DNA of 64,000 bases from Candidatus Poriferihabitaceae bacterium (GTDB lineage: Bacteria > Pseudomonadota > Gammaproteobacteria > Arenicellales > Poriferihabitantaceae): contig OZ241969.1 in NCBI GenBank assembly GCA_965204165.1, forward strand, positions 888,735 through 952,734. Reading direction: 5' to 3'. Below are positions 1-64,000 of this stretch, in pieces. A program made the position numbers and the translations under genes. The notes below the pieces were generated by a model that had not been told where the DNA came from, did no database searches, and saw nothing but the letters and a program-made list of their open reading frames with translations. Each line of letters begins with the position of its first letter. Positions within the stretch are counted from its first letter, which is position 1.

Positions 1-235
1 AGGCGGGCGGCAGAATATGAACCCGGTGGCCCAGCTGGCGGATCTCACGTGCCCAGTGGTGGGCCCCGCCGCAGGCCTCCAACGCAACCAGGCAGGGGGG
101 CTGCTTGCCCAGAAAGTACAGCAGCTTCCCCCGCGTGACCCGCTTGCGGAATGCCACCGAGCCGTCCTGGTAGGCCCCGTGGAGCTGGAATAGATTCTTT
201 GCCAGGTCAATACCGATGATGCTAATCTTTTTCAT
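1..235 (-). CDS. IS110-family transposase, N-terminal fragment (continues past window start)
   Basis: Absent from the ORF track because it runs off the edge. Reverse translation from ATG (cat 233-235) gives MKKISIIGIDLAKNLFQLHG...CLVALEACGGAHHWAREIRQLGH. This is the GIDxxK...EACG N-terminal signature also present in the complete gene at 45079-46152. Confidence 0.8.
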   Translation of the reverse strand, partial: MKKISIIGIDLAKNLFQLHGAYQDGSVAFRKRVTRGKLLYFLGKQPPCLVALEACGGAHHWAREIRQLGHRVHILPPA

Positions 236-687
236 GGATGTCGTCTCTCGTTGAAGGAGTGTTCAATGCCAGCCTGCTGGCACCTGCTTCACTATGAAGC
301 AGTAGAGAGGCGGCGTCCATTCCATCGCACAAGCGACCGCAGGGAGCGCGGAGCCACGGTCGCGTGGCGCGCCGGCCCTAGGCGAAGCCGTTGTCCCTGG
401 AGGCGCGGCCGGAACGGAGCGCAGCGCAGTGGAGGACCCCGCAGGGGTTGGCAATCGAGCACGGGGGTATCATGGGAATACGTAGGGAGTAGTACTGTCC
501 CCCCCAATCGGGTCGCGTCAGGCGTACAACGAGGAGAGCCGAGTGAAACGCCGTGGGTGCATGGACAGCACCAGCGACCAACAAGCCGCGCCGAAGGCGC
601 ACCATGTGGGCAGGACGCCCACCGGGCGGTGGGTGAATGGGGAAAGCGGTGGGAAGGGGACTGGCATTGCGGTGCTGGCCATGGCCA

Positions 688-921
688 TCAGAATCGCCAC
701 CCCTGTAGCGGGTGCGAGCGGAGCCGGTGCCTGATGGACTGGTGGACCTTGCTGCGATCATCGCAGCGCAGCCAACCCCGGCCGTCCTCGCTGAGAAGTA
801 TCAGATAGAACGGCTTCCCCGTGATCGGATCCTCATGGCGGTACAGGTCGCCGACGGCCTCGCCGTCGTAACGGATGATGGCTTCGTCGTCGCCGGTTTT
901 CTGGAAGGTGATTCGGGGCAT
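688..921 (-). CDS. hypothetical protein (77 aa)
   Basis: Internal Met of ORF 688..1014 (MPRITFQKTGDDEAIIRYDGEAVGDLY...) preceded by a GGAGAG Shine-Dalgarno sequence (SD). Lies just downstream of ssb on the same strand. No family recognised. Confidence 0.5.
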   Translation of the reverse strand: MPRITFQKTGDDEAIIRYDGEAVGDLYRHEDPITGKPFYLILLSEDGRGWLRCDDRSKVHQSIRHRLRSHPLQGWRF

Positions 922-1126
922 GGTTCTCTCCGGTCGGTGTGCTGGTTGACGTGACGCGCGAAGGCCCTCTCTCCGGCCGCCGCGCGGTTCACCACCCGCC
1001 CCCCTGACCTTCACTCGATGATCATGCGAGCAGGCGCGGCGAAGCCGGCCGTTGGGGTGGCTGCAAGAAAAAAGCCGCAGCCCCTGGGGACTGCGGCTGA
1101 AGCGGAGGAGACGGCGACGCGGATCG

Positions 1127-1576
1127 CTAAAACGGTATCGGATCGTCGAAATCCGTCATGTTCTCCCGGCCGCCGCCCTGGGGAGCGGCCGGTGCGTCCG
1201 CCGGGGCCTCGGCGGGCTGCGCCTTGGCGCCGGGCCTGTCCAGGAATTGAATCCTGGAACCGGGCACGAGCATGATCTCCGTGGAGAACCGGTCGGCGTC
1301 CTCGCCGTCCTTACGCCACCGGCGGGTCTGGAGCTTGCCGTCGACGTAGACCAGGCGGCCCTTCTTCGCGTGCTTCTCCAGCATGGTGATGAGGCCGTCC
1401 TGAAAGGTGACCAGGCGGTGCCACTCCGTGCGGTCGACCCGCTCCCCGTCCCGGATGTAGGACTCGTCGGTGGCGATGCTGAGGTTGGCGACGCGTCCGC
1501 CGGACGCGAGGTGGTTGACGGTGACGTCCTGTCCGATGCGGCCGATCAATGAGGCCTTGTTGAGTCCGAAAGGCAT
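1127..1576 (-). CDS. ssb: single-stranded DNA-binding protein
   Basis: MPFGLNKASLIGRIGQDVTVNHLASGGRVANLSIATDESY...HRLVTFQDGL...LQTRRWRKDGED..., with the acidic tail DFDDPIPF. GGAGG SD sits 7 nt upstream of ATG (cat 1574-1576). Confidence 0.95.
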   Translation of the reverse strand: MPFGLNKASLIGRIGQDVTVNHLASGGRVANLSIATDESYIRDGERVDRTEWHRLVTFQDGLITMLEKHAKKGRLVYVDGKLQTRRWRKDGEDADRFSTEIMLVPGSRIQFLDRPGAKAQPAEAPADAPAAPQGGGRENMTDFDDPIPF

Positions 1577-1721
1577 ATGTACCTCCTGAGGTAACGTTGG
1601 TTGATGAAACGGAAAAAACGGATAAAACGGAAAAACGATGGAACGAACCCCCGGGGGTCCGGGTTCTTCTTTCTCCCGGCCCCCCTTCGGTTCACCTTCT
1701 CCAGACCCCTCTTTCCCTCCG

Positions 1722-1889
1722 TCAGCCTTCGGGACGAAGGTCGAGGGCCGGCTCAGAGGAAACGTCGTCGAGGATCTCCCGGACAACCTGGCTGTCCAGG
1801 CCGATCTCGCCGAGCAGCTGGTCGGGGCTGGTGGGGATTTCGGATGCTTCGGGCATTTCGGAATTGCCCCCGATTTCGCGGATGTGCAT
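1722..1889 (-). CDS. small acidic hypothetical protein (55 aa) upstream of ssb
   Basis: MHIREIGGNSEMPEASEIPTSPDQLLGEIGLDSQVVREILDD..., with a GGGAGA SD. A diverged homologue sits in the same position beside the second ssb (63299-63433). Confidence 0.45.
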   Translation of the reverse strand: MHIREIGGNSEMPEASEIPTSPDQLLGEIGLDSQVVREILDDVSSEPALDLRPEG

Positions 1890-2543
1890 GATGGTTCTCC
1901 CGTGTCGGGTTGATGGAAAGTTCGATGAACCCCGGGGAGGCGGCCGGAGCCGAACTCCCTCCCGCCTACCCGGGTTCACTCTTTCCGTCTCTGCCCTCCG
2001 ACTCCGGAACGGGGCCTGGAAGGGCGGACAGGGGCGTGGGGAGCCAGGGTGGGGGGCCGGGCCGGAAAAAGCCGCTGCGGGGCCGTCAGGGGCTGCTGCC
2101 GACGGATGCGGGTGGGTTTCCGTTTCGGCGCAGACCGGCGCGGGCTCCGTCCCCGGCGCATCGCGTCCGGCGAGCCGTGGTCCCCGCCGGTTCCATGACC
2201 CCCGCCCGGCTGCCGCCCGTGCCACCGGGAGCGCCTTCCGTGGCCGCGTCCGTGTATACTGGCCCGGCACGCGCTCCCCCCTCCGTATCGGGTGAAATGC
2301 AGCCTGGCACTGCCCGATAGGGGGCGCGTGCTTCTTCCGGATTCTTCCGGGTTCTGCCGGACCGTTGATGATCATCCGCCGCCGCGGCCCACTCCACCGG
2401 GGCAGACGCCGGCGGGCCGGCAGCCGGCCGTCCGTGAAACAGGGGGCGGTGGCCCGGCGGTTACGGACATGGCCGTGCTGGATACGGGCCGGCGGTACGT
2501 ACCGCCGGCGGTCCCCCGGCTGGCTGCGGAGCCGATGGAGATG

Positions 2544-3566
2544 TCATGACCAGCCCACCGACCCCGCCAGCGGGTGGTTCTCGGCGACGACCTCGAAGCG
2601 CCCCGGGGGGAGCTTGAGAAACGCGGCGCCGGCGTCCGCGTCGGCCCGGCTGTCGAAGGGCCCGTGCTCTTCCCCGGTGTCCAGGTCCACCACGGTGTAT
2701 TCGGGTTCCCAGGCGGGCATCCCGCGGAAGTGTGCGGAGCGGGTGTAACTTTTTTCTGCGCAGGGAACACAGCGCGATGCTCCATTGCTGGGAGCTCCGC
2801 AATCGGTACAAATCCCGGCCCGGCGCCTTTCCATGTAGCGACGTCTGGAAGCGGCGTTTTTCCGTTCCTGCCGCCCGCTGTCCGCCTCCACGGCGGCGCA
2901 GGTGAAGCAAAGGGCGGCGCCGTCGAAGGTCGAGGCGGCACCGCAACGGACACAACATCCCGTAGACCGCCTTTTGGCGTATTTCGCCCGTTCACGCTCC
3001 TGCCTCCTGGTCCTGCACGGGGTGCACGTGGACCCGCCTTCGGCAGGTTCGGCCTTGCCGCATCTGCTGCACTTGCCGGCTTCGAGCCAGGCGAGCCGCT
3101 TGCGCTCGCTGCGGACCCTGGCGGACCGCCGGCGTGACTCGGCCGGCCGACCGCCGTATGGCTTCCCCAGCGCCTTGCCCCTGGCGTATCTCGCCCGGGA
3201 AAGTTCCCGGGTCTGTTCGTTGCAGCCGTCGCAGAGCCTCCGGCCGGGAGCGGGCGGGGCGTTGCCGCAGCGAGGGCAGATCCCGGCGGCGATCCGGGTT
3301 TCCACCTTCTTGCGGTAGTGCCGCCGTCCGGCTTCCCGGGCCCTGGCCGGATCGCGCCGGGGTTTACCCTCGGCCTTCAGCCGGGCGCTCCGTTCCTTCT
3401 CGCGCGCGCGTCTTTTCCCGGCACAGGGCTCGCAGTTCGTGCGGCCGGGCGCCGGCGAAACCAGTCCGCATGACAAGCATCGGCCGGCTGCTCTCCTCTC
3501 TGCCATGCGTTCCTGGAACCGTTCCCGATTCCGCCGCTTGCCGACTTCTGGGTCGGAATATGCCAC
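2544..3566 (-). CDS. hypothetical protein with five tandem CxxC...CxxC zinc-ribbon repeats
   Basis: 340-aa ORF. Five repeats of a basic helix followed by AG-x-C-x2-CG-x8-11-C-x2-C (e.g. AAGRCLSCG...NCEPC, AAGICPRCG...LCDGC, EAGKCSRCG...TCTPC). Confidence 0.6.
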   Translation of the reverse strand: MAYSDPEVGKRRNRERFQERMAERRAAGRCLSCGLVSPAPGRTNCEPCAGKRRAREKERSARLKAEGKPRRDPARAREAGRRHYRKKVETRIAAGICPRCGNAPPAPGRRLCDGCNEQTRELSRARYARGKALGKPYGGRPAESRRRSARVRSERKRLAWLEAGKCSRCGKAEPAEGGSTCTPCRTRRQERERAKYAKRRSTGCCVRCGAASTFDGAALCFTCAAVEADSGRQERKNAASRRRYMERRRAGICTDCGAPSNGASRCVPCAEKSYTRSAHFRGMPAWEPEYTVVDLDTGEEHGPFDSRADADAGAAFLKLPPGRFEVVAENHPLAGSVGWS

Positions 3567-3575
3567 GGTACCCGC

Positions 3576-3899
3576 TCAGCCCTTGAGGCGCCGGTCGTAG
3601 CCGATGCCGCTGGCGCGGATGCCCCAGGCCTGCATGCCGCAGTCCCGCCGCTCGATCCCGGTCGCGATGATGATCTCGTCCCGTCCCGGGCAGAGTTCCC
3701 GGACCTTGTCCAGGGTCATGATCGAGGGCCGGGGCCTGCCCTTGCCGGTGGAGCCCTCGGGATGGACGGGGACGATGTCGCCGTCGGCCCGGGAACGGAA
3801 ATGGGTGACCGCGTAGCGGATGTCGGCGAGGCCGCCGCCGAGTAGGTGGACGAGGAATGTCCGCGCGCCCTGGCCGGGCGCCCTGATGGAGTCGTGCAT
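3576..3899 (-). CDS. hypothetical protein (107 aa)
   Basis: Internal Met (MHDSIRAPGQGARTFLVHLLGGGLADIRY...) of ORF 3576..3998. Ends 10 nt before the zinc-ribbon gene start. Family not recognised. Confidence 0.45.
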   Translation of the reverse strand: MHDSIRAPGQGARTFLVHLLGGGLADIRYAVTHFRSRADGDIVPVHPEGSTGKGRPRPSIMTLDKVRELCPGRDEIIIATGIERRDCGMQAWGIRASGIGYDRRLKG

Positions 3900-4448
3900 G
3901 GTGATGAACCTCCTGCTGGGAATGGAAAATTGGAAGCGGGAAGCACGCGGCATGGAGGAAAAGCCGGAGGATTCTCCCTCCGGCCCCCCGCGCGCCAACC
4001 CGCTTCCGGCCTGCCCCGCCTCTTCGTGCCGCCGCCCGAAATCGCGGCTTGAAAAAGGCGGTTGCGCGGCAGGGAATCAGGGTGGATCGCAGCAGGAGCG
4101 GAAACGAATGGGGGGTGCCTCAACCGCGACCGGGCAGGCATTGCCGCGGGCAGGATCGAGGCATGTGCCGGACGGTATTAATGACCCTGGGAATCCCGGG
4201 CTCGGGGGCGCCGCTTGTCCCGCTGCCCGATCTGTTGCAATTCCTTGATCGGCATCACGGCGGACGCGGTTCCGCCGACCCGCCACGGGCTTTCCCCGAC
4301 CCGGGCTTTTGTGGCAAAGCAGGGGCAATCGTGATAATACTTCCCGGATCATCATTGATCTTCCACGTCAGCACCACGGTTATGGAGCACAACACCCCGC
4401 TTCCGGACGGCCTGGGCAACTTCTGACGGGCCGCCCACGATTTCAGCG

Positions 4449-4805
4449 ATGTCGGCAGACCCGTTCATGATCCGATGCTCGCGCGCTGTTTTCACGAAAG
4501 TGGAAATCAGGGTACTCGAGGACCATGGCGGGCGGCTCGAACGGCTCGCCGACGGACGCCAACTGCCCGTCAACGAAGCGGGGAAGCGTTTCGTGGAGGC
4601 TGTCAACGGCACACGCGAGGCCGAGACGATCTACGAGAGAACCTGGCTGAAGTACCAGTGGCGTCTGGAATGGGAGCGGGACCCCGCCAACCGCGATGCC
4701 ATGGGCCCGCCCCGCAAGATGCACGATGATCGGGAAGACTGGAAGCGCATGAGGTCCGCCAACTGGGGGGAGATGGCACGTCGGGCCAGGGGCCTGGACG
4801 ACTGA
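4449..4805 (+). CDS. DUF413 / MaoP(YifE)-like protein
   Basis: FTKVEIRVLEDHGGRLERLADGRQLPVNEAGKRFVEAVNGTREAETIYERTWLKY parallels the E. coli YifE core FTIKEAQLLERHG...[31 protein letters not shown] (recalled from memory). The start could instead be ATG 4467. Confidence 0.6.
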   Translation: MSADPFMIRCSRAVFTKVEIRVLEDHGGRLERLADGRQLPVNEAGKRFVEAVNGTREAETIYERTWLKYQWRLEWERDPANRDAMGPPRKMHDDREDWKRMRSANWGEMARRARGLDD

Positions 4806-5524
4806 AACGCCAGACATGCCGGCAACGCCGGAGGCCCTTGGGTCCATTGGAATCCCGGATCCGGACAGCGCCTGCAAAACCGTGTCCGGGGCACGTTGAA
4901 TTATTCAACCATATCGCCCGGGAATCGAACGGATTCTCGGAAAACCTGACGATTCGCTGACAGCGTCTGCCCCCGTGTTGTGTGAGCGTGGTTGCTATTC
5001 GATTACCGGTTTCCTGGGGATTCAAGGAGAGGCGGGGCAAGGCTGCGCATGCTCATGGATTTTTACCGCGATCACGTGATGCCAAATCAGCAATTCCCCC
5101 GCACCGAAATTGACGGCGATGCACGCCATCCGGTGCACGTCGAAAAGGATGGTTCCTGCCGGTTCCCGCCCACGAAACCCTCACAATCCGGGCCGGAACA
5201 AACACGATGAACTCACAGTCTTTTGGTTAACATCCGGTTATCCGTGGCGCCGCCCCGTCACCGCCATGGCGGATTGCGGGAACGGCGCTGCCGAAGTTCC
5301 CGTGCCGCGCGGCCCGGGTTCAATAGAATGAAGTGCTGATGCTGATGCTGATGCCTGCAACCTCCACACCGGGAGAAACCCGAATGACGGATCCAATGCA
5401 AGAAGAACGCGCCCGGGAACCGGGCTCCATGGCCGCGAGCCACCCGGCCCTGGCGGTGGTTTCCGCCGTCCCGGAAGACGGGAAGAATGAATCCGCGGGA
5501 ATTCTCCGGAGAAGCAGGAAAGAG

Positions 5525-5552
5525 TTGACAGCGCGGCCGGGGCCGATAAAAT
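5525..5552 (+). promoter_or_regulatory. sigma70-like promoter TTGACA-N16-TAAAAT (copy 1)
   Basis: TTGACA at 5525-5530 and TAAAAT at 5547-5552. The identical motif and spacing are conserved at 32883-32910. It stands out in GC-rich DNA. Confidence 0.55.
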
Positions 5553-5555
5553 GCC

Positions 5556-8500
5556 TTGCCAGCGGCCAGCGGCCAGCGGCCAGCGGCCAGCGGCCAGCGG
5601 CCAGCGGCCAGCGGCCAGCGGCCAGCGGCCAGCGGCCAGCGGCCAGCGGCCCGAACTGCGTCTCCCGGCGACCGGCTTCCTCGACTAGGCTCCCCGCGCA
5701 GGCCTGACGCCCGCACCGGGCGTTCCCGCGCCCGCCGCCTCTCCCTCCTCCTTCCCGTCCTGGCGCTGCTGGCCGGGGCGTTTTTTCTGTTCGTCCCCGT
5801 GTCCAGCGCTGTGGCGAACCATAAGTTTCCGGTGCCGTCAAATATCCAAGTAACTGGTGGGAACGCGAGCGTCACGATTAGCTGGGATGCGGTTCCGAAC
5901 GCTGGCAATTACTTCATTGAAGGGCGGCAAGAGGGGGTGACCAACACCATTTCGGAGACGATTCCTGCTACATCTCAAACTTGGGGTCCGAGCGACGTTT
6001 GGCCAACAGGAAATGGCAATCAAGCGCTCGGAACTAGAAACGGCGTGACGTATCAGATGCGAGTTCGCGTGCTTTCGAACGGCGCCCACAGTTTTAGCGA
6101 GTGGTCGCAATGGTTCGATTTCACGCCAGCGCCCCTACCGCCCCCGTCGACCCCCCCGGCCTCACCCACGAACCTGCGCGTCTCCCCGGGCAACGGCAAG
6201 CTGAGCCTCACCTGGACCGCGCGACGACAGTACTTGGACGCGGTGACGGGCTACGACGTTCACTACACCTCGCTTTCGGCGGGCTATGCCCCCGACACGT
6301 GGCCGGCCTTGGACGAGTCCGAGTTCTATCGCTACCGCCCCGGCAATGGCTGGGTGGCGGTCTCGCGCACTGGCGATACGGCCTCGCAGGCGATTTCCGG
6401 CCTCACCCCCGGCACCGCCTACCGGGTGCGGGTGCGCGCGAAGAACCGTGTCGGCGTCAGCGACTGGGTGGTCATCAAGGGCACGCCGTCGGGCACGGCG
6501 CCCGGGGTGGTCGTCCCCGCGCTGGCCTCCGCAGACGTTCTGGTGAGCAACATTGGGCAGACGACGCGCTCCGGGGCCAGCGGCCTACGCACCTTCGTGA
6601 CCGGTCAGACATTCACCACCGGCGGTCCCGCTCCGGGTTACTTCTTGCAGAGCATTGAGGTGCTGATGAATTTCAACTTCAGCAGTCTCACCTCTGCTCA
6701 GCGATCAAAGATCAGGGCGGAGTTGTGGTCCGCCGACAGCAACGGGAAGCCATCTGCCAAACTTTATGACTTGGTGTTGCCGACGAACTTCAAGACCGGC
6801 ATCAACGCATTCGCGGCGCCACCGAATGCCAAGCTGAACGCCAATACGGCCTATTCCGTAGTCTGGTACACGATTGACTCAGCGTTTGCGGGTCTGTCAG
6901 TTAGGGGAACGAACTCACACGGCCACGACACCTCCGGATCGGGCTGGAGCATTGCCGACGACGGCTTTTACAAGACGGCAAATACGCCAGCTGGGGGAGG
7001 ATATCTCACTGGCTTCCGCCTGAAAATCCGCGTCAACGGCACGTTGGTGCCCAACACGGTCTCGCTCTCGGCCTCTCCGAACCCGGTGCGGGAGGGATCG
7101 CCGGTCACGGTGACGGCGACGCTGGGAGGACCGCTGAGCGAGGATGTGAGTATCCCGATCGCGACAGCGAGCGTCGCGAACGAAATCACGATCCCGAAAG
7201 GACAAACGACCGGAACCTACGTACACACGGCGGGAGACGCACCCGACGGCGAAATCAAGCGCGAACAGATGGTGGTCCTCAATCGGCTCCTGAAGCAGAT
7301 GAGACCGGCAATCGGGCTCGGCGACCCGTACCTGGTCAACGTGCAGGTCCTCGACGAGAATGCCGACCCGCCCAGGGTGTCGGTGTCGGACGCCAAGGGC
7401 TGGGAGCAGCTCAACAACTACGGGAGGCTGTGCTTCGAGTTCACGCTGGACCGCGCGGCGTCGCATGAGGTCTCGGTGAACTACTGGACCGAGGACGGCA
7501 CGGCGAAGGCGGGGCAGGACTACACGGGGAAAAGCCCCTTGTCGCTCGGCTTCGCGCCCGGCGAGACGCGCAAGAGCAGGTGCATCAGCATCATCGACGA
7601 CGGTGTCGAGGATTCGGGCGAGACGTTCTACGTGGTGCTGGGCAATCCGCCGGAGGGCGCGATCCTGGGCAGGGACCGGGGGACCGGGACGATCTACAAC
7701 CACGAGCCGACGAGTCTTTCCGGCCTGACGGCGGAGGGCGCGTCCGGCGAGGACGGGCCGTTCACGGCGCTGGACATCGGCACGTTCGCGCCGGCCACGA
7801 CGGCCTACACGGCGACGGTCCCGCACGGGACGACGCATGTGCGGCTGGTGCCGGCATCGGCGACGAACCGATACCTCCAGCTCATGACCGGCCTCGAGGG
7901 GGCAAGAATGACGCAGGTGGCCTTCGGCGGCGGGACCGGACCGGCGGTTGCGCTGGCGGTCGGCGAGAACGTGCTGGTCGTGAAGACGCAGTTCAACGGC
8001 CAGCGTCAGACCTACCGGGTGACGGTAACGCGCCAGGAGGCCCCCGCCGCGGTCGCGGTGTCGCTCTCGGCCACCCCGAACCCGGTGGCCGAGGGCGCAG
8101 CCGTCACGGTGACGGCGACGCTGGCGGAAGCGCTGGACGAGGCGGTGACGGTGCCGCTGACGGTGACCCGGGGCACGTCGGAGGACGGGGACCACGGGTC
8201 GCTCGCGTCTATCACGATTCCCGTGGGCGGCACGTCGGCCACGGGCACGATCTCCACGACCGATGACGCGGACGGGGACGACGAGACGTTCACGGTGGCG
8301 CTGGGCAGCCTGCCTTCGGGCCTGGCCGCGGGCAGCGCGTCCTCGGTGGAGGTGACGATCACGGACAGCGGGGTGCAGGAGCAGCAACAGCAGCAGCAGC
8401 GCACGGCGCCGCTGACGCTGAGCGGGCTGTCGGGGAGCACGAGCACGGACGGCTCGGACTTCGGCGGCACGCTGGACATCGGCACGTTCGCGCCGGGCAC

Positions 8501-10802
8501 CACGGAATACGCGGCGACGGTCGGGAACGCGGTCACGCACGTGAAGCTGACGGCGACGGCGGGCGAGGCCGGCGCGACGCTGAAGGTCGGCAAGGGCTCG
8601 AGCCTCGCGGCGGCGGCGGACGGGTCGGCGAGCGCCGCGATCGCGCTCAACGTGGGCGCCAACGCGCTCAGGGTGGAGGTGACGGCCGGGGACGGCACGG
8701 TGCGGACGTACACGGTGACGGTGACGCGCCGGGCGGCGCCGCTGACGGCGCGGCTGCAGGCCGCGGTCCAGGAGCATGACGGGGAGACGCCGTTCATGGT
8801 CGAGCTGGTGCTGAGCGAGTCGCTGGATTCGGGAAGCGGGTGGCCTTCGGCTGCGTCGTTCGACGTGAAGGGCGGGAGCGTGGCGAGCGTGCGGCGGTTC
8901 CGGCCGTACCTGTACCAGGTCCACATCCAGCCGAAGTCGTGGCGCGACGTGACGGTGACGCTGGCGGGCGGGCGCGGCTGTGAAGAAGAGGGCGCGATCT
9001 GCACGGCGGACGGCAGGTCGGTGTCGAACACGTCGACGCTGGCCTTCGGCGGCCCGGTGCGGATCCGCATCGAGGGCGCGCGGGCGAAGGAGGGCAAGGA
9101 TGCAAACCTGGACTTCGCGGTGACGCTGAACCGCGCGGCGGCGCATGACGTGTCGGTGGACTACGCGACCAAGGACGAGACGGCGACGGCGGGGGCGGAC
9201 TACACGGCCACGTCGGGCACGTTGACCTTCGCGGCGGGCGAGACGGCGAAGACGATCCGCGTTCCGGTGCTGGACGACGCCATCGACGAGGGCAGGGAGG
9301 TCATGCGGATGATGCTGTCGAACCCGAAGGGCGCGTACCTCCGGGGCGTCCACACGAAGGCGCGGGGCATCATCGTGAACGACGACGCGCTGCAGCGGGC
9401 GTGGCTGTCGCGCTTCGGCCGCATGGCGGGAAGCCACGTGACGGACGCGGTGTCCGGCAGGCTCGAGGGCGACCTTGCGCCGGGCACCCACGCGACGCTT
9501 GCGGGCCAGGCGCTGGACCTGTCGGGCGGGGAGGACGGCGATCCGCTGATGGACGTGCTGACGGGCCTTGCCCAGCGTTCCGGTTCACCGGCGCCGGACG
9601 ACGGCGATCCGTTCGCGCGCCTCGGCGCCGGGGACCGCTGGAATGATTCCGGCCTTGCGGGAACAGCGGGAACAGCGGGAACAGCAGGAAACACGGGAAA
9701 AATCTCGATGACGGGCCGCGAGGTCCTGCTGGGGAGTTCGTTCCACACGGCGGGCCGGATGGACGGCTCTGGTCCGGGCCTCGCGGCCTGGGGCCGGGTG
9801 GCGCATGGCGGCTTCGACGGTGAGCAGGCTTCCGATACGGGCCGCCTCGGCATCGACGGCGAGGTGACGACGGGGACCCTGGGGACGGACGCCGACTGGG
9901 GCCGGATGCTGGCCGGGGTGGCGATCGGCCTGAGCGAGGGCGAGGGCACGTTCGAGGACTCCGGCGCGGAAACCGGTTCGAAGGGCAGCCTGGAGAGCAC
10001 GATGACCACGGTGAGCCCCTACGGCCGCTACGAGGTCACCGACCGGGTGTCGGCCTGGGGCCTGGTGGGCTGGGGCACCGGCGACATGACGGTCTCGTTC
10101 GACGACGGCACGGCCCAGGTGAGGACGGACCTGTCGCTGCGGATGGGCGCCCTGGGAGCCCGTGGGGTACTGCTGGAGCAAGGCGGGAAATACGGGAAAG
10201 ATGGCATGGACCTCGCGCTGAAGGCGGACGCGCTGTACGTGCGGACGGACTCCGACAAGGCCGCGAACTCCGTAGCGACTGAAGCGAAAACAAACCGGGT
10301 GCGGTTGCTGCTGGAGGGCGGGCGGACGTACGAACTGGATGAAGGCAGGACGCTCCGGCCCGTGCTGGAACTCGGCCTTCGCCATGACGGCGGGGACGCG
10401 GAGACGGGGACGGGCGTGGAGATCGGGGCGGGCGTGAGCTACGCCAACCCGCTGACGGGCCTGTCGCCGACCTTCGGGACGCCTTCGGGTTCGGCGGACC
10501 GTCTGTGGGGCGCGAGGGACGCCCGGGGGCTGGCGCCTGGAGGTAAGTTCGATGCCGGCCGGGGTCTCCGGGCCGAGGCGGGCTACGGGATTCCGGTGTA
10601 CGGCGGCCGGTACACGGGCACGCCGAACGTGGGCTATGGCGCGTCGGACGGCGGAGCGACCGACTGGCGCGTGGGCTGGCGGCTGGAGCCGGTCCGGACG
10701 GAAGGGCCGCGGATCGGTCTCAGCCTGGACGCGGTGCGGAGCGAGCCCGCGGATGGGGACGCGAGGCACGGCGTGCTGCTTCGGGGGGCGATCCGATGGT
10801 AG
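5556..10802 (+). CDS. giant autotransporter-like surface protein 1 (FN3, Calx-beta and cadherin-like passenger; C-terminal beta-barrel)
   Basis: 1748-aa ORF.
- Signal-peptide-like RRLSLLLPVLALLAGAFFLFVPVSSAVA.
- FN3-like segments (LSLTWTA...GYDVHY...GTAYRVRVRAKN).
- Calx-beta-like segments (VNYWTEDGTAKAGQDYTG...GETRKS..IIDDGVEDSGETF).
- Cadherin-like beta-sandwich segments (LSGL...FAPATTAYTATV...VRL...YRVTVTR).
- C-terminal glycine/aromatic beta-strand region ending RGAIRW.
The start is uncertain: TTG 5556 is the only in-frame start upstream of the signal peptide. Confidence 0.85.
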   Translation: MPAASGQRPAASGQRPAASGQRPAASGQRPAARTASPGDRLPRLGSPRRPDARTGRSRARRLSLLLPVLALLAGAFFLFVPVSSAVANHKFPVPSNIQVTGGNASVTISWDAVPNAGNYFIEGRQEGVTNTISETIPATSQTWGPSDVWPTGNGNQALGTRNGVTYQMRVRVLSNGAHSFSEWSQWFDFTPAPLPPPSTPPASPTNLRVSPGNGKLSLTWTARRQYLDAVTGYDVHYTSLSAGYAPDTWPALDESEFYRYRPGNGWVAVSRTGDTASQAISGLTPGTAYRVRVRAKNRVGVSDWVVIKGTPSGTAPGVVVPALASADVLVSNIGQTTRSGASGLRTFVTGQTFTTGGPAPGYFLQSIEVLMNFNFSSLTSAQRSKIRAELWSADSNGKPSAKLYDLVLPTNFKTGINAFAAPPNAKLNANTAYSVVWYTIDSAFAGLSVRGTNSHGHDTSGSGWSIADDGFYKTANTPAGGGYLTGFRLKIRVNGTLVPNTVSLSASPNPVREGSPVTVTATLGGPLSEDVSIPIATASVANEITIPKGQTTGTYVHTAGDAPDGEIKREQMVVLNRLLKQMRPAIGLGDPYLVNVQVLDENADPPRVSVSDAKGWEQLNNYGRLCFEFTLDRAASHEVSVNYWTEDGTAKAGQDYTGKSPLSLGFAPGETRKSRCISIIDDGVEDSGETFYVVLGNPPEGAILGRDRGTGTIYNHEPTSLSGLTAEGASGEDGPFTALDIGTFAPATTAYTATVPHGTTHVRLVPASATNRYLQLMTGLEGARMTQVAFGGGTGPAVALAVGENVLVVKTQFNGQRQTYRVTVTRQEAPAAVAVSLSATPNPVAEGAAVTVTATLAEALDEAVTVPLTVTRGTSEDGDHGSLASITIPVGGTSATGTISTTDDADGDDETFTVALGSLPSGLAAGSASSVEVTITDSGVQEQQQQQQRTAPLTLSGLSGSTSTDGSDFGGTLDIGTFAPGTTEYAATVGNAVTHVKLTATAGEAGATLKVGKGSSLAAAADGSASAAIALNVGANALRVEVTAGDGTVRTYTVTVTRRAAPLTARLQAAVQEHDGETPFMVELVLSESLDSGSGWPSAASFDVKGGSVASVRRFRPYLYQVHIQPKSWRDVTVTLAGGRGCEEEGAICTADGRSVSNTSTLAFGGPVRIRIEGARAKEGKDANLDFAVTLNRAAAHDVSVDYATKDETATAGADYTATSGTLTFAAGETAKTIRVPVLDDAIDEGREVMRMMLSNPKGAYLRGVHTKARGIIVNDDALQRAWLSRFGRMAGSHVTDAVSGRLEGDLAPGTHATLAGQALDLSGGEDGDPLMDVLTGLAQRSGSPAPDDGDPFARLGAGDRWNDSGLAGTAGTAGTAGNTGKISMTGREVLLGSSFHTAGRMDGSGPGLAAWGRVAHGGFDGEQASDTGRLGIDGEVTTGTLGTDADWGRMLAGVAIGLSEGEGTFEDSGAETGSKGSLESTMTTVSPYGRYEVTDRVSAWGLVGWGTGDMTVSFDDGTAQVRTDLSLRMGALGARGVLLEQGGKYGKDGMDLALKADALYVRTDSDKAANSVATEAKTNRVRLLLEGGRTYELDEGRTLRPVLELGLRHDGGDAETGTGVEIGAGVSYANPLTGLSPTFGTPSGSADRLWGARDARGLAPGGKFDAGRGLRAEAGYGIPVYGGRYTGTPNVGYGASDGGATDWRVGWRLEPVRTEGPRIGLSLDAVRSEPADGDARHGVLLRGAIRW
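5558..5651 (+). repeat. heptanucleotide tandem repeat (GCCAGCG) x13 plus partial unit
   Basis: Hand count gives perfect units starting at 5558 with 7-nt period through 5648, then GCC. In the ORF frame this reads (PAASGQR)n. Confidence 0.95.
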
Positions 10803-10973
10803 GAGTTACAGCGCCGCACCGCGGTGTCCATGGTCCGCGGTCACCGTGCTGCGGACGGAGGGACATCGCCGGACATCGGTTGCGTTCCGATGCCGGATAC
10901 CATGCGGCCGGGGACGATTCGCGGCCTGGATGCGAGCGGACGGAAGCGCCGCGGAAAACCTCTTTCCGCAGTC

Positions 10974-11034
10974 CCGGAATCCACATTGTTTCCGGGTGAT
11001 TCGAACACAATTTTCTCACAATCACTCTGCTATA
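10974..11034 (+). other. conserved 61-nt box (copy 1), 5' part of a repeated noncoding element, cut by an IS
   Basis: CCGGAATCCACAttGTTTCCgGGTGATTCGAACACAATTTTCTCAcaATcACTcTGCTATA closely matches 17774-17834. Confidence 0.6.
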
Positions 11035-12823
11035 TAGTGTCCGGCAGAAAACCCATAAATTGCTGATTGGAAAGGCGTAATCGGGAAATCGGCGTGATGA
11101 AGATGTCCCGGATTCATCGGCTGGATGGTAAAATCATGGGGAATTTGCTGGTTTTTCCCGAATCTTCGCCCTGGTCCCTACCCGATGAGACATACCCTCC
11201 ATCCCCAACTGGAGATCGGCGCATGCCAGATTGCCGATATCCGGATCGACCCGAAATCCCGGGACGATATCCCCGCGCTCCTGATCGGCCTGCAGCATCT
11301 GTATACCGACGAGTCATTGCGCAACCGTCTGTTCGACCTGCTGGAGCGCGAGGTTCTGCCGGATGTGGACCTGGACACTGGCAGGCCGGGGATGCACTTG
11401 TGGTCGATTCTGGTGATGGCGATCCTGAAGCAGGGACTGAACTGCGACTTCGACCGTCTTGAGGGACTGGTGAACCACTATGACGTGATCCGCCAGATGC
11501 TGGGGCACAGTGTGTACTCGGACGAGAGTTATTCGGTGCAGCAGATCAAGGACAACGTCAGCCTGCTGACGCCGGGGGTGCTGTCGAAGGTTGGAGAACT
11601 GGTGGTGGAATCGGGCCACCGGGTGTCAAAAAAAAAGCCTGGAGACTGGTTGCGCGGTCGGTGTGATTCCTTCGTGGTGGAAACGGATGTGCATTACCCG
11701 ACGGATACGGGTCTGTTGTGGGATGCGCTGCGCAAGTTGCTTGGCCTGATGCAGGAGGCGGCCCTGGAGGACGGGGTTTCGGGGTGGCGCCAGGCGAAGG
11801 ACCGGCGCAGGAAGCTGAAGCGCCTGTTCAACGGGGTTCGACGGGCGCGTGATGCGCACGGCCGCCCGGAGCGGGTGAAGGGTTTTCTCGATGCCGCCCG
11901 GCAATTGATTGCCCAGGCCGATGGCACTTTGGATGTTCTTGCCGGGATGGCAAGGGTGGAGTGCCGGCTGGTTCGGATGAACCGGATCCGGCAGTATCTG
12001 TGGTATGCCGCCCGGCTTTCGGACCAGGTGGACCGTCGGTTGCTGCGGGGGGAGACGATTCCCCAGGGCGAGAAGATCTACTCGATCTTCGAGCCCCATA
12101 CGCGCTGGATCTCGAAGGGGAAGGTGGGCCGGCCGGTGGAACTGGGGGTTCCGGTCTGCGTTCTGGAAGACCAGCACGGCCTGCTGCTGCACCATCGGGT
12201 GATGTGGAAGGAAAGCGATGTGGAGATCGCGGTGCCGATGGTGGAGGAGGCCAGGGGGAAGTATCCGGACCTGGGGCTTTGCAGTTTCGACAAGGGGTTT
12301 CACAGTCCGGAGAATCGCCGTTGCCTGGATGAATTGCTGGAGGACAATGTCCTGCCCCGCAAGGGCCGCTGGACGCGGGCTGACCGGGTGCGTGAGACGG
12401 GCTCCGTGTTCCGGGCGGCCCGGCAACAGCATCCGGCGATCGAGTCGGCGATCCACAATCTGGAGCACCGGGGTCTGGACCGTGTGCGCAGCCATGGCGT
12501 GGAGGGGTTCGAGCGGACGGTGGCGCTGTCGATACTGGCATGCAACGTGCATCGCGTCGGACGGATGATCCGGGACAGGGCCCGTGAGGCCGAGCGGCGA
12601 CGACGGGCGGCATGACGGATCGGCTTTCGTCAGCTGAAGTTGAAAGTCCCGCCCCGACAGGGTGGGCATGGAGCCCAATGTCCGGAATCAGGCCGAAACG
12701 CCCTGACAATCAATTCCCTCTACTGTTTCCCGGAAATCCATAGAGTCACTCAATGACTGGATGCTGGCGAAATATTTTCACGCCGGGAATCCGTCGGAAA
12801 TCGGGGTTTTCTGTCTGACACTA
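11035..12823 (+). mobile_element. IS element (IS5/ISNCY-like DDE transposase) with terminal inverted repeats and TATA flanks
   Basis: Left end TAGTGTCCGGCAGAAAACCC; reverse complement of right end TAGTGTCAGACAGAAAACCC. TATA lies on both flanks (11031-11034, 12824-12827). The exact boundary is ambiguous within the TATATA run. Confidence 0.8.
11185..12615 (+). CDS. DDE transposase (IS4/IS5-superfamily, possibly ISNCY group)
   Basis: 476 aa from MRHTLHPQLEIGACQIADIRIDPKSRDDIPALLIGLQHLY.... Sits inside the inverted-repeat-bounded element. Family assignment is from memory only. Confidence 0.7.
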   Translation: MRHTLHPQLEIGACQIADIRIDPKSRDDIPALLIGLQHLYTDESLRNRLFDLLEREVLPDVDLDTGRPGMHLWSILVMAILKQGLNCDFDRLEGLVNHYDVIRQMLGHSVYSDESYSVQQIKDNVSLLTPGVLSKVGELVVESGHRVSKKKPGDWLRGRCDSFVVETDVHYPTDTGLLWDALRKLLGLMQEAALEDGVSGWRQAKDRRRKLKRLFNGVRRARDAHGRPERVKGFLDAARQLIAQADGTLDVLAGMARVECRLVRMNRIRQYLWYAARLSDQVDRRLLRGETIPQGEKIYSIFEPHTRWISKGKVGRPVELGVPVCVLEDQHGLLLHHRVMWKESDVEIAVPMVEEARGKYPDLGLCSFDKGFHSPENRRCLDELLEDNVLPRKGRWTRADRVRETGSVFRAARQQHPAIESAIHNLEHRGLDRVRSHGVEGFERTVALSILACNVHRVGRMIRDRAREAERRRRAA

Positions 12824-12895
12824 TATATCACTTGCAAAAGAACATACGGATAACCTCACATGTTAGTTGGTCTCCTCCAGGAAATTAATCAGCAC

Positions 12896-12919
12896 CCGGA
12901 CTTCGGTCCGGATTCTTTT
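12896..12919 (+). terminator. C(UUCG)G-capped hairpin plus U tract (copy 1)
   Basis: CCGGAC-TTCG-GTCCGG followed by ATTCTTTT. Lies directly upstream of the GAGGGAG SD and ATG 12931. The same hairpin occurs at 17908-17933. Confidence 0.6.
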
Positions 12920-12930
12920 GAGGGAGAATC

Positions 12931-13506
12931 ATGCCTTCCGTAAATCCGGGAACGATCATTCTCAACGGTGAAAATCCGTTCATCTGGCTTAGCGAGACGG
13001 CTGACGGACCCCGAACGAGCGAGGCCAGTCTGTGGACCGTCACCTACTCGCCCGAAGGGGCCGGTCACGCCCTGTTCATCAAGAGCGAACTCACGGAAGA
13101 CCAGTGGCGAATCTATACCGACAATGTCGATATGACCCGCTGGCTGCAGGGGACCGTTCAGGGGATGCTGGTGCCTGAAACCGCGGACCGGTCCATCGTC
13201 ACGATTGCCGGCAGGTTCGGCCGGCAGGGCGACACCAGGGAAACGTGGATTCAGACGATCGGCAGCGAACACGATGAGATTGTGATGGCCTGGCATGACA
13301 TGGCCCAACCCCTTCTGGTCAGCGACGATCCCGTTACAGACCCGCCACAACGCCCCTATGGCGTCAGTGCGGTAATGATTCCGGCTTCCCGTGCGGAGCT
13401 GACCCTGAACGGGCAAAAGGCGGGCGGCAGGATCTGGCCTTTCGAGCTGGACGGGCATCCTTTCAGTACCGGAGCGCTCGCTTTCTCGGAAAGCTGGCGG
13501 AAATGA
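12931..13506 (+). CDS. hypothetical protein (191 aa)
   Basis: ORF with a GAGGGAG SD. Its stop overlaps the next ORF (ATGA at 13503-13506). No family recognised. Confidence 0.6.
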   Translation: MPSVNPGTIILNGENPFIWLSETADGPRTSEASLWTVTYSPEGAGHALFIKSELTEDQWRIYTDNVDMTRWLQGTVQGMLVPETADRSIVTIAGRFGRQGDTRETWIQTIGSEHDEIVMAWHDMAQPLLVSDDPVTDPPQRPYGVSAVMIPASRAELTLNGQKAGGRIWPFELDGHPFSTGALAFSESWRK

Positions 13507-13553
13507 GCATTCGACAGGAGACAACCGGGCCCGTTGGTTCAGGAAAGGAAGCG

Positions 13554-14471
13554 ATGACTGAAAAGATCACACGAAGACAGTTTTCGACAAGGGCCGCGGG
13601 AGCGGTGGTGGCGGCATACGCGGGGTTTCCGCTCCATGTCCTTGCGGAAGGAGTGACCTCTATGAAGATCGGAGACATTGACGTAACGACCATCTCGGAC
13701 GGACATTATGACCTTCCCAACAGTTGGTTCTTCAATGCGGACGCTGAAACATTGTCGGCCGCGGGTGACCCGATAACCATCGGCGCCAATCTCTGGATCG
13801 TGCGAACCGGCCGGCGGGTTGTCATGATCGACACGGGAGCCGGTCCGGTATTCGCCGACTCGGTTCCGACGTCAGGCAAGCTCGACTCCGTTCTGGCGGC
13901 GGGAAACATCGCCAAAGGGGATATCACCGACATCGTCATCACGCATATGCATCTGGATCACATTGGCGGACTCATGGGCAAGGATGCCGGCGGATTCGGC
14001 AATGCCAGAATCCATATGGCCGCTGCCGAATGGGCATACTGGATGAATCCCGAGTTGAATGACCAGGTCCCCGACGACTCAAGGCAGATGGTACAGGTTG
14101 CACAGTCCATCATGGCGCCGCTGGAAGGACGTATAGAGCAGTATCACGGTGAAACCGACCTGGGCGATGGCCTGACGCTTGTTCCGCTGTTTGGTCATAC
14201 GCCCGGTCACATGGGCGTAAGAATCAGGAGCAATGGGCAGGAGCTTCTGGTCGTCGCGGACGCGGTGGTATCCGAATTGCTCCAGTTCAGTCATCCGAAC
14301 ATTCACTATGTGCTGGATGTCGATCCAGTCGAGGCCGCCGAAACCAGGATCGCCATGTTCGACATGCTGGCCGACACCGGAACCCTGTTCTCTGCGACAC
14401 ACCTGAGCTATCCCGGCATTGGACGCGTTCGCCGGGATGGCGGTGCGTTCAAGTTCATACCATTGGATTAG
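13554..14471 (+). CDS. MBL-fold metallo-hydrolase with twin-arginine signal
   Basis: TRRQFSTRAAGAVVAAYAG Tat-type leader. HMHLDHIGG (HxHxDH) motif. Downstream His in GHTPGH. Start chosen at ATG 13554 behind AGGAAAGGAAG. Confidence 0.85.
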   Translation: MTEKITRRQFSTRAAGAVVAAYAGFPLHVLAEGVTSMKIGDIDVTTISDGHYDLPNSWFFNADAETLSAAGDPITIGANLWIVRTGRRVVMIDTGAGPVFADSVPTSGKLDSVLAAGNIAKGDITDIVITHMHLDHIGGLMGKDAGGFGNARIHMAAAEWAYWMNPELNDQVPDDSRQMVQVAQSIMAPLEGRIEQYHGETDLGDGLTLVPLFGHTPGHMGVRIRSNGQELLVVADAVVSELLQFSHPNIHYVLDVDPVEAAETRIAMFDMLADTGTLFSATHLSYPGIGRVRRDGGAFKFIPLD

Positions 14472-14765
14472 CGGGTCATCGACTCGCTGGCTGGAATTGG
14501 CCGATGCACCTGATCACCTGCCTGCGCAGCGGAAGCGGCGGGACACCTGCGCTACACGCAAAGGCGGCTGGCGGAGCCCGCTGGCAGTTGCGCAATTTGG
14601 AACCGGTGCCTGAATATGGCATGGATGGCAGGATTCTTGATCTGCTGATTCTGTTCATGGACGCGGCCGGACGGCCCGTGCACGATGGTATCCGACGAAT
14701 GGAATCCGGGCGTCGGGCCGGCCCCAGTTCCAGGCCGACAAAGGGGGCATTCCGGAGGGAATGCC

Positions 14766-15056
14766 ATGAGTGATCCGGCGAGAACGGACAGGTTCCTGTT
14801 GGCGTTCAGCCTGCTGGCGGCGGCCTGGTTCGGCTTCATCGCGCTCTTCAATGTCTTCCGGCTGGACTGGGTGGTGGCTGGCGCGCTGGTGGAACTGTTC
14901 ACCATACCACTGATCCTGGCTGTGGCGGCGGCGGCCGTCTTCGCAGTGGGGCGGCTGCTCCTGAATCCGCTTCTGAAAAGGCCTCCCGTCAACGCCTCCA
15001 ACATCGCCTCCGCGCTAATCCTCCTGGCGCTCAATGGACTTGTCTGGGGCCTGTGA
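14766..15056 (+). CDS. small integral membrane protein (96 aa)
   Basis: MSDPARTDRFLLAFSLLAAAWFGFIALF...LILAVAAAAVFAVG...ALILLALNGLVWGL. Three hydrophobic segments. Confidence 0.5.
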   Translation: MSDPARTDRFLLAFSLLAAAWFGFIALFNVFRLDWVVAGALVELFTIPLILAVAAAAVFAVGRLLLNPLLKRPPVNASNIASALILLALNGLVWGL

Positions 15057-15713
15057 TGGTCCTAGGCACGGGAACATGCCGGGACCCGTTGGACCGGCGG
15101 GTTTTCCTGGCGGCGCCGTTCCCCCGGATTCGACCGTACGATTGTTTGTTGCCGCTGCCGTCGACCCGTCGACGCCGCGAACTGCAGCAGGTACCTTTGT
15201 CTGGAATTCACCTGGGCGTTCGTGCCTTGACGTTTCCCATGCTCCGCAGCCGGTCGCGCCGGTCCATGGCATCCATCCCCGCCGCTACCTTCCCTTCCCT
15301 GGCCACTGCCGTACTTTTGCGGATGGGTGATGGTCAATCGGCGCTTCTTCCGATAATTTCCCACCGCCCCACTCTGGCCGCGGACCAAATCGACCCTTGC
15401 CGATCTGTCGCATAGGCGGCTTCCCGCGATGCCGAGGTCATTCTAAGGGACGCCCTTGTGCGAAATGTACAAGGCGACAATATTTTCCTCCATGGCCCCA
15501 AGGCAAATTTGTTCTGATTCGCCCGAAGAGATCGTTACTGCCGTGCTTGGGATTTATCACGGATTATTTTGGCCACTTTGGACTGAATTGGCCGCCATGG
15601 TGGTTACACCGGGCAGGTTGATGTTCCCGGAGGTGGATTTCCGTTCCGTTGAGGCATGACTGTTCCCGCCCCTGTGTGTTGAGGGGCTGAGGATTCGGGG
15701 CCTGGAGGGATGC

Positions 15714-17491
15714 TCAGCCGGTAGCCGGGTATGGCCTGGCGTTGTCGGTCATCTTGAGGAAGTCGAGCATGCGTCGGGGATTCCTGGCGAGGTGGCGCAT
15801 GGTTTCGGCGACGGCGAGGCCCCGGCTCTGTATGATGCCGATGGCGAATCGCCTGAGGCGGGACATGTTCTGGGGACCGTGTCCGGCCCGGATTCGGCTG
15901 CGGTCCTCGTCGAAGGTCCAGTCGAGGACATGATGCATGGCCTCGACGGACCAGTGCCCGCGGTTGAGGGAGAGGATTCGCTCGGGGGAGGCGTCATTTG
16001 GGGTCAGGCTGGTGATTCCGTAGGCGATCTCACGGCGTTTCCTGCCGGTTGCGGTTTCGGTGGTTTCACGCATCACGGCGAAGACCTGTCCGACGTTGGG
16101 GAACTGGAGGTAGTGGTTGAGCTTGTCCGAGACCCAGACGGAACGGCGCTCCCGGCGGCCATGGACGGGTTTGGGGGCCTGGTCGGTGAAGTCCGGCGGA
16201 CGGCGCTGGATGTGGCGGTCGAGGAGCAGTCGGATATCGGCGAGCAGGTTTTTCTGGTTGCCCTTGACGGTGAAGAGGTAGTGGGCGCGGCGTCCGTGGA
16301 GATAGTCGGCGAGCTTGCGTTGGGTGAGCATGGCATCGGTGGTGATGGTGCATCCTTCGATGTCGGAGAGGGTGTCGAGCAGCGGGATGACGATGCCGAT
16401 CTCGTTGGTGCGTTTGGTTTCGTCATCGGCCCCCGGTTTCAGGCCGACTTTTTTTGACTCCAGGGGATTCCGGTGTGGTGGCCGACGGCGCCGAGCACAT
16501 GGGGCCGGTTGCCCTGGTCATCGATGGCGCCCCGGATGGTCTTGCCGTCGACGGCAATGGCGGTGTCCTTTGGGCCATGGACCTGGTGCCACGCCCGCAG
16601 GGCGGCATCGAACTGGTCCGGGTCGATGCGGATGAGGACGCTGCGGATGGCGGACAGGCTGGGCACCTGGTGTCCGCTCCTGGAACGGCGTACGCGGAAA
16701 CGTTCCAGGACCCTGGGGCTGAGGTCGTCGATCCATTCGCTCATGGCCTTGTAGCCGCGCATGCCGCAGAGCGTGGCCGCTGCTGCCAATGCCAGCATGG
16801 TGGACAGGGCGTGGCGGCGGCCCTGGCGGCGTCGGGGATCGTCGATGTCGCGGAAGAAGTCGGGCAGGGATCGCATCTGTTCGGCGGTGAGAGTCATCCT
16901 GGGTACTCCATGTTGCAGTGTGGTGTCGAGGCAGGGGTCCCGGAGGCGGGCGCGGGCGGTGCGCGACAGGGGATGGACGAAGACGAGCTTGGGATTTGCG
17001 TGTTCGCTGTAGCCCGGGCCCTCGCGGCCGAAGCCCCGGGTATGCCCGACCTCGATCCAGTTGGCGGCGCGGTAGACGGTGCCGTGGAAGCGGGCGGGGT
17101 CGACGAAGGTCTCCACCAGCAGGAGGCCGTGACCGAAGCGGAGCGGCCAGTCGCGGGCGAGGCGGCGGGTGCACAGGGAAAGCACGCGCGAGCCGAGGTT
17201 GCGCGGTGCGCCGGGCAGGATCAGGAAGCGCGAGTTGTTGGTGATCAGGTGCAGGCGGCCGAACCGGATGCCGTACTCCCAGCCGATCCACCGGTCCCGG
17301 GCGCCGCATTTCAGCGCCGATGCCGAGAACATGGCCAGTGCCAGCCAGCGCCCCCGGTGATGGGCCACATAGCGCAGCGTCTCGCCCCGCGCCGGCACCG
17401 CGCCGAGATAGTGATGCGCCTGCATCAGATCCCGGAACCGGGATTCATCTCTCGCCGGTATGATGTCTACCGACACCTCTGAAAGGTCCAC
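15714..17491 (-). CDS. DUF4338-ISAs1 family transposase, two frames joined at a -1 slippery site
   Basis: ORF 16439..17491 carries a DUF4338-like N-terminus (HHYLGAVPARGETLRYVA...NNSRFLILP...TFVD..RF.GT.YRAANW) and a DDE_Tnp_1_assoc-like segment (FFRDIDDPRRRQGRRHALSTML). The -1 frame continues ...KTNEIGIVIPLLDTLSDIEGCTITTDAMLTQRKLADYL...NRGHWSVEAMHHVLDWTFDEDRSR, the ISAs1 catalytic core. Confidence 0.8.
16448..16454 (-). promoter_or_regulatory. A_AAA_AAG heptamer in the zero frame (candidate programmed -1 frameshift site)
   Basis: On the minus strand ORF1 reads caA AAA AAG tcg gcc tga. A -1 slip gives ...K K V G L K P G A D D E T K R T N E I, which joins ORF2. Confidence 0.5.
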
Positions 17492-17773
17492 CTTGCGTAT
17501 GTCCGTCTGATGGTCTTGTGACGGGATTTATACCAGTACCCGGGGGAAAAGTCCAGTGTTTGGGGTAAGTCCTTTGACCGGAAGAAAAAACTCTGCAGAA
17601 AAGAATTACCCTGTCCATGGCCCGCCGTGAACTGGAAAGGCCATGTTATACAAGGCGTTGGCTGGGTCTGTGGGCATGCGCCTGTTCAACGTGGGCGAGA
17701 GCGATGGTCGGGGACAGGAGTTGACGTGTCACGAGCTGCTCGGAGAACTTCGCTTCGCCCAAAAGCGGAATCC

Positions 17774-17933
17774 CCGGAATCCACACTATTTTCCAGTGAT
17801 TCGAACACAATTTTCTCATGATAACTTTGCTATAAATCCGGCTAATGGTCATATAAGTACCCTGTAGCTCGGTGGTTCCTTCTCATGACACCGAGCCATT
17901 GATAACACCCGGACTTCGGTCCGGGCATTTTTT
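17774..17933 (+). other. repeated noncoding element, intact copy (61-nt box, about 75-nt variable middle, UUCG hairpin terminator); candidate sRNA or leader
   Basis: The 5' box matches 10974-11034. The 3' hairpin CCCGGAC-TTCG-GTCCGGG followed by CATTTTTTG matches 12896-12919. The middle is alignable but diverged. No ORF spans it. Confidence 0.4.
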
Positions 17934-18723
17934 GTGCTGAGCATGGATGACAGATTGGAAGTGAGGTTCTCTATCCAGCCCTGTGGCGGCGAATGGACAG
18001 TGAAGCGAAAGGACGCGTCGCGACGCATCGTCTGAAGTAAGCGTGTAACAAAGCTGCGATTCGATGAACAGGCACAGGATACGAGGCCTGCCCGGCAGGA
18101 CGAGCGGGCATATGGCCGCGAAGTTCACGGCCATGAAGGGCCAGGGCGTTAGATTCGGTGGTTGTGCAGCGAAGGCGGCCAGTCTTGCCTCGGGAGGTCT
18201 GTGTCGTGTCCGGGAACCCCGGACTGATCGGGTGGTAAGGTTTGTGATCGCGGCATGGATGCCGACGGAGGGCATAGTAACCGGATATCCGGCGAAGGCT
18301 CGAACGGCGGAGAGGGTCATCAGGGCGGCAGGCTCGTGAGTGCAGAGCGGCGGAATATCCATCTGGAGTTGGCTTTGGGACCGGTGGCGATGGTTGAAGC
18401 CCGGAGCGACGGTGGCCAAGGGAGCGGAGTACGCATGGCGCGTACCGACACCGAACGCCTTCTTTCATTGCCAGTTCGGGTTCGTCTCTTGAAAAGCCTC
18501 GGGTCGCTAAATCCGTCAACCGCCGTGTACGGATCCGTATTCGTATACGGTGGTGTAGGGGGGCGGAAAGAATAGGGCCAGGAAGTATGGGACCGGTAAT
18601 TAAGGAGCCGGTAAGTATGGAGCTGGAAAAAACCAGATTCGCACTTGCCGGAGGGGGGAATGATGTCTCTGCGGGACATGCCAATATCCAACAGACCCCG
18701 GAATCCGATGGAGGATGGGATCT

Positions 18724-19443
18724 ATGACCCCTTGGTTGGCCCAGCCCTGGTTTCAGCCGGACGGTTCCAGTGAGGAGGTGATGCGCGGGCTCCGCCGCAT
18801 GGCATGGGACCTTGGCGTGGATCATTTCTTCTTCGTCATGCCGCGGGGGGCTGATGGCCTGCCCCGGAACGGGGACGAGCCGGTTTCCCTGTCGAATCTT
18901 CCCCGCCGGTGGCGGGACCGGTACGCGGAACGGGAGTACCACCGGCTTGACCCGGTACTCCAGCTGGCGTCGCGGAAGGTCCGGCCCTTCTACTGGTGGT
19001 GGGAGGAATTTCCGCGCTCCCTGCCGAAGGCGCAGCGCCGGGTGCTGGTGGAAGCCGGACAATACGGCCTTCTCAACGGCCTGGCGATCCCGGTGCGTGG
19101 GACGCACGGCTCGTTCGGCGTGCTCGGCCTCGTGGATGCCGACGCCGCGCGGCTGCGCTCGGCGACCCTGAATGAGCACGGGCGTCTCTGGGCGGTGGCG
19201 CTGGACGTGCACGACTTCCTGCTCGGGCAAGCTACAGGCCCGAATCCGGTCCCGAATCTCAGTGAGCGGGAGCGGGTGTGTCTTGCGCTGACCCTGGAGG
19301 GTTATGAAGCGTCCCGGGTATCCGCCGAAATTGGCTTGTCGAAATTTTCGGTGAATAAGTACGTGTCCAGCGCGCAGCGCAAGCTGGGTTGTGGGAACAA
19401 GTTCGAGGCGGCGATGCAGGCCATGCGCCTGGGATTGTTGTGA
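18724..19443 (+). CDS. LuxR-family regulator (autoinducer-binding-type N domain plus HTH)
   Basis: The C-terminal LSERERVCLALTLEGYEASRVSAEIGLSKFSVNKYVSSAQRKLGCGNKFEAAMQA is a LuxR/GerE HTH. The N domain has the Y..DP... and W motifs of AHL-type receptors. GGAGGA SD sits 8 nt before ATG 18724 (alternative start 18715). No luxI is visible. Confidence 0.8.
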   Translation: MTPWLAQPWFQPDGSSEEVMRGLRRMAWDLGVDHFFFVMPRGADGLPRNGDEPVSLSNLPRRWRDRYAEREYHRLDPVLQLASRKVRPFYWWWEEFPRSLPKAQRRVLVEAGQYGLLNGLAIPVRGTHGSFGVLGLVDADAARLRSATLNEHGRLWAVALDVHDFLLGQATGPNPVPNLSERERVCLALTLEGYEASRVSAEIGLSKFSVNKYVSSAQRKLGCGNKFEAAMQAMRLGLL

Positions 19444-19637
19444 GGACGGCCCCGGGAAGTTCCCGGGACAATCCGGGAACGTGGTCCTTCCGGATTGCCA
19501 CCGCTTTCAATGTTGCAGGGGCAAAGTCCGACCCATGCGGCGCAATAGTGAAGCAAGGAGCCCGGATTGTCGGGGCCGAATTCGATCAGCATGGCTGGTC
19601 CAGAGTTGTTACAGGCATTTTGCCGACTGTGATCTTC

Positions 19638-19667
19638 ATCAGGCAACGTCCAATGAACGTGCCTGAT
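19638..19667. promoter_or_regulatory. imperfect palindrome upstream of autotransporter 3 (candidate LuxR-type box)
   Basis: ATCAGGCAACGT-N7-ACGTGCCTGAT, one base short of perfect dyad symmetry, about 30 nt upstream of the AAGGAG SD and ATG 19700. Confidence 0.3.
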
Positions 19668-19699
19668 ATACAGCAAACGAAAACATGATAAAGGAGACT

Positions 19700-22600
19700 A
19701 TGGAAAACGAACCTGAAAGTCGATTTGTTACCGGGCGTGATATAAATTTCTTGAAGGCCAGAGGTGTGACGTGTGCCCGGCGCCTGGCCGGCGCGCAACG
19801 GACGGCCCCACCAGCTTCGTCAGACCCCTCCCGGTTTGACAGGCGCCCCAGGCGCTCGCGCAGCCGTTTTCCCGGTTTCTCCCGTCTCCTCACCGCTCTT
19901 GCGGCACTGGCCGGTGCGCTCACCCTGTTTGCCGCCGCACCGGAGCCGGCGCAGGCGCAATTCGTCCCGCCGCCGGACACCCCGCAAAACGTGAAAGTGA
20001 CAGTGGGAAACGCAAAACTGACGCTGACATGGCAGGCGCCGTCGTCCTGGGGCAGCGGATCGGCGATCGGCTACCAGGTCGACTGGTTTTCCGGTCCTGC
20101 AGCTCCGGCTCATACATCGGCCGAATGGCAAAGGGTCGTCTATAACCAGCAGTTCGAGGCCTCTGCCACCGAGACCAGCTTCACCTTTTCCGGCAACGTT
20201 TACTCCCGCGTCCACGATGGCACGAATTGGGAGCGCGGTCATCACTCGGTCGCCAACGGGAACCAGTATCACCTGCGGTTGCGGGCGGCCAGCACGAAAC
20301 CCGGTGACAACACGGATATTTTGGTAAGCGACTGGGTGACGGTCAGCGGCACGCCGCAGGGGACGCAGCAGACCTGGTCCACGAACGCGAACCTGAGCGC
20401 ACTCACGGTGGGCAGCGCCACGAGTTCGGGCGACCAATACACGGATTTCAGCATCGGGACCTTCGGGGCGACGGTGGCGAGCTACACGGCGTCGGTGGCG
20501 AACGACCAGACGCATGTGAAGGTGACGCCGACGGTTGCGGACACCGGCGCCACGGTGGGGGTGCGCAAGGGGACGTCGGGGAATTTCGATTCGGTGACGA
20601 GCGGCCAGGCGAGCGGCGCCATCGCGCTCGACGTGGGGGCGAACACGCTCGTGGTGCGGGTGACGGCCGAGGACGGGTCGACCAAGGACTACACGGTCAC
20701 GGTGACGCGGCGGCAGGCGCAGCAGACCTGGTCCACGAACGCGAACCTGAGCGCGCTCACGACGGGCAGCGCCACGAGTTCGGGCGGCCAATACACGGAT
20801 TTCAGCATCGGGACCTTCGGGGCGACGGTGACGAGCTACACGGCGTCGGTGGCGAACGACCAGACGCATGTGAAGGTGACGCCGACGGTTGCGGACACCG
20901 GCGCCACGGTGGGGGTGCGCAAGGGGACGTCGGGGAATTTCGATTCGGTGACGAGCGGCCAGGCGAGCGCGGCGATCGCGCTCGACGTGGGGGCGAACAC
21001 GCTCGTGGTGCGGGTGACGGCCGAGGACGGGTCGACCAAGGACTACACGGTCACGGTGACGCGGCGGCAGGCGCAGCAGGCTCGGTCCACGAACGCAAAC
21101 CTGAGCGCGCTCACGGCGAGCACGTCCACGAGTTCCGGAGGCACGTTCAACGGGTTGACGCTGACGCCGTCGAGCTTCTCGGCTTCGAGGACGAGCTACA
21201 CGGCATCGGTTTCGAACACGCAGACATATTTGAAGCTGACGCCGACGGTTGCGGACACGGGCAAGGCTACCGTGACCGTGCAGGGCACTTCGGTGACAAG
21301 CGGCACGGAGAGCGGAGAGATCCTGCTCAGCGTTGGGTCGAACACGCTCACGGTTCGGGTGATGGCCGAGGACGGGTCGACGGTGAAGGACTACACGGTC
21401 ACCGTCACGCGGAGAGCGGCGCAGCAGGCCCGGTCCACGAACGCAAACCTGAGCGCGCTCACGGCGAGCACGTCCACGAGTTCCGGAGGCACGTTCAACG
21501 GGTTGACGCTGACGCCGTCGAGCTTCTCGGCTTCGAGGACGAGCTACACGGCGTCGGTTTCGAACACGCAGACATATTTGAAGCTGACGCCGACGGTTGC
21601 GGACACGGGCAAGGCGACGGTTGGGGTGCGCAAGGGGAGCGGGGGCAGTTTCATGCCGGTAACGAGCGGCAGCGCGAGCGGAGCGTTCGCGCTGGACGTG
21701 GGCGCGAACCCGATCACGGTGCGGGTGACGGCCGAGGACGGGTCGACGACGAAGGACTACTCTGTCGCCGTCACGCGGCAGGCGCAGCAGGGCCCCGCCC
21801 CCACGGTGATGCTGTCGGCCGCGCCGAACCCGGTAGACGAAGGTTCCTCGGTGACGGTGACTGCGACGTTGTCCGCGGCCCTTTCGAGCCAGGTGACGAT
21901 ACCGCTGACGATCGCCGACGATACGGCCGAGCCCGAGGATCACGGGACGCTGACGGGCATCGCGATTGCCTCCGGCGCGACCAGCGGCACGGGGACGATC
22001 ACCACGGCGCAGGACGCCGACACCGAGGACGAGACCTTCACGGTGGCGCTGGACGCGGCGAACCTGCCGGCGGGGCTGCGTGCGGGCGTTCCGGCCTCGG
22101 TGGAGGTGACGATCCGCGAGGGCGAGGTTCCTGCGGACACGTCCACGAACGGCGTTGCGCCGGATCCACGACGCGGGGCGGTTCAGGACGCGGTGAAGCG
22201 TGCGCTGGCGGCGTCGGCCAGGCGTGCGATGTCGAGCGCGCTGGAGAACATCGGTGCGCGGTTCGGCGACATTGGCGCGAGCGGGCTATCGCTGGCGGGC
22301 CGGTGGGTGCCTCTGGAGGGCGGCGCCGCGAAGGCGGCCCTGTATGGAGGCGGCGGGTCCGGGTTCTGCGCGGCAGCGGGGTCCCCCGGCTGCGCGGCGG
22401 GATGGAGCCGTTCGATGACGGCGGGCGAGCTGTTGGGGGCGAGCGCGTTCTCGCTGCACCTGGGCGCGTCGGAGGGTGCGGAAAACGCGAATGGCGCCGT
22501 TCCGCCGGGGCCGCTGTGGTCGGTGTGGGGCCGCGGGGATCTCGGGACCTTCGAGGGCCGTGGGGACCCCGGCCTTGGCTACGACGGGAAGCTGCGCACG

Positions 22601-23605
22601 GGCTGGGTCGGGTTTGACGCGCGGGCCGGGACCTGGGTGGCGGGCCTGGCGGTGAGCCACGGGGCGGGGGAGGCGGACTATGCATTCGCCGATGACGGCC
22701 TGCCGGGGGGTCGCCTGGAGACGGAGCTGACGTCGTTCTATCCCTACGGGCGGTGGACGCTGGGCGACGGCCTGGAGTTGCGCACGGTGGCGGGCGCGGG
22801 CTGGGGCGAGGCGGAGCACGGGCCGGCGGGCGCGGCGCGGGAGTCCGGGGACCTGACGATGCGGATGGCGTCGCTGGGGGTCAGGCGTGCGCTTGCGGAT
22901 GTCGGCGGGATGGAGATCGCGCTGCGCGCGGACGGGAGCGTGACGCGGATCGGGACCGACGGCGGTCCGGACGCGATCCACGGCCTGACGGCGGACGGCT
23001 GGCGGCTGCGCGCGGGCGTGGAGGCGTCGCGGCGCCTTGCGCTGAGGGGCGGGCGGATCCTGGAGCCGTTCCTGGAGGCGGCGGTCCGGCGTGACGGCGG
23101 CGACGGTCTTGAGGGCAGCGGGGTGGAGCTTGCCGGCGGGGTGCGCTATGTGGCGCCGGGTGTGTCGGTGGAGGCGCGCGGGCGCTGGCTTGCGGCGCAC
23201 AGCGAAGACGGGGCGGAGGAGACGGGGGTGAGCGTGACGGCCCGGGCCGGTCCGGGTTCGGACGGGCGGGGGCTGTTCGTGGCGCTGAGTCCGCGCTGGG
23301 GCGCGGGGACGGGCGGCGCCGTGGCGCTGTGGGGCGCCGGGCTGCCGCGGCCGTCGGGTTCGGGCGGCGGGGGCGTCCTGGACGCGCGGGTGGGCTACGG
23401 GATCGCGTTGCGCGACGGGGCGGGTCTGCTGACGCCGTTCGCGGAGGCGGGTCTCGGGGACGGCGAGAGCCGTCGCCTGCGTCTCGGGACGGGGTTCGAG
23501 AGGCGGCGCACGGGCCTTCGGCTGGAGGTTGCGGGCGAGCGCCGCGAGGACGCGTCGGCGGAGCCGGAGCATGCGCTCCGGCTGGACCTGGGGCTGCGGT
23601 TCTGA
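19700..23605 (+). CDS. giant autotransporter-like surface protein 3 (FN3, 4 tandem cadherin-like domains, Calx-like domain, beta-barrel)
   Basis: ATG 19700 follows AAGGAG. The leader RFPGFSRLLTALAALAGALTLFAAAPEPAQA is signal-peptide-like. FN3-like KLTLTWQAPSSWGSGSAIGYQVDW. Four 116-118 aa repeats. C-terminal beta-domain ending LDLGLRF. Confidence 0.85.
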   Translation: MENEPESRFVTGRDINFLKARGVTCARRLAGAQRTAPPASSDPSRFDRRPRRSRSRFPGFSRLLTALAALAGALTLFAAAPEPAQAQFVPPPDTPQNVKVTVGNAKLTLTWQAPSSWGSGSAIGYQVDWFSGPAAPAHTSAEWQRVVYNQQFEASATETSFTFSGNVYSRVHDGTNWERGHHSVANGNQYHLRLRAASTKPGDNTDILVSDWVTVSGTPQGTQQTWSTNANLSALTVGSATSSGDQYTDFSIGTFGATVASYTASVANDQTHVKVTPTVADTGATVGVRKGTSGNFDSVTSGQASGAIALDVGANTLVVRVTAEDGSTKDYTVTVTRRQAQQTWSTNANLSALTTGSATSSGGQYTDFSIGTFGATVTSYTASVANDQTHVKVTPTVADTGATVGVRKGTSGNFDSVTSGQASAAIALDVGANTLVVRVTAEDGSTKDYTVTVTRRQAQQARSTNANLSALTASTSTSSGGTFNGLTLTPSSFSASRTSYTASVSNTQTYLKLTPTVADTGKATVTVQGTSVTSGTESGEILLSVGSNTLTVRVMAEDGSTVKDYTVTVTRRAAQQARSTNANLSALTASTSTSSGGTFNGLTLTPSSFSASRTSYTASVSNTQTYLKLTPTVADTGKATVGVRKGSGGSFMPVTSGSASGAFALDVGANPITVRVTAEDGSTTKDYSVAVTRQAQQGPAPTVMLSAAPNPVDEGSSVTVTATLSAALSSQVTIPLTIADDTAEPEDHGTLTGIAIASGATSGTGTITTAQDADTEDETFTVALDAANLPAGLRAGVPASVEVTIREGEVPADTSTNGVAPDPRRGAVQDAVKRALAASARRAMSSALENIGARFGDIGASGLSLAGRWVPLEGGAAKAALYGGGGSGFCAAAGSPGCAAGWSRSMTAGELLGASAFSLHLGASEGAENANGAVPPGPLWSVWGRGDLGTFEGRGDPGLGYDGKLRTGWVGFDARAGTWVAGLAVSHGAGEADYAFADDGLPGGRLETELTSFYPYGRWTLGDGLELRTVAGAGWGEAEHGPAGAARESGDLTMRMASLGVRRALADVGGMEIALRADGSVTRIGTDGGPDAIHGLTADGWRLRAGVEASRRLALRGGRILEPFLEAAVRRDGGDGLEGSGVELAGGVRYVAPGVSVEARGRWLAAHSEDGAEETGVSVTARAGPGSDGRGLFVALSPRWGAGTGGAVALWGAGLPRPSGSGGGGVLDARVGYGIALRDGAGLLTPFAEAGLGDGESRRLRLGTGFERRRTGLRLEVAGERREDASAEPEHALRLDLGLRF
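20366..21790 (+). repeat. four tandem 348-354 bp coding repeats (cadherin-like beta-sandwich units)
   Basis: Unit starts (CAGCAG) at 20366, 20720, 21074 and 21422. Units 1 and 2 are nearly identical. Units 3 and 4 are nearly identical in the first half. The second half of unit 4 resembles units 1 and 2. Confidence 0.9.
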
Positions 23606-23615
23606 GGAGGTCGAG

Positions 23616-24545
23616 ATGGAGATGACGATGAAGATGACGATGAAGATGACGATGAAGATGAAAATGACGGCGGTCCCGGACGGGTTCCTGAAAGCGGTTT
23701 GGGTTGGGTGGATGCTGGCGCTGCTGTCGGCCTGCGGCGGAGGCGGGGGAGGCGGCACGCCGCCGCCCGTCGTCCCGGGCGATCCGCCGCCCGGCGACCC
23801 CCCTGCGCCGGTCGCCGCGGCGCCGCTGGCGACGGGGCTGTATTTCGATTACACGCTCGAGCGGGGCGGCGGGGAGCCGATCGAAGAGGCCGGGTCGGTG
23901 GGTCTCGGCTGTCCCGGCGCGGGCTGCCCGGCGGAGGACCTGCGGGAACTCGCGGGCCGGGAGGGCACGGGCATGCGGGGCGGGTTCGCGACGGCGGCCG
24001 GCACGACCGGCGGGCCGCCGCTGACGCGGGCCTTCGCCGGTGCGTCGGCGACGGTCTCCGATGCGGTGTTCAGGCGCTACGGTTTCTGGGGCGAACACGG
24101 CTACGCGGCGGTGGAGATCGGCGCGGGAGACCTGTCGGCCACGGCCGAAGGGCGGACGTGGAGCGGCACGTTCGAGGCAGCGCACGCCTGGACGGCGGGC
24201 GAGGCGTCGGGAACGAACCCGGCGGGCACGGGGGGCGCGGTGTGGCGCGGCATTGCCGAGGCGGCGGAGACCGGCACGTTCGAACGCCTCGGGGGCACCG
24301 CGGAACTCGGCATCGCGGACCTGTCGCGGCCCCTGGTGGACGTCGACATCGATCTCGACGACGGCGGCGACGGCGTGGCGCTGCGGTGGGAAGGCATCGA
24401 GCCCGCGGCCGGGGCCTTCGGTTCCGGCGCCGCGGGCACGGATCGCATCGACGGCCGGTTCCACGGTCCGGGCCACGAGGAGGCCTTCGGCACCTTCGAC
24501 ACCGGGGCGTATGTCGGCGCCTTCGGCGCGAAGCGGGTACCGTAG
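23616..24545 (+). CDS. lipoprotein with TbpB/fHbp-like C-terminal beta-barrel motif
   Basis: GAGGAGG SD, with ATG 10 nt after the autotransporter stop. Lipobox LLSAC followed by a poly-Gly/Pro linker. The C-terminus RIDGRFHGPGHEEAFGTFDTGAYVGAFGAKR resembles the G.F.G..a.E..G.F....GAFGA.R ending of transferrin-binding-protein-B-type lipoproteins (from memory). Confidence 0.7.
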   Translation: MEMTMKMTMKMTMKMKMTAVPDGFLKAVWVGWMLALLSACGGGGGGGTPPPVVPGDPPPGDPPAPVAAAPLATGLYFDYTLERGGGEPIEEAGSVGLGCPGAGCPAEDLRELAGREGTGMRGGFATAAGTTGGPPLTRAFAGASATVSDAVFRRYGFWGEHGYAAVEIGAGDLSATAEGRTWSGTFEAAHAWTAGEASGTNPAGTGGAVWRGIAEAAETGTFERLGGTAELGIADLSRPLVDVDIDLDDGGDGVALRWEGIEPAAGAFGSGAAGTDRIDGRFHGPGHEEAFGTFDTGAYVGAFGAKRVP

Positions 24546-24764
24546 CAGAACCGGGCTGTGGATCTGAAGTGGCTGCGGCCATTGTATGGGTTTTCTCCAG
24601 CGAATGGGGGGAGCAATCGTGCCGGAAGTCCTGGACGTCCGTCGTCCGTCACGGCAGACTGGGTGACGGGATATCGGAACCGACTCCGGCGGCGACCTCG
24701 ACCGGGGATGGCCGGCGTCATGCCGGTGTTGCGGACCGCATTATCCGGGCGAGGGAGTAAGAGC

Positions 24765-24974
24765 ATGAGAAACGTGGCAGTCCCGTCGCTCGCAGCATTC
24801 GTCCTGCTGGTGAGTTCGTCGGTTTGTGCGGACGACCGGAACACCGCAATCGAGGTGACGGACCGTCCCACGCTGAGGGAATTTGTCGAAGGCGCGAAAG
24901 ACTATCTGGAAGGTGTCACGACGCTCTCGGAGACGGCGCGGCTGCGCGGTATCTTTCGAACCGAGATCACGTGA
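24765..24974 (+). pseudogene. short secreted-protein ORF ending at the RIT insertion point (possible N-terminal gene fragment)
   Basis: MRNVAVPSLAAFVLLVSSSVCADD... signal-peptide-like start. The reading frame ends exactly where the RIT terminal repeat begins. Confidence 0.35.
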
Positions 24975-25122
24975 TGCCAAATAATGCAGCGGACCAAATA
25001 ATGCAGCGGACGGATCCTGAAACCCCGAAAGACAAGGCGATCCGGAATTTGTCCGCTGCATAATTTTCTGAACGGCCCTGGTTTGGGATAGTCGTGTTTC
25101 CACTTGATTTGGAGAAACGACC

Positions 25123-26349
25123 ATGTTCGAGAATCTATTCGTTCGTCCCGAAACCCTGAAACGTTACCGCGCCGCCCCCCTTCTTGAGGAACGGCTGGGT
25201 TACCTCCGTCATTACGCGGAAACGGGAGCCCGTCCGGACACACTGCGCCATATCGCCGGTGAGCAGATCACCCTGGTTCGCCTGCTGGACCTGCGTCAGG
25301 GAGATCAGGTGACCGCAGCCAAGGTCGGGGATGCGGTTGACCGGTCAGGGCTGGAGCCCGCCAGGCGTCAGAGCCTGCTCTGCCGCGCAATGCGATGGCT
25401 GCGTTTCGCCGACATGCTGGAGGAGGAGGAAGCCCAGGAGGTGCCAGGGCATGCGCACACGGAGGAAGTCGCGACCTACGAGGCGTGGATGCGCAATGAG
25501 CGCGGATGGTCGGCAAAGACGATCGAGAAGTACCTCTTTACGGTCAACCGGTTTTTCGACAGGCTGGATGAGCGCGGAGGCGGCCTGGCTTCGGTCGGGT
25601 TCGAAGACATCGACCGGGAGATCGCCTGCTGGCACGCCCGGGGCTGCCGCCGGGTGACGGTTCGTTCATACGCCAATGCACTCCGTCGATTCTTCCGGTT
25701 CGCGGAAAGCCGGGGCTGGTGCCCACAGGGACTGTCCGACGGGATCATGCCGCCGTGCTTCCGTCCCGACGAGAAGATCCCGAAGGGGCTGAAGCGGGAA
25801 GAGGTGGTGCGGCTGCTGGCCTCCACCGAGGGCGACCGGCCGGCAGACGTCCGGGACCGCTCCATCCTGATGCTGCTGGTGGCCTATGGCCTGTGTGCCG
25901 GTGAGGTCGCCGGCCTGCGGCTCGACAATTTCGACTGGAAAAACGAGACGCTCGACGTCCGCTGTCCGAAGGTCGGACGGACACACCGCTATCCGCTGTC
26001 GCGCGGCGTCGGGCAGGCGGTCCTGCGTTATCTGCGGGAGGTTCGGCCCCCGCGCCCGGAGCGAACGGTATACTTCACATTGCAGGCGCCGATCCGTCCG
26101 CTGTGCACCAGAGCCGTATCACATCTCGTGAGAAAGCGCCTCCAACGGCTTGGCATCACCGGCAAACCCTGCGGCCCGCATGCACTGCGCCATGGCGCGG
26201 CACAGCACCTGCTCGACCACGGCCTGTCGTTGAAGGAGGTCGGCGATTATCTCGGCCACCGCAGCACTTCGGCGACGTTGGTTTATGCCAAGGTACAGCT
26301 CAGCGCCCTGCGCGAGGTCGCCGACATCGACCTGGAGGGCCTGGCATGA
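25123..26349 (+). CDS. tyrosine recombinase, RIT subunit A
   Basis: 408 aa. C-terminal HALRHGAAQHLLDHGLSLKEVGDYLGHRSTSATLVYAK (R-H-R-Y family box II). Confidence 0.85.
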   Translation: MFENLFVRPETLKRYRAAPLLEERLGYLRHYAETGARPDTLRHIAGEQITLVRLLDLRQGDQVTAAKVGDAVDRSGLEPARRQSLLCRAMRWLRFADMLEEEEAQEVPGHAHTEEVATYEAWMRNERGWSAKTIEKYLFTVNRFFDRLDERGGGLASVGFEDIDREIACWHARGCRRVTVRSYANALRRFFRFAESRGWCPQGLSDGIMPPCFRPDEKIPKGLKREEVVRLLASTEGDRPADVRDRSILMLLVAYGLCAGEVAGLRLDNFDWKNETLDVRCPKVGRTHRYPLSRGVGQAVLRYLREVRPPRPERTVYFTLQAPIRPLCTRAVSHLVRKRLQRLGITGKPCGPHALRHGAAQHLLDHGLSLKEVGDYLGHRSTSATLVYAKVQLSALREVADIDLEGLA

Positions 26350-27299
26350 TTCTCCGGAAAGCAATCGACGAGTATGTCGCCTGGCGCCGGCATCATGGCG
26401 CGAAGTTCCATACCCAGGCAGGGCGACTGAACTGGTTCGCCAAACATGCCGGCAAGGACATCCATTGTGACGCCGTCGACAGCGCCGACGTGCTCCGCTT
26501 TCTTGCAGGCCGGGGCTCGCTCACCAGGACCCGGGATGGAAAGTACAGCACCCTGGCCGGATTCTACCGGTACGCCATCAGCCGCGGCCATGCCACACGG
26601 TCGCCGTTGCCCCCGCGGGACAGCGAGCCGAGGCCGCCGAAACCGGCATTGCCATACGTCTACTCGCGCGAGGAACTGCTGCGCCTGTTCGGCGCCATCG
26701 AACGTATCTGTGAACACGCACGCAAGCTCGATGCCGCCACCATGCGGGCACTGCTTCTGGTTCTCTATGGCGCGGGCCTGCGGTTTCGCGAGGCGCAGGC
26801 GCTGACGCTTGACGATGTCAACCTGCCGAACGCGGTGCTGACCATACGCGACTCCAAGTTCTACAAATCCCGCCTCGTCCCGATCGGGCCGCAGCTCGTC
26901 GATGCCCTCGGGACCTATGCCGTCAGGCGGGCGGAACGTCCCTTGCCGCATGGCAGGGCCTCGACCTTCCTTGCCTACCCCGATGGCATGCCGGTGCAAT
27001 GGCATGCCGCCAGACTCGCGTTCACCAAAATTCTCCGGGAGGCCGGAATCCATCACGACAGGGGCAGCGGCCGGCAGACGCCGCGCATGCATGCGCTGCG
27101 ACACGCCGCAGCCGTCCACCGCCTGATAGACTGGTACCGTCAGGGCGCCGACGTGCAGCGGTTGCTGCCGGCGCTCTCCACCTGGCTCGGCCATGTCGAT
27201 CTCCACCGCACCCAGGTGTACCTGGCGATGACGCCGGATCTGTTGTACGAGGCCTCGATCCGCTTCGACCGCCATGTCAACGGAGGCCGCGATGAGTAG
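26346..27299 (+). CDS. tyrosine recombinase, RIT subunit B
   Basis: ATGA overlap with the upstream gene. MILRKAIDEYVAWRRHHG...HALRHAAAVHRLIDWYRQGADVQRLLPALSTWLGHVDLHRTQVYL. Confidence 0.85.
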   Translation: MILRKAIDEYVAWRRHHGAKFHTQAGRLNWFAKHAGKDIHCDAVDSADVLRFLAGRGSLTRTRDGKYSTLAGFYRYAISRGHATRSPLPPRDSEPRPPKPALPYVYSREELLRLFGAIERICEHARKLDAATMRALLLVLYGAGLRFREAQALTLDDVNLPNAVLTIRDSKFYKSRLVPIGPQLVDALGTYAVRRAERPLPHGRASTFLAYPDGMPVQWHAARLAFTKILREAGIHHDRGSGRQTPRMHALRHAAAVHRLIDWYRQGADVQRLLPALSTWLGHVDLHRTQVYLAMTPDLLYEASIRFDRHVNGGRDE

Positions 27300-28047
27300 A
27301 TCCGCCACATTCGGCCACTGGCTCAGGCGTTTCCTGGCCGAGCATGTCGTCACCGAGCGCAGCCTCGCCCGCAACACGCAACTGGGCTACCGGGACACCT
27401 TCAAACTCCTGCTGCCCTTCGTCGCGATGAAGGCCCGGAAACCCGTCGATCGTCTCGTGTTGGACGATCTCACCGCCAGGCGCGTGCTGCAGTTCCTCGA
27501 CCATCTCGAGCAAGACCGCGGCTGCACCCCCCAGACCCGCAACCAGCGCCTGACGGCCATACGCGCGTTTACCAGGTACGTCGCAAGCCGCGACCCGGCG
27601 CGGGTGGAATGGAGCGGCCATATCCGCGCGATCACGCAGAAAAAGGCAACGCCGAAACCCATCGAATGGCTTGACAGGGAAGAAATGGCGGCGCTGCTGG
27701 AGGTGCCCGACCGGCGTACGCCGAGAGGCAGGATGGAATACGCGCTGCTCCTGTTCCTGTTCAACTCCGGCGCCCGCGTGTCGGAAGCCGCGGCACTGGT
27801 GGTGAAGGACCTGCAGGTCGAATGTCGCGACGGGCGGCATGCGCTCGTTTCCATCTGCGGGAAGGGCGGGAAGCACCGCCAGTGCCCGCTCTGGCCCAGG
27901 ACCGGGCGGTCTCCCGATGATGCCGTCTTCATCAGCCGGCAGAACAGGCCGTATACCCGATCCGGAATCTCCCGGCTGGTCGAGCGCTGCGCCGGGAAGG
28001 TGCCGGCATTGTCAGGCAGAAAGGTAACTCCGCATTCGATTCGACAC
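27292..28047 (+). pseudogene. tyrosine recombinase, RIT subunit C, N-terminal part (interrupted after ...TPHSIRH)
   Basis: ATG overlaps the subunit B stop (gATGAGTAG). Homology ends at the RH codons at 28042-28047. The C-terminal part resumes at 32118. Confidence 0.8.
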
Positions 28048-28160
28048 TATATCGACCACCTGACTATGTCGGGCACCACAGAGCCAAGCACGTATGTGGT
28101 CCACAATGAAAGGCTTGTTGGAAATGACTTGCCGTGAGTACCCGACATAGTCCTGCCGGC
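28048..28160. repeat. terminal repeat region of the nested second RIT, with internal hairpin
   Basis: GACTATGTCGGGCAC...GTACCCGACATAGTC inverted pair (about 28062-28152). Lies immediately downstream of the minus-strand recombinase stop at 28161. Confidence 0.5.
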
Positions 28161-28372
28161 CTACAGGCTCTCGAGGAAGCCGAGCAACCGGTCACCGGGC
28201 TGATACCGGACGGGCTTGCCGGCGTGTGGTGAGGTTCTGGCCAGTGCCTGCTCCTTGATTGCCAGTGTTGCCTCCAGATAGATCTGCGTGGTCTCGACCG
28301 ACTCATGCCCGAGCCACAACGCGATCACCGCACGGTCGACGCCGGCCTGGAGAAGGTCCATGGCCGCCGTGT
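28161..28372 (-). pseudogene. second RIT subunit C, C-terminal part (separated from its N-terminal part by IS66)
   Basis: ...AMDLLQAGVDRAVIALWLGHESVETTQIYLEATLAIKEQAL...LGFLESL*. Joins in frame to 30911-31705 once the IS66 and one TSD copy are removed. Confidence 0.85.
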
Positions 28373-28513
28373 GTAAGCGGCCATTCTGGGGCGTCTTTCC
28401 CCTTGTCCCCGTCCCTGGATACTCTTGACCGGGTTTTCCCGGGCAAGCACCAGGACATCCACATTCAGGGCGAGGTGTAAGGCCGACGGCGAATTGAAGC
28501 CGCGGACGGCAGG

Positions 28514-30103
28514 TCAGTGCAGGGTGCTCCCGACCCTGTCCAGGTCGCCCTTCAGCGGATCGTCCCCGAACTTCTCCTTCCAGACCCGGGGCGTCAGGTC
28601 GATCACGTCCTTCGCCGGGTGCCGCCCGATCCGCTGCAGCACGTCCACCAGGTACACATGGGGGTCGATTCCCTGCATCCTGCAGGTCACCAACAGGCTC
28701 TGGATCACGGCTACCCGATGCGCTCCCACCTCCGTCCAGCAAAACATCCAGTTCTTCCGGCCCACGGCAATCGGCCGCACCGCCCTCTCGACGTGGTTCG
28801 TGTCCAGCGGTACGTCCGGATCCGCCAGAAACACCTGCAGGGGGCCCTTACGGGCCATCGCATACTTCAGCGCCTTCGACAGCGGATTCGACGGCAGCAG
28901 GTCGTGGCGGCGGCACTGTCGATCACACCAATCCCAGAACGCCCCGGCCACCGGCAGACTGTGGCGGGTCCGGTACGCCAGCTTCGCCTCCCCGGACAAC
29001 GCCTTCTTCCGGATCCATTTCTCGTGGGCGTACAGAAGCCCGATCAGGGCCAGGGCATGATCCGCCGCCTCCGGCTCCGCATCCAGCGCCGCCTCGAACT
29101 TCCTCCGGGCATGACTCCAGCAACACGCATGGGTCACCGCGGCCATCATCTCCGCAAACCGGGTATAGCCGTCGAACCCGTCCGTCAGCAACGTCCCCGT
29201 GAAGTCGTCTCCCAGGATCTCCCGCACATGGCGGTGCGCCCGGGACTCCGTATACTTGAACACCATCTCGTCCCTGTCGCCGTACACCGGCCACAACTGG
29301 CCCCGGCGCATCTTCCCCTTCGCTTGCCGCCCGGCCCTGATCGGGGTCTCGTCCATCCCCACCACGGCGCTTTCCAGCACGCTCCGGTACTGCGCCTCCC
29401 GGATCGGCTCGAGCAGGTCGATTGCCCTGCCCACCAGCACCGACAGCGTGCTCCGGGACAACTGCACCCCGCAGTCCGCCATCCGCTGGTGCTGGCGATG
29501 CAGCGGAAGGTGGTACACGAACTTGTCCACCAGCATCCCCGCCAGCAGGCTCACGTCCGCGATGCTCCGGTCCAGCACGTTCGCCGGCGCCGGCGCCGTG
29601 TGCAGCTTCGCCTTCCCGACGGCGTCCTTCTCTCGGATCACCGGGCGGACGTACTTCAGGATCACGTAGCTTCCGGGACGCTGCGCCAGACGGTGGGTCA
29701 CCTTCTCCCCGACCACCTCACGCCGGTCCTCCGGAATCCCATCGGCTTCCGGCGGCATCAGGACGATGGTTTCCACCGGAACCGTCTCGTCGAACCGGAG
29801 CCCCGATTCGTTGACGGCCCCCTCCCTGTTCTTGGGACCCCGCTTGCGGCGCTCGTAGCTGATCTTCTCCATGGCCGGCGGGGGCGCGGCGTCCGGCTTC
29901 AGGCCGAGGGACGCCAACAGGTCCGCCTGGTCCGGCGGCGGGTCCGGCAGATGCCGCTTCTCGGACTTGTCCCCGAACAGCTGGCGGTTGAACCAGGCCA
30001 CCTGCCGCCTCAGCTCCGTCAGCTCCTCCTTCAGGGTCAGAATCTCCGCCCGAAGCGCGGCGTTGATATCGGATTCAGGGACTGCGGAAGCGGCCTGCAA
30101 CAT
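28514..30103 (-). CDS. tnpC: IS66 family transposase TnpC
   Basis: 529 aa. N-terminal leucine-zipper-like EILTLKEELTELRRQVAWFNRQLFG. Core ...VGMDETPIRAG...CWSHARRKF. Confidence 0.9.
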   Translation of the reverse strand: MLQAASAVPESDINAALRAEILTLKEELTELRRQVAWFNRQLFGDKSEKRHLPDPPPDQADLLASLGLKPDAAPPPAMEKISYERRKRGPKNREGAVNESGLRFDETVPVETIVLMPPEADGIPEDRREVVGEKVTHRLAQRPGSYVILKYVRPVIREKDAVGKAKLHTAPAPANVLDRSIADVSLLAGMLVDKFVYHLPLHRQHQRMADCGVQLSRSTLSVLVGRAIDLLEPIREAQYRSVLESAVVGMDETPIRAGRQAKGKMRRGQLWPVYGDRDEMVFKYTESRAHRHVREILGDDFTGTLLTDGFDGYTRFAEMMAAVTHACCWSHARRKFEAALDAEPEAADHALALIGLLYAHEKWIRKKALSGEAKLAYRTRHSLPVAGAFWDWCDRQCRRHDLLPSNPLSKALKYAMARKGPLQVFLADPDVPLDTNHVERAVRPIAVGRKNWMFCWTEVGAHRVAVIQSLLVTCRMQGIDPHVYLVDVLQRIGRHPAKDVIDLTPRVWKEKFGDDPLKGDLDRVGSTLH

Positions 30104-30497
30104 GGCGCTGGATTATAACATCAGCGCCCCTTTCCGTGGCCGTCCGGGGCTCCGCGGAATGCCGGTATCGCTTGTGCCGGCGGATGTTTCCCACCGAGAT
30201 CCCCTCCAGGATCAGCTTCAGGCCGGTCCAGTCCAGGGACAACTTGTCGTCGGCGCCCCCGCGGTAATGGAACCGGCCCCGCTCCAGGCGCTTCGACCAG
30301 ATGCAGTATCCGCCCCGGTCGAAGTACAGGACCTTCATCATGCTCCGGCGGCGGTTGATGAAGACGAACAGGTGCCCGCTGGCCGGATCCTCCTTCAGCA
30401 CGTTCCGGACCAGCGCCGACAGGCCGTCGAAGGACTTCCTCATGTCCGTGGGCCGGGCGTACAGCCAAACCCGCACACGGTCTTCCGGAAAGAACAT
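30075..30497 (-). CDS. tnpB: IS66 accessory protein TnpB
   Basis: MFFPEDRVRVWLYARPTDMRKSFDGLSALVRNVLKEDPASGHLFVFINRRRSMMKVLYFDRGGYCIWSKRLERGRF. Confidence 0.9.
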   Translation of the reverse strand: MFFPEDRVRVWLYARPTDMRKSFDGLSALVRNVLKEDPASGHLFVFINRRRSMMKVLYFDRGGYCIWSKRLERGRFHYRGGADDKLSLDWTGLKLILEGISVGNIRRHKRYRHSAEPRTATERGADVIIQRHVAGRFRSP

Positions 30498-30502
30498 CCC
30501 CG

Positions 30503-30823
30503 CTACCTCAGGCGAAGGACCATGCCTCCTCCAAGGTCCAGCTCCACGCGCCACTCGCCGTCACCGGCAGCGGCCGGTGTCGGCGCCGGCGCCGCCTTCG
30601 GAGACACCGCGGGCAATTCCATAAATTCAACCAGCGGTCCGGCAGAGCCATTGCCCGCCGCGGCCTCCTCGCCACGGAACCGCTTCCGCCACTTGTAGAG
30701 CTGGGTGCTGGACAGCCGCCGCTTCCGGCAAAACTCCTTCGGCCCCTGATCCCCGGCCTCGAATTCCGTTACCAGGCGTCGCCACTGCCTGGGGGTGCGG
30801 ACCACCTTCTTGCGTTGCGTCAT
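30503..30823 (-). CDS. tnpA: IS66 accessory protein TnpA
   Basis: MTQRKKVVRTPRQWRRLVTEFEAGDQGPKEFCRKRRLSSTQLYKWRKRF, an HTH-type ORF1 of IS66. Confidence 0.85.
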   Translation of the reverse strand: MTQRKKVVRTPRQWRRLVTEFEAGDQGPKEFCRKRRLSSTQLYKWRKRFRGEEAAAGNGSAGPLVEFMELPAVSPKAAPAPTPAAAGDGEWRVELDLGGGMVLRLR

Positions 30824-30910
30824 CGTTTTGAGTCTCCGGTTTCGAAATGGAAGACGCACGATAAGACCCTGACTTCGTCAGTGGAACAACGCCTCAGAAT
30901 GGCCGGTTAC

Positions 30911-31705
30911 CGCCGTGTGACGCAGGCGGTGGACGGTGACCCGTTCATGCTCAAGCGAGGGGCATTTCCGGGAAGCCGCGATGCGGTGCTTGTTCAGCAG
31001 GTACTGCACCCCATGCACGGTCAGCCGTTCGCCTCTGGCGTTTGGAAACAGCACCCCGTGGACACCCCGCGGCCGCTCGCGCAGCCACGCCTTCAGCGTG
31101 GCCCGGGTAGGCTTGGCCAGCGGCGTACAGCGTTCCTTGCGGCCCTTCCCGACAACACGCAGATGCGCGCCGCCACCCGAGACGAAGTCATCCTGCTGGA
31201 GTCCGGTCATCTCGGAGAGCCGCAGCCCCGTTTGCACGGCGGTGAGAATAAAGGCGTGGTCGCGCCGTCCCGACCAGGTGCTCCGGTCCGGCGCCGCAAG
31301 CAGCGCGTCGACCTCCGGCCGGCCGAGGAAGCCAACCAGCTTGCGGGTGTATCGCTTGCTTGGGATGGCGAGCACTCTCTGGATCTGCGCTGCGTGGGTC
31401 GGCAACTCGAACGCCGCGTAGCGAAAGAAGGAGTGGATCGCCGTCAGCCGCAGATTACGGGTCCGGACACTGACGCCCCGCCGGGACTCGAGTTCCTCCA
31501 GGAAGGAGAAGATCAACGGCGCGTCGATCTGCTCGAAGGCGAGGTTCGAGGGAGGCCGGCCGAGGCGTTGCTGCGCGAACTTGAGGAACTGCCGGAAGGT
31601 GTCGCTATAGGAGTCGATGGTATGCTGGCTCGCTTGGCGTTGCTGTATCAGCCGCTCGGTGAAGTAGCGCTCCAGCAGGGGAGCGAGGTTGGTGATACGG
31701 GTCAT
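30911..31705 (-). pseudogene. second RIT subunit C, N-terminal part
   Basis: MTRITNLAPLLERYFTERLIQQRQASQHTIDSYSDTFRQFL...VTVHRLRHTA, then the IS66 end. Confidence 0.85.
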
Positions 31706-31876
31706 GGCTGCACCTCCCAGCGGCTTTCCAGGCGGCGCATGGCCTCGCCCATCAGTTCCGGCGAGCCCTCCAGATACCAAGCATAATGCCGACGAATCAG
31801 TAATGCCAAGCGGGGCGTGACAGAGCCTTGATTCAACTGGATTCAGGACCGTTTTCACTCGGCATTACTGTTGACC

Positions 31877-32096
31877 TTATTTACCGTTCAGCAACTCCAT
31901 CAGACTGTCGCGGACGCCGGGGAAGTTCCCTGGTCTGATCGACGGCGGCACGGTGGCCTTGAGGATGTCCAGTTTCTCGGCCGGGCTCGCATGGAGGTAC
32001 ATTTCTGTGCTCGCGAGGGTTGCATGACCCAGCCAGAGCGAGACCTTTCGGATGTCCCCGGTAGCATGCAGGACCGCCATGGCCGAGGAATGACGC
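31877..32096 (-). pseudogene. C-terminal fragment of a tyrosine recombinase (second RIT, subunit B-like)
   Basis: RRHSSAMAVLHATGDIRKVSLWLGHATLASTEMYLHASPAEKLDIL.... No N-terminal part is present. Confidence 0.7.
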
Positions 32097-32124
32097 CTAC
32101 CTCTTGCAAGAGGTAGTCGTCATT
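32089..32124. repeat. 36-bp near-perfect palindrome at the head-to-head junction of two recombinase fragments
   Basis: GAATGACGCCTACCTCTTG|CAAGAGGTAGTCGTCATTC with one mismatch. Each arm contains the R-H-S codons of a recombinase fragment. Confidence 0.85.
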
Positions 32125-32336
32125 CGACGGCCTGCAGTCTGCTTCAGGCGGAGGTCGACCTCAACACGATCAGGGCCTGGCTCGGCCATGCGAAACTGGA
32201 CACCACCAACATCTACGCTGAAATCGACATTGAGCGGAAGGCGAAGGCGATGGGACTGTGCGACGCATCGGAACCCGGGCCAACCCGGCCGTGGAAGGAG
32301 AACAGGGGGCTGATGGCCTTCCTCGAAACACTGTGA
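32118..32336 (+). pseudogene. RIT subunit C, C-terminal part (continuation of 27292-28047)
   Basis: RHSTACSLLQAEVDLNTIRAWLGHAKLDTTNIYAEIDIERKAKAM...LMAFLETL*. The stop lies directly before the right RIT terminal repeat. Confidence 0.8.
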
Positions 32337-32882
32337 TTGCAGAAAATTATGCAGCGGACAAATTCCGGATCGCCTTGTCTTTCGGGGCTTCAGGATCCGT
32401 CCGCTGCATTTTTTGGTCCGCTGCATTATTTTCCATGACGCATTGCACATCTGCCAAAGTCGGTGTCCCCACTCGGCCAGTATTGGCGGCGCCGCCGGTC
32501 CTGCCGACCATCGGCTGGATTGCTGCCGCCGGGTTTTCCACCCGGAAACCTCACTATTCGGGCCAAAACAAACACAACTAACTCATAATCATTCGGTTAT
32601 GGTCCGGTCCCGCCGCCATGGGTTGCGGGAACGGCGCCGCTGAAGTTCCCGTGCCGCGCGGCCCGGGTTCAATAGAATGAAGTGCTGATGCAGATGCCCG
32701 CAACGATGCCTGCAACCTCCACACCGGGAGAAACCGAAATGACGGATCCAATGCCAGAAGAACGCGCCCGGGAACCGGGCTCCATGGCCGCGAGCCACCC
32801 GGCCCTGGCGGTGGTTTCCGCTGTCCCGGAAGACGGGAAGAATGAATCCGCGGGAAGTTTCGGGAGAAACTGCAGGAAAGAG

Positions 32883-32910
32883 TTGACAGCGCGGTCGGGG
32901 CCGATAAAAT
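32883..32910 (+). promoter_or_regulatory. sigma70-like promoter TTGACA-N16-TAAAAT (copy 2)
   Basis: TTGACA at 32883-32888 and TAAAAT at 32905-32910, the same arrangement as 5525-5552. Confidence 0.55.
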
Positions 32911-32915
32911 GCCTT

Positions 32916-33029
32916 GCCAGCGGCCAGCGGCCAGCGGCCAGCGGCCAGCGGCCAGCGGCCAGCGGCCAGCGGCCAGCGGCCAGCGGCCAGCGGCCAGCGG
33001 CCAGCGGCCAGCGGCCAGCGGCCAGCGGC
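32916..33029 (+). repeat. heptanucleotide tandem repeat (GCCAGCG) x16 plus GC
   Basis: Hand count gives perfect units from 32916 through 33027. ATG 33030 follows immediately. Confidence 0.95.
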
Positions 33030-35753
33030 ATGACGTGTGCCCGGGGCCCGGCGCCCGGCTGGCGTATCCCATCCCATCCGGCATCATCGGCCTCGGCAGG
33101 TTCCCCGCGGCCTGACCCCCATCCCGGGCGCGCCCGCGTCCGCCGCTTCCCGCTGATCCTCCCCGTCCTGGCGCTGCTGGCCGGGACGCTCTCCCTGTTC
33201 GCGCCGGTGGAGGCGCAGGCCACTCCGGGCATCCCGGGGAACGTCCAGGTGACCGCGGGGGATGCGGCGCTGACGCTGACCTGGCAGGCGCCGTCGACCT
33301 GGGGCAGCACATCGGCGCGGGGCTACGAGATTGACTGGTACGCCGGCGCCACCGCCCCGGACAGCGATTCGCACGATTGGAAACAGGCGAATTCCGTTGG
33401 TTCTCCGATTTCGGCCAGCGCGACCAGCTATACGTTTACCGGCGCCTATGGCAGCCATACGGTAGCCAACGGCACCAAATACTGGTTGCGGATCAGGGCG
33501 ACGAGCGTCCATCCCACGGATAGCGACGACTACCTGGCCGGACATTACGCGACGCCTGTGAGCGGCACGCCGCAGGCGCAGACCGCGCCCGCGGCGCCCA
33601 CGAGCCTGACCGTCACCGCGGGCGACACCCGGCTGTCCCTGAGCTGGACCGCGCCTTCGGGCACGCTGACGGGCTACGACGTGCACTACACCTCGGCGGC
33701 CGCGACCGGCAGCAATTCGGTCGCGAACGACGCGGCTGTGCAGACCGGCGCTGCGTCGGCGGGCTGGGTGGCGGTCTCGCGCGGCACCGAGACCTCGCCC
33801 CCGACGGCTTCGCAGACGATTTCGTCGCTGACCAACGGCACCGCCTACCGGGTGCGGGTGCGGGCGAAGAACGCCGCCGGCGGCGGCGCCTGGGTGTTCG
33901 GCACGGGTACGCCGAAGACCCCCACCATGGAGTTCGAACTGGACACCTTTCTGGTGGTGGAGAGCGACACGGACCCCGAGGCCGCCAAGGTGCTGATCAG
34001 CCCGGCCCCGGCGGAGCAGACGACGGTGCAGATCCGGGTGCGCTCGTACGGCAACGCGTCGCCGGCGGACTTCACCCTGACCACGACGACGCTCACCTTC
34101 GCCGCGGGCGACACGGAGAAGTCCTTCGGGGTGCTTGCGGCCGCGGACATGTTGACCGAGGGCAACGAGGTCGTCACGCTGGAACTGGTTGCGGTGGCCA
34201 GCGCCCCCTACACGCTGGGGACGCAGGACAGCATAGAGTTCGTCATCGTCGACGACTCTTTCGAGCCGGGCGAGCCGGGTCTGACGTCGCTCACAGCGGT
34301 GGAGTCGGGCGCCAACAAGCCGACGGCGACGACGCTGAGCTTCACGGTGGCATGCGCGACGGCAGACTCCGGCTTTCCGCTCACCGATTACCACGTGCAT
34401 GCCGTGGCCCAGGGCGTCGCGGGGCTGGAGCGCACCTATTTTTTCCCGGAGAGCAAGTGCGGTTCCAACGGTCCGGTGACGCTGACGGGCCTGCCGCTGC
34501 GCCCGACGGCGACGACCTGGCGGGTCCGGGCGCGGGCGCGGGCCATCCGCGGACACAAAGGGGTTTGGTCGAGTACGGTCGACCTGGCGACGCTGGCCGA
34601 CCCCGCGCAGCAGAATGCCGCGGCGCTGACGGCGACGTTTGCGGGCGTGCCTTCGGCGCATACGGGCAACGACCGGAGGTTCAGCTTCACGGTGAACTTC
34701 AACGTTTCGGTGGACGGCGGCCAGGCGCCGACCAGGCGGTCGTTCGAGACCTCCGAAGGCTCGGTCATGCAAGTGGTGCGGGTCTCGGGGAAGAAGTGGA
34801 CGGTGCATGTCCGGCCGCATTCGTGGCGCAAGGTCGGGATAGCGCTCCGGGGCGGTCGGAGCTGCGACGACCCGCACGCGGTGTGCGCGACGGGCGGGCG
34901 GGCGCTGACGACCAGCCCGCAGGCGAGCGTCGGCGGCGCGGCGCGCATCCGGGTGAGCAGCCACTGGGCCAGGGAGGGCACGGAAAAGCCGGTCCGCTTC
35001 ATCGTGAAGCTCAACCGCGCGGTGTCGCACGAAGTGCGGGTGGACTACGCGACGAAGGACGGCGTGGGCATGCTCGGGGGGAACGCGCCGGCGACGGCGG
35101 GGTCGGACTACACCGCGACCTCCGGCACGCTGGTGTTCGAGGAGGGCGAGCGGCGCAAGATGGTCGACGTCGCGGTGCTCGACGACAGCATCGACGAGGG
35201 CTCGGAGTATTTCCTGCTGGCGCTGTCGAACCCGCAGGGCGCCCATCTGCCGCACCGGCAGGTCGAGAGGGTGGGTCTCATCCGGAACGACGACGCGCTG
35301 CAGCGGGCGTGGCTCTCGCGCTTCGGCCGCACGGTGGGAAGCCACGTGACGGACGCGGTGTCCGGCAGGCTCGAGGGCGACCTTGCGCCGGGCACCCACG
35401 CGACGCTTGCGGGCCAGGCGCTGGACCTGTCGGGCGGGGAGGACGGCGATCCGCTGATGGACGTGCTGACGGGCCTTGCCCAGCGTTCCGGTTCACCGGC
35501 GCCGGACGACGGCGATCCGTTCGCGCGCCTCGGCGCCGGGGACCGCTGGAATGATTCCGGCCTTGCGGGAACAGCGGGAACAGCGGGAACAGCAGGAAAC
35601 ACGGGAAAAATCTCGATGACGGGCCGTGAGGTCCTGCTCGGGAGTTCGTTCCACACGGCGGGCCGGATGGACGGCTCGGGCCCCGGCCTCGCGGCCTGGG
35701 GCCGGGTGGCGCATGGCGGCTTCGACGGCGAGCGGGTGTTAGGACTCACATAA
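33030..35753 (+). pseudogene. autotransporter-like surface protein 2, truncated in the beta-domain by transposon insertion
   Basis: MTCARGPAPG...RRFPLILPVLALLAGTLSLFAPVEAQA leader, with FN3 and Calx-like domains. Sequence 35288-35736 is nearly identical to 9378-9833 of protein 1. Homology then stops at ...HGGFDGE and the frame ends RVLGLT* inside foreign DNA. Confidence 0.85.
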
Positions 35754-35922
35754 TTTGAACCTGGCTGTCCCGGATTATCTGGAAGGCAAGTGGGACGGTT
35801 TGGCCTGGATTGTGCCAACTTTATTTCTGGCCCGGATTATTTCGGGATTTCTTCCCGGCAGTTTTCAGGAAGCCTGAGGAGAAGCGCGCCAGGGCCGGGA
35901 AGGCCGCGGTCCCGCCCGGGAT

Positions 35923-36771
35923 TCAGAAGACGGTGGCCCGGAGCAGGTCGTTCCAGTCCTTGACGCCCTCGGGGCGGATTCGCACGACGCGTGGGTCCGT
36001 CCGGAGGGATTCGGCGCACCGGTCCCCGGTGGGGTCGGCGTCGTACCCGCACAGGATGGTGCGGACGCGGGGGTCATGGAGCCACGGGGGCAGTCTGGCG
36101 GTGGCCCCGGCGGTGGACAGGATGCAGTCGGGTTTGCGGGACAGGGGCAGGAGCCATGCGGACAGGGCGTCGATGGCGGACTCGACGATGAGGACGGTTC
36201 CGCCGACGGGTTCCCGGTTGTCGGGCCGCGTCGGGCAGGTGATCCGGAAGGCGCCGCGTTTCCGGCTGGAGCCCCTGGCGAGGCCCCGGAAGACGGTTTT
36301 TCCGGATCGGCTGTCGAACCCCACGAGTTCGGCGCCCACGGTGCCGCCGTCGGTGCCGCGCATGACGAACACGGCGTTCCCGCGGCGGTCGGCGGAGACG
36401 ATGCCCTCCTGGCGGCAGCGCTCGACGAGGTTTTCGTCGATGGACCGATGATCCTGCAGGTACTTCCGCACGGCGGCCCAGCGATCCCCGTCGGCGGGTT
36501 CCACGGTTCCCGGGGGCGCGATCCGCTCGAGGACGTCGATGGCACGGGGGAACTGGCACCGGCAGGCGTGCATGACCAGGTCGATGGCGCCGCCGCCGCC
36601 CTGCTGGAGGAGGTGGTCGTAGAACCGGGTTCCGTCGATGCCGATGACGCTGCCGGTCTTCTTCCAGCGGGTCCGGTCGCGGGGATCCCGGCGGTAGCCG
36701 ACGGCGGCGGCGACGGTGTCGAGCGGGAGGTCGCGCAGGCGGCGCAGCCGCTCCGGATGGTAGCGGTTCAT
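35923..36771 (-). CDS. Toprim domain protein (primase-like)
   Basis: MNRYHPERLRRLRDLPLDTVAAAVGY.... Toprim Glu in LIVESAIDALS and DxD in CGYDADPTGD. The ATG overlaps the upstream stop. Confidence 0.7.
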   Translation of the reverse strand: MNRYHPERLRRLRDLPLDTVAAAVGYRRDPRDRTRWKKTGSVIGIDGTRFYDHLLQQGGGGAIDLVMHACRCQFPRAIDVLERIAPPGTVEPADGDRWAAVRKYLQDHRSIDENLVERCRQEGIVSADRRGNAVFVMRGTDGGTVGAELVGFDSRSGKTVFRGLARGSSRKRGAFRITCPTRPDNREPVGGTVLIVESAIDALSAWLLPLSRKPDCILSTAGATARLPPWLHDPRVRTILCGYDADPTGDRCAESLRTDPRVVRIRPEGVKDWNDLLRATVF

Positions 36772-37568
36772 GTCCCGGTGTCGTCGACGGCCTTCTGGAC
36801 GTCGCTGGTGTCCACCAGGTCGCGCTTGCCGATGGCGGCGGCGCACAGGGCGAGGTGGGCGACGCGGTCGATGCGCCGGGGGACGCCGTTGGTGGCCTGT
36901 GCGATGGCCTCGACGGCCTCGTCCCGGAACAGGGGGACGGCGGCGCCGGCGAGCTTCAGGCGGTGCTCGAGGTATCCGGTGACCTCCTCGCGTTCGAGGC
37001 CGTCGAGATGGCAGCGCACGACGACGCGCTGGCTGAGGGACTCGTAGACGGCCATGGCGAGGCGCTTTCGCAGCTCGGTGTGGCCGGCGAGGAGGAGGCA
37101 CAGGCGGTTGTCGGAGTCCATGCGGTAGTTGGTGAGCAGGCGGAGTTCCTCGAGCAGGCCGGCGGCGAGGAGATGGGCCTCGTCGATGACGAGGAAGGGC
37201 ATCTGGCGGCCGTCCTTGACCTGGCGGGAGACTTCCTCGCGGATGGCGTGGAAGGCCTGGGCGCGCTGCTTCGTCAGGGGCAGCCCGAAGGCCTGCAGGA
37301 TGGCGGTGTAGAGGTCGACGACGCTGCCGGTGGTCAGGGAGATGTACCGGTGGCGGTAGAGGCCGGGATGGAGGTTGCCTGCGATCCGGCGGCAGACGGT
37401 GGACTTGCCGCAGCCGGGCTCGCCGGTGAGCAGGCCGATGCCGCGCAGTTCCAGGAGGTGGCGGATCCGTGCGTCGGCCTCCTCCTGCCCCCTGGTCGGG
37501 AACAGTTCGTCGATCCCGATGGAGGGCTCGAAGGGGTAGCGGGTGAGTGCGAAGTGGGTCCTGTACAT
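36768..37568 (-). CDS. AAA+ ATPase (ExeA/TniB-like transposition partner)
   Basis: Walker A GEPGCGKS and Walker B FLVIDEAHLL. Sits directly after the DDE transposase. Confidence 0.85.
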   Translation of the reverse strand: MYRTHFALTRYPFEPSIGIDELFPTRGQEEADARIRHLLELRGIGLLTGEPGCGKSTVCRRIAGNLHPGLYRHRYISLTTGSVVDLYTAILQAFGLPLTKQRAQAFHAIREEVSRQVKDGRQMPFLVIDEAHLLAAGLLEELRLLTNYRMDSDNRLCLLLAGHTELRKRLAMAVYESLSQRVVVRCHLDGLEREEVTGYLEHRLKLAGAAVPLFRDEAVEAIAQATNGVPRRIDRVAHLALCAAAIGKRDLVDTSDVQKAVDDTGT

Positions 37569-37569
37569 G

Positions 37570-38892
37570 TCATTCCTCCGTGTCGGATGATTCGGGATGA
37601 TCGGGACCGGAACCGGCGTTCCGGAAGGACAGGCCGTCCGACGCGGGGCGGCGCCGGATGCGGGCGTTGGCGTGGATGTCGACCAGCGTGGCGATGCCGG
37701 CGCCCTTGCCCTGGTGGACCACGGCCAGGGGCCGGGACGGCGGGGCCGCGGGGTCGTACCGCAGGATCACGTACTCCCCGATCAGCCAGGCATCGACCTC
37801 GTAGACGCGGGCCTCGAAGTGCACGGTGCGGTCCTTCCTGACCTTGCGCCGCTTCTCGAGCAGGAACAGGTCGGCGAGGTCCATGCCGGGGTCCACGAGG
37901 CGAACCCCGGAGGCGCACAGGGCCCACTGCTCCAGCGGGGTCCGGCCGCCCAGGCCCTGGTGGGGATTGCGGTGGTACTCCCCCTCGATCCAGGCCTGCA
38001 GCTTGCCGTTGAGGGCATCGAGGCTCCGGAGGTCCTCCGGGACCAGCCCGGAGAGGAACTGCTGGCGAACCGTCCTGAGCCATCTCTCCATCTTTCCCTT
38101 CCCCGCCGGCTGGAAGGGCTTGGCGTGGATCAGTGCGGTCCCCAGCCGCGCGCAGACGATCTCCAGGGCCTTGGAGCGGTAATTGGCCCCGTTGTCGCAA
38201 TAGAGCCTGTCCGGGATGCAACGCCTCTCGATGGCCAGGCGGAACACCGGCAGGAAGGCCGCCACGCTCTCGGAGAAGGCGAAGGCCGCATGGGGGATCA
38301 CCCGGGTGGCGTCGTCCAGGAACGCGATCAGGTAGACCTTGCGGGCATGGCCCCGGCGGTCCCGGACCCGGGGGCCGTGGAGCACGTCCGACTGCCACAG
38401 CTCCCCCGCCCACTCGTAGGCGAAGCGCCGACGGTCGACGCCCCCGGGACCGTTCCCCGGCGGCGGGTCCATCAGGCCCAGCGACTTCAGCATCCGGCCC
38501 ACCGTGGACCGCGGCAGCCGGACCGACCGCGGCACCAGCCCCCGGTCATGGGCCTGCGCGATCAGCCTGCGCACGCTCAGGTGCGGCTCGGCCCGCTTCA
38601 GCCCCGCCAGCGCCTCCACCGTCTCCGGGGACAGGCGGCGCTGCCCGTGGCGATCGGCCCGCGCCTTCGGAACCAGGGCGTCGAACCCGTCCCTGCGGTA
38701 GTCCTGCAGCCAGCCCCGGATGGTCTCCGACGCCACCCGGGTGCGATCCGATCCCGGGATGTCCCACGTCCGCTCCGACAGCTCCCGGGCCTTCGGCGCC
38801 ACCTTGCCATGGGGCTCCGGCAACAGGGTCGCTATGACGCGGTACCGGAACAGCGCGATTTCGTTGGGTTCGGGGGGATTCTTGCGGCTCAT
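37570..38892 (-). CDS. DDE (rve) transposase with N-terminal HTH
   Basis: MSRKNPPEPNEIALFRYRVIATLL.... Catalytic D in WQSDVLHG, D in YCDNGANYRS, E in GKGKMERW. GGAGG SD. Confidence 0.9.
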   Translation of the reverse strand: MSRKNPPEPNEIALFRYRVIATLLPEPHGKVAPKARELSERTWDIPGSDRTRVASETIRGWLQDYRRDGFDALVPKARADRHGQRRLSPETVEALAGLKRAEPHLSVRRLIAQAHDRGLVPRSVRLPRSTVGRMLKSLGLMDPPPGNGPGGVDRRRFAYEWAGELWQSDVLHGPRVRDRRGHARKVYLIAFLDDATRVIPHAAFAFSESVAAFLPVFRLAIERRCIPDRLYCDNGANYRSKALEIVCARLGTALIHAKPFQPAGKGKMERWLRTVRQQFLSGLVPEDLRSLDALNGKLQAWIEGEYHRNPHQGLGGRTPLEQWALCASGVRLVDPGMDLADLFLLEKRRKVRKDRTVHFEARVYEVDAWLIGEYVILRYDPAAPPSRPLAVVHQGKGAGIATLVDIHANARIRRRPASDGLSFRNAGSGPDHPESSDTEE

Positions 38893-39566
38893 GGCGGTCC
38901 TCCATGGGGTCCGGATGGTTGTGGGACCGATTCTGATCCCCCAGCCGACCCCGAACCATGGCCGTTTCCTGTTGGCGGCCCCCTCGATGGATTCCAGCGC
39001 CGCGGCGGCAGACGGAATCCAACAGGAAACGTGATCGAGCCCAGCTGCCCGTGACAGTGCGCCCGAAGGTCCCGGAGCGCCGTCTGCGAATCCAGCCGGG
39101 CGCGCAGGTCCGCCAGCGTCGGCTTCATGCCGAAGAACCGCGGATGAAGGCCGGGCAGCATCCGCAGCAGGTCCTCCATCCACCCGCACCGCCGGCGCAC
39201 CAGCCGCCATGGAATCACCGGATCCACATGGGAGTCAAAAAAGAAACGGACCGCCGCCATCTTCCCGGACGCCTCGGCCACCACCGCGATCTCCTCGATC
39301 GCCTCCAGGGTCCCGCGCACCCCGCACGCCAGACAGTCGGGCAGCGCGCTGAACGTGGTGTGGCAGAACGCGCAGTACCACCGCCTCACCCGCATCCCCG
39401 CCGGCTCCACCCGTTCGTAGGTCCCGTGCCCGCACATCCCGCATCCCGCCCCCAGGCCCAGAAGGCACGGCGGGGGGCTTGCCTCCCGCCAGCCCTCCCG
39501 GATAACATACTCCTCAGCGGTCAGTCCCGTTTTATGTCGAAGTTGAATGGGCCCTCCACCGCTCAC
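38889..39566 (-). CDS. hypothetical Cys-rich (zinc-ribbon) protein, first gene of the transposon operon
   Basis: GTG start. CGMCGHG...RRWYCAFCHTTFSALPDCLA. The stop overlaps the transposase ATG (ATGA). Confidence 0.5.
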   Translation of the reverse strand: MSGGGPIQLRHKTGLTAEEYVIREGWREASPPPCLLGLGAGCGMCGHGTYERVEPAGMRVRRWYCAFCHTTFSALPDCLACGVRGTLEAIEEIAVVAEASGKMAAVRFFFDSHVDPVIPWRLVRRRCGWMEDLLRMLPGLHPRFFGMKPTLADLRARLDSQTALRDLRAHCHGQLGSITFPVGFRLPPRRWNPSRGPPTGNGHGSGSAGGSESVPQPSGPHGGPP

Positions 39567-40084
39567 GGCCCGGCGATCGCCATCGCGCGGGCCACTTTCT
39601 TTTTTGATTCACCCGAAACCCACGGCGGTCACCGCCGGCCGGGATGAACAGGGGAAAACCGTCACGGCGCCAACGTCGGCACCATGACGGCTGCTCGAAT
39701 CCCGCTGCTCGAAAGGGGCTGCCGGAAAACAGCTGCCCGGAAGAAAAGCGTCCCGCTTTATATCAGATAGTGCACCACCCCGGCACGGAACAGTCCGGGT
39801 CAAAAACCATCATCCATGACGGTTTAATCAGGGACGTAACAACAGCCAGCGTTCCGGATCGTCCAGCCGCCGCGGTATCACATGTCTTTCCTGCTCGTTC
39901 ATTTTTTTTGTGCATCGGTTGTTGGCGCAAAGGGTCCCCCTGGAGCCGGACGGCTCCCTTGCCGAAGCAATGGTCAGGGGGGTTAGTCGGGATCGGACGG
40001 TTCCGGATTCCGGTGGGAGCCCGGAAGGCGCCGATCCCGTTTCTTCAGAACATCAGAATTTCCCGAAACGCCGAATCTGACGCT

Positions 40085-40486
40085 TTAAATAATTGCGGTG
40101 CCGACCAGGCCGGTGACGATGCCTACGCCCGCGCCCGCGGCGACGCCCACGCCCACGGCGCCCATGAGCTGCATGGCGTTGAACCTGAGCACCGAGCCCA
40201 CCAGGGCGGCGCCCACCGCCAGGGCCGCGGCAAGCTGCCCGCCGGTGCCCTCCACGATGTCCTCCACCGTATTGAGCGGACCCTGGAAGGTCGTGTCACT
40301 GGATGCACCCGCCATTTCCGGGACAGCCGTCGCAGCCATCAGGGCCGCCAGGGCAACGGACATGGTTCTGGCAGTCGTTACGATACCGACCCTTGCCGTA
40401 TCGGCCGTTACCGCGTACCCGATCCGCCTTCTGGCTGACCGATCCCCCAGACTCATGCCCAGACCGCGTGATTCGACGATCTCCAT
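40085..40486 (-). CDS. small membrane protein, pilin- or coat-like (long leader plus two hydrophobic segments)
   Basis: GGGAGGA SD before ATG 40486. ...MSVALAALMAATAVPEMA|GASSDTTFQGPLNTVEDIVEGTGGQLAAALAVGAALVGSVL...GAVGVGVAAGAGVGIVTGLVGTAII. An alternative start at 40363 gives 92 aa. Confidence 0.5.
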   Translation of the reverse strand: MEIVESRGLGMSLGDRSARRRIGYAVTADTARVGIVTTARTMSVALAALMAATAVPEMAGASSDTTFQGPLNTVEDIVEGTGGQLAAALAVGAALVGSVLRFNAMQLMGAVGVGVAAGAGVGIVTGLVGTAII

Positions 40487-40491
40487 CCCAG

Positions 40492-41313
40492 TCAGTCCTC
40501 CCGCCTGGAAGCGGAAGAGGAGGGATGGCGGTCGTCGGAGGTCGAGCGCATCCGGCGCGCCGCCGCCCAAGTCTCCAGGTCCTCCCGCCGGTACCGGATG
40601 CGGCTGCCGAAACGGTAGAACTCCGGACCCTCCCCCGTCACCCGGTAGCGGTCCAGGGTCCGGGGCGAAAGCCCCAGGAAGGCCGCCGCCAGCGTCGTGC
40701 TGAGGTACTCGGTCCCGTGCGGCCCCGTCCCGTTTCCGTTCAGGTTGCCGTTCATCCGGTCATGCGTGTTTTCTTTCATCTTCATGTTGTTGAGTTGGTT
40801 GCTGTTGGTATTGATCGGTTTGCAGGCGGTCCCGCCTCCCTTGCCGGCGAAACCCTCCGCCGGCGTCCCGTTCCGGGTCCCGCAGGCCCCGACCTCCTTC
40901 CCGTCCATGTTCCCGGCCAGGGCCCGGACGGCTTCCCGCTCGGCCTCGCTGGCATGGGCCGTCATCCACGACAGGACCCTCTCCACCGTGGTCAGCTTCG
41001 GCGCGCTTCCGCCGTTCAGCCGCGTCACGAAGGACGGGTTCGCCATCGCGTATTCGCCGAGGACGTAGGGCTTCATCCCCGTCACCGCCACGAACGCCTC
41101 CATCTGGCTGCGGAAGGCCGGGCCGATGGGGCGCTCCCCCATGAAGGCCAGCAGCCTGTCCGCCGTGTCCAGCCGGGGCACGCGCCCGCCTTTCAGCCTG
41201 TGCACGAACGAAGGGTCGCCGAGGACCCGCCGCCCGAGGCTCGTGGGGGCCATCCCGGTCCGTGCCAGGAATCGCTCCACGGCGCGGAGGAGGTATGTCG
41301 TGGGGTCGTTCAT
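40492..41313 (-). CDS. DNA-binding protein with C-terminal excisionase/MerR-type HTH
   Basis: Two internal repeats (G..P..LG......PSFV.RL.GG..P.L.T..R.L..M). C-terminal YLSTTLAAAFLGLSPRTLDRYRVTGEGPEFYRFGSRIRYRREDLETWAAARR. Confidence 0.65.
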   Translation of the reverse strand: MNDPTTYLLRAVERFLARTGMAPTSLGRRVLGDPSFVHRLKGGRVPRLDTADRLLAFMGERPIGPAFRSQMEAFVAVTGMKPYVLGEYAMANPSFVTRLNGGSAPKLTTVERVLSWMTAHASEAEREAVRALAGNMDGKEVGACGTRNGTPAEGFAGKGGGTACKPINTNSNQLNNMKMKENTHDRMNGNLNGNGTGPHGTEYLSTTLAAAFLGLSPRTLDRYRVTGEGPEFYRFGSRIRYRREDLETWAAARRMRSTSDDRHPSSSASRRED

Positions 41314-41406
41314 GGCGGCGTAACATATCGAAAGAAATAATCGTTGACAATAGTAATATTTAGTCAATACACTACATCCAACGTCAATCATGCGAATGCG
41401 CCTCCC
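41314..41406. promoter_or_regulatory. divergent promoter/operator region
   Basis: AT-rich 93 bp between divergent genes. Palindrome TTGAC-N14-GTCAA at 41344-41367. TTGACA (41344-41349) with TACACT 18 nt downstream. Confidence 0.5.
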
Positions 41407-42240
41407 ATGAACGGAAACGACAGCGGAAAGCACCCCGTGGCAGTCACGGCAACGGACGGGAAACGGAATCCCGGCATGCCCGGAAAGGCCGGCGGCGGCG
41501 ATGGAAAGCCGGACGACCCGGTGCGGGCGCGGATTCCGGCCCTGCTCTGGAAGAACGGGCTCAGCATGAAGAAGGCCTCCACGGCGATGGGGCGCCACGG
41601 CAGCTTCCTGCACCAGTTCATCTCGAAGGGGACGCCCAAGGTGCTCGCCTACCGGGACGCGGAGAGGCTGGCCGCACTCCTCGGCTGCCAGCCGACGGAC
41701 CTGCACCATGACGAGCTTCCCCCGCGGCGAAAGCCGGTCTCGGCGCAGACGGTGGCCGGCGCCCGTGCGCCGGGCGGAACGAAGGCGGGGATGCCCGAAT
41801 ACCCGGATAACCCGGAAAACCTGGTCGGAGTCCCCGAGATGGCCATCGAGGCCTCGGCTGGCCCCGGGGCCTTCATCGACCATTACCTGCCGGAGACGGC
41901 CCGGTGGTTCCTGCCGGACAGCATGGTTCGCCACGAGGGGAACGCCGACCCGGCGTCCCTGCGCATCCTTCGCGTGCGGGGCGAGTCCATGGAACCGGAG
42001 CTGTCGGACGGGGACCGCCTGGTGGTGGAAATCTCCCGCACCGTGCCGGTGACCGGCGAGCTCTGCGTCCTGTGGGACGGCAACGGCCTAGTGGTCAAGC
42101 GGATCGAGCATCTGCCGGGCGCGGACGGGCCCCCGGCCGTGAGGCTCAAGTCCGCGAATCCCGACTACGCCGACTACGAATGCCTGGCGCAGGATCTCCA
42201 TGTCTCCGGACGCGTGCTCTGGAGCATCCGGAAAATGTGA
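41407..42240 (+). CDS. CI/LexA-like repressor (HTH plus S24 peptidase domain)
   Basis: C-terminal RVRGESMEPELSDGDRLVV...LVVKRI carries the Ser/Lys dyad motifs of S24 peptidases. The N-terminal part LSMKKASTAMGRHGSFLHQFI is HTH-like. Confidence 0.85.
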   Translation: MNGNDSGKHPVAVTATDGKRNPGMPGKAGGGDGKPDDPVRARIPALLWKNGLSMKKASTAMGRHGSFLHQFISKGTPKVLAYRDAERLAALLGCQPTDLHHDELPPRRKPVSAQTVAGARAPGGTKAGMPEYPDNPENLVGVPEMAIEASAGPGAFIDHYLPETARWFLPDSMVRHEGNADPASLRILRVRGESMEPELSDGDRLVVEISRTVPVTGELCVLWDGNGLVVKRIEHLPGADGPPAVRLKSANPDYADYECLAQDLHVSGRVLWSIRKM

Positions 42241-42927
42241 GCGCGGACCCGGCGGCTGGTTGCAGCTGGGTCCACGTCAATATTGCCGCCCCCGGAGGCC
42301 CGCCTGAACGGCCCGGCGGGGCTTGCGGGAACCTCGTGCCGGTTCAGCGGTTATCCAGGCTGCTGAAGTGCGTTGGGGTCGCCTTCACACCCCGTTCGTG
42401 GCTTTCCTGGAGTATTCCTTATTTTTCAATAAGATAAATTTGTCATTGTCTGAGGGCGCAATCAAAATGAAACCGACTTGCTTCAATTCTGCGACATCGG
42501 CAGCGTATTGGCGTCGCAATCGTTCCCAACTTGATGCCGAAATTATTAAAACTGGATTTTCAACTGAAAATTGATATCAATCCCGCTGAATTGATTGACT
42601 CGTCACTGTCATATCTTCATGAAAACCTGTAGCAACTATCGCATCAAACACTCCAGTTCAATCTAGAAGAACTACCCCTGACACACCGATTGACTGCCAA
42701 GAAAATCTTCCACCAACACCCCCCACGGGTATGTTGCTCAAACTGGCTCTTTCCATGATGTGAATCTGGCATGGCCCCTGAACAGTCTTGAACAAAGTAG
42801 GTGAATTGTCACAAGGCATGAATTGAATTTCACCGATGACAGTTATTGTGCGTACGGTGGAGGAAACCACCACCAGGTTCACTGGAGTTACGCTAAAATT
42901 ACCTATTCTGGTGAATAGCCTGTGATC

Positions 42928-44115
42928 ATGACATCCTCAGTTGTTTACTCCATCTCTGCTGATATGAGCCGGCTCTCGAAAGCCTTAAACGCATCGCCTG
43001 TCGTTGCCGACATGGCCCGGCTGTCAAAAACCTTGAACGCATCACCTTTCTTTGACGACCTGAGCCGGGCCTCGAAAGCCCTATATTCATCGTCTGCTGT
43101 TGCTAACATGGCCCGGTTGTCAAAAACCTTGAACACATCGCCTTTCTTTGACGACCTGAGCCGGGCCTCAAGAGCCCTATATTCATCGTCTGTTGTTGCT
43201 GACATGGCCCGGTTGTCAAAAGCCTTAGATACATCACCTCTCTTTGACGGCCTGAACCGGGCCTCGAAAGCCCTATACGCATCGTCTGTTGTTGCTGACA
43301 TGACCCGGTTGTCAAAAACCTTGAGCACATCGCCTTTCACCGCTGAATTAAATCGAGTCTCGCGCGCCACCACCGCCTTAGAACAAGTCTCCAAGCTTGA
43401 ATTTCCTACGTATGGCTTGATTGGTGAAACTACTCAGCACTTTGATGCGAACATCAGAACCAGAGCACACCGCCCTGCCATCCATTCACGATCGGTCAAA
43501 ACGATTAATGAAACACCAGATTATGGAGACAATCCTGAGTCAAATCATTTTGTACAGAATGACCGTGGCACCACTGGTCTCTTGATCACACCTGATTCAG
43601 GTAATTCCCTGTCAATCCAGGTCGGTTTCTCCGTTTCTCTTGGTTCAATACCAATTCCCCAGGCTATCGAGGCCATAAACCCTGAAGTCACTTCTGATCC
43701 TCAATACTGGCGGATTTTGGTCACACTGGAACAACATCTCCGTTCTTTTGTACAACGAAGTCTGAAAAAATCAGTCGGTAACAATTGGATCCGACAAAGA
43801 GTACCGGAAGATGTACGAAAAAATTGGGCAACTCGGCAAAATGAAGATCGTGTTTTAAGTAAACCGGTTTACGAACTTATTCAGTATGCTGATTTCATGG
43901 ACTTGGAAAAAATAATAAACCGAAATGACAACTGGCAAGAAGTTTTCAAACATGTCTTTCGAAACCGCGATGACATTAGAGTAACTTTTGCCCGTCTCCA
44001 TCCCATACGAAATGCCATTGCCCATGGCCGACCCTTAGATTCTGACGACACTCTATCGTTGATCAATGAAGCCGCCCGGATATTTCATTCATTGTGTTTG
44101 AAAGAATTGCATTGA
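42928..44115 (+). CDS. repeat-containing protein with C-terminal Swt1-like HEPN domain
   Basis: The N-terminus has about 9 tandem 16-17 aa units (D[ML][AS]R[LA]SK[AT]L[NY].S...). The C-terminus WRILVTLEQHLRSFV...NNWIRQRVP...FMDLEKII...ARLHPIRNAIAHGRPL contains an R-x4-H HEPN motif. Low-GC codon usage. Confidence 0.75.
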   Translation: MTSSVVYSISADMSRLSKALNASPVVADMARLSKTLNASPFFDDLSRASKALYSSSAVANMARLSKTLNTSPFFDDLSRASRALYSSSVVADMARLSKALDTSPLFDGLNRASKALYASSVVADMTRLSKTLSTSPFTAELNRVSRATTALEQVSKLEFPTYGLIGETTQHFDANIRTRAHRPAIHSRSVKTINETPDYGDNPESNHFVQNDRGTTGLLITPDSGNSLSIQVGFSVSLGSIPIPQAIEAINPEVTSDPQYWRILVTLEQHLRSFVQRSLKKSVGNNWIRQRVPEDVRKNWATRQNEDRVLSKPVYELIQYADFMDLEKIINRNDNWQEVFKHVFRNRDDIRVTFARLHPIRNAIAHGRPLDSDDTLSLINEAARIFHSLCLKELH

Positions 44116-44476
44116 CGCATTGTTTCTACCGGCATCTGTCTACTACAGTTGAAATAACTGACATGGACGTGCCAGCTCCAGGCATTTTATCCACCGACAC
44201 TTCGCACTAACGCTAAGTCCAGACTCTAAATTCTGAAACAGAGTAGTTCATCGCGTGGCTACCTCTACAAAATGTGCGAAAGAAAATTGACGTATTCCCC
44301 CGCACGTCGTTTCCAGAATTTTTTTGATTGGCTCTTCCCCAAATCGAGTGGGTAGATTCTTCGTTGACGGGTTCGGAATGGAGGTTCAATTCGCTGAGGA
44401 GGAAGTAGATCGCGAATTTCAATGTAAATTTGCTGTCACCTCCAAGCTCTGAAAGTAAATCGCCCAGCTGCTTAAG

Positions 44477-44689
44477 ATGTCCGATAACAGTCCTGTGACA
44501 CCGCGAATGCTGTTGGAGTGGCTCGTCGAAAACGCCATGGATTTCGTCACCCGCTCCATCAATGAATTCGATGATGACCCCAAGTATTCCGTCATTCATT
44601 TCTATTCGGCCGTGGAACTCTTTCTGAAGGCCCGTCTCCTGGCAGAGCATTGGTCGTTGGTTGTATCAACTGGGAAAACTCCTGATTAA
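44477..44689 (+). pseudogene. HEPN/zinc-ribbon protein, N-terminal part (interrupted by IS110-type element)
   Basis: MSDNSPVTPRMLLEWLVENAMDFVTRSINEFDDDPKYSVIHFYSAVELFLKARLLAEHWSLVVS, then the frame runs into high-GC foreign DNA and stops. Confidence 0.65.
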
Positions 44690-46489
44690 TGGTATGACCC
44701 GCCTCACCCTCGGGGGGTAGCAAACTGCAACCAACTCCGATCGACGATGAGCCATACAGCAACACCACCGGCATCCCGCACACGCCTGTCAGGCGGGACC
44801 GCGGAACGGAATGCAGCCGGATCGCGGAGGCGCGCGATGCCGGGACAGCGCAGCCCGTCGGGTTGCCGGTCTGCAAGCAAAGCGGTGATCAGGGGGTATC
44901 CTTCCAGGGGCGGTTTTCTCTTCACCCCGAAACCCGCTACAGTGAGCGCTCCGTTGCGTTGTGGCGCCGGGGGACGGGTGATCCGGAAGAGAAGAGAGGC
45001 CATGGTCCATCCCTGTCGGATACGGCTTCTGGGAGCCCCAATGATCTGTACATCATTCACACACTCGAGGAATGAACCATGACCAAGACGAAACATACCA
45101 CGAAACCCCGATCCGTTCCCGCCTTCATTGGCATCGACCTGGCGAAGAACTCGGTCCATGTCCACGGCGTCGACGCATCGGGCCGCAGCTGCGTTGACCG
45201 GAAGCTGAAGCCGGCGAAGCTGAAGGAATACCTGGCCAACCTGGCACCCTGCGTGGTGGGCATGGAGGCCTGCGGCCGGGCCCACCAGTGGGGCCGGGAC
45301 GTTCTGGCCATGGGGCATGAGGCGAAGCTCATGGCCCCTCAGTTCGTCAAGCCTTACGTCAAGACCAACAAGAACGACCGGGCGGACGCCGCGGCGATCT
45401 GCGAGGCGGTCCAGCGCCCGAACATGCGCTTCGTGGGGATCAAGAGCGCGGACCGTCAGGCGCAGCAGGCCATCCACCGGGTCCGGTCCCGGGCGGTTGG
45501 CAACCGGACGGCCCACGCGAACGCGGTCCGCGGCCTGCTGGCCGAATTCGGCATCGAGATTCCCCTGGGCATCTGGAAGGTCCGGCCGGCGGTGGCGGAG
45601 ATCCTGGGGAACGGCGGTACTTCTGACATCACCCTGCCTCCCCGGTTTCTGGACGTGCTGGCCGAGCTGTACGACGAGTTGGTGCACATGGACGGGCGGG
45701 TGGAGAAATACAACCGGATGATCGAGGAGATTGCCCAGTCGGACGAGCAGGCACAACTGCTGATGACGATCCCCGGAGTGGGTCCGATGACGGCCACTGC
45801 GCTGCTGTCCACCATGGGCGACCCAGGTATGTTCCGGAACGGTCGGGAATGCGCGGCCTGGCTCGGCCTGGTGCCGGGGCAGCGTTCGACCGGCGGCAAG
45901 GACCGGCTGCTGGGGATATCGAAACGGGGCGACCGGTATCTGCGCTGCCTGGTGGTCCATGGGGCGCGGACGATGGTCAATCAGCTTTCCCGGAAGGAGA
46001 AGACGGATCGTCGAAGCCAGTGGCTGAAGGGTTTGCTGGAGCGGCGTCACCGGAACGTGGCGACGGTGGCGCTGGCGAACCGGATGGTGCGGACCGCGTG
46101 GGCGGTGCTGACGTCCGGCATGCCGTACGAAGAGAATCATGTGCCTGCCTGAGGGCAGGCCAGTGGAGGATCGGGAACCTGGTTCCGGATTCCAAATATC
46201 AACCTGACATTAGAGTAGAACAGTTACCCACCAGGGTTGCTTGAGAGCAATTGATCGTGATGGCAGAAAAGGCAAATCGCCGGCGTGAGAACCTGTGTTT
46301 TCCAAAGACCCGATCCATAGAGCACCTGACGGTGTACTGTGTAGAGGTCGCTAGATTGATAAGGACACGCCGGCGCGCATTCCATCAGGGCCAGGGGCAT
46401 AGAGATCCCCATCGAAAGGTCGGATATATGGCAGCAGCCCGTCACTTCCGGATCGACGATTGTTCTTGCATACCGGGGCGGGTCATATA
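44672..46489 (+). mobile_element. IS110-family element inserted in the HEPN gene (boundaries approximate)
   Basis: Abrupt GC rise near 44695. Transposase at 45079-46152. TGGGAAAA is present at 44671-44678 and 46490-46497, flanking the insert. About 400 nt of noncoding DNA lies 5' of the gene and about 340 nt lies 3'. Confidence 0.7.
45079..46152 (+). CDS. IS110 family transposase
   Basis: 357 aa. FIGIDLAKNSVHVHG...GMEACGRAHQWGR N-terminal DEDD domain. C-terminal TIPGVGPMTATALLSTMGDPGMFRNGRECAAWLGLVPGQRSTGGKDRLLGISKRGDRYLR. Confidence 0.95.
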   Translation: MTKTKHTTKPRSVPAFIGIDLAKNSVHVHGVDASGRSCVDRKLKPAKLKEYLANLAPCVVGMEACGRAHQWGRDVLAMGHEAKLMAPQFVKPYVKTNKNDRADAAAICEAVQRPNMRFVGIKSADRQAQQAIHRVRSRAVGNRTAHANAVRGLLAEFGIEIPLGIWKVRPAVAEILGNGGTSDITLPPRFLDVLAELYDELVHMDGRVEKYNRMIEEIAQSDEQAQLLMTIPGVGPMTATALLSTMGDPGMFRNGRECAAWLGLVPGQRSTGGKDRLLGISKRGDRYLRCLVVHGARTMVNQLSRKEKTDRRSQWLKGLLERRHRNVATVALANRMVRTAWAVLTSGMPYEENHVPA

Positions 46490-47389
46490 TGGGAAAAGTT
46501 TGTGGAAGGGGATTTTATTTCTGTAAACCTGGAACAGGCCGCCGACAGGCTGGATAAGACAGTTCGAAGTCCCCTGCAGAAAGAAGCACTCAAAGCCTTT
46601 CAAAAACTCGCAAGCCATCGCAACAAGACGGTCCATTTCTTCCATGAGGGTCTCTCGAACGAAGCGAGTCAAGAAATGCGGAAAGACCTTGCAAGAGAAC
46701 GACTCAATGCCTGGTATTTCTTGCACAGAATACTGGTAAACCAGTGGACTGAATTGTTTTCTTACTGGTCGGGTCAGCTTGAAGATCTAAACGACAGGAT
46801 GCTTGGCCTTAGTGACTACCTTAGGATCATATTTGACCAATTGAAGCCTGAAATTGATCAGGCAAGAGAAAACGGGAAGATATGGGAAAAGTGTCCATCC
46901 TGCACATTTCCTGCTCTTGGCTGCGAACCCGAATTGGGAGTGCCCGAGTGGACGATATGTTCCGTTTGCCGTTTCGCTGCAAGATACCTGATGATCAATT
47001 GCCCCGATTGCCATAGCGACTGCGGCAAGCCAGTTTTTTTTATGGAGGAAGGATGGGGCCAGTGTACTTGCTGTGGACGTGATTTCGATCCCGAACAACT
47101 GGCAGAGGCTTTGATCGATCCGGTCGCCGCGCGTGAGGCAAAAAAAGGCGGCGACAACCTACTTGCCAATTGTGATTTTTGTGACGCAAGCCATACGGTT
47201 GTTCACGTTGATCAAATCGAAGGGCAGTACTTCTGCACATCCTGCTTCAATTATTCTGAAGCAATCGAAAATTGTCTAAGGTGCGGCGAGCCCAACACCG
47301 GCGATATGACAAACAGTGCCTGGGCAGGGTGTAATGTCTGTGGTATCGGACTTAGTATTTATCAATCAAATCAAGGCGGCAATCCGTAA
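46460..47389 (+). pseudogene. HEPN/zinc-ribbon protein, C-terminal part
   Basis: WEKFVEGDFISVNLEQAADRL...LASHRNKTVHFFH (R-x4-H), followed by at least four CxxC pairs (CPSC, CSVC, CPDC, CTCC, CDFC, CTSC, CLRC, CNVC). Confidence 0.65.
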
Positions 47390-47796
47390 TGAAGTGAGAT
47401 TCTTTCTCGTCAAGATTTCTCACCCGCAATAGGCTCTCACTACTTTCCCAGCATCAGGGTATCTTCGCGATAATTTCACCTTTCTGTTTATCGCCTGACG
47501 GTTTCTTACTTCCCATTCCGCAACCGGTATCCGGTCTGTAGTCCCCTGATCTCCGAGGGCAGGCAACCAGAACTTGCTCCATCAGTGAGGCACTGCTGAA
47601 GACGGTCACTGTTCGGCACTGCGCCTTATCTGAACTTGCGGCGACGCCCCACAAATTCACCAGTCATGCAGTAACGCCGGTGACATGGTTCCACTCAGAA
47701 TCCTGTCCCTAATCAACAGGTGTGAAGGGTTTGGTCAGGCTTGGGCAAAGGCCCGGTCCCTGAGAGAGGACAGGGCTCCCGTCCACTTACCGGAGC

Positions 47797-48822
47797 ATGC
47801 CCATGACCGAACCCATTTCGGCCGACTACACCCTGCGGCCGTCCGCACTCGCCGGAATCCTCGCCCTGCTGATCGAGGCCCGCCAACCGGCTATGGTCTG
47901 GGGTCCGCCCGGGGCGGCCAAGTCACAAATCGCCCAACAGGTCGCAAGGGACACAGGACGCCACTACGTCGACGTGCGCGCCCTCCTCCTCGATCCCGTG
48001 GACCTCCGCGGCGTCCCCTGGCGCGATTCGTCCGACCGCACCCGCTGGGCGCCGCCCGCGTTCCTGCCGCCCACGGACGATGCCGGCCAGTGGCTCATCA
48101 ACCTGGAGGAACTGCCCTCCGCTGTCCCCATGGTCCAGGCGGCCCTGTACCAGCTCGTCCTCGACCGTGCGGTCGGCGAGTATCGATTGCCCGAGGGCGC
48201 CGCCGTCATCGCCTGCGGCAACCGCGAGACCGACCGCGGGGTCGTCCACCGCATGCCGACGCCCCTCGCCTCCCGTTTCGTTCATCTGGAGATCCGGGTG
48301 GATGCGGCGGACTGGACCGCCTGGGGCGCCGCCAACGGAATCTCCCCGGAAGTTCTCTTTTTCATTCAGCTCAGGCCTGAACTGCTGCACCAGTTCGATC
48401 CGCAGTCGAAGGAGAAGGCGTTCCCCTGCCCACGCACCTGGGAATTCGTCTCGAACATCATGCGGAACCGCAGCGGCCTCGATCCTGAAGCTGAAAAATC
48501 ACTGTTCCGGGGCACCGTCGGCGAGGCCGCCGCCATCGAGTTCGCCGCCTTCCTCAACGTCTGGCGAGAGTTGCCCCATCCTCGGGCGGTCATCAACGAC
48601 CCGGAAAACGCCGACATCCCCGACAACCAGAGCGCGCTCATCGCATTGTGCGGCAGCCTCTACCGGCTCGCCAGCGACGTCAACCTGGACGCCATCGTCG
48701 CCTACGCCACGCGCCTGCGTCGCGAGGTCGGCGAATTCCTGGTCGGCTCCTGCATCCGCCGGGACCCGGGCCTTCAGCGCACCCCGGCCTTCATCCGCTG
48801 GGCCGCCACGAAGACAGCCTGA
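47797..48822 (+). CDS. MoxR/AAA_5-type ATPase
   Basis: Walker A GPPGAAKS, Walker B-like WLINLEEL, sensor region ACGNRETDRG. Confidence 0.85.
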   Translation: MPMTEPISADYTLRPSALAGILALLIEARQPAMVWGPPGAAKSQIAQQVARDTGRHYVDVRALLLDPVDLRGVPWRDSSDRTRWAPPAFLPPTDDAGQWLINLEELPSAVPMVQAALYQLVLDRAVGEYRLPEGAAVIACGNRETDRGVVHRMPTPLASRFVHLEIRVDAADWTAWGAANGISPEVLFFIQLRPELLHQFDPQSKEKAFPCPRTWEFVSNIMRNRSGLDPEAEKSLFRGTVGEAAAIEFAAFLNVWRELPHPRAVINDPENADIPDNQSALIALCGSLYRLASDVNLDAIVAYATRLRREVGEFLVGSCIRRDPGLQRTPAFIRWAATKTA

Positions 48823-48883
48823 TTTTCTGAACATCCGGTTCAGCCCCTATCACCTATCCAACCAACTTCCCCGGAGGTAACCG

Positions 48884-49783
48884 ATGGAACTCGAAAAAGA
48901 CGCGATGCTGGTCAGCCTGCGGATCAGCGCATGGTCCGGCCGGCTCTACGACCGCCAGGCGAGCGACCATGTCGCCGTCCACCACGACGCCGCCACCAAT
49001 GCAGGGCGGTACAACAAGCGCCTGCTCCCCAAGTCCGCCTTCGCCGTGCTGAACGCGGTCATGGGCAAGGCGAGGGCATTGCACTACGCCAACACGCTGG
49101 CCTGGGACGACCAGGGATACCGGCTGCTCACCGTGTCCAACTACGACCGCTACACGGAACTCATGGACGAGATGCAGGAGAAGGTGGTCAAGGAAAGGAC
49201 CCGGTTCATCCGGGACTACGACGACAACGTCGAGCAGGCCAGGACCGACCTCGGAAAGCTCTTCCGCATGGAGGACTATCCCTCGAAGGATTCGCTCCAG
49301 GGCCGGTTCGCCATCCGCTACCGCGTCGTCCCGGTGCCCCATGCCGACCATTTCATGGCAAGGCTCGCCTCGGACGATCTTGTTAAAGTCAGAAAAGACA
49401 TGGAGAGCCAGATCGGAGAGCGGATCCACGACGCCGTGGGCGACCTGTACCGACGGCTGGGAGAGGCCGTGGAGCGTGTCTCGAAGCGGCTCGGGAACGA
49501 CGAGAACGGCAAGCCATTGGTGTTCCGGAACTCCATGATCGAGAACATCCGGGAACTGGTCGATATCGTTCCCCGCCTCAACATCTTCGGCAACCATGAA
49601 CTGGCGCAGCTGTGTGAGCAGGTGAAGGACCGGATCGCGAGCGTGGACCCCGATACCCTGCGTCCCTCGCAGTCCTACGACCCGGTGGTCCGCAGGCAGG
49701 TCAAGCGGGACGCCGACGCACTGATGGAACAGTTCGCGGGGTATTTTCAGGTTCCCGCCGAACCTGCGCGGGAGGCAGCGTGA
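48884..49783 (+). CDS. DUF3150-like protein
   Basis: LVSLRISAWSGRLYDRQAS...LFRMEDYPSKDSLQGRFAIRYRVVPVPHADHF matches my recollection of the DUF3150 pattern. Typical partner of MoxR and VWA genes on conjugative elements. Confidence 0.65.
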   Translation: MELEKDAMLVSLRISAWSGRLYDRQASDHVAVHHDAATNAGRYNKRLLPKSAFAVLNAVMGKARALHYANTLAWDDQGYRLLTVSNYDRYTELMDEMQEKVVKERTRFIRDYDDNVEQARTDLGKLFRMEDYPSKDSLQGRFAIRYRVVPVPHADHFMARLASDDLVKVRKDMESQIGERIHDAVGDLYRRLGEAVERVSKRLGNDENGKPLVFRNSMIENIRELVDIVPRLNIFGNHELAQLCEQVKDRIASVDPDTLRPSQSYDPVVRRQVKRDADALMEQFAGYFQVPAEPAREAA

Positions 49784-51339
49784 GCAACCGCGCCGCCGCG
49801 GAGTCCGCCAGGCGCGTCAGCGGCTGCGTAGGGGAACTGCTCCGTACGCAACCCTTCTTCGGCAGCCTGGCCCTCAGGCTGCCGCTTGTTCCCGACTCCA
49901 CGAGAAAGACGCTTGGATGCGATGGACAGAACATCCGGTATTCGCCGCAGTGGATTGCGGAGACCGATGCCCACCTGGTGGCGACCGCCATCGCCAGGGT
50001 GGTTCTCGCCTGTGCCCTGAAACATCACACACGGCGCGATGAACGGGATCTGGAGCGCTGGCAGCGCGCCTCCCAGCTCGTGACCCACGGAATGCTGCGG
50101 GACGCGGGGTTCACCCTGCCGGACGATGCCGAGGCGTGGGAGGAGATGAGCGTGGAAGAGGCCTACAACCGGTTGCCGGATCCCGAACCGGAAGAAGGCG
50201 GTTCCGGCCAGTCCCCGCCGGATACGGGCATGGAAATGCCTGAATCAGCCGGGGGCGGTGACGATTCCGATGAAACGGAAGATCCGGAATCGGATCCATC
50301 CGGCAATTCCGATCAATCGGATGATTCGGACCAATCAGGCCAGTCAGATAACCCGGATGATTCCGGCGGGCAGGACGATTCCGGGGATCAGAATAACTCC
50401 GGTGACCCGGACGATGCCAACGATCGGGACGATTCCGGAAATTCGAATGATTCCGGCGATTCAGGAAACACGGATAACCATGATCAGCAGGATGATACTG
50501 ACCAGCAAGACGATACTGGCCCGCAGAATGACCCGAACCCGGATGGTTCAGATGACAACGCCGAACCTGAAGCCCAAAAAAGCCACGACCCCGCCGGCAC
50601 TGGCGAAGTCATGGACTCTTTTCGGCCTCAGGATCAAACGTCAGACCAGCCGGGAAGTTCGGCCACGGACGAGACCCTGAAGAACGAGGAAGAGAAGAAA
50701 TGGGACGAGGCCATGCACCAGGCGCTCAGCATCGCCAGTGCCGAGGGCAAGGCGCCGGGGCAGGTCAGCGAGACCATCCGGGACGCCCATGCGGGCACGC
50801 TGGACTGGAAGACCCTGCTCCGCCAGTACATGGTCGACGCGGTCAAGCGGGACTACAGTTGGAGCGTGCCCAACCGGCGCTTCATCGACGGCGGGCTCTA
50901 CCTGCCCTCGATCCGGACGGACGGGATCGAAAGCATCGCCGTCATCATCGACACCTCCGCTTCGATCTGGTGCCGGCCGCAGATCCTCGAGATGTTCTGG
51001 TCCGAGGTGCGCCAGGTGGTGCTGGATATCCAGCCCGAGGAGTTGATCGTGCTGCAGGTGGACGAAATCCTCCGGGAGGCCACCGAATATTCCATGGACA
51101 ACCTGCCTGACGAGATTGAACTCAAGGGCCGGAGGGGAACCGATTTCCGGCCGGGGTTCGCCTGGCTGGAGGAACAGGGGAAACAGCCGGGGGTCTGCCT
51201 CTACCTCACCGACATGGAGTGCACCTCTTATCCCGATACAGAACCCGATTTTTCCGTGGCGTGGATCAACTGGTCGAAACCGCCAGCCGACTGGCACCGG
51301 GAGCCCTGGGGTGAGCGGATCGACATGGCTGGAATCTGA
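49780..51339 (+). CDS. VWA-domain protein with DUF2201-like N domain and a long acidic low-complexity linker
   Basis: N-terminal LLRTQPFFGSLALRLPLVPD...CDGQNIRYSPQW. A D/S/G/N/Q-rich linker of about 110 aa. C-terminal IAVIIDTSASI (a VWA/MIDAS-like DxSxS variant). GTGA overlap with the upstream gene. Confidence 0.75.
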   Translation: MSNRAAAESARRVSGCVGELLRTQPFFGSLALRLPLVPDSTRKTLGCDGQNIRYSPQWIAETDAHLVATAIARVVLACALKHHTRRDERDLERWQRASQLVTHGMLRDAGFTLPDDAEAWEEMSVEEAYNRLPDPEPEEGGSGQSPPDTGMEMPESAGGGDDSDETEDPESDPSGNSDQSDDSDQSGQSDNPDDSGGQDDSGDQNNSGDPDDANDRDDSGNSNDSGDSGNTDNHDQQDDTDQQDDTGPQNDPNPDGSDDNAEPEAQKSHDPAGTGEVMDSFRPQDQTSDQPGSSATDETLKNEEEKKWDEAMHQALSIASAEGKAPGQVSETIRDAHAGTLDWKTLLRQYMVDAVKRDYSWSVPNRRFIDGGLYLPSIRTDGIESIAVIIDTSASIWCRPQILEMFWSEVRQVVLDIQPEELIVLQVDEILREATEYSMDNLPDEIELKGRRGTDFRPGFAWLEEQGKQPGVCLYLTDMECTSYPDTEPDFSVAWINWSKPPADWHREPWGERIDMAGI

Positions 51340-51547
51340 AACCGGTGTATCATTCGCTCGTCCACGCAACCCCAAAGGAAAAGGGCGCCACGCTCACGAT
51401 CCGCTACCGGGTGCCGGGAAACTCCTGGGTCATCCATCTTTCGCGGCCGCCGGTTCGGACCGTTGCGAACCGTCGCAAAAAATTTCATGGCGGCATGCCC
51501 GGCTGAAAAATGCCGGATCGCTTCCATCGAATAACTGAAAAACCACG

Positions 51548-51772
51548 ATGTCCGACCTCACGCTCCACGAGGAAATCCGCAACATACTCATCGCCAACGA
51601 CAACGCCTGGCTGACCACTGGCGAGATCGCCGAACAGGTGAACCGCCGGGGCAGGTACCGGAAGAAGGACCGCAGCGAGGTCACCGACTACCAGATACAC
51701 GGGCGCACGAAGAACTATCCCGACCTGTTCGAGCGTAAAGGCAGCCTGGTGCGCTGCCTGAAGCTTCCGTAA
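51548..51772 (+). CDS. small winged-helix-like hypothetical protein (74 aa)
   Basis: MSDLTLHEEIRNILIANDNAWLTTGEIAEQVNRRGRYRKKDRSEV.... No family assigned. Confidence 0.5.
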   Translation: MSDLTLHEEIRNILIANDNAWLTTGEIAEQVNRRGRYRKKDRSEVTDYQIHGRTKNYPDLFERKGSLVRCLKLP

Positions 51773-51995
51773 CCCACCCCTCCCACCATACCCGATCGTT
51801 CCCCTCCCGGGCGGTTATCCGCCCGCGGAACATTCCCCAGTATTCAACACCGCTTCGCCGATGACGGCCCACCGCCGGGCGAGCCGCCCATGGAGGCGGA
51901 GGCGGGGGGTTTGGAGGCGGTCGCGGCCGGCCGGAGAGAGCGGTCCCGCGATTTCATTCAATCTTTCCTTCAACCCTCCCAACCAAGGAGACTCC

Positions 51996-54344
51996 ATGAA
52001 CCAGATCACAGCACCGCCCGAACTCCTCGTTCGGCAAATCCCCCTCGACCGGCTCGTCCTCGCCCCCGAGAACGTCCGGAAGACCCCGCCCGACAAGACC
52101 GCCCAGGCCGAACTCGAGGCATCCATCCAGGCCCACGGCCTGCTGGAGAACCTCGTCGTCCGCGCCGACGATTCCGGGAATTCGGGAAAGTCCGGGAAAT
52201 CCAAAAGCGCCAAGACCAAGGCGGGCGAGAAATTCGCCGTGGTAGCCGGCGGCCGCCGCCTCCTCGCCCTGGAAGCGCTGGCAAAGGCCGGAGTCCTGTC
52301 TTCCGACCACCCGATCCCCTGCCGGATCGCCCAGCATGAGAACCTGGAAGAACTGTCGCTGGCCGAAAACGTCGTCCGGATCGCCATGCACCCAGCCGAC
52401 CAGGTGGTGTCGTTCGCAAGGCTGATGCGGGAGGGGGCCACCGTGGGAACCATCGCCGCCCGCTTCGGCGTATCCGAGCGCACCGTTGAACAACGCCTCC
52501 GGCTCGGCAATGCCGCCCCGGAACTGCTCGACGCCTACCGCGCCGGGGAGATGGACCTTGCGGCGCTCAAGGCTTTCTCCATGACCGCCGACCACGAGCG
52601 GCAGCGCACGGTCTGGGAGCAGCTTTCCAACGAGCGGTATCAGCCCACCGAATGGCAGATACGCCGCCTGCTCACCGAGGAACGGGTTTCTTCAGCCTCA
52701 TCCGTGGCGCGTTTCGTCGGCGTCGATGAATACGTCGCCGCAGGCGGCCCGGTCATGCGGGATCTGTTCGCCGACGAAGGCGAAAGCGGCGAATGGTTCG
52801 AGGATCCCGCGCTGCTCAATGACCTGGCCATGAAGAAGCTCCAGGCGGCGGCCGACGAACTGTCCACCCGCTGGAAATGGGCATTGCCGGTGCTGGAGAT
52901 GAACTGGACCTCGGCCTACGAGTTCGGACAGATCAATCCCCAGCCGGGCAAGCCCACTCCGAAGGAGACGATCGACCTTGCGAACATCAACGCCCGCATG
53001 GACGAACTCGCCGAGATCCCCGACGACCAATGGACCGACAAGCTGGAGGCCGAGGCCGAGAAGCTGGAGGGCCGTATGAACGCCATCATGGAGAAGGTCG
53101 GGAAGCGCGCCAAGTTCCGCAGGGAAGATTTCGCCATCGGCGGCTGCATCGTCACCATCGATCGCGAAGGCAAGCTGCAGGTCGTCCAGGGCTTGGTGAA
53201 GATTGAGGATCTGCCGGTTCCGGAAGAGAACAAGGATGGTGAGAAGGGTGGGAACGATCCCGATGCCGCGGATGAAGACGACAACCACATCACGCCGCCT
53301 TCCGCGTCACCGAAGAGCGCCAATCCGAGCGCCAGGGCACGGGAGGAAGCCGGGGTCGGCATCGGCCTCGCCGACGACCTGCGCGCCATCCGGGCGGGGA
53401 TCGTCAAGGTCCATCTCGCCGAGGACTTCGAGGCGGCCTTCGACCTCGCGGTGTTCCAGGCGGCGAGGGCCGTGTTCGACCGTAGCCACGCCGGTGGCTG
53501 GGATTCCCTGGACATTTCCTTCCGGCCCACGGCCAAACGTCCGCCCGTCCGGATGAACCACGAGGACTTCGGGTTCTGGAGCCCGGCGGAGGATTCCCTG
53601 GACGACTGGTCTTCCCTGCCTCTACGCTGGATGGAGGAGGAAGACGACGGAGCCCGCTTCGCCGCCCTCAGGAAACTGCCCCGCGAGAAGAAGGAAAGGT
53701 TGTTCGCCGCCGCCGTCGCGCGGACCTTGAGGGGCCAGCTGTCCTTCGAGTACTACGCCCGCCCGGAACTGGAGGCCACCGTGGCCCGGCTGGACATCGA
53801 CTTCGCGAAGGAGGTGCGGCCCACCGCCGATCTCCTGTGGTCGCGCCTGCGCAAGGACCATCTCCTCGCGATCGCCGGCAAGACCCTCGGCGGCACCTGG
53901 GCCCAGGACCGCTCGAAGTACCGCAAGGCGGATCTGGCGATGGCGATGGAGAAGGCGTTCTCCAACAGCGTCGACGGAGACGCGCCCAGTGGCGTCACGC
54001 CCGCCCAGCACGCCGCCGCGCTGGCATGGTCCATGCCGGGTTTCGCGCCCTTCGAGACCGGCGGCCTGGATCCCACTGAATCCGTGACGGATGGTAAGTC
54101 TGTAACAGACGGTAAATCCGTGACGGACGGCAAGTCAGAAACGGACGGCCAGCCGGAGACGCAAGAAAAATCCGGAACGGACGCCGCCACGGAGGGATCC
54201 CCAGCCGCCACGGATGACGCAGGAAAAACCCTGCGGGTGGTGAACGGAAGCGGCCCGGCGGAGCAGGACGATGCCGGTTCGGCCGACACGGACGGGGACG
54301 GGGCCGAGGAAGCCGTGCCAGGTTTCCTGCAGGCCGTCCATTGA
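51996..54344 (+). CDS. ParB/Srx-domain protein (large, conjugative-element type)
   Basis: AAGGAG SD. IPLDRLVLAPENVRKT...HGLLENLVV...VAGGRRLLAL are ParB box motifs. HTH-like IAARFGVSERTVEQRLRL. C-terminal (SVTDGK)3 repeat. Confidence 0.85.
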   Translation: MNQITAPPELLVRQIPLDRLVLAPENVRKTPPDKTAQAELEASIQAHGLLENLVVRADDSGNSGKSGKSKSAKTKAGEKFAVVAGGRRLLALEALAKAGVLSSDHPIPCRIAQHENLEELSLAENVVRIAMHPADQVVSFARLMREGATVGTIAARFGVSERTVEQRLRLGNAAPELLDAYRAGEMDLAALKAFSMTADHERQRTVWEQLSNERYQPTEWQIRRLLTEERVSSASSVARFVGVDEYVAAGGPVMRDLFADEGESGEWFEDPALLNDLAMKKLQAAADELSTRWKWALPVLEMNWTSAYEFGQINPQPGKPTPKETIDLANINARMDELAEIPDDQWTDKLEAEAEKLEGRMNAIMEKVGKRAKFRREDFAIGGCIVTIDREGKLQVVQGLVKIEDLPVPEENKDGEKGGNDPDAADEDDNHITPPSASPKSANPSARAREEAGVGIGLADDLRAIRAGIVKVHLAEDFEAAFDLAVFQAARAVFDRSHAGGWDSLDISFRPTAKRPPVRMNHEDFGFWSPAEDSLDDWSSLPLRWMEEEDDGARFAALRKLPREKKERLFAAAVARTLRGQLSFEYYARPELEATVARLDIDFAKEVRPTADLLWSRLRKDHLLAIAGKTLGGTWAQDRSKYRKADLAMAMEKAFSNSVDGDAPSGVTPAQHAAALAWSMPGFAPFETGGLDPTESVTDGKSVTDGKSVTDGKSETDGQPETQEKSGTDAATEGSPAATDDAGKTLRVVNGSGPAEQDDAGSADTDGDGAEEAVPGFLQAVH

Positions 54345-54456
54345 CCGGGGAATTCGGAATTTTCCGCAAGTTCCCGGCATCCCAACGAACCCCGGCTCCG
54401 GCCGGGGTTTTTCATCTTCAGTCTCAACCTTCCACACAGATCACCAGGGAGTTCCC

Positions 54457-56244
54457 ATGATCAACCCCAAAGACATCCCCACCGCCGATTCTGATGCACA
54501 AAAAATCCGGGCGGGGGTGCATGAGAGTGCGCTTCGACGGGTGACGAGAATGTTCGCTGGCATCGGCGACATCTGCACCGAACTGCTCCAGAACGCCCGC
54601 AGGGCCGGCGCGATACGAGTGTCCTTTACCCTGTCCCCTTCTTCCGAAGACGGTGTCATCGACGTCACCGTGACCGATGATGGAACCGGCATACGGGACC
54701 CCGCCGTCCTCCTGTCGTTCGGCGAAAACGGCTGGGACGGGGACCTGGTGCGCCGGGAGGACGCCGCCGGCATGGGTTTTCTCAGCCTCGCCCGCCGCGG
54801 TTGTCTGATATCTTCAAGGACCAGGGCCGAAGACGGGGCCGCGAGGTCCGGTTGGCGCGTCAGTATCGATCCGGAGCATTTCCTTGGCGAGTCCGAGGCG
54901 ACGGTGTATCCGGACGACACCGCCCCCTACCCCCACGGCACGTCCGTCCGGTTCCGGGCGTCGGCAGCCCAGGAAGGGGAACATCCCGGGGTCATCCGCA
55001 ACGCCGTCCAGACCGCCGCTCTTCATTACCCGCTTCCGGTCACGTTCACTGATCAGGTCACCCCGACCGAAGCGGAACCGATGCACAGAAAAGCCTTCCT
55101 GGACGGGGCGGTGCATGCGGAACCGTGGAAGGGGCTGGTGTTCGGCGTCTTCCGGAATCCCCGGCGCTTCGGCCTGGGGCTGGAGGACGTGAATTTCCAT
55201 GGGCTCACGATCCCGGTGCGGTTGCCGGGCGTGGAATCGGTGAACGGCGTCCACTGGAAGGCCGCAGCGGACATCGACAGCTGCCCAGACCTCGAACTGG
55301 TGCTGCCCGCACGCAAGGAAGCCGTGGAGACCCCCTTCCTCGGGAACATGAGGGAAACGGCGCGCCTTGCCATCTACCGGGCGATGGCCGCAGACGACGA
55401 CCCGAGACCCTCCTTTCTGGACTGGGAACAGGCGAGGGATGCGGGCATCGACATCAAACCCGCACCGCCCGAGCTCCGGCCCTGGCGTCCCGGCATCGCC
55501 GACATCGACGACTGGCGGGAGATTCCGAAGCTGCAGGCCATCGGGCCGGACGCGCTGCTCATGGACTGTGACCCGGAACCGCCCGAGGCACAGGCGATCT
55601 GGCGCGCGGCGAAGACGGGCGGTCTTGCCGGGCAGATCTTCGAGGCCGACGGCCGGCTCGAGGGATATCCGTGGTACGACCGCATCCCCCGGATCACCGG
55701 CGCCCGGTTCGAGGTCATCGGGAACGGCCGGACATGCCTGCCTGAGGATTACCCGGTGCCGGCGCCCCCGCGCCCGTACGAGGCGCCCCTGCCGGAGCGG
55801 CCGGACGCTATCTGCATCGGGCTCACGGTCAGGGCGAACACCAAGTTGGGCAGGAATCCCAATCCCGCCCTCTTCCTCGCCACCGACCTGGCCTTCGCCG
55901 GGGAGGCGTGGTCTTCCGTGGACCGTTCCCTGCCGCTGGTGACCGCCGACAGCGATATTTCGTCGCAGGAACTCGCCGACATTCTTCGGGATGCATTTTT
56001 TTCTCCCTCGGATGACATCGACGCGGACTCCCGGGAGACGCAGGAAACCCGGTTCGAGCAGGAAGCACGGCACATCGCCACCAGGCTCCTCGAGTCGGAC
56101 GAAGAGGCCATCCGGAATTCCATCGCCGGCGTGGTGGCGGAGGAACTTTTCTGGCTGATCCCCAGGGATCGGGGCGTGGACATCTCCGTGCGGGGACGGA
56201 AGGTGACGGTGGCGCTTCAGGAATCTGCGGGGAATGCCGGGTGA
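54457..56244 (+). CDS. GHKL-type (histidine kinase/HSP90-like) ATPase domain protein
   Basis: ELLQNARRAGA (N box), VTDDGTGIRDP (G1 box), EDAAGMGFLSLA (G2-like). Confidence 0.7.
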   Translation: MINPKDIPTADSDAQKIRAGVHESALRRVTRMFAGIGDICTELLQNARRAGAIRVSFTLSPSSEDGVIDVTVTDDGTGIRDPAVLLSFGENGWDGDLVRREDAAGMGFLSLARRGCLISSRTRAEDGAARSGWRVSIDPEHFLGESEATVYPDDTAPYPHGTSVRFRASAAQEGEHPGVIRNAVQTAALHYPLPVTFTDQVTPTEAEPMHRKAFLDGAVHAEPWKGLVFGVFRNPRRFGLGLEDVNFHGLTIPVRLPGVESVNGVHWKAAADIDSCPDLELVLPARKEAVETPFLGNMRETARLAIYRAMAADDDPRPSFLDWEQARDAGIDIKPAPPELRPWRPGIADIDDWREIPKLQAIGPDALLMDCDPEPPEAQAIWRAAKTGGLAGQIFEADGRLEGYPWYDRIPRITGARFEVIGNGRTCLPEDYPVPAPPRPYEAPLPERPDAICIGLTVRANTKLGRNPNPALFLATDLAFAGEAWSSVDRSLPLVTADSDISSQELADILRDAFFSPSDDIDADSRETQETRFEQEARHIATRLLESDEEAIRNSIAGVVAEELFWLIPRDRGVDISVRGRKVTVALQESAGNAG

Positions 56245-56484
56245 ATTCGTCGGCCGCGAATATCCGCGACACGTCTGCCGGGGCAGCATGCCTCCTGTCC
56301 GGTTGCCGCAACGGATGCGGCAACCGGGCCGGCGCCGCCTGGAGCCGGAGTCCTGACCGGGCCCTGGCGAAGGACTGAGGGCCGCGGGAGCCCCCGCGGT
56401 TTCCAACCCCCCATCGTCCGGCAACCATGCCCCACGCATGGCCGCCCGCTCCCTTTCAACTCCCCATCCGCCTCCGGAGGCCCC

Positions 56485-56868
56485 ATGAAACTGTTCACCA
56501 AGGAGCAGCGCAACAGGCTGCTCGACAACGGCCGGAAACGCCCCGAGAACCCGAAGCCCGTGGTCAAGCTGTTTGATCCCACGGGCGCGTCAACCTGGCT
56601 CTTCACCGAACTCGACGAGAACGGCGACACTCTTTTCGGCCTCGCCGACCTCGGCTTCGGTTTCCCGGAGCTTGGCTACTGCAGCCTCAACGAGATCGCC
56701 GCCCACCGCGGCCGCTTCGGTCTCGGCATCGAGCGCGATCTTTACTTCGAGGCGAAGCATCCGATCTCCGTCTACGCCGAGGCGGCGCGCAACGCCCGCC
56801 GCATCGTCGAAACCGGCGCCGAACTGGACGCCGCTGCCGAACGCCACACGGTCAAGGCAGAAGCCTGA
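56485..56868 (+). CDS. DUF2958 protein
   Basis: MKLFTKEQRNRLLDNGRK...PVVKLFDPTGASTWLFTELDENGDTLFGLADLGFGFPELGYCSLNEI is the characteristic DUF2958 N-terminal pattern. Confidence 0.8.
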   Translation: MKLFTKEQRNRLLDNGRKRPENPKPVVKLFDPTGASTWLFTELDENGDTLFGLADLGFGFPELGYCSLNEIAAHRGRFGLGIERDLYFEAKHPISVYAEAARNARRIVETGAELDAAAERHTVKAEA

Positions 56869-57049
56869 ACGCCTGACCCTTCCAACCCCGACCTTCCCCG
56901 CCTCCCGCCGTCAGGAGGCAGGGCGGAGTCGGTCCGGCCGATCCGCCCGGCCCCCGTGGGAGTTTCCTTCAAGCTCATCCACGGAGACCGGGTCTTTTCG
57001 AATTCCGCTGGTTCCCCCTCCGGAACCGCCAACCACTGAAGAGGAAAAC

Positions 57050-60000
57050 ATGCTCGACGCCACACAGGCGGCGGACGCCTCCGCACGCCCAGCCCCAGCC
57101 ATCGCTCCCGCACCCTCGACTACGCAGCCGTCCGGCGCGGGTCCGATCGTCGCCGCCGCCCGCATCCTGGCGCCCGTCCTCGAAGCCGGCCGGCCCATCG
57201 ACGCCGGAACCCTTCGCGATGCCATGACCCGGGCCTTCGGCGCGAACGACACCGAGGGCGCATGGGTCTGGAAGGACGCCTACGAAGCCGCCGAGGCTTC
57301 CGTTGTCCTTTTCATCAAGCGCTACGGACGTGCCATGCGGAAGCAGGCGGGCCCAGGTCAGGAAGGTCCCGCCAGGGTGCTGAGGATGCTGGAGGCCGTG
57401 GCGGCACTCGAACCCTCCCACACCAGGAGGTCCGACGAGCAGATCCGCCTCCAGCAGTTCTCCACCCCGCTTCCCCTCGCCTATGCCGCCCTGCAGGCCG
57501 CGGCCGTCCGTCCGGGGGACATCGTGCTGGAGCCCTCCGCCGGCACCGGCATGCTGGCCGTCATGGCCGAGTGCGCCCTCGGGGGCCGCACCCGGGATTG
57601 CCTCGTCCTGAACGAGCTCGCCCCGGTCCGCGCCGGGGTTCTCTCAAGCCTGTTTCCGGAGGCGTCCGTCACCCGGCACAATGCCGAGGCCATCGCGGAC
57701 TACCTGCCGTGCGTCCGGCCGTCCGTGGTGCTGATGAACCCTCCCTTCTCCGCCACCCCGGGGGTGTCGGGCAAGCGTCCCGACGCCGACCTCCGCCATA
57801 TCCGTTCCGCCTTCTCCACGCTGAAGCCCGGCGGCCGGCTCGTCGCCATCACCTCCGCGAACTGCATCCCCAACACCCCTTCCTGGCCTTTTTCGGCCTC
57901 AGTAGCGAGCGGCAAGGTAACCGCGAAGGTGGTGTTCACCATGGCCATCGACGGGAAGGCCTACGCAAGAAGGGGCACCAGCTTCGAAACTCGCCTGACC
58001 ATCCTGGATCATTCAAGCGCCAGAATTGAAGGGACCGGAACCCTTGACGTGAAGGCCCGCGCAGCGGACGCCGGGGAGCTGCTGGAGACGATCATCGCCA
58101 ATGTCCCGCCCCGGCTGCCGGTGGAGACGGAAACCACGGATCTGTTCGGCGCAGGGAGCCACATCCGTGCACCGGCGGGCAGGTCGGCAGGAACCGCAAG
58201 GCCATCCAAACCCCGGACCCCACGGCCGTCGACTGAAAGAAACTGGGGAGAGGTTGCTGAGCTTGCATACGATTCCAGCGCTCCCCCCACGGGCGAGGAT
58301 GAAGCCAGAACCTCAAGCATGGAAAAGGGGAATTATGAGGCCTGGCGGCCTACCGTCGTTCGGCTCCCGGGGGCCGTCCGGCATCCGACCCCGCTGGTGC
58401 AGTCCGCCGCCATGGCCGCGGTGTCCCACCCCGTACCATCCTGGCGCCCCATGCTGCCCGAGCGGGTGGTGAAGGAGGGACTGCTATCCGACGCCCAGCT
58501 CGAAAGCGTGGTCCTCGCCGGCGAGGCGTTTTCAAGTCACCTCGGCGGTCAGTACCGAATCGGCTCCGGCTGGGAGACCGTGGCCCGCTGCGACGGTATT
58601 CATGACGAAAGCCGCAACAGTGTAAGCTACACCGAGACAGTATACAGCCGGGACGGGAACAGCCCTGCCGATGACGCCGAAAAAATGTCGGGGCCGGTGC
58701 GGTTTCGGAGGGGATGGATGCTGGGCGACGGCACCGGCTGCGGCAAGGGCCGCCAGGTATCCGGCATCCTGCTCGACGGCTGGCTGCGCGGCAGGCGGAA
58801 GGCACTCTGGCTCTCCCAGTCCGACAAGCTCCTCGAGGACGCGCGCAGGGACTGGATGTCGCTCGGCGGCAGGGCGGAAGACGTGATCCCGGTGGGACGG
58901 TTCCGCCAGGGCGACCTCATCCCCTACGACGAGGGGATCCTCTTCGCCACATACGCCACCCTCCGTTCCCCCGCCCGCATGAACAGACCCTCGCGGCTGG
59001 AGCAGATTGTCGCGTGGCTCGCCGGAAGCCTGGAGGAGAAGGACCGCCACGCCTTCGACGGCCTTGTGATCTTCGACGAGGCCCACGCGATGGCGAACGC
59101 CGGGGGATCGAAGGGAGAACGGGGGGACGTCGCGCCCTCCCAGCAGGGGCGCGCCGGCCTCCGGCTCCAGAACGCCCTGCCGGACGCCCGGATCGCCTAC
59201 GTCTCGGCCACCGGCGCCACCACTGTGCCGGGCCTGGCATATGCGGGGCGGTTGGGCCTCTGGGCTTCCGGGGACACCCCCTTCGAGGACCGGTCGGATT
59301 TCATCGCCGCCATGGAGGCCGGCGGTGTTGCGGCGCTGGAGGTGGTCGCAAGGGACCTGCAGGCATTGGGCCTCTACCAGGCCCGCGCCCTCAGCTACGA
59401 CGGCATCGAGGTCGATATTCTCGAACACCCTCTTTCGGACGCGCAGCGCGGGATCTACGACGACTTTGCCAATGCCTTCCGGATCATTCACCAGAACTTG
59501 GAAGAAGCGCTGCGGGCCACGGGGATCATGGACGGGGAGTCGACGCTGAACAGGCGGGCCAGGGCGGCCGCCCTGTCCGCCTTCGAGTCCGCCAAGCAGC
59601 GGTTCTTCGGCTATCTGCTGACCGGCATGAAGTGTCCCTCCCTGATCCGCTCCGTGGAGTCCGATCTTGAAGATGAAAAAAGCGTGGTGATTCAGCTGGT
59701 CTCGACAGGGGAGGCGCTCATGGAGCGCAGGGTCGCGGAAATACCGCCTTCGGAGTGGGACGACCTCAACGTCGACCTGACGCCCCGGGAACTGGTCATC
59801 GAGTACCTGTCCCACGCCTTTCCGGTCCAGTTGCAGGAACCCTTCACAGACGAGGAAGGGAATCTTCTCTCGAAACCCGTATTCGACGAGGACGGGAATC
59901 CGGTGCTCTGCCGGCAGGCGGTCGCCGCCCGGGACGCGCTGATCGAACAGCTCGCATCCCTCCCCCCGGTGCCGTCGGCCCTGGACCGGATCGTCCAGCA

Positions 60001-61627
60001 CTTCGGCCACGACGCCGTGGCGGAAGTCACGGGGCGTTCCCGCCGCGTTCTGAAAATAACCGACTCGAGCGGCGAGCGCCTTGCCCTCCGCAGCCGTCCG
60101 GCCTCCGCCAACCTCGCCGAGGCTGCCGCCTTCATGAACGGCGAGAAGAGGATCCTCGTCTTCAGCATGGCGGGGGGGACCGGCCGCAGCTACCACGCGG
60201 ATCTTTCCTGCGCCAACACCAGGCGCCGGGTCCATTACCTGCTGGAGCCCGGCTGGCGGGCGGACCAGGCGATCCAGGGCCTGGGGCGCACCCACCGCAC
60301 CCACCAGGCCTCGGCGCCCCTGTTCCGTCCCGTGACCACGGACGTGAAGGGCGAGCGGAGATTCATCGCCACGATCGCGAGGCGCCTCGATTCCCTGGGG
60401 GCCATCACCCGGGGCCAGCGGAACTCCCAGACCGCCATGGGCGGGGGGCGTTCCCTCTTCCGGTCCAGCGACAACCTCGAGAGCCCCTACGCGCTGGCCG
60501 CCCTGCGCATGTTCTACTCGTCGCTCTGGCTGGGCAGGATATCCGGATGGTCGGTGGAGAAGTTCGAAAACGCCACGGGGCTCAAACTGGTCCACGAGGG
60601 CTCCCTGCGGGAGAACCTGCCGCCGATGCCGCAGTTCCTCAACCGCCTGCTGGCACTGCCCATCGACGAGCAGAACCTGCTGTTCGACGAACTGGAGACG
60701 CGCATCGATTCCAACATCGAACAGGCGAAGGAGGCGGGCACCTACGAGGTCGGCGTCGAGGTCCTCCGCGCCGATTCTCTTTCAATCGTCAGTCGCGAGG
60801 TTCTTTCGCGCCATCCCGGCACGGGGGCGGTCACCGAGCTGGTCGGCATTCTCCGGCGGGACCGGATGAGGCCCACTACCGCCGACGGCGCCCTCGACAT
60901 GGTTTCACATGCGGCAGGATCCTGCGGCATAAGGAAAACCGGGGTGCCGTGTATCGCAATCAACACCCGGTCCATGCGCGCCGCCACCGTCCTGCCGGCG
61001 CCCGCCCATGTCTTCGACGACGGGGGGATGCAGGAACGCGTGCGCCTCTACCGGCCGTCTACCCGCGACACCATGGCCAGGGACGAGCTGAACGCCTCGA
61101 ACTGGCGGCGCGTGGACATGGACGACGAGGCCGAACTGGCGAATTGGCGCTCTCTATGGGAGCAGGAAATCAGTACGCTGCCGAAGCACAGGGAATCCCG
61201 GCTGTGGCTCGCCGCCGGACTGCTGCTGCCGGTCTGGGACAGGCTGCCGGAAGAAAACATGCGCGTCCGCCGGCTCACCGCCGACACGGGGGAGACCCTC
61301 ATCGGCCGGGTGCTCGAAGCCGGTCAGGTCGGCGCCGTGCGCGCGGCCTTCGGCCTGGACGGGGGGTTCGCCATGACCGGCAGGGAGGCCTTCGACGCCG
61401 TCATGGGACAGGGGACGCCGCTCTCCCTTGCGGGAGGCTGGCGCCTCGCCCGGCGGCGCATCATGGGCGCCGACCGCATCGAGGTCGAGGGGGCCTCGGG
61501 GAGCGACCTGCAGCTGCTCAAGCGGCTCGGCTGCACCACGGAGATTATTTCCTGGCGCACCCGGGCATTCGCCCCCGACGCCGACACGGTCGGCCGCATC
61601 CTGGAACGCCGGCCCCTCGCCGGCTGA
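57050..61627 (+). CDS. fused N6-DNA methyltransferase / SNF2-like helicase (strawberry-notch-type)
   Basis: SAM-binding LEPSAGTGML and catalytic NPPF. Helicase motif I DGTGCGKGRQ and motif II VIFDEAHAMAN. About 1525 aa from ATG 57050. Confidence 0.85.
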   Translation: MLDATQAADASARPAPAIAPAPSTTQPSGAGPIVAAARILAPVLEAGRPIDAGTLRDAMTRAFGANDTEGAWVWKDAYEAAEASVVLFIKRYGRAMRKQAGPGQEGPARVLRMLEAVAALEPSHTRRSDEQIRLQQFSTPLPLAYAALQAAAVRPGDIVLEPSAGTGMLAVMAECALGGRTRDCLVLNELAPVRAGVLSSLFPEASVTRHNAEAIADYLPCVRPSVVLMNPPFSATPGVSGKRPDADLRHIRSAFSTLKPGGRLVAITSANCIPNTPSWPFSASVASGKVTAKVVFTMAIDGKAYARRGTSFETRLTILDHSSARIEGTGTLDVKARAADAGELLETIIANVPPRLPVETETTDLFGAGSHIRAPAGRSAGTARPSKPRTPRPSTERNWGEVAELAYDSSAPPTGEDEARTSSMEKGNYEAWRPTVVRLPGAVRHPTPLVQSAAMAAVSHPVPSWRPMLPERVVKEGLLSDAQLESVVLAGEAFSSHLGGQYRIGSGWETVARCDGIHDESRNSVSYTETVYSRDGNSPADDAEKMSGPVRFRRGWMLGDGTGCGKGRQVSGILLDGWLRGRRKALWLSQSDKLLEDARRDWMSLGGRAEDVIPVGRFRQGDLIPYDEGILFATYATLRSPARMNRPSRLEQIVAWLAGSLEEKDRHAFDGLVIFDEAHAMANAGGSKGERGDVAPSQQGRAGLRLQNALPDARIAYVSATGATTVPGLAYAGRLGLWASGDTPFEDRSDFIAAMEAGGVAALEVVARDLQALGLYQARALSYDGIEVDILEHPLSDAQRGIYDDFANAFRIIHQNLEEALRATGIMDGESTLNRRARAAALSAFESAKQRFFGYLLTGMKCPSLIRSVESDLEDEKSVVIQLVSTGEALMERRVAEIPPSEWDDLNVDLTPRELVIEYLSHAFPVQLQEPFTDEEGNLLSKPVFDEDGNPVLCRQAVAARDALIEQLASLPPVPSALDRIVQHFGHDAVAEVTGRSRRVLKITDSSGERLALRSRPASANLAEAAAFMNGEKRILVFSMAGGTGRSYHADLSCANTRRRVHYLLEPGWRADQAIQGLGRTHRTHQASAPLFRPVTTDVKGERRFIATIARRLDSLGAITRGQRNSQTAMGGGRSLFRSSDNLESPYALAALRMFYSSLWLGRISGWSVEKFENATGLKLVHEGSLRENLPPMPQFLNRLLALPIDEQNLLFDELETRIDSNIEQAKEAGTYEVGVEVLRADSLSIVSREVLSRHPGTGAVTELVGILRRDRMRPTTADGALDMVSHAAGSCGIRKTGVPCIAINTRSMRAATVLPAPAHVFDDGGMQERVRLYRPSTRDTMARDELNASNWRRVDMDDEAELANWRSLWEQEISTLPKHRESRLWLAAGLLLPVWDRLPEENMRVRRLTADTGETLIGRVLEAGQVGAVRAAFGLDGGFAMTGREAFDAVMGQGTPLSLAGGWRLARRRIMGADRIEVEGASGSDLQLLKRLGCTTEIISWRTRAFAPDADTVGRILERRPLAG

Positions 61628-61666
61628 TTTCCCCAGGGCCTGCATACATCGCCGGAGGACCGGATC

Positions 61667-61966
61667 ATGCTTTGCCCGCTTTGCCGGAAAACACCGACGC
61701 CGCTTCCGGGCGACCCCGTGCAGTGGCGGTTCTGCCCCGAGTGCGAGCCGAAGATCAACCCGGAGCAATGGGCCCGGATCGGGGAATCGGATCGCAGGGT
61801 TTGGGATGCCGTTCGCAGCGACGCATCGAGCCATGAACGATGGCTGGAGCGAATCTATTACGCCATGGCGATCGGAGAGATCGGGCGAATGACGGGGAGA
61901 ACCATCGCGCCGCGGGACCGCACCGGGAAGCCGGAGTCTCGGCAAATGAGGATTCCGAATGTGTAG
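61667..61966 (+). CDS. small zinc-ribbon hypothetical protein
   Basis: MLCPLCRK...RFCPECEPK (CxxC...CxxC). Confidence 0.45.
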   Translation: MLCPLCRKTPTPLPGDPVQWRFCPECEPKINPEQWARIGESDRRVWDAVRSDASSHERWLERIYYAMAIGEIGRMTGRTIAPRDRTGKPESRQMRIPNV

Positions 61967-62224
61967 CAATGACGCATGCCTCATTTTTTTGTTCTCCAGT
62001 CACGCCGCTAGGTACGTACTGCCGTCCCGCCGTCCGCTGATTTATCCAGCGTAACCATCCGACCCTTGTACGTACAGCCGTCCCTCCACCCTTCGGTTTC
62101 TTCTGCGCCGGAATCTGGCGCTTGAAAAAAGTTATTATTTGTCGGTGTGCGGCTTCCCGAAGCCGCTGCCATCTTCCGCGCCGCCCTTCATTGGCGGCCC
62201 CACCATCTTCAGGGAGACAACTCC

Positions 62225-62494
62225 ATGACCGCCCAGACCCTGCCCGACAACCCCAACTACTGCTTCTGCCCCTCCTACGACGTCGGGGACGAGGTGCAGC
62301 AGATCCGCATCGTGGTCGAAGGCATGACCGGCTTCATCCCCACCGCCCTGGTGGCGCTGACCATGGAGGATGCGGAGAACATCTGCGACAAGCTGAACTC
62401 CCGCCTCGGCCTGGACCGGGAGGCATGGGTCCGGCTGGCGGCGCAGTCCATGGACGAAGAGCACGACGAACCCGGCGACCCTGCTGTGCACTGA
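62225..62494 (+). CDS. hypothetical protein (89 aa)
   Basis: AGGGAGA SD 7 nt before the ATG. MTAQTLPDNPNYCFCPSYDVGDEVQQIRIVVEGMTGF.... Confidence 0.5.
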   Translation: MTAQTLPDNPNYCFCPSYDVGDEVQQIRIVVEGMTGFIPTALVALTMEDAENICDKLNSRLGLDREAWVRLAAQSMDEEHDEPGDPAVH

Positions 62495-62635
62495 TTTTTT
62501 CATGCTTCAGGTTCAGGCGCCGGGGTTTACGGACAGGCGGAGGTGGAGTGTGGCCGGAAGGAGGGCGAAGGCCGTGGGCGGAAGTGGGGCCCATGACGTT
62601 CTTCCCTTCCCGACCACCGACCCGGAGACCGTGAC

Positions 62636-63172
62636 ATGAGCGATATGAAGAACCTGATCTATGCGGGCATCGGCTCCCGCGCCACCCCGCCTGAAACCCT
62701 CGACGACATGACGAAAATCGCCGGCTGGCTGGCGCGGAACGGCTGGCACCTCTCCACCGGCGGCGCCGACGGGGCGGATACCGCGTTTGCCGGGGGCGCG
62801 CCGGCCGGTCGCCGGACCATCCATCTCCCCTGGCGCGGGTACAACGGCCACGGGGGGGCGGACTGCCACGTGCCCTCCGACGAACAGATGGCCGCCTGCA
62901 TGCGGATCGCATCGCGCCTCCACCCCGCCTGGTCCCGCTGTTCCGCCGCCGCACGGAAGCTGCATGCCAGGAACTGTTCTATCTTGCTCGGCGCCCAGCT
63001 CGACCGGCCCGTGGACGCGGTGGTCGCATGGACTCCGGAAGGACGCGAACAGGGCGGTACCGGGATGGGAATCCGGATCGCGGCGAAACACGGAATTCCC
63101 GTGCTGAATCTCGGCGTCCTCGACCCCCGTACCGTCTGCGAACGCCTCCAGGCCATCCGCCGCGGCGCCTGA
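62636..63172 (+). CDS. DprA/Smf-like (SLOG-fold) protein
   Basis: IYAGIGSRATPPETLDDMTKIAGWLARNGWHLSTGGADGADTAFAGGA resembles the DprA Rossmann core GSR..t.....a..la..L...g..vvSGlA.GiD. Confidence 0.65.
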   Translation: MSDMKNLIYAGIGSRATPPETLDDMTKIAGWLARNGWHLSTGGADGADTAFAGGAPAGRRTIHLPWRGYNGHGGADCHVPSDEQMAACMRIASRLHPAWSRCSAAARKLHARNCSILLGAQLDRPVDAVVAWTPEGREQGGTGMGIRIAAKHGIPVLNLGVLDPRTVCERLQAIRRGA

Positions 63173-63298
63173 CTTTTTTCTCCCTCCCTGGAAAGAGCCG
63201 GGGCCGAGGCTGGAAAGAAATGAACGCTCCGCGGGGGAGAGGGAGAACGGCTTCCCTCCCGGCGCAGGGCGGAACCTTCAGTACGGGAGATTCTTTCC

Positions 63299-63433
63299 AT
63301 ATTCATTCTCGACCAGCCGGTGCAATCCGGTCCGGACCTGCTCGTTGAAATCGGGTTCGATCCACAGGCCATCCAGCAGATCCTCGACGAACCCGCCACG
63401 TTCGACGTCCGTGGCGAAGACGAAGAGAGGTAA
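63299..63433 (+). CDS. homologue of the small acidic ORF 1722-1889, without a canonical start
   Basis: ...GPDLLVEIGFDPQAIQQILDEPATFDVRGEDEER* aligns with SPDQLLGEIGLDSQVVREILDD. The position equivalent to the ATG reads ATA, behind the conserved GGGAGA. Confidence 0.3.
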   Translation: MFILDQPVQSGPDLLVEIGFDPQAIQQILDEPATFDVRGEDEER

Positions 63434-63562
63434 GGAGGGTTTGGAGAAGATGAACCGAAGGGGGGCCGGAGAGAGATGAATCCGGTCCCCCGGGGGTTCG
63501 TTCCATCGTTTTTTTCCGTTTTTTTCCGTTTTACCAACCAACGTTACCTCAGGAGGTACATC

Positions 63563-64000
63563 ATGGCTTTTGGTCTGAACAAGGTCTCCCTCATCGGGAG
63601 AATCGGCGCGGACGTCACCGTCAACCACCTCACCAGCGGCGGGCGGGTCGCCAACCTCAGCGTCGCAACCGACGAATCCTACGTCAACAAGCAGACCGGC
63701 GAGCGGGTCGACCGCACCGAGTGGCACCGCCTGGTCACCTTCCAGGACGGCCTGATCACCATGCTGGAGAAGCACGCGAAGAAGGGCCGCCTGGTCTACG
63801 TCGACGGCAAGCTCCAGACCCGCCGCTGGCGCAAGGACGGCGAGGAATCCGACCGGTTCTCCACCGAGATCATGCTCGTGCCCGGTTGCCGCGTGCAGTT
63901 CCTCGAGAAGCCGAGCCACGGCGCCCAGCCACCGGCCGCCGAGGCCGCGCCGCAGGATGCCGCACCGGCCAGCCCGGTCGACATGGACGACGATATCCCG
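63563..64000 (+). CDS. ssb: single-stranded DNA-binding protein, second copy (runs off window end)
   Basis: Absent from the ORF track because no stop falls in the window. GGAGG SD. MAFGLNKVSLIGRIGADVTVNHLTSGGRVANLSVATDESY...LQTRRWRKDGEESDRFSTEIML...VDMDDDIP. Confidence 0.95.
   Translation, partial: MAFGLNKVSLIGRIGADVTVNHLTSGGRVANLSVATDESYVNKQTGERVDRTEWHRLVTFQDGLITMLEKHAKKGRLVYVDGKLQTRRWRKDGEESDRFSTEIMLVPGCRVQFLEKPSHGAQPPAAEAAPQDAAPASPVDMDDDIP

Follow-up and report, generated by a model that had tools for sequence, protein, structure and literature searches.

Does the long, perfect heptanucleotide repeat situated between a promoter and a 1748-codon adhesin gene of this bacterium act as a phase variation switch, and, if so, is it the reading frame or the level of expression that changes? 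The earlier note had proposed a phase-variable locus in which repeat number determines the frame of a surface protein. This proposal was examined within a 64,000-nucleotide stretch of contig OZ241969.1 of Candidatus Poriferihabitaceae bacterium, here termed the window, and in homologous loci from other records. The features of the first locus (copy 1) are as follows.

5190 to 5524, forward strand: upstream part of a repeated 5′ cassette, common to 32560 to 32882 (alignment of copies 1 and 2)
5525 to 5552, forward strand: sigma-70-like promoter, TTGACA-N16-TAAAAT (11/12 consensus; site repeated at 32883 to 32910)
5556 to 10802, forward strand: copy 1, a 1748-codon ORF for a type-V-like adhesin (Pfam; 645 homologues; structural model and fold search)
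5558 to 5651, forward strand: (GCCAGCG)13 plus GCC, a perfect heptanucleotide repeat (TRF; shuffled sequences)
5652 to 5720, forward strand: ATG-less variant of the family N-terminal leader (alignment with canonical cassettes; also in locus L133)
5721 to 5816, forward strand: signal-peptide coding region, RSRARRLSLLLPVLALLAGAFFLFVPVSSAVA (translation; conserved in the outside cassettes that extend that far)

The presence of a perfect (GCCAGCG)13 tract between a promoter and a surface-protein gene was confirmed by TRF, by comparison with shuffled sequences and by the match of the promoter-like site to consensus. TRF described 5558 to 5651 as a period-7 repeat of 13.4 copies with 100% matches, zero indels and a score of 188, comprising 13 full units (5558 to 5648) followed by GCC. 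A two-unit pattern had 27 matches window-wide, all confined to this tract and to a second one at 32916 to 33029, against 0.14 expected from shuffles. The tract begins 5 nt past the promoter-like site at 5525 to 5552, upstream of the adhesin ORF. This site consists of TTGACA (5525 to 5530), a spacer of 16 nt and TAAAAT (5547 to 5552), with 11 of 12 consensus positions matched, and was the single such site between 4800 and 6200, where 0.3 were expected.

The start codons around the copy 1 tract had been described correctly. TTG 5556 is the sole start codon in the adhesin frame before the signal peptide, ATG 5551 comes into frame with the gain of one unit or the loss of two, and the upstream ORF from 5333, whose starts include GTG 5333 and ATG 5339, comes into frame with the loss of one unit and also with the gain of two. 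The adhesin frame has a TAA at 5547 and contains zero ATG, GTG or TTG codons between 5652 and 5720, where, by alignment with the canonical leader, another sequence stands in place of the conserved ATG and the frame is shifted. Since a start codon of some kind precedes the tract in every one of the three frames, no unit number would give a clean OFF state at copy 1. TTG 5556 begins 4 nt past the −10 hexamer and, for a transcript from the promoter at 5525 to 5552, should fall before its 5′ end or just at it; ATG 5551 lies within the −10 box, and the 5333 ORF is located ahead of the promoter-like site.

A second copy of the cassette and a third member of the family were present in the window.

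19741 to 19768, forward strand: start region of the third family member, ORF 19685 to 23605 (BLAST of cassettes against the window)
32883 to 32910, forward strand: promoter-like site of copy 2, with hexamers and spacing as in copy 1 (sequence)
32916 to 33029, forward strand: second tract, (GCCAGCG)16 plus GC (TRF, 16.3 copies, 100% identity)
33030 to 35753, forward strand: copy 2, a paralogous adhesin gene (translation; BLAST, tblastn)
37570 to 39210, reverse strand: rve/Mu-type transposase gene, downstream of copy 2

The flanks of copies 1 and 2 differed at 18 of 292 aligned positions (6.2%), and both tracts were perfect despite this divergence (P ~0.004); the counterpart of 5190 to 5524 in L128 was far more diverged than the two window copies are from each other. 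In copy 2, the tract directly abuts the conserved ATG at 33030, which is followed by a canonical start (MTCARG...) and signal peptide. This gene is truncated, family homology stopping at 35736 with the barrel absent, and its L128 orthologue, which is 96% identical, runs on into a full barrel. The third member has no tract, only a TATAAAT remnant and a single degenerate unit, GCCAGAG (19757 to 19763); GTG 19766 occupies the position of the family ATG, an upstream AAGGAG with ATG 19700 is in frame, and the barrel is homologous to that of copy 1. Searches of Rfam at gathering thresholds gave a single match, a group II intron at 18014 to 18183, and none within the tract or leader. Zero tRNAs were found, the cassette was unmatched in a plasmid database, and the 60-residue leader used by itself as a protein query gave one, uninformative match. 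Exact-sequence look-ups of three window proteins and of proteins P0002 and P0173 returned no record; the latter two come from a 4.99-Mb contig with a near-identical C-terminal domain.

Fifteen homologous cassettes were found outside the window, in Aplysina aerophoba sponge metagenomes and MAGs and in metagenome or MAG records of unverified source. These exhibited a common order of −35 box, −10 box, 1 to 6 nt, repeat, GC, ATG, a leader of ∼35 residues (MTCARR...) and a classical signal peptide. A tract was present between the −10 box and the conserved ATG in copy 2 and in 14 of the 15 outside cassettes, although the ATG count is biased, ten loci having come from a junction pattern that contained ATG. 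Loci L050 and L102 were found by a tract-only scan, and L128, L129 and L132 by homology to the C-terminal domain. Among the eight tract-bearing loci found without this bias, an ATG followed the tract in six, at a distance of 2 nt in five and of 9 nt in L132. With the single exception of L125, the loci whose sequence was read as far as the signal peptide kept the frame through any indels downstream of the ATG, indicating that the ATG is the start and, as this start lies after the tract, that the tract is an untranslated leader. Translation from TTG 5556, with the tract read as (PAASGQR)n, had been suggested by the earlier note and is at odds with these cassettes, in most of which the start would lie after the tract. 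Nor could the claim that unit number sets the frame be upheld, as no start codon is conserved in the interval that separates the −10 box from the tract, the junctions reading TATAATTA, TATAATAGA, TATAATAA and TACAATTA. In the canonical cassettes, the repeat was not found in the opa-type position, inside a translated region and downstream of a functional start; it appears instead to occupy the hmw-type position, between promoter and start codon.

No start codon can lie inside the tract. As the AUG is just 2 nt away in most loci (9 nt in L132) and no −10-like sequence occurs within the tract, at least part of the tract would have to be transcribed. A Shine-Dalgarno sequence was absent from the cassette, while other genes in the window have GGAGG or AAGGAG. 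Both promoter hexamers were kept in the 15 outside cassettes, with a spacer of 15 to 21 nt in the 14 that were measured (L121 was left out). The spacer is 20 to 21 nt in most relatives, which is abnormal for sigma-70, and the promoter assignment may be wrong for those relatives. Coupling to an upstream ORF through an ATGA overlap of TGA and ATG, seen in L050 and L102, was considered and dropped, since the frame was not conserved and the ORF lies upstream of the promoter.

Unit number varied widely, with values of 4, 5, 5, 5, 6, 6, 7, 9, 9, 10, 12 and 18 in outside cassettes and of 13 and 16 in the window. Loci L118, L120 and L126 had 7, 9 and 9 units, respectively, within 330 nt of upstream and ∼100 nt of downstream sequence that were identical, and L102 and L121 had 18 and ∼6 units with 99.9% identity over 1045 nt downstream. 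Two 6.18-kb copies in L133 exhibited 0 mismatches in 5488 nt and differed by one unit (11 versus 10). In alleles with identical flanks, the differences were of whole units only. As in contingency loci, the repeat is long, tandem and perfect (the outside tracts having a single interruption, in L121), and its unit number varies between close relatives with unchanged flanks. The unit itself also varied. The L128 tract is (GCCCAGC)11, i.e., a CCCAGCG unit at the same position, those of L129 and L132 are (GGCCCAGC)13 and (CCCAGCGG)10, and the octamer GCCCAGCG may replace the heptamer at the same cassette position, giving periods of 7 and 8. These comparisons support the tract as a real hypermutable simple-sequence repeat. 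They also establish how the cassette is built, where the tract lies with respect to the conserved start and that unit number changes rapidly. The proposal of a phase variation locus was partly supported, in that a real hypermutable repeat is placed to act on a surface-protein gene, but the frameshift mechanism was not supported.

The product of copy 1 has fn3, LapA, Cadherin-like and Calx-beta domains followed by a C-terminal outer-membrane barrel. Classical type Va autotransporters have a C-terminal 12-stranded beta-barrel translocator (Pfam PF03797). An N-terminal signal peptide and a passenger of repeated adhesin-type domains, as in this class, were found in copy 1, and signal peptide, adhesin domains and barrel all identify the linked gene as encoding a surface or host-interaction product, as in contingency loci. 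The C-terminal domain had 645 homologues; about a dozen of the 120 listed carry PF03797, and one of those listed is named as an autotransporter barrel. In Pfam searches, the copy 1 domain itself did not reach PF03797 and matched OmpA and OMP_b-brl at subthreshold levels only, while a PDB sequence search with this domain gave zero matches. An AlphaFold model (pLDDT 75.6) was an all-beta barrel of ∼15 to 16 strands, for which Foldseek returned autotransporter beta-domains and TonB-dependent receptors about equally, the matches being weak and generic with TM scores of 0.35 to 0.54. The term autotransporter, as applied in the earlier note, is consequently supported only in part, by homologues with PF03797 and by the modeled outer-membrane beta-barrel, the C terminus of copy 1 falling below the Pfam threshold for that family.

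Several alterations suggest that copy 1 is no longer active. Relative to 38 homologues, the barrel has a 41-residue in-frame deletion at approximately nt 10460; apart from this gap, P0002 is ∼97% identical. The ATG-less leader subclass comprises two loci, copy 1 and L133, and the latter has a frameshift in the first fn3 domain. The idea that the missing ATG of copy 1 is a one-off lesion was dropped, L133 having the same leader. As both examples carry a second lesion, a degenerate subclass is favored for the ATG-less leader; it could also be a functional variant, occurring at two loci with different promoter types, and the still-open 5.2-kb frame of copy 1 counts against degeneration. Copy 1 is probably a decaying or silent copy, and its tract most likely a still-slipping relic rather than a working switch. 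That this tract controls the expression of a functional adhesin of 1748 aa is doubtful, given that the TTG should lie outside the transcript, that the upstream starts are unconserved, that the family start follows the tract and that the ATG-less subclass carries second lesions.

Folding predictions were performed on the tract and leader. The tract can pair with itself, forming 6 bp per 7 nt at about −5.3 kcal/mol for each GCCAGCG unit, which is quasi-palindromic and pairs through GCGGCC blocks that leave the A residues bulged. The minimum free energy of the UTR plus leader was not better than that of shuffles (z = 0.30 and 0.05), and the predicted accessibility of the start codon was flat at 4 units or more for all three unit types, with no dependence on unit number. 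Self-pairing is weaker for the CCCAGCG variant, which counts against a specific hairpin. RNAalifold paired the last unit and the AUG with signal-peptide codons, GCGCUGCUG, without covariation, and these codons are constrained by coding. Potential for G-quadruplex or i-motif formation was present only in the CCCAGCG and GCCCAGCG variants and was rejected as not being a shared property.

The cassette apparently drives large adhesin genes that make up a type-V-like (autotransporter-like) family; some of the related loci are from Aplysina aerophoba symbionts, and the family genes are often located on integrative or conjugative elements. We consider it moderately probable, from the cassettes and by analogy with known systems, that the tract is a hypermutable, untranslated leader without a Shine-Dalgarno sequence that mediates graded tuning of this family and that the copy 1 tract is a relic on a decaying or silent gene. 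Transcription would start inside the first unit, such that the repeat would make up essentially the whole 5′ UTR, stopping 2 nt short of an AUG with no Shine-Dalgarno sequence. Slipped-strand mispairing would add or remove whole units, altering the lengths of the leader and of a GC-rich hairpin, and these lengths would most likely have graded effects on transcript yield, stability or initiation, as for hmw1A and hmw2A of Haemophilus influenzae. The reading frame would not be switched by unit number, the transcription start and any effect of this number on expression being predictions.

A frameshift switch of the Neisseria opa CTCTT type, with a start upstream of the tract and translation of (PAASGQR)n, is improbable. 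Under this explanation, the ATG-less subclass would be a derived form in which a UTR repeat had been captured into the coding region. Several points count in its favor: copy 1 has no in-frame start between tract and signal peptide, 13 units place TTG 5556 in frame, an open frame runs from the tract into the signal peptide, and neither 7 nor 8 is a multiple of 3. The ATG-less leader, moreover, recurs in L133 with a different promoter type and a passenger that is 66% identical, and L133 has an upstream start in only one of the three frames, giving clean OFF states. The window, however, has an upstream start in every frame and hence no OFF state. In addition, the TTG is 4 nt past the −10 hexamer in copy 1 and 1 nt past it in L133 and should be outside the transcript, ATG 5551 falls inside the −10 box, no pre-tract start codon is conserved in the family, and a second disabling lesion is present in both ATG-less genes (the barrel deletion and the fn3 frameshift).

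The tract could also be a neutral mutational by-product, a quasi-palindromic, GC-rich repeat that gains and loses units in a cassette homogenized among paralogues by gene conversion with no effect on expression, which we regard as unlikely, though less so than a frameshift. GCCAGCG tracts of at least 4 units were detected in at least 117 contig stretches from many unrelated high-GC taxa, including Streptomyces, Marichromatium and a Planctomycetota MAG with dozens of loci; tracts persist on the apparently dead copy 1, copy 2 and L133; the third member functions, or at least looks intact, without one; and neither a fold signal nor a covariation signal was found. A by-product would not, however, be expected at the exact −10-to-ATG position in cassettes whose flanks have diverged by at least 20%, nor to be retained even where the unit sequence or period has changed, and, in a leader that has neither a Shine-Dalgarno sequence nor any further UTR, the repeat must have some bearing on initiation. 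In a platform reading, the CCAGCG core, in the mRNA leader or in the DNA immediately past the promoter, would provide multiple sites for a regulator or for ribosomal protein S1 in place of a Shine-Dalgarno sequence, with binding capacity set by unit number. The core is present in all three unit variants with a spacer of G, C or GC, the tract abuts the AUG of a cassette that differs from other window genes in its lack of GGAGG or AAGGAG, and there is a precedent in the proposal for TAACTGA heptamers (PMC4679880). Descent explains the core equally well, as a single mutational step from GCCAGCG gives each of the variants; S1 would bind poorly to a leader so rich in GC and so prone to pair with itself; and no candidate binding protein was identified. 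This explanation is likewise improbable.

The cassette has parallels among known systems. The (CTCTT)n repeat of Neisseria opa genes is within the signal-peptide coding region, downstream of the ATG, and is translated. The cassette family resembles opa in being a multigene family of surface proteins with a conserved 5′ end and a repeat unit that is not a multiple of 3 but differs in having the ATG downstream of the repeat. For the lipoprotein-encoding vlp genes of Mycoplasma hyorhinis, a poly(A) tract is located in the promoter spacer. As with vlp, a conserved 5′ cassette of promoter plus repeat, UTR and signal peptide is attached to paralogues with divergent surface-exposed regions, whereas the repeat is not in the promoter spacer and the products are not lipoproteins. 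The uspA genes of Moraxella catarrhalis exhibit modulation of expression level rather than of reading frame by unit number. Their repeats, reportedly described by Attia and Hansen in 2006 and by Lafontaine et al. in 2001, are said to be an (AGAT)n tract in the 5′ UTR of uspA2 and a poly(G) tract for uspA1. The position between transcription start and start codon of an autotransporter-type adhesin gene would be shared with the cassette, but the uspA products are trimeric autotransporters, the repeats are tetranucleotide or homopolymeric, the host is AT rich and the genes do not belong to a multigene family sharing one cassette.

HMW1 of H. influenzae has an unusually long N-terminal signal region, as do the products of the cassette family. 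By analogy, the closest counterpart appears to be the 5′-UTR heptamer rheostat of hmw1A and hmw2A (PMC12721329), in which expression is inversely proportional to the number of ATCTTTC units and a long UTR hairpin that includes the repeats is processed by RNase III (PMC12721329; PMC8262952). In both systems, a heptamer separates the promoter from the start codon of a gene for a very large secreted adhesin, in a 5′ UTR whose transcription is presumed for the cassette, and two paralogous loci per genome differ in unit number. The hmw repeat is part of a long hairpin; a hairpin of the cassette repeat would be putative, with z ∼0 relative to shuffles. There is no sequence homology of repeat (ATCTTTC in hmw) or protein, however, and HMW1A is a two-partner-secretion protein (TpsA), whereas the cassette family has a C-terminal barrel and no TPS domain. 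The hmw repeat, moreover, forms one hairpin arm, with a separate G-rich arm and a longer UTR, while the cassette repeat is self-complementary, GC rich, essentially the whole UTR and adjacent to the AUG. Dependence on unit number and RNase III processing have been demonstrated for hmw and would be putative for the cassette family. TAACTGA heptamers precede start codons in Beggiatoaceae, cyanobacteria and Bacteroidetes and are likewise tandem, located in intergenic regions a few nt before starts that lack canonical ribosome-binding sites, and patchy in taxonomic distribution (PMC4679880). They differ in that the unit is AT rich, copies are mostly 2 to 6 and the genes are of all functional classes; neither hypervariability nor a link to adhesins was reported (PMC4679880).

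For copy 1 itself, caution is warranted in annotation, and its 1748-codon ORF is best not described as encoding a functional, phase-variable adhesin. A broader and rather speculative reading, which we would give only a small chance of being correct, is that the cassette, comprising promoter, repeat-only leader without a Shine-Dalgarno sequence and extended signal peptide, is a mobile, recombining 'expression head' with two modes, common to adhesin genes of integrative or conjugative elements across several sponge-symbiont lineages. In start-bearing copies, repeat length would set expression through a new form of Shine-Dalgarno-independent control of initiation, while start-less open copies such as copy 1 would be silent reserves, returned to use either by recombination via the repeat and leader that the copies share or by slippage that places an upstream start in frame. 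If so, mutualists of an early-branching animal would possess antigenic and phase variation of a type associated with pathogens.

Repeat-driven stochastic control of adhesins is well known from host-adapted pathogens such as Haemophilus, Neisseria, Moraxella and Mycoplasma. A literature search of limited coverage found no papers that tie such control to sponge symbionts and none that describe a GCCAGCG repeat, neither result being proof of absence. The family provides a natural series for a repeat-only 5′ UTR without a Shine-Dalgarno sequence, ranging from 4 to 18 units and including three forms of the unit, two periods (7 and 8) and both start-bearing and start-less copies. Fn3, cadherin-like and Calx-beta domains are thought to mediate host recognition. 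If unit number does tune expression, then sponge symbionts would be hedging their bets in the display of eukaryote-like adhesins with these domains, and such variation would, if it occurs, bear on the persistence of symbionts within a phagocytic host.

The heptanucleotide array at 5558-5651, at the head of copy 1 (ORF 5556-10802, 1,748 codons), had a period of 7, 13.4 copies, 100% matches and zero indels in TRF analysis, and a second TRF tract of 16.3 copies was present at 32916-33029, in front of the paralogous copy 2 (33030-35753). A two-unit probe matched the window 27 times, compared to 0.14 matches expected from shuffles, and all of these matches were inside the two tracts; the heptamer feature is real and not due to chance. 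A TTGACA-N16-TAAAAT site, agreeing with the consensus at 11 of 12 positions, occupies 5525-5552, ends 5 bases 5′ of the copy 1 tract and was the sole such site within the 1.4 kb searched; an identical site precedes the tract of copy 2. Paralogy of the two copies extends over ~370 nt upstream of the tract, the promoter and the post-tract region (alignment A1). Alignment of 292 positions of the upstream flanks gave 18 mismatches (6.2%), and both tracts were perfect, an outcome with a P value of ~0.004 had the tracts gathered substitutions at the flank rate.

A tract-only search, utilizing a four-unit probe and one genome per species, matched at least 117 stretches (L001-L117) across many high-GC taxa. 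The architecture of the window was found in only two of these stretches:
L102, Rhodospirillaceae MAG, bin65
L050, Vicinamibacteria MAG
GCCAGCG arrays were common in unrelated high-GC genomes (e.g., contigs JALHRW01). One Planctomycetota MAG contained dozens, which included ACCAGCG and GCCAGCA units as well and frequently lay at the ends of contigs, while Marichromatium arrays (L023, L043, L077, L091 and L112) were followed by a recurring GATTGAACCGCAAAG element. A junction probe of two units plus GCATGACGTG, which includes the ATG, was run on metagenomes and detected 10 further loci, eight of them in assembly MKWU01. MKWU was assembled from Illumina data on the microbiome of the sponge Aplysina aerophoba, and MPMX is the alphaproteobacterial bin65 (66% GC) of the same study (PMC5649159). 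A homology search with the C-terminal domain yielded 645 homologues, and tracing these to their contigs produced three more cassettes:
Tract 2682-2758, L128: TTGACA-N16-TAGAAT-gccttg-(CCCAGCG)11-GC-ATG, phased by TRF as (GCCCAGC)11
Tract 974-1077, L129: TTGACA-N21-TATAAT-G-(GCCCAGCG)13-GC-ATG, an octamer also written (GGCCCAGC)13
Tract 2235-2314, minus strand, L132: TTGACA-N15-CATAAT-(CCCAGCGG)10...ATG

In the cassette, the −10 box was always separated from the start codon by a perfect short-unit array, with a unit of GCCAGCG, CCCAGCG or GCCCAGCG; these share the core CCAGCG and are one mutational step apart. Variation by locus in period (7 or 8) and unit sequence while the array stays perfect amounts to concerted evolution of the array. 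The conserved TTGACA and TATAAT hexamers were 20 to 21 nt apart in A. aerophoba-type cassettes (L050, L102, L118-L127, L129 and L133; 21 in the last two) and 15 to 16 nt apart in window-type cassettes (5525-5552, L128 and L132). A spacing of 20 to 21 nt is abnormal for sigma-70 and could reflect a promoter that relies on the −10 box alone, the action of an activator or the use of a different sigma factor. In L119, a second, degenerate promoter copy with a short tract remnant (TATAATTAGCCAGCGGCCAGCGGGCAAGCGG) lies ~110 nt 5′ of the tract, just ahead of a functional-looking cassette, and the sequence suggests a local duplication of the cassette head.

The copy 2 junction reads ...GCCAGCG GC ATG ACG TGT GCC CGG..., with ATG 33030 in frame with MTCARG...RVRRFPLILPVLALLAG, a sequence made up of an N-terminal extension and then a signal peptide. 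The distance from tract to ATG is 2 nt in canonical cassettes and 9 nt in L132. The canonical ATG and the signal peptide share a reading frame, and leader indels were multiples of three in the loci read that far, except in L125, where a poly-C run breaks the frame. No start codon is possible inside the tract, and the few bases that lead from the −10 box to the tract are variable (TT, TA, AGA, GTA, AA, TG, G or GCCTT) and frequently devoid of a start codon; hence, the ATG 3′ of the tract is the only conserved start. The ATG count is biased for the 10 junction-probe loci, as these were selected with an ATG-containing probe. Eight tract-bearing loci were free of this bias; the ATG was present in six of them (L050, L102, L128, L129, L132 and copy 2) and absent in copy 1 and L133. 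These comparisons indicate that the tract of the canonical cassette is an untranslated leader. As only 2 nt separate the tract from the AUG and there is no −10-like sequence in the tract, a protein-encoding mRNA must include the 3′ portion of the tract, if not more; with a sigma-70-type start 6 to 8 nt past the −10 box, the tract would constitute the whole 5′ UTR.

The earlier note had proposed phase variation by frameshifting, with translation from TTG 5556. The frame accounting was right: the closest 5′ stop in the frame of the 1,748-codon ORF is TAA 5547, TTG 5556 is the sole start ahead of the signal peptide in this frame, ATG 5551 comes into frame only after a change of +1 or −2 units, and the ORF from 5333 does so with −1 or +2 units. 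The mechanism is not that of the family, whose only conserved start lies 3′ of the tract. For copy 1 itself, a frameshift mechanism is unlikely. Each of its three frames has some start 5′ of the tract, a point absent from the earlier note, so that no unit number would yield a clean OFF state; in L133, an upstream start is present in only one of three frames. Copy 1 has CCG at the ATG position, and the leader beyond is partly in another frame. L133 carries this ATG-less leader too, behind a promoter with a 21-nt spacer and ahead of a passenger of only 66% identity, indicating a shared variant rather than a private lesion of copy 1. The copy 1 barrel has lost 41 conserved residues in frame (compared to 38 homologues), which are kept by L128 and by P0002, a homologous protein from a 4.99-Mb contig that matches copy 1 at ~97% identity apart from the gap, while both copies of L133 contain a frameshift within the first fn3 domain. 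A second lesion in both start-less genes makes decay or silence a better account of them than a functioning switch of translation, and the copy 1 gene has probably degenerated.

Copy 2 has a canonical head, but family homology stops at 35736 and there is no barrel, whereas the L128 orthologue runs on into a full barrel. ORFs between 35736 and a downstream transposase gene had no Pfam match. Member 3 (ORF 19685-23605) has no tract; it retains a TATAAAT remnant, a GTG in place of the ATG and, at 19757-19763, one degenerate unit, GCCAGAG, with an in-frame AAGGAG-ATG (19700) further upstream, and the gene looks intact. Mobile elements abound in the window, and the setting of these genes includes the following features:
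18014-18183, group II intron D1-D4 RNA match (85.6 bits), followed by the LuxR-family gene
18715-19443, LuxR-family gene with autoinducer-binding and GerE domains, directly 5′ of member 3
24970-25070 and 32340-32440, 101-nt inverted repeats, 95% complementary, flanking a ~7.3- to 7.4-kb segment
25123-26349, tyrosine recombinase gene inside this segment
37570-39210, minus strand, rve/Mu-transposase-C gene downstream of copy 2
42922-44115, ORF with a C-terminal Swt1-like HEPN domain in a low-GC (50%) stretch
42965-43338, 96-nt tandem repeat (3.9 copies) inside this ORF
46460-61627, ICE-like or plasmid-like backbone with a ParB-HTH protein (51861-54344), DUF3150 and a DUF2201 metallopeptidase/VWA protein
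56573-61627, Strawberry-notch-type helicase (1,684 aa) within this backbone

The inverted-repeat segment ends ~120 nt 5′ of the copy 2 cassette and is probably a mobile element. Related loci adjoin TraL/TraE/TraK genes, Peptidase_S24 with HTH_17, and IS66. Passenger and barrel homologues carry the names of MAGs from several phyla, of sponge-associated or environmental origin, among them Candidatus Synechococcus spongiarum; horizontal spread of these genes is plausible, with MAG binning errors as an alternative source of the phylum spread.

The description of the copy 1 product as an autotransporter was sustained in part. The window protein alone did not reach PF03797 in Pfam and its C terminus had no PDB sequence match; PF03797 was present in some of the 645 homologues, one of which was annotated as an autotransporter barrel. 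An AlphaFold model from 39 sequences was an all-beta barrel (pLDDT, 75.6), for which Foldseek matches were weak (TM, 0.35 to 0.54) and split between autotransporter beta-domains (BrkA, EspP, Hbp, NalP and AIDA-I) and TonB-dependent receptors. The product may fairly be called a "type-V-like surface protein", with strict type Va membership as putative.

Unit numbers were 13 and 16 inside the window and 4, 18, 7, 10, 9, about 6, 5, 6, 5, 5, 9 and 12 in GCCAGCG loci outside it. L118, L120 and L126, from three separate datasets, were identical over 330 nt upstream and ~100 nt downstream and had 7, 9 and 9 units, while L102 and L121 shared 99.9% identity across 1,045 nt downstream with 18 and about 6 units, respectively. 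Two copies of a 6.18-kb unit on the L133 contig had 0 mismatches in 5,488 nt and one 7-nt gap, giving 11 versus 10 units. This 15.3-kb contig (L133/L134; ENA ERZ26693581 ctg345509_1x_c) is labelled 1x coverage and repeats the unit ~2.5 times; it could have arisen by tandem duplication or as a concatemer artefact, and the repeats differ by one heptamer unit only. Differences in unit number between sequences with identical or nearly identical flanks indicate that slippage far outpaces substitution, the comparison being between loci and not within one population.

As RNA or single-stranded DNA, GCCAGCG arrays are predicted to self-fold through pairing of GCGGCC blocks with bulged A's, forming 6 bp per 7 nt at about −5.3 kcal/mol per unit; CCCAGCG self-pairs more weakly. 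Such hairpins favor slippage and, in mRNA, would place at the very 5′ end, abutting the AUG, a hairpin whose length is set by the unit number. The modelling gave no proof of a regulatory effect: folding energies were the same as those of shuffles, predicted AUG accessibility was flat above four units and no covariation was found. The preferred reading is that unit number would exert a graded, length-dependent effect on transcript yield, stability or initiation, as proposed by analogy with hmw1A/hmw2A of H. influenzae, in which a heptamer array is transcribed in the 5′ UTR and adhesin levels are inverse to unit number via a hairpin and RNase III (PMC12721329). Alternatively, the tract could be a protein-binding platform standing in for the Shine-Dalgarno sequence, which is absent from the cassette while GGAGG or AAGGAG is present at other window genes; a platform role was suggested earlier for TAACTGA heptamers abutting start codons in Beggiatoaceae (PMC4679880). 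The heptamer feature belongs to a family of adhesin genes with repeat heads that seems not to have been described before and has some members from sponge symbionts; its logic matches that of known 5′-UTR repeat rheostats, with a presumed effect of unit number on expression.

Follow-up and report, generated by a model that had tools for sequence, protein, structure and literature searches.

Programmed frameshifting is textbook knowledge for the insertion sequences IS1 and IS3. The transposases of IS1 and of the IS3 family are made by ribosomes that shift to the -1 frame on A_AAA_AAG or A_AAA_AAA (PMC4066793). In IS1 (insA/insB') and in IS3-family members (IS911, IS150, IS3) the heptamer lies in phase with the upstream orfA, the short OrfA carries the DNA-binding part, the OrfAB fusion serves as transposase and the frameshift site separates the DNA-binding from the catalytic domain. 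The same A_AAA_AAG heptamer forms the gamma/tau site of E. coli dnaX, where a strong Shine-Dalgarno sequence and a hairpin act as stimulators, the efficiency is ~50% and the shift results in the shorter product. Canonical elements of the ISAs1 family (ISAs1, IS1358, ISEc1/H-repeat) have a single uninterrupted transposase ORF and a size of ~1.2-1.5 kb. According to ISfinder, their inverted repeats start with CAGGG and the target duplication comprises 8-10 bp.

The window, i.e., the whole stretch of 64,000 nucleotides that was analysed, contains an active ISAs1-family insertion sequence with a transposase that is extended by an N-terminal DruA/Mom-like domain and is probably expressed by programmed -1 recoding (Table 1). 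With canonical ISAs1 elements it shares the profile NF033564, the domains DDE_Tnp_1_assoc and DDE_Tnp_1, a CAGGG-type left end (CAGGGTAATTC; right end CAAGGCAAATT) and a target duplication, here of 10 bp. However, with 2115 bp and a transposase distributed over two frames it departs from the single-ORF organization and the size of the family. The length is due to ~200 additional N-terminal residues, i.e., the DruA-like domain; besides the transposase no other gene was found inside the 2.1-kb element. The two ends are imperfect inverted repeats agreeing at 13 of 18 positions in a by-eye alignment. BLAST of the region against its own genome revealed 26 copies of 99.4-100% identity. An own exact 10-bp target duplication is present for 20 of these copies and in three further copies the duplication is off by one as the boundary is ambiguous, i.e., ~23-24 copies in all. 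The copies vary at 15 sites, which are all shared (eight nonsynonymous, six synonymous, one non-coding); private mutations were not found among the 26 copies, and the 15 shared sites are too few and too recent for a selection test. In 40 related genomes the element was not found except for diverged fragments or remnants (<=80% identical). Trans-complementation by a second ISAs1 element in the genome was ruled out, as tblastn detected no other ISAs1 catalytic domain in it.

Table 1. Coordinates of the insertion sequence, its reading frames and the slippery site in the window.
Feature	Position	Strand	Basis or remark
Complete insertion sequence, DruA-like/ISAs1 type, 2115 bp	15499..17613	-	self-genome BLAST, 26 same-boundary copies
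IS ends, CAGGGTAATTC... (start) and ...CAAATTTGCCTTG (finish)	15499..17613	-	
Left terminal inverted repeat, CAGGGTAATTCTTTTCTG	17596..17613	-	read from sequence
Right terminal inverted repeat, CAAGGCAAATTTGTTCTG (inward reading)	15499..15516	+	read from sequence
Target-site duplication at the left (5') IS end, TCCATGGCCC on the + strand	17614..17623		identical 10-mer both sides
Target-site duplication at the right (3') IS end	15489..15498		identical 10-mer both sides
orfA, zero frame, 350 aa	16439..17491	-	stop TGA 16441..16439
orfB, -1 frame, 244 codons + stop	15714..16448	-	stop 15716..15714
DruA domain (PF14236, former DUF4338), residues 12-156	17024..17458	-	Pfam E 2.2e-23
DDE_Tnp_1_assoc domain, residues 211-301	16589..16861	-	Pfam E 8.5e-21
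D315 codon (in orfA)	16549..16547	-	first catalytic Asp
D386 codon (in orfB)	16337..16335	-	
E517 codon (in orfB)	15944..15942	-	
A7 run	16449..16455	-	followed by G at 16448
Slippery heptamer A_AAA_AAG, orfA-phased, codons K347 + K348	16448..16454	-	same in 26/26 copies
Hairpin UCGGCCU-N8-GGGCCGA, immediately 3' of the heptamer	16426..16447	-	RNAfold

The first-pass annotation had described the locus as an ISAs1 transposase split at an in-frame A_AAA_AAG, with an upstream frame ending in ...GIPWSQKKSA* and a protein of ~590 aa restored by a -1 slip, and this description holds. The zero-frame codons across the site are CAA AAA AAG TCG GCC TGA, therefore the heptamer is in phase. The zero frame, orfA, encodes the DruA/Mom-like domain, the DDE_Tnp_1_assoc helix-turn-helix, the strands beta1-beta3 of the catalytic core and the first catalytic aspartate, and orfB encodes the remaining DDE core with D386 and E517. 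The -1 frame reads VGLKPGADDETKRTNEIG... after the slip site, and from G16448 it continues VGLKPGADDETKRTNEIGIV...TTDAMLTQRK... up to its stop. Between the upstream stop of this frame and ATG 16331 no ATG, GTG or TTG is present in orfB, and ATG 16331 falls past D386, which rules out that orfB is translated on its own. Joining of both frames gives a DruA-like/ISAs1 transposase of 592 aa with the predicted junction peptide ...SQKKVGLKPGADDETK. The match of this protein to NF033564 (NCBIfam ISAs1 transposase; E 2.2e-57, 194.6 bits at a cut-off of 70 bits, residues 233-553) spans the frame junction unbroken and the joined protein aligns colinearly with ISAs1 transposases; in Pfam it also matches DDE_Tnp_1, with both PF13808 and PF01609 being matched. 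The sequence QKKVG of the -1 product is the motif of in-frame homologs, and the heptamer sits exactly at the position at which the homology changes the frame.

The combination of a DUF4338 domain, i.e., DruA, with an ISAs1 core, which the first-pass annotation had named from the sequence alone, was recovered by Pfam, by NCBIfam and by structural matches of a homolog model. In this model, of homolog P0003, the DruA domain matches phage Mu Mom (8bv8_B, E 4e-7, TM 0.66) and also GNAT acetyltransferases, and a GNAT/Mom-like fold is thereby predicted for the domain of the IS transposase. The N-terminal domain matches the profile of Druantia DruA (PF14236) with E 2e-23; however, here the DruA-like domain forms the N-terminus of an IS-encoded transposase. 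A Druantia defence system was ruled out, as the partner genes (DruB-E, large helicase) do not belong to the element and the domain alone is shared.

The heptamer occurs in all 26 copies, and dozens of diverged relatives have it at the homologous position, which is well beyond chance. The stem that the first-pass annotation had noticed downstream of it is present in the window, but a role as stimulator found no support. The 96-nt fold has a z of -1.54, which is not significant, and the stem is not conserved among relatives. RNAalifold on 16 relatives yielded 0 pairs, single-sequence folds of 17 elements revealed no conserved stimulatory structure and no Rfam frameshift element was matched, and the hairpin is probably incidental. 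As a candidate for a Shine-Dalgarno stimulator, the GGAG located 3 nt 5' of the heptamer in the window was rejected by inspection, distant relatives having CACACC or CACACT, and no consistently positioned Shine-Dalgarno-like element was seen by eye upstream of the heptamer among relatives. Stimulators are not obligatory for IS frameshift elements (PMC4066793). As none was found, the slip would be unstimulated and therefore of low efficiency. The host encodes a single tRNA-Lys with the anticodon UUU. It was shown that A_AAA_AAG is most shift-prone if tRNA-Lys(UUU) is the sole tRNA-Lys, with ~0.3% shifting without stimulators and up to 3.7% in a favourable 3' context (PMC4066793).

The comparison of orthologous copies, which the first-pass annotation had proposed, revealed that heptamer and two-frame layout are conserved. 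All 26 genomic copies carry the A7 run and none is in frame. A 98.2% identical element on a Logan contig of run SRR22586462, which represents an independent assembly, has A7 too. The -1 layout was found in 73 of the 89 loci examined and an in-phase A_AAA_AAR heptamer is kept together with it in relatives down to ~52% protein identity. The run lengths among relatives range from 6 to 8, with A7 in most cases, and the in-phase heptamer occurs as A6 (CCA AAA AAG; L087), A7 and A8 (AAA AAA AAG or CAA AAA AAA T). The layout is present in JGI/Logan contigs (L118, L119) as well as in megahit/SPAdes contigs (L086, L094, L096). All copies are split in a Binatia MAG (15/15) and in a gammaproteobacterial MAG (13/13), and in the isolate Methylotuvimicrobium buryatense 5G both intact copies, which are mutually identical, are split in the -1 layout. 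Moreover, OrfA-type proteins ending in [QKA]KKS account for 56 of the best 120 clusters at 90% identity. In elements with 65-71% GC, lysine is encoded by AAG in ~80% and glutamine by CAG in ~88% of the cases elsewhere in the gene, and the slip site is always CAA AAA. The 28-row clade of the window element shows the -1 layout almost throughout; within this clade, dN/dS values of 0.20-0.39 for orfB and 0.18-0.40 for orfA indicate that both frames are under equal purifying selection. Two +1-type loci (L031, L082) are lone odd copies among -1 siblings, and the only recurrent direction is -1. In the plasmid collection, the best match, on Thiodictyon plasmids, belongs to a distant member that lacks this A run and is split elsewhere.

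Closely related copies with one uninterrupted ORF and an 8-A run had been named as an observation that would speak for a simple indel. Such copies are absent among the close relatives; they are present among distant ones (L084/85, L104, L105), which read CAA AAA AAA GTN (A8) and are 46-62% identical to the window element. On a 56-row tree, at least 10 changes between the split and the single-frame state were counted (e.g., L088/L104 and L090/L105), therefore slippage of the run also occurs on the DNA level. The A7 and A8 states thus interconvert over evolutionary time, and DNA-level slippage of the run could in principle be a source of active copies. As many distant relatives have retained the two-frame heptamer layout, the slip is very probably the normal route to the enzyme.

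This interconversion leads to an alternative in which the A run, as a hotspot of replication slippage, acts as a DNA-level phase switch. A7 copies would be OFF and yield no transposase, and rare A8 revertants would be ON, drive their own transposition and, in trans, that of the A7 copies, and later revert or vanish. It is in line with split and in-frame states that are one base apart and alternate on the tree, and A-run indels are a known class of mutation (PMC3711429). However, not a single A8 copy was found among the 26 copies, which go back to ~24 separate insertions, and the copies of both MAGs and of M. buryatense 5G are uniformly split. Run-length polymorphism was observed between distant lineages only; all copies and the 98% identical element have A7. 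Moreover, the clade of the window is almost uniformly -1 with its orfB under purifying selection, and ribosomes of a host with tRNA-Lys(UUU) only would be expected to slip on the heptamer regardless. We consider a phase switch improbable. The leaning of the first-pass annotation towards recoding over a homopolymer pseudogene is supported by the same observations, i.e., A7 in all copies and in the Logan contig, the layout of the 28-row clade and the selection on orfB. A dead pseudogene or a sequencing artefact, in which the true element would be A8 or the copies inert single-frame relics, is highly improbable. The genome is a single-contig assembly, probably from long reads, and many of the related MAGs are seemingly alike, the long-read origin being deduced from the sizes of contigs and the names of records; in long-read data, errors of one base in homopolymers are more frequent than any other type. 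However, A7 is found in the independent Logan contig, the same layout occurs in short-read-type contigs of relatives, and there is no sign of genome-wide homopolymer truncation. The genome keeps 54 A/T runs of length 8 and 22 of length 9, and its G/C runs of 7-8 fall within long open frames as often as random positions. Furthermore, 26 copies with fresh target duplications cannot be inert.

Slippage could also take place during transcription, with the polymerase lengthening the A7 run by one A so that some mRNAs are in frame for an unshifted ribosome. The product would be the same as the frameshift product, the run is also kept in in-frame A8 and A9 relatives, and poly-A runs in IS transposases of other families are used in this way, e.g., in IS630 (PMC3711429). 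In the IS630 family and in other transposases with transcriptional realignment a homopolymer run likewise links two transposase frames. However, the runs described here are short, A6 to A8 and mostly A7 (A6 in L087), compared to the n>7 given for A runs, and families with polymerase slippage usually show both +1 and -1 layouts (PMC3711429), whereas here the recurrent layout is -1 only, L031 and L082 being isolated exceptions. Compared to IS630-type realignment, the short run (6-8) and the conserved direction of the layout argue for a ribosomal slip (PMC3711429), and if the criterion of Antonov et al. (PMC3711429) is applied, recurrence of the -1 direction only favors ribosomal over transcriptional slippage. 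Transcriptional slippage as the route to the enzyme is thus quite improbable, and the -1 recoding is most likely ribosomal.

For programmed -1 recoding by the ribosome the following mechanism is proposed. Standard translation would yield the 350-aa OrfA, which comprises the Mom-like domain, the helix-turn-helix for DNA binding and, of the RNase-H-like core, only strands beta1-beta3 including the first aspartate. A small share of ribosomes would slip on A_AAA_AAG, with both tRNA-Lys(UUU) moving one base back, and translation would continue ...QKK-VGLKPG... to give the 592-aa OrfAB. The complete triad D315-D386-E517 is predicted for OrfAB only, therefore OrfAB alone could transpose the element. 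Addition of one A by RNA polymerase on the A7 run might make a minor contribution resulting in an identical protein. Rare slipping would hold transposition low, and at the IS ends OrfA would probably act as a regulator or as a competitor.

As in IS1 and the IS3 family, the heptamer is in phase with orfA, the predicted OrfAB fusion is the transposase, the DNA-binding part resides in OrfA and the efficiency is probably low, braking transposition (PMC4066793). However, the enzyme is an ISAs1 transposase with a Tn5-like DDE core, its OrfA bears a Mom/GNAT-like domain and neither a hairpin or pseudoknot nor a Shine-Dalgarno stimulator is conserved. In the P0003 model the slip site falls in strand beta3 of the core, between the first and second aspartate, whereas in IS1/IS3 the site lies between domains; in view of that placement, a slip site inside the catalytic domain is a point against the recoding reading. 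With dnaX the element shares the heptamer and tRNA-Lys(UUU) as sole lysine tRNA (PMC3711429), but here no stimulator is conserved and the shift would lead to the longer product.

An extended version, in which the A run would provide a two-level control, is conceivable but rather unlikely. In the A7 state, a 'low gear', rare ribosomal slips would make the transposase, and the main product OrfA, a Mom/GNAT-like enzyme domain joined to a DNA-binding one, would have a role of its own, e.g., in the modification or marking of DNA at the ends of the IS or as a repressor of transposition. A one-base DNA slip to A8, the 'high gear', would render a lineage heritably in-frame. The family would toggle between both states, which would allow a heritable tuning of the transposition rate.

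No paper on ISAs1 recoding and none on DUF4338-transposase fusions was found in the literature searched (ISfinder and TnPedia outside that search), and within this literature programmed -1 recoding is new for ISAs1. In annotation pipelines, such elements appear as a fragment called 'ISAs1 family transposase' and a hypothetical protein; therefore an IS group that is widespread and highly active, with 26 copies in this genome and 13-15 in other MAGs, is scored as pseudogene. Finally, with a slip site within the catalytic fold and no conserved stimulator, these elements are a useful natural case that would allow studying how much unstimulated slippage on A_AAA_AAG suffices for sustained transposition.

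The insertion sequence (IS) carries its transposase gene on the minus strand in two frames. The zero-frame orfA ends with ...CCC TGG AGT CAA AAA AAG TCG GCC TGA, and the positions of the A run and of the following G together with the zero-frame codons CAA AAA AAG place the slippery heptamer A_AAA_AAG in phase with orfA. Joining orfA with the -1 frame orfB results in OrfAB of 592 aa, in which Pfam identifies DruA (PF14236, the former DUF4338; residues 12–156, E 2e-23), DDE_Tnp_1_assoc (211–301) and DDE_Tnp_1 (311–540) next to a sub-threshold match to the Mom profile. The NCBIfam ISAs1-transposase model aligns without interruption to residues 233–553 (E 2e-57) and thereby spans the junction (residues 347–349). 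The Pfam and NCBIfam matches agree with the first-pass annotation, which had described a DUF4338-ISAs1 transposase split at this heptamer and was right in its coordinates, its sequence and its domain assignment.

Features of the two-frame insertion sequence (window coordinates)
Feature	Position	Strand	Details
IS element	15499-17613		2115 bp; common boundaries of 26 copies
IS ends			left CAGGGTAATTCTTTTCTG; right CAAGGCAAATTTGTTCTG (inward reading)
Target duplication	both sides of window copy		10 bp; TCCATGGCCC
orfA	17491..16439	minus	350 aa; GTG start; C-terminal ...GIPWSQKKSA, then stop
A7 run	16455..16449	minus	G at 16448
Slippery heptamer A_AAA_AAG	16454..16448	minus	phase of the orfA frame
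orfB (-1 frame)	from G16448 to stop 15716..15714	minus	244 codons; starts VGLKPGADDETKRTNEIGIVIPLLDTLSDIEGCTITTDAMLTQRK...

The frame change divides the catalytic triad, with D315 (AVDGK) encoded by orfA and D386 (TTDAM) and E517 (HWSVEAM) by orfB. P0003, an in-frame homolog with 71% identity, was modelled with AlphaFold (mean pLDDT 75.6). The order in this model is beta1 with the first Asp, beta2, beta3, a helix and beta4 with the second Asp, and the QKK of the slip site lies in the middle of beta3; OrfA alone is a truncated catalytic core. From its upstream stop to ATG 16331, which is already past D386, orfB contains no ATG, GTG or TTG. Because of the truncated core of OrfA and the missing orfB start before D386, neither product alone can act as a transposase and the fusion is needed. 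Structural matches of the model are Tn5 transposase for the C-terminal two thirds (E 8e-9) and, for the N-terminal domain, phage Mu Mom (8bv8_B; E 4e-7, TM 0.66) as well as GNAT acetyltransferases. DruA-like domains with 35–40% identity to OrfAB residues 2–219 are present in other elements of the same genome, i.e., at 215718-216155 and 11 further identical places and at 2346805-2347326, 3855455-3856039 and 4187711-4188295. Open frames of 757 and 762 aa combine this domain with a transposase in a single frame, its motif being IS4-like by eye (...YERRWTIEEYFRVLKSG...), and the element at 2346805 has a 522-aa open frame with the domain at its end, and no transposase portion is visible there. An additional Mom/GNAT-like domain seems to recur among DDE transposases.

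A BLAST search of the own genome (4.99 Mb, one contig) revealed 26 full-length copies of the IS with 99.4–100% identity, and the limits of the element follow from their identical boundaries. Exact 10-bp duplications of their own flank 20 of the 26 copies, and three further copies if a one-base ambiguity of the boundary is allowed. The rejoined flanks of the window copy contain no long open frame, so that its insertion site looks intergenic. All 15 variable positions are common to more than one copy and divide the copies into two subfamilies, one with 12 and one with 14 members; private mutations are absent, and a search of 40 related genomes yielded only remnants. The burst is very recent and comprises roughly two dozen transposition events. 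All 26 copies have exactly A7, an in-frame copy is absent from the genome, and tblastn detects no ISAs1-like catalytic part elsewhere, the remaining matches being only to the DruA-like domain of different elements; the IS therefore multiplied while its transposase was split over two frames, and no helper is visible.

Three copies have flanks swapped with another copy, a sign that copies have recombined with each other. The left 10-mer of the copy at genome positions 88673-90787 equals the right 10-mer of that at 645533-647647 and vice versa (ATAGTTCCCT / TTCAACTCAG), for which an assembly misjoin at the repeat is the alternative to recombination. The left flank of copy 1285498 corresponds to the duplication seen at copy 4745867. 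Moreover, seven of the 15 subfamily-separating sites, five of them nonsynonymous, lie in a 61-bp stretch where the DruA-like domain starts (window 17401-17461, orfA codons 11-31), which looks like a recombination patch and not like scattered point mutation. With 4.99 Mb, compared to mostly 3.4–4.2 Mb among 12 same-genus genomes searched (one of 5.6 Mb), and with several multi-copy IS families the genome suggests a recent IS expansion; it encodes only 40 tRNA genes.

Among the best 120 clusters (90% identity) retrieved with the joined OrfAB, full-length proteins of ~592 aa occur beside many of ~351 aa: 56 clusters are of OrfA type, ending in QKKSA, QKKSG, KKKSA, AKKSA, QKKWG or similar, and 36 are long, 26 of these having an in-frame QKKVG, QKKIG or comparable motif. 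On the DNA level, 89 loci were inspected (the window copy and 88 relatives), and the in-phase heptamer and the -1 layout are conserved in 73. The run is A7 (CAA AAA AAG) in 55 of these, A8 (AAA AAA AAG) in 17 and A6 in one (CCA AAA AAG, directly followed by TAG); locus L118 has CAA AAA AAA TCG, i.e., A_AAA_AAA. Heptamer phase and -1 relation stay constant despite the varying run length. In-frame relatives read CAA AAA AAA GTN (A8; L084/85, L104, L105), CAA AAA AAA ATC (A9; L101), CAG AAA AAG GTC (L103), CAA AGG AAG ACC (L102, a degenerate copy) or CAA AAT AAA GTC (L100, whose contig name implies 3x coverage). One base in the A run separates split from in-frame forms, and the QKK-VG of the -1 product is the conserved motif of the in-frame homologs.

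Several relatives show further peculiarities. In the Binatia MAG OZ244869.1 a second related IS begins 2176 bp past the first on the same strand in four separate head-to-tail tandem pairs (L038, L039, L041, L047). These pairs may represent intermediates of the (IS)2 type, or else an artefact of the assembly. The distant DruA-ISAs1 relative on plasmid pTs485 of Candidatus Thiodictyon syntrophicum (L130; NZ_CP020372.1 471061-473559; 43% identity), annotated as 'ISAs1 family transposase' plus 'hypothetical protein', has no A run at the corresponding position, which reads GTG GCG CAG CGC GAG; its frame change, a C-tract split, lies farther downstream next to CATTTCCCCCCTCTGC and may mark another type of slip site in the family. 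In Methylotuvimicrobium buryatense 5G (L106-L117), the related IS is bordered at its right end by ~150 bp that belong to a repeat family with >40 genomic copies (80–97% identity), perhaps a REP-like or MITE-like element serving as landing place or target.

A maximum-likelihood phylogeny of 56 proteins (joined or full-length, with the four residues at the junction omitted) places the window element with full support in a clade of 28 rows, nearly all of them -1, with in-frame forms as isolated tips only; in-frame and split forms are interleaved in another clade, which has 18 rows, and parsimony requires at least ten changes of layout. Within the -1 clade dS reaches 0.3–1.0 and dN/dS of orfB (0.20–0.39) is indistinguishable from that of orfA (0.18–0.40); split lineages therefore keep orfB as coding sequence. 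Furthermore, in genes of 65–71% GC, in which Lys is AAG in ~4/5 and Gln is CAG in ~7/8 of cases, the slip site is always CAA AAA against the codon bias, so that the A run itself is under selection.

That A7 is a sequencing error, or the IS a dead relic, is very improbable. A 2011-bp Logan contig from the unrelated run SRR22586462 (98.2% identity) has the same ...CTGGAGTCAAAAAAAGTCGGCCTGAAACC..., and the split layout recurs in contigs that seem short-read by source or record name (JGI metagenome L118, Logan L119, megahit L086 and L096, SPAdes L094). The own genome retains 54 A/T runs of length 8 and 22 of length 9, and 75–86% of its G/C runs with 7-8 bases are located far inside long open frames, as often as random positions (75%). 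The isolate M. buryatense 5G carries two identical split copies and a third with a second indel. A pure ON/OFF switch of run length on the DNA level is supported by the alternation of A7 and A8 along the tree, but it fits poorly with the long-lived -1 clade and with the split copies counted in four genomes (26/26, 15/15, 13/13 and 2/2) and is unlikely.

Programmed recoding, towards which the first-pass annotation leaned, is the probable explanation, with the ribosome as main route, and is supported by the constancy of A7 and of the -1 layout. The only tRNA-Lys gene of the host has the anticodon UUU, a CUU gene being absent, as in E. coli, in which AAG in the A-site is especially shift-prone. 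For the best V_VVA_AAG heptamers ~0.3% -1 frameshifting was reported without stimulator and at most 3.7% in a favorable 3' context, and IS elements often rely on such low-efficiency sites, keeping the transposase scarce (Sharma et al., PMC4066793). The stem noted downstream is present and begins 1 nt past the heptamer, but its fold is not significant and RNAalifold predicts no conserved pairing on the relatives; single-sequence folds vary from relative to relative, Rfam gives no match, and by these approaches no conserved stimulator was found. According to Antonov et al. (PMC3711429), one direction conserved among orthologs speaks for ribosomal frameshifting, whereas transcriptional realignment uses A runs >7 and tends to both directions. 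With A7 as the commonest run and the only +1-type loci (L031, L082) each being a lone odd copy beside -1 siblings, both criteria favor a ribosomal slip here; transcriptional slippage as main route is unlikely, and a small contribution of RNA polymerase, resulting in the same protein, is conceivable.

Transposase, ends and target duplication place the element in the ISAs1 family, from whose usual description the element differs by its two frames, its larger size and the extra domain. Literature searches found no paper on recoding in ISAs1 and none discussing DUF4338-transposase fusions. The GeneTack 'DDE_Tnp_1' frameshift clusters, given without family resolution, could include such elements (PMC3711429). 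IS1 and IS3 work alike, producing OrfA plus OrfAB via a -1 frameshift on A_AAA_AAG, a slip that we infer here. The type of mechanism is already known; the observation is real and its interpretation supported. Unusual are its occurrence in the ISAs1 family, the absence of stimulators, the position of the slip site inside the catalytic fold and a run that toggles in evolution between A7 and A8.

What the first reader, a model, noticed from the sequence alone, without database searches (positions are those of the whole stretch)
32883..33032. Second copy of the switch: (GCCAGCG)16 ending directly at the conserved ATG of adhesin 2
The promoter motif is the same, but the tract has 16 units rather than 13. 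Here an ATG (33030) follows the tract immediately and opens MTCARG..., which matches VTCARR in paralogue 3, so it is probably the ancestral start.

If transcription starts at the predicted promoter, the whole 5' UTR is the repeat tract and there is no recognisable SD. If it starts upstream, the cassette ORF (ATG 32682) is in frame through the tract into the adhesin. The two copies therefore place the same repeat in different coding contexts. This argues the tract acts at the level of frame, UTR length or DNA structure, and that unit number is variable.
Basis: partly seen in the sequence, partly recalled or inferred. Interest (0 to 1): 0.75.

Follow-up and report, generated by a model that had tools for sequence, protein, structure and literature searches.

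The report
Heptamer repeat switch before truncated adhesin
A perfect 16-copy run of the 7-base unit GCCAGCG sits between a promoter-like motif and the start codon of a surface-adhesin gene. This layout recurs with different copy numbers in relatives, so it is probably a slippage-driven expression switch, but this copy controls a gene that a transposon has cut short.

Summary
(GCCAGCG)16 occupies 32916-33027, followed by GC and an ATG at 33030. A TTGACA-16-TAAAAT motif lies 5 nt upstream. A second copy of this cassette (13 units) is at 5525-5651.

The promoter-like box / (GCCAGCG)n / GC-ATG-ACG-TG(C/T) (MTCAR...) module recurs at 17 or more loci. These precede FN3/cadherin-like/Calx-beta autotransporter adhesins in sponge-metagenome and other assemblies, with N from 3 to about 31.

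Near-identical loci differ in N (7 versus 9), and N mod 3 shows no bias. The ORF upstream of the tract does not look coding. I therefore read ATG 33030 as the ancestral start and the tract as essentially the whole 5' UTR.

The tract is self-complementary. As single-stranded DNA or RNA it folds into one long G-C hairpin with bulged A residues.

Best reading: this is a slipped-strand contingency locus that works like the heptamer 5'-UTR rheostat of the Haemophilus HMW adhesins. It is not a homologue of that system.

Copy 1 has lost the ATG, so it can only be translated through the tract, as a frame switch.

It has no beta-barrel, so this copy is probably a relic. No effect on expression has been tested.

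The parts
32613..32882 (+). Upstream cassette shared with copy 1 (5261-5524). It does not look coding.
   Evidence: blastn gives 94% identity over 400 nt and the alignment is. GC3 in the ORF frame is 0.67. The region is not conserved in related loci.
32883..32910 (+). Promoter-like motif TTGACA-16 nt-TAAAAT. The predicted transcription start falls in the first repeat unit, near 32916-32919.
   Evidence: It matches the consensus at 11 of 12 positions and is identical in copy 1 except for one spacer base. CTTGAC and TATAAT blocks are conserved directly upstream of the tract at 17 related loci, mostly with a 20-21 nt spacer.
32916..33029 (+). (GCCAGCG)16 plus GC: a perfect heptanucleotide repeat tract that is self-complementary and forms a hairpin.
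   Evidence: TRF reports 16.3 copies at 100%. As DNA it folds at -49.2 kcal/mol, z = -3.5, into one long hairpin with A bulges.
33030..33032 (+). Conserved ATG, the probable ancestral start codon (MTCAR...).
33030..33221 (+). Long signal peptide of 64 aa: a basic, Pro-rich N-terminal extension, then RRFPLILPVLALLAG...VEAQA.
   Evidence: The translation is. The nucleotide sequence is conserved across loci.
33030..35753 (+). Adhesin 2 ORF (907 aa; FN3 x2, Calx-beta x2). It is truncated and has no beta-barrel.
   Evidence: Pfam hits are. Homology to copy 1 stops at 35733 (= 9825 of copy 1). No remainder of the gene is present in the window.
35734..39210 (-). Inserted mobile element that truncates adhesin 2. 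Its end reads TGTTAGGACTCAC... and it carries TniB-like (36768-37568) and TniA/Mu-type transposase (37570-39210) genes. Its far end was not mapped.
5525..5651 (+). Copy 1 of the module: the same promoter-like motif plus (GCCAGCG)13. There is no ATG after the tract, and TTG 5556 is in frame with adhesin 1.
5556..10802 (+). Adhesin 1, an intact 1748-aa autotransporter ORF whose only open route to a start codon runs back through the tract.
   Evidence: Its C-terminus is homologous to paralogue 3 (E = 1e-30), and that C-terminus matches TIGR01414.
19766..23605 (+). Paralogue 3, which has no tract. It reads ...GATATAAATTTCTTGAAGGCCAGAGGT-GTG ACG TGT GCC CGG, with a single degenerate unit in front of the homologous start.

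Best explanation
The tract is a hypermutable simple-sequence repeat. It is part of a conserved module placed in front of a family of paralogous autotransporter adhesins.

The module is: promoter-like box, then (GCCAGCG)n, then GC-ATG.

In the arrangement seen at 32883-33032, the tract lies downstream of the -10 box and upstream of the ancestral ATG. It is therefore transcribed and makes up essentially the whole 5' UTR, with no Shine-Dalgarno sequence.

Each strand of the tract pairs with itself, giving six G-C pairs per seven bases with a bulged A. This favours slipped-strand mispairing at replication, which changes N. In the mRNA it gives a 5'-terminal hairpin whose length scales with N and whose base lies 2 nt from the AUG.

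I infer that N sets the expression level of the adhesin gradually or past a threshold. The likely route is mRNA stability or processing (for example RNase III), transcription through the structured DNA, or ribosome access to the start.

Where the ATG has been lost (copy 1 here, and L130-L132), the same tract lies inside the only possible reading frame. There it would act as a classical 7-nt frame switch.

In this window the gene downstream of the tract has been cut off by a transposon, so this copy is most likely a non-functional relic of the system.

Shown: the tract, its position, conservation of the module, variation in N among related loci, hairpin potential, and the truncation.
Inferred: the transcription start, hypermutability in this strain, and any effect of N on expression.
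For: - The tract is perfect and lies 5 nt after an 11-of-12 promoter match.
- The same module (CTTGAC...TATAAT, 1-3 nt, tract, GC-ATGACGTG) is present at L050, L102, L118-L129, L133 and L134, with N = 4-24.
- Variants without the ATG occur at L130-L132, with N = 9-31.
- Homologues with only 1-2 units exist (P0001, P0107, P0145).
- Among 15 ATG-type loci, N mod 3 is 7/5/3, so there is no frame constraint.
- L120, L122 and L128 share 800 identical upstream bases and 100 identical downstream bases, yet have N = 7, 9 and 9.
- The upstream ORF does not look coding. Several homologues are called from MTCARR.
- The tract folds as a hairpin: DNA -49.2 kcal/mol with z = -3.5, and RNA about -5.3 kcal/mol per added unit.
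- In H. influenzae, a transcribed heptamer repeat upstream of two paralogous adhesin genes controls expression through a 5'-UTR hairpin and RNase III (PMC12721329).
Against: - No transcription start, expression or population data exist for this organism.
- In most relatives the -35-like and -10-like boxes are 20-21 nt apart. This is outside the usual sigma-70 range, so the promoter assignment is uncertain.
- My folding series predicts almost no change in AUG accessibility with N: mean unpaired probability 0.33-0.38, with only an even/odd alternation.
- The RNA fold of tract plus start region is not much better than composition-matched shuffles (z = -1.65).
- N values from short-read or low-coverage long-read assemblies may be wrong for long tracts.
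- Ten of the loci were retrieved with a pattern that included the ATG, so that subset cannot count towards ATG conservation.
- Adhesin 2 is truncated, so selection cannot currently act on this copy through the adhesin.
Confidence: 0.55

Rival explanations
1. This is a translational frame switch at this copy. Translation would start upstream (GTG 32682, ATG 32688, or the ATG 32909 / TTG 32914 next to the -10 box). The tract would be coding (ASGQRPA repeats), and changes of N by one or two units would switch the adhesin off, as with Neisseria opa or Haemophilus lic1.
For: - The 7-nt unit shifts the frame.
- The upstream ORF is in frame with adhesin 2 at N = 16.
- Copy 1 and L130-L132 have no start after the tract, so they must be read through it.
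- In L130, an ATG just before the tract is in frame with the signal peptide at N = 17.
- Three start codons in three different frames precede both window tracts.
Against: - At copy 2, the conserved ATG follows the tract directly.
- The upstream ORF has GC3 of 0.67, and its differences between cassette copies are mostly non-synonymous (the P0004 comparison is).
- Upstream regions are unrelated between loci apart from the two promoter-like boxes.
- N mod 3 is unbiased in ATG-type loci.
- ATG 32909 overlaps the -10 box and TTG 32914 lies 4 nt after it. Neither would be on a transcript from that promoter.
- The tract is open in all frames, so being in frame carries no information.
Confidence: 0.12
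2. The tract mainly acts as a shared stretch of homology and a recombination joint. It would let promoter regions and variable adhesin bodies be exchanged between paralogues by gene conversion or inversion. Tract length would be a by-product.
For: - In the window, the upstream cassettes are 94% identical while the adhesin bodies diverge straight after the signal peptide.
- L102 and L123 share 800 identical bases downstream, but their upstream flanks differ beyond the promoter, and N is 18 versus 6.
- L120 and L122 are identical upstream and diverge from about 100 nt into the gene.
- HMW repeat counts also change through recombination between hmw1 and hmw2 upstream regions (PMC12721329).
Against: - Breakpoints at repeats are also what assembly errors produce.
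- In L120/L122 the mosaic boundary lies about 100 nt downstream of the tract, not at it.
- A recombination role does not explain why the tract always sits exactly between the -10 box and the ATG.
Confidence: 0.13
3. The tract is a neutral microsatellite or a relic. A slippage-prone GC-rich heptamer expanded from a single unit next to the start codon. It persists without regulatory function, and here it sits in front of a dead gene.
For: - (GCCAGCG)n arrays occur in many unrelated GC-rich genomes and contexts: more than 117 stretches in the genome scan.
- Paralogue 3 and several homologues manage with 0-2 units.
- Predicted AUG accessibility hardly depends on N.
- Adhesin 2 is truncated.
Against: - The tract is perfect, with no interruptions, although the gene is truncated. 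This implies recent slippage or homogenisation.
- The same position relative to promoter and ATG is kept across many diverged paralogues and organisms.
- Expansion to 9-31 units recurs at many loci of one surface-protein family, which is the signature of contingency loci.
Confidence: 0.2

Closest known systems
Haemophilus influenzae hmw1A/hmw2A (ATCTTTC)n 5'-UTR repeat rheostat (Dawid et al. 1999, from my own knowledge; PMC12721329, read here)
   Same: - Both have a heptameric repeat downstream of the promoter and upstream of the start codon of a large surface adhesin.
- In both, two or more paralogous loci in one genome share the upstream region but carry different repeat numbers.
- In both, the repeat is part of a long 5'-UTR hairpin (predicted here).
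- Recombination between paralogous upstream regions is seen or suspected in both.
   Different: - The repeat sequences are unrelated: GC-rich GCCAGCG against AT-rich ATCTTTC.
- Here the repeat pairs with itself, not with a separate G-rich arm.
- Here the tract abuts the ATG (2 nt) and leaves no Shine-Dalgarno sequence.
- The adhesins are type Va autotransporters, not two-partner-secretion HMW proteins.
- The organism is an uncultured-type GC-rich bacterium, not a Pasteurellaceae pathogen.
- RNase III dependence and an inverse relation between N and expression are untested here.
Moraxella catarrhalis uspA2 (AGAT)n and uspA1 poly(G) 5'-UTR repeats
   Same: Both have a repeat in the transcribed leader of an autotransporter-class adhesin gene, where repeat number tunes expression rather than frame.
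   Different: - Those are trimeric autotransporters with tetranucleotide or homopolymer units.
- Their leaders contain normal ribosome-binding sites downstream of the repeat.
Neisseria opa (CTCTT)n and Haemophilus lic1 (CAAT)n translational switches (established knowledge)
   Same: - The unit length is not divisible by 3, and the tract lies in the region encoding the N-terminus or signal peptide of a surface component.
- As in lic1, several alternative start codons in different frames lie upstream. This resembles copy 1 (5551, 5556) and the loci without the ATG.
   Different: At the copy under review the conserved start codon follows the tract, so the tract is outside the ORF. Only the derivative loci without the ATG fit this class.

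Membership tests
Simple-sequence-repeat contingency locus (slipped-strand phase variation) | A long, uninterrupted tandem repeat of a short unit | tested here: met
   There are 16.3 perfect copies of a 7-nt unit, and 13.4 in copy 1.
Simple-sequence-repeat contingency locus (slipped-strand phase variation) | The tract lies in the promoter, leader or 5' coding part of a surface-structure gene | tested here: met
   The tract lies between the promoter-like motif and the ATG of an FN3/Calx-beta adhesin with a signal peptide.
Simple-sequence-repeat contingency locus (slipped-strand phase variation) | Repeat number differs between closely related strains or within populations | tested here: inconclusive
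   This is met in relatives: L120 has 7 units while L122 and L128 have 9, with 800 identical upstream bases. Across the family N ranges from 3 to 31. No second strain or read-level data were available for the source genome itself, and no close orthologue of adhesin 2 was found.
Simple-sequence-repeat contingency locus (slipped-strand phase variation) | Repeat number changes expression | not testable with these tools
   This needs reporter fusions or expression data.
HMW-type transcribed heptamer 5'-UTR rheostat | The repeat is transcribed as part of the 5' UTR | tested here: inconclusive
   The position 5 nt downstream of a -10-like box and directly upstream of the conserved ATG implies this. 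No transcription start has been mapped, and the box spacing is atypical in relatives.
HMW-type transcribed heptamer 5'-UTR rheostat | The repeats take part in a long RNA hairpin | tested here: met
   This is a prediction only. The tract folds on itself into one hairpin, with about -5.3 kcal/mol per added unit. The architecture differs from hmw, being self-pairing.
HMW-type transcribed heptamer 5'-UTR rheostat | RNase III processing is needed for expression and for repeat change | not testable with these tools
   This is an experimental question.
HMW-type transcribed heptamer 5'-UTR rheostat | Homology to the hmw locus: HMW1A/B/C two-partner secretion and the ATCTTTC repeat | tested here: not met
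   The passenger has FN3, Calx-beta and cadherin-like domains, with an autotransporter barrel in the paralogues. The repeat unit is unrelated. This is an analogue, not a member.
Intragenic frame-shifting repeat switch (opa/lic1 type) | The tract lies downstream of the functional start codon, inside the ORF | tested here: not met
   For copy 2, the conserved ATG follows the tract, the upstream ORF does not look coding, and N mod 3 is unbiased. For copy 1 (5556-5651) the feature is plausibly met, because there is no start after the tract.
Classical (type Va) autotransporter adhesin | A C-terminal beta-barrel translocator domain | tested here: not met
   Adhesin 2 ends at 35753, homology to copy 1 stops at 35733, and no remainder is in the window. 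The feature is met for paralogue 3 (TIGR01414, 24.9 bits). It is met for copy 1 through homology to paralogue 3 (E = 1e-30), although copy 1 itself gave no direct model hit.

The most novel reading that the evidence does not exclude
A self-complementary heptamer repeat that forms the entire leader of the mRNA would be a new kind of dual-mode switch in host-associated but non-pathogenic bacteria, namely relatives found in sponge microbiomes.

In ATG-type loci, its length would set expression through a 5'-terminal hairpin. This could involve RNase III cutting that yields a near-leaderless mRNA.

In loci that have lost the ATG, the same tract would act as a frame switch.

Across paralogues it would also serve as the joint for shuffling promoters and adhesin bodies.

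Together this would give a whole family of autotransporter adhesins combinatorial, heritable variation.
Probability: 0.2. Interest if true: 0.75.

Novelty: new variant of a known kind. Interest (0 to 1): 0.5.

Why it matters
Repeat-driven contingency loci are known almost only from a few host-adapted pathogens such as Haemophilus, Neisseria, Campylobacter and Moraxella.

Here a recognisable module precedes many paralogous adhesins with eukaryote-like domains. The relatives turn up in marine-sponge metagenomes (MKWU01, Aplysina aerophoba; PMC5649159) and in other uncultured assemblies.

If repeat number does tune expression, stochastic surface variation would be part of how symbionts deal with an animal host. 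The case would also be a second, independent heptamer leader switch to set beside the HMW system, and it would be simpler because the repeat is the whole leader.

For genome annotation, the tract is open in all six frames. Gene callers therefore extend ORFs through it, as in P0002, P0003 and P0010, and produce false N-termini.

For this particular copy the practical importance is low, because the gene is truncated.

Tried and rejected
1. A genome-collection scan with four repeat units was too generic. Only L050 and L102 were relevant.
2. A metagenome scan for the window's own -10/tract junction gave 0 hits. The second scan, with the tract/ATG junction, gave 10 loci.
3. The first protein search was swamped by ASGQRPA low-complexity matches. 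The second, without the tract, found no close orthologue of adhesin 2 and not even the source protein. Strain-level comparison of this exact locus was therefore impossible.
4. Exact-protein look-ups for P0004 (the third cassette of the same genome) and for a window integrase were not on record. I could not read the third cassette's DNA or name the organism.
5. tblastn of an island protein against plasmids gave only about 32% identity to proteobacterial plasmids, which does not help with taxonomy.
6. Rfam finds nothing at the locus.
7. Minus-strand ORFs across the tract were rejected: their GC3 is 0.67-0.78.
8. A model in which N gates AUG accessibility is not supported by thermodynamic folding.
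9. A literature search for GCCAGCG repeats, and for phase variation in sponge symbionts, found no prior description.
Full report
**1. What is in the sequence**

Positions 32916-33027 are 16 perfect copies of GCCAGCG. They are followed by GC and then by ATG at 33030. Five bases upstream of the tract lies TTGACA-16 nt-TAAAAT (32883-32910), an 11-of-12 match to the sigma-70 consensus.

The same 40-nt motif-plus-tract-start occurs once more, at 5525, with one base different and 13 units. About 300 nt upstream of each tract are 94% identical between the two copies.

The only slip is that 32682 is GTG; the first in-frame ATG is at 32688.

**2. The gene behind the tract**

From ATG 33030 the ORF encodes a 64-aa signal peptide. 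It consists of a basic, Pro-rich extension followed by RRFPLILPVLALLAG...VEAQA. FN3 and Calx-beta domains follow.

Copy 1 (5556-10802) and paralogue 3 (to 23605) are full-length. Paralogue 3's C-terminus matches the autotransporter barrel model TIGR01414. Copy 1's C-terminus is homologous to it (E = 1e-30).

Adhesin 2 is not full-length:
- Its similarity to copy 1 stops at 35733, 20 nt before its stop codon.
- The sequence that follows (TGTTAGGACTCAC...) leads into TniB-like and Mu/TniA-type transposase genes on the other strand.
- No remainder of the barrel is present in the window.

Upstream, a 7.5-kb element bounded by 101-nt inverted repeats ends at 32440. It carries tandem tyrosine recombinases and an IS66. 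The module under review therefore sits between two mobile elements, in front of a gene fragment.

**3. Where translation starts**

The tract has no T, and its complement yields no stop codon. It is open in all six frames, so an ORF that runs through it proves nothing.

The upstream 'cassette ORF' does not look coding:
- Its GC3 is 0.67, against 0.86-0.88 for genes in this window.
- Differences between cassette copies, including P0004 from the same 4.99-Mb contig, are nearly all non-synonymous.
- Minus-strand ORFs across the tract also look non-coding.

Evidence from other loci points to the ATG after the tract:
- The junction GCCAGCG-GC-ATG ACG TGC GCC CGG CGC is found at L050, L102, L118, L119, L133 and L134. 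None of these was selected for the ATG.
- It is also found at L120-L129, which were selected with it.
- Several homologues are called by gene finders exactly from MTCARR (P0086, P0125, P0130, P0134).
- No other ATG, GTG or TTG lies between this ATG and the hydrophobic core of the signal peptide.

Paralogue 3 carries GATATAAATTTCTTGAAGGCCAGAGGT-GTG ACG TGT GCC at the homologous place. This looks like the unexpanded state, with a single degenerate unit. Whether paralogue 3 starts at this GTG or at ATG 19700 remains open. ATG 19700 has an AAGGAG box upstream, but the stretch from there to the GTG has GC3 of only 0.36.

**4. The module is a family trait**

An alignment of the 120 nt upstream of 19 tracts shows only two conserved blocks. 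These are CTTGAC(A/G) and (GTG)TATAAT, the latter 1-3 nt from the tract. In most relatives the spacer between the blocks is 20-21 nt. In the window it is 16 nt, and in L130/L131 about 14 nt.

N is 4, 5, 5, 5, 6, 6, 7, 9, 9, 9, 10, 12, 16, 16, 18 and 24 in ATG-type loci, and 9, 17 and 31 in loci without the ATG. N mod 3 in 15 ATG-type loci is 7/5/3, as expected if the tract is outside the ORF.

L120, L122 and L128 come from different assemblies. They share 800 identical upstream bases and 100 identical downstream bases, but have 7, 9 and 9 units. These tracts are short enough for short reads to span.

L102 and L123 share 800 identical downstream bases but have 18 versus 6 units, and their flanks differ beyond the promoter boxes. 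This could reflect recombination or an assembly artefact.

Several relatives come from the Aplysina aerophoba sponge metagenome MKWU01 and from its bin 'Rhodospirillaceae bacterium bin65'. The source organism itself was not identified. It is a 4,990,822-bp contig in NCBI/ENA.

**5. The second context**

Copy 1 has CCG AAC TGC GTC in place of ATG ACG TGC GCC, plus further indels. The stretch between its tract and the signal-peptide core is 29 nt shorter than in copy 2 (2 mod 3). The ancestral frame ends at TGA 5705.

The adhesin frame has no start after the tract. It is open back through the tract to TTG 5556, with a TAA at 5547. ATG 5551, TTG 5556 and the upstream ORF sit in three different frames.

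The same state without the ATG recurs in L130-L132 and P0005/P0007/P0011. In L130 an ATG just before the tract is in frame with the signal peptide at N = 17.

An intact 1748-aa ORF with genic GC3 argues that copy 1 is expressed. If so, its tract is translated and acts as a frame switch. This conflicts with use of the adjacent -10-like box, because those start codons overlap or abut it. I could not resolve this conflict.

The 13-versus-16 difference is 21 nt, so it does not explain the different contexts.

**6. Physical properties of the tract**

Without its A, the unit is a self-complementary hexamer repeat. As single-stranded DNA the tract folds into one hairpin, with 2- and 4-bp G-C helices separated by single A bulges (-49.2 kcal/mol, z = -3.5 against shuffles).

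As RNA, each added unit contributes about -5.3 kcal/mol. The base of the hairpin lies 2 nt from the AUG.

Such structures favour replication slippage. In mRNA they are potential RNase III substrates once N exceeds roughly 7-8; that threshold is my inference from the known requirement for about two helical turns.

Predicted AUG accessibility barely changes with N. A simple occlusion model is therefore not supported.

**7. Mechanism and comparison**

The best-supported reading is a slipped-strand contingency locus whose tract is the mRNA leader. Its closest functional analogue is the (ATCTTTC)n leader of H. influenzae hmw1A/hmw2A. That system has:
- a heptamer unit;
- two paralogous adhesin loci with different N;
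- repeats that are transcribed;
- a long 5'-UTR hairpin;
- RNase III processing;
- expression that falls as N rises (PMC12721329).

This locus is not a member of that system. The repeat, the hairpin design, the secretion type and the organism all differ.

Three rivals remain:
- a frame switch at this copy (0.12);
- a recombination joint (0.13);
- a neutral or relic microsatellite (0.20).

**8. Verdict**

The feature is real, non-random and correctly described. The 'cassette ORF' alternative is not supported.

The function as a switch remains inferred. This particular copy fronts a truncated gene.

I rate it a new variant of a known kind, with interest 0.5. Most of that interest rests on the family-level pattern rather than on this copy.

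Noticed in passing
window 24970-25070 and 32340-32440 (element 24970-32440): Inverted repeats of 101 nt (95% complementary) bound a 7.5-kb element. It holds three tandem tyrosine-recombinase genes (25123-28137, like a recombinase-in-trio element) and a fourth on the other strand (30878-31858). An IS66 is inserted in it (inverted repeats at 28373-28403 and 30880-30910; genes 28514-30554).
   Followed up: partly
window 35734-39210: A transposon end (TGTTAGGACTCACATAATTTG...) with TniB-like and Mu/TniA-type transposase genes truncates adhesin 2. The other end of the element and the fate of the adhesin's barrel region were not located.
   Followed up: partly
window 18715-19443: A LuxR-family regulator with an autoinducer-binding domain lies directly upstream of paralogue 3, the adhesin without a tract. 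That paralogue may be under quorum-sensing control rather than repeat control.
   Followed up: no
window 18014-18183: A group II intron domain D1-D4 match (85.6 bits) is the only Rfam hit in the window.
   Followed up: no
window 20364-21790: Four 354-nt tandem repeats (copies 94-98% identical) encode cadherin-like beta-sandwich domains in paralogue 3. They are likely substrates for variation in domain number.
   Followed up: no
window 42965-43338: Tandem repeats of 96 nt (48-nt sub-period) lie at the start of a low-GC (50%) ORF with a Swt1-like HEPN domain (42922-44115).
   Followed up: no
window 33030-33164 and homologous loci (L050, L102, L118-L127, L133, L134): The first ~130 nt of the coding region (the N-terminal extension of the signal peptide) are conserved at the nucleotide level, including third codon positions, across paralogues and organisms. 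The passenger region diverges quickly. The cause is unknown and could be concerted evolution or an RNA/DNA-level constraint.
   Followed up: partly
L023, L042, L043, L055, L076, L077, L091, L094, L095, L112, L113, L116 (Marichromatium spp.); about 35 contigs of Planctomycetota MAG maxbin.317: (GCCAGCG)n arrays are common in unrelated genomes. In Marichromatium they are followed by a conserved GCCAGGAGATTGAACCGCAAAG element at 12 or more loci. The Planctomycetota MAG has dozens of mixed GCCAGCG/ACCAGCG/GCCAGCA arrays, often at contig ends.
   Followed up: no
P0126 (homologous adhesin, ENA): This homologue carries a variant heptamer tract that reads (SAVSGQR)n, which corresponds to (GTCAGCG)n. 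The module therefore tolerates change in the unit sequence.
   Followed up: no
window 5558, 32916 and the P0004 locus on the same 4.99-Mb contig: All three cassettes of the source genome have N equal to 1 mod 3 (13, 16 and about 7). This is probably detection bias for the third one, but I did not exclude a constraint.
   Followed up: no
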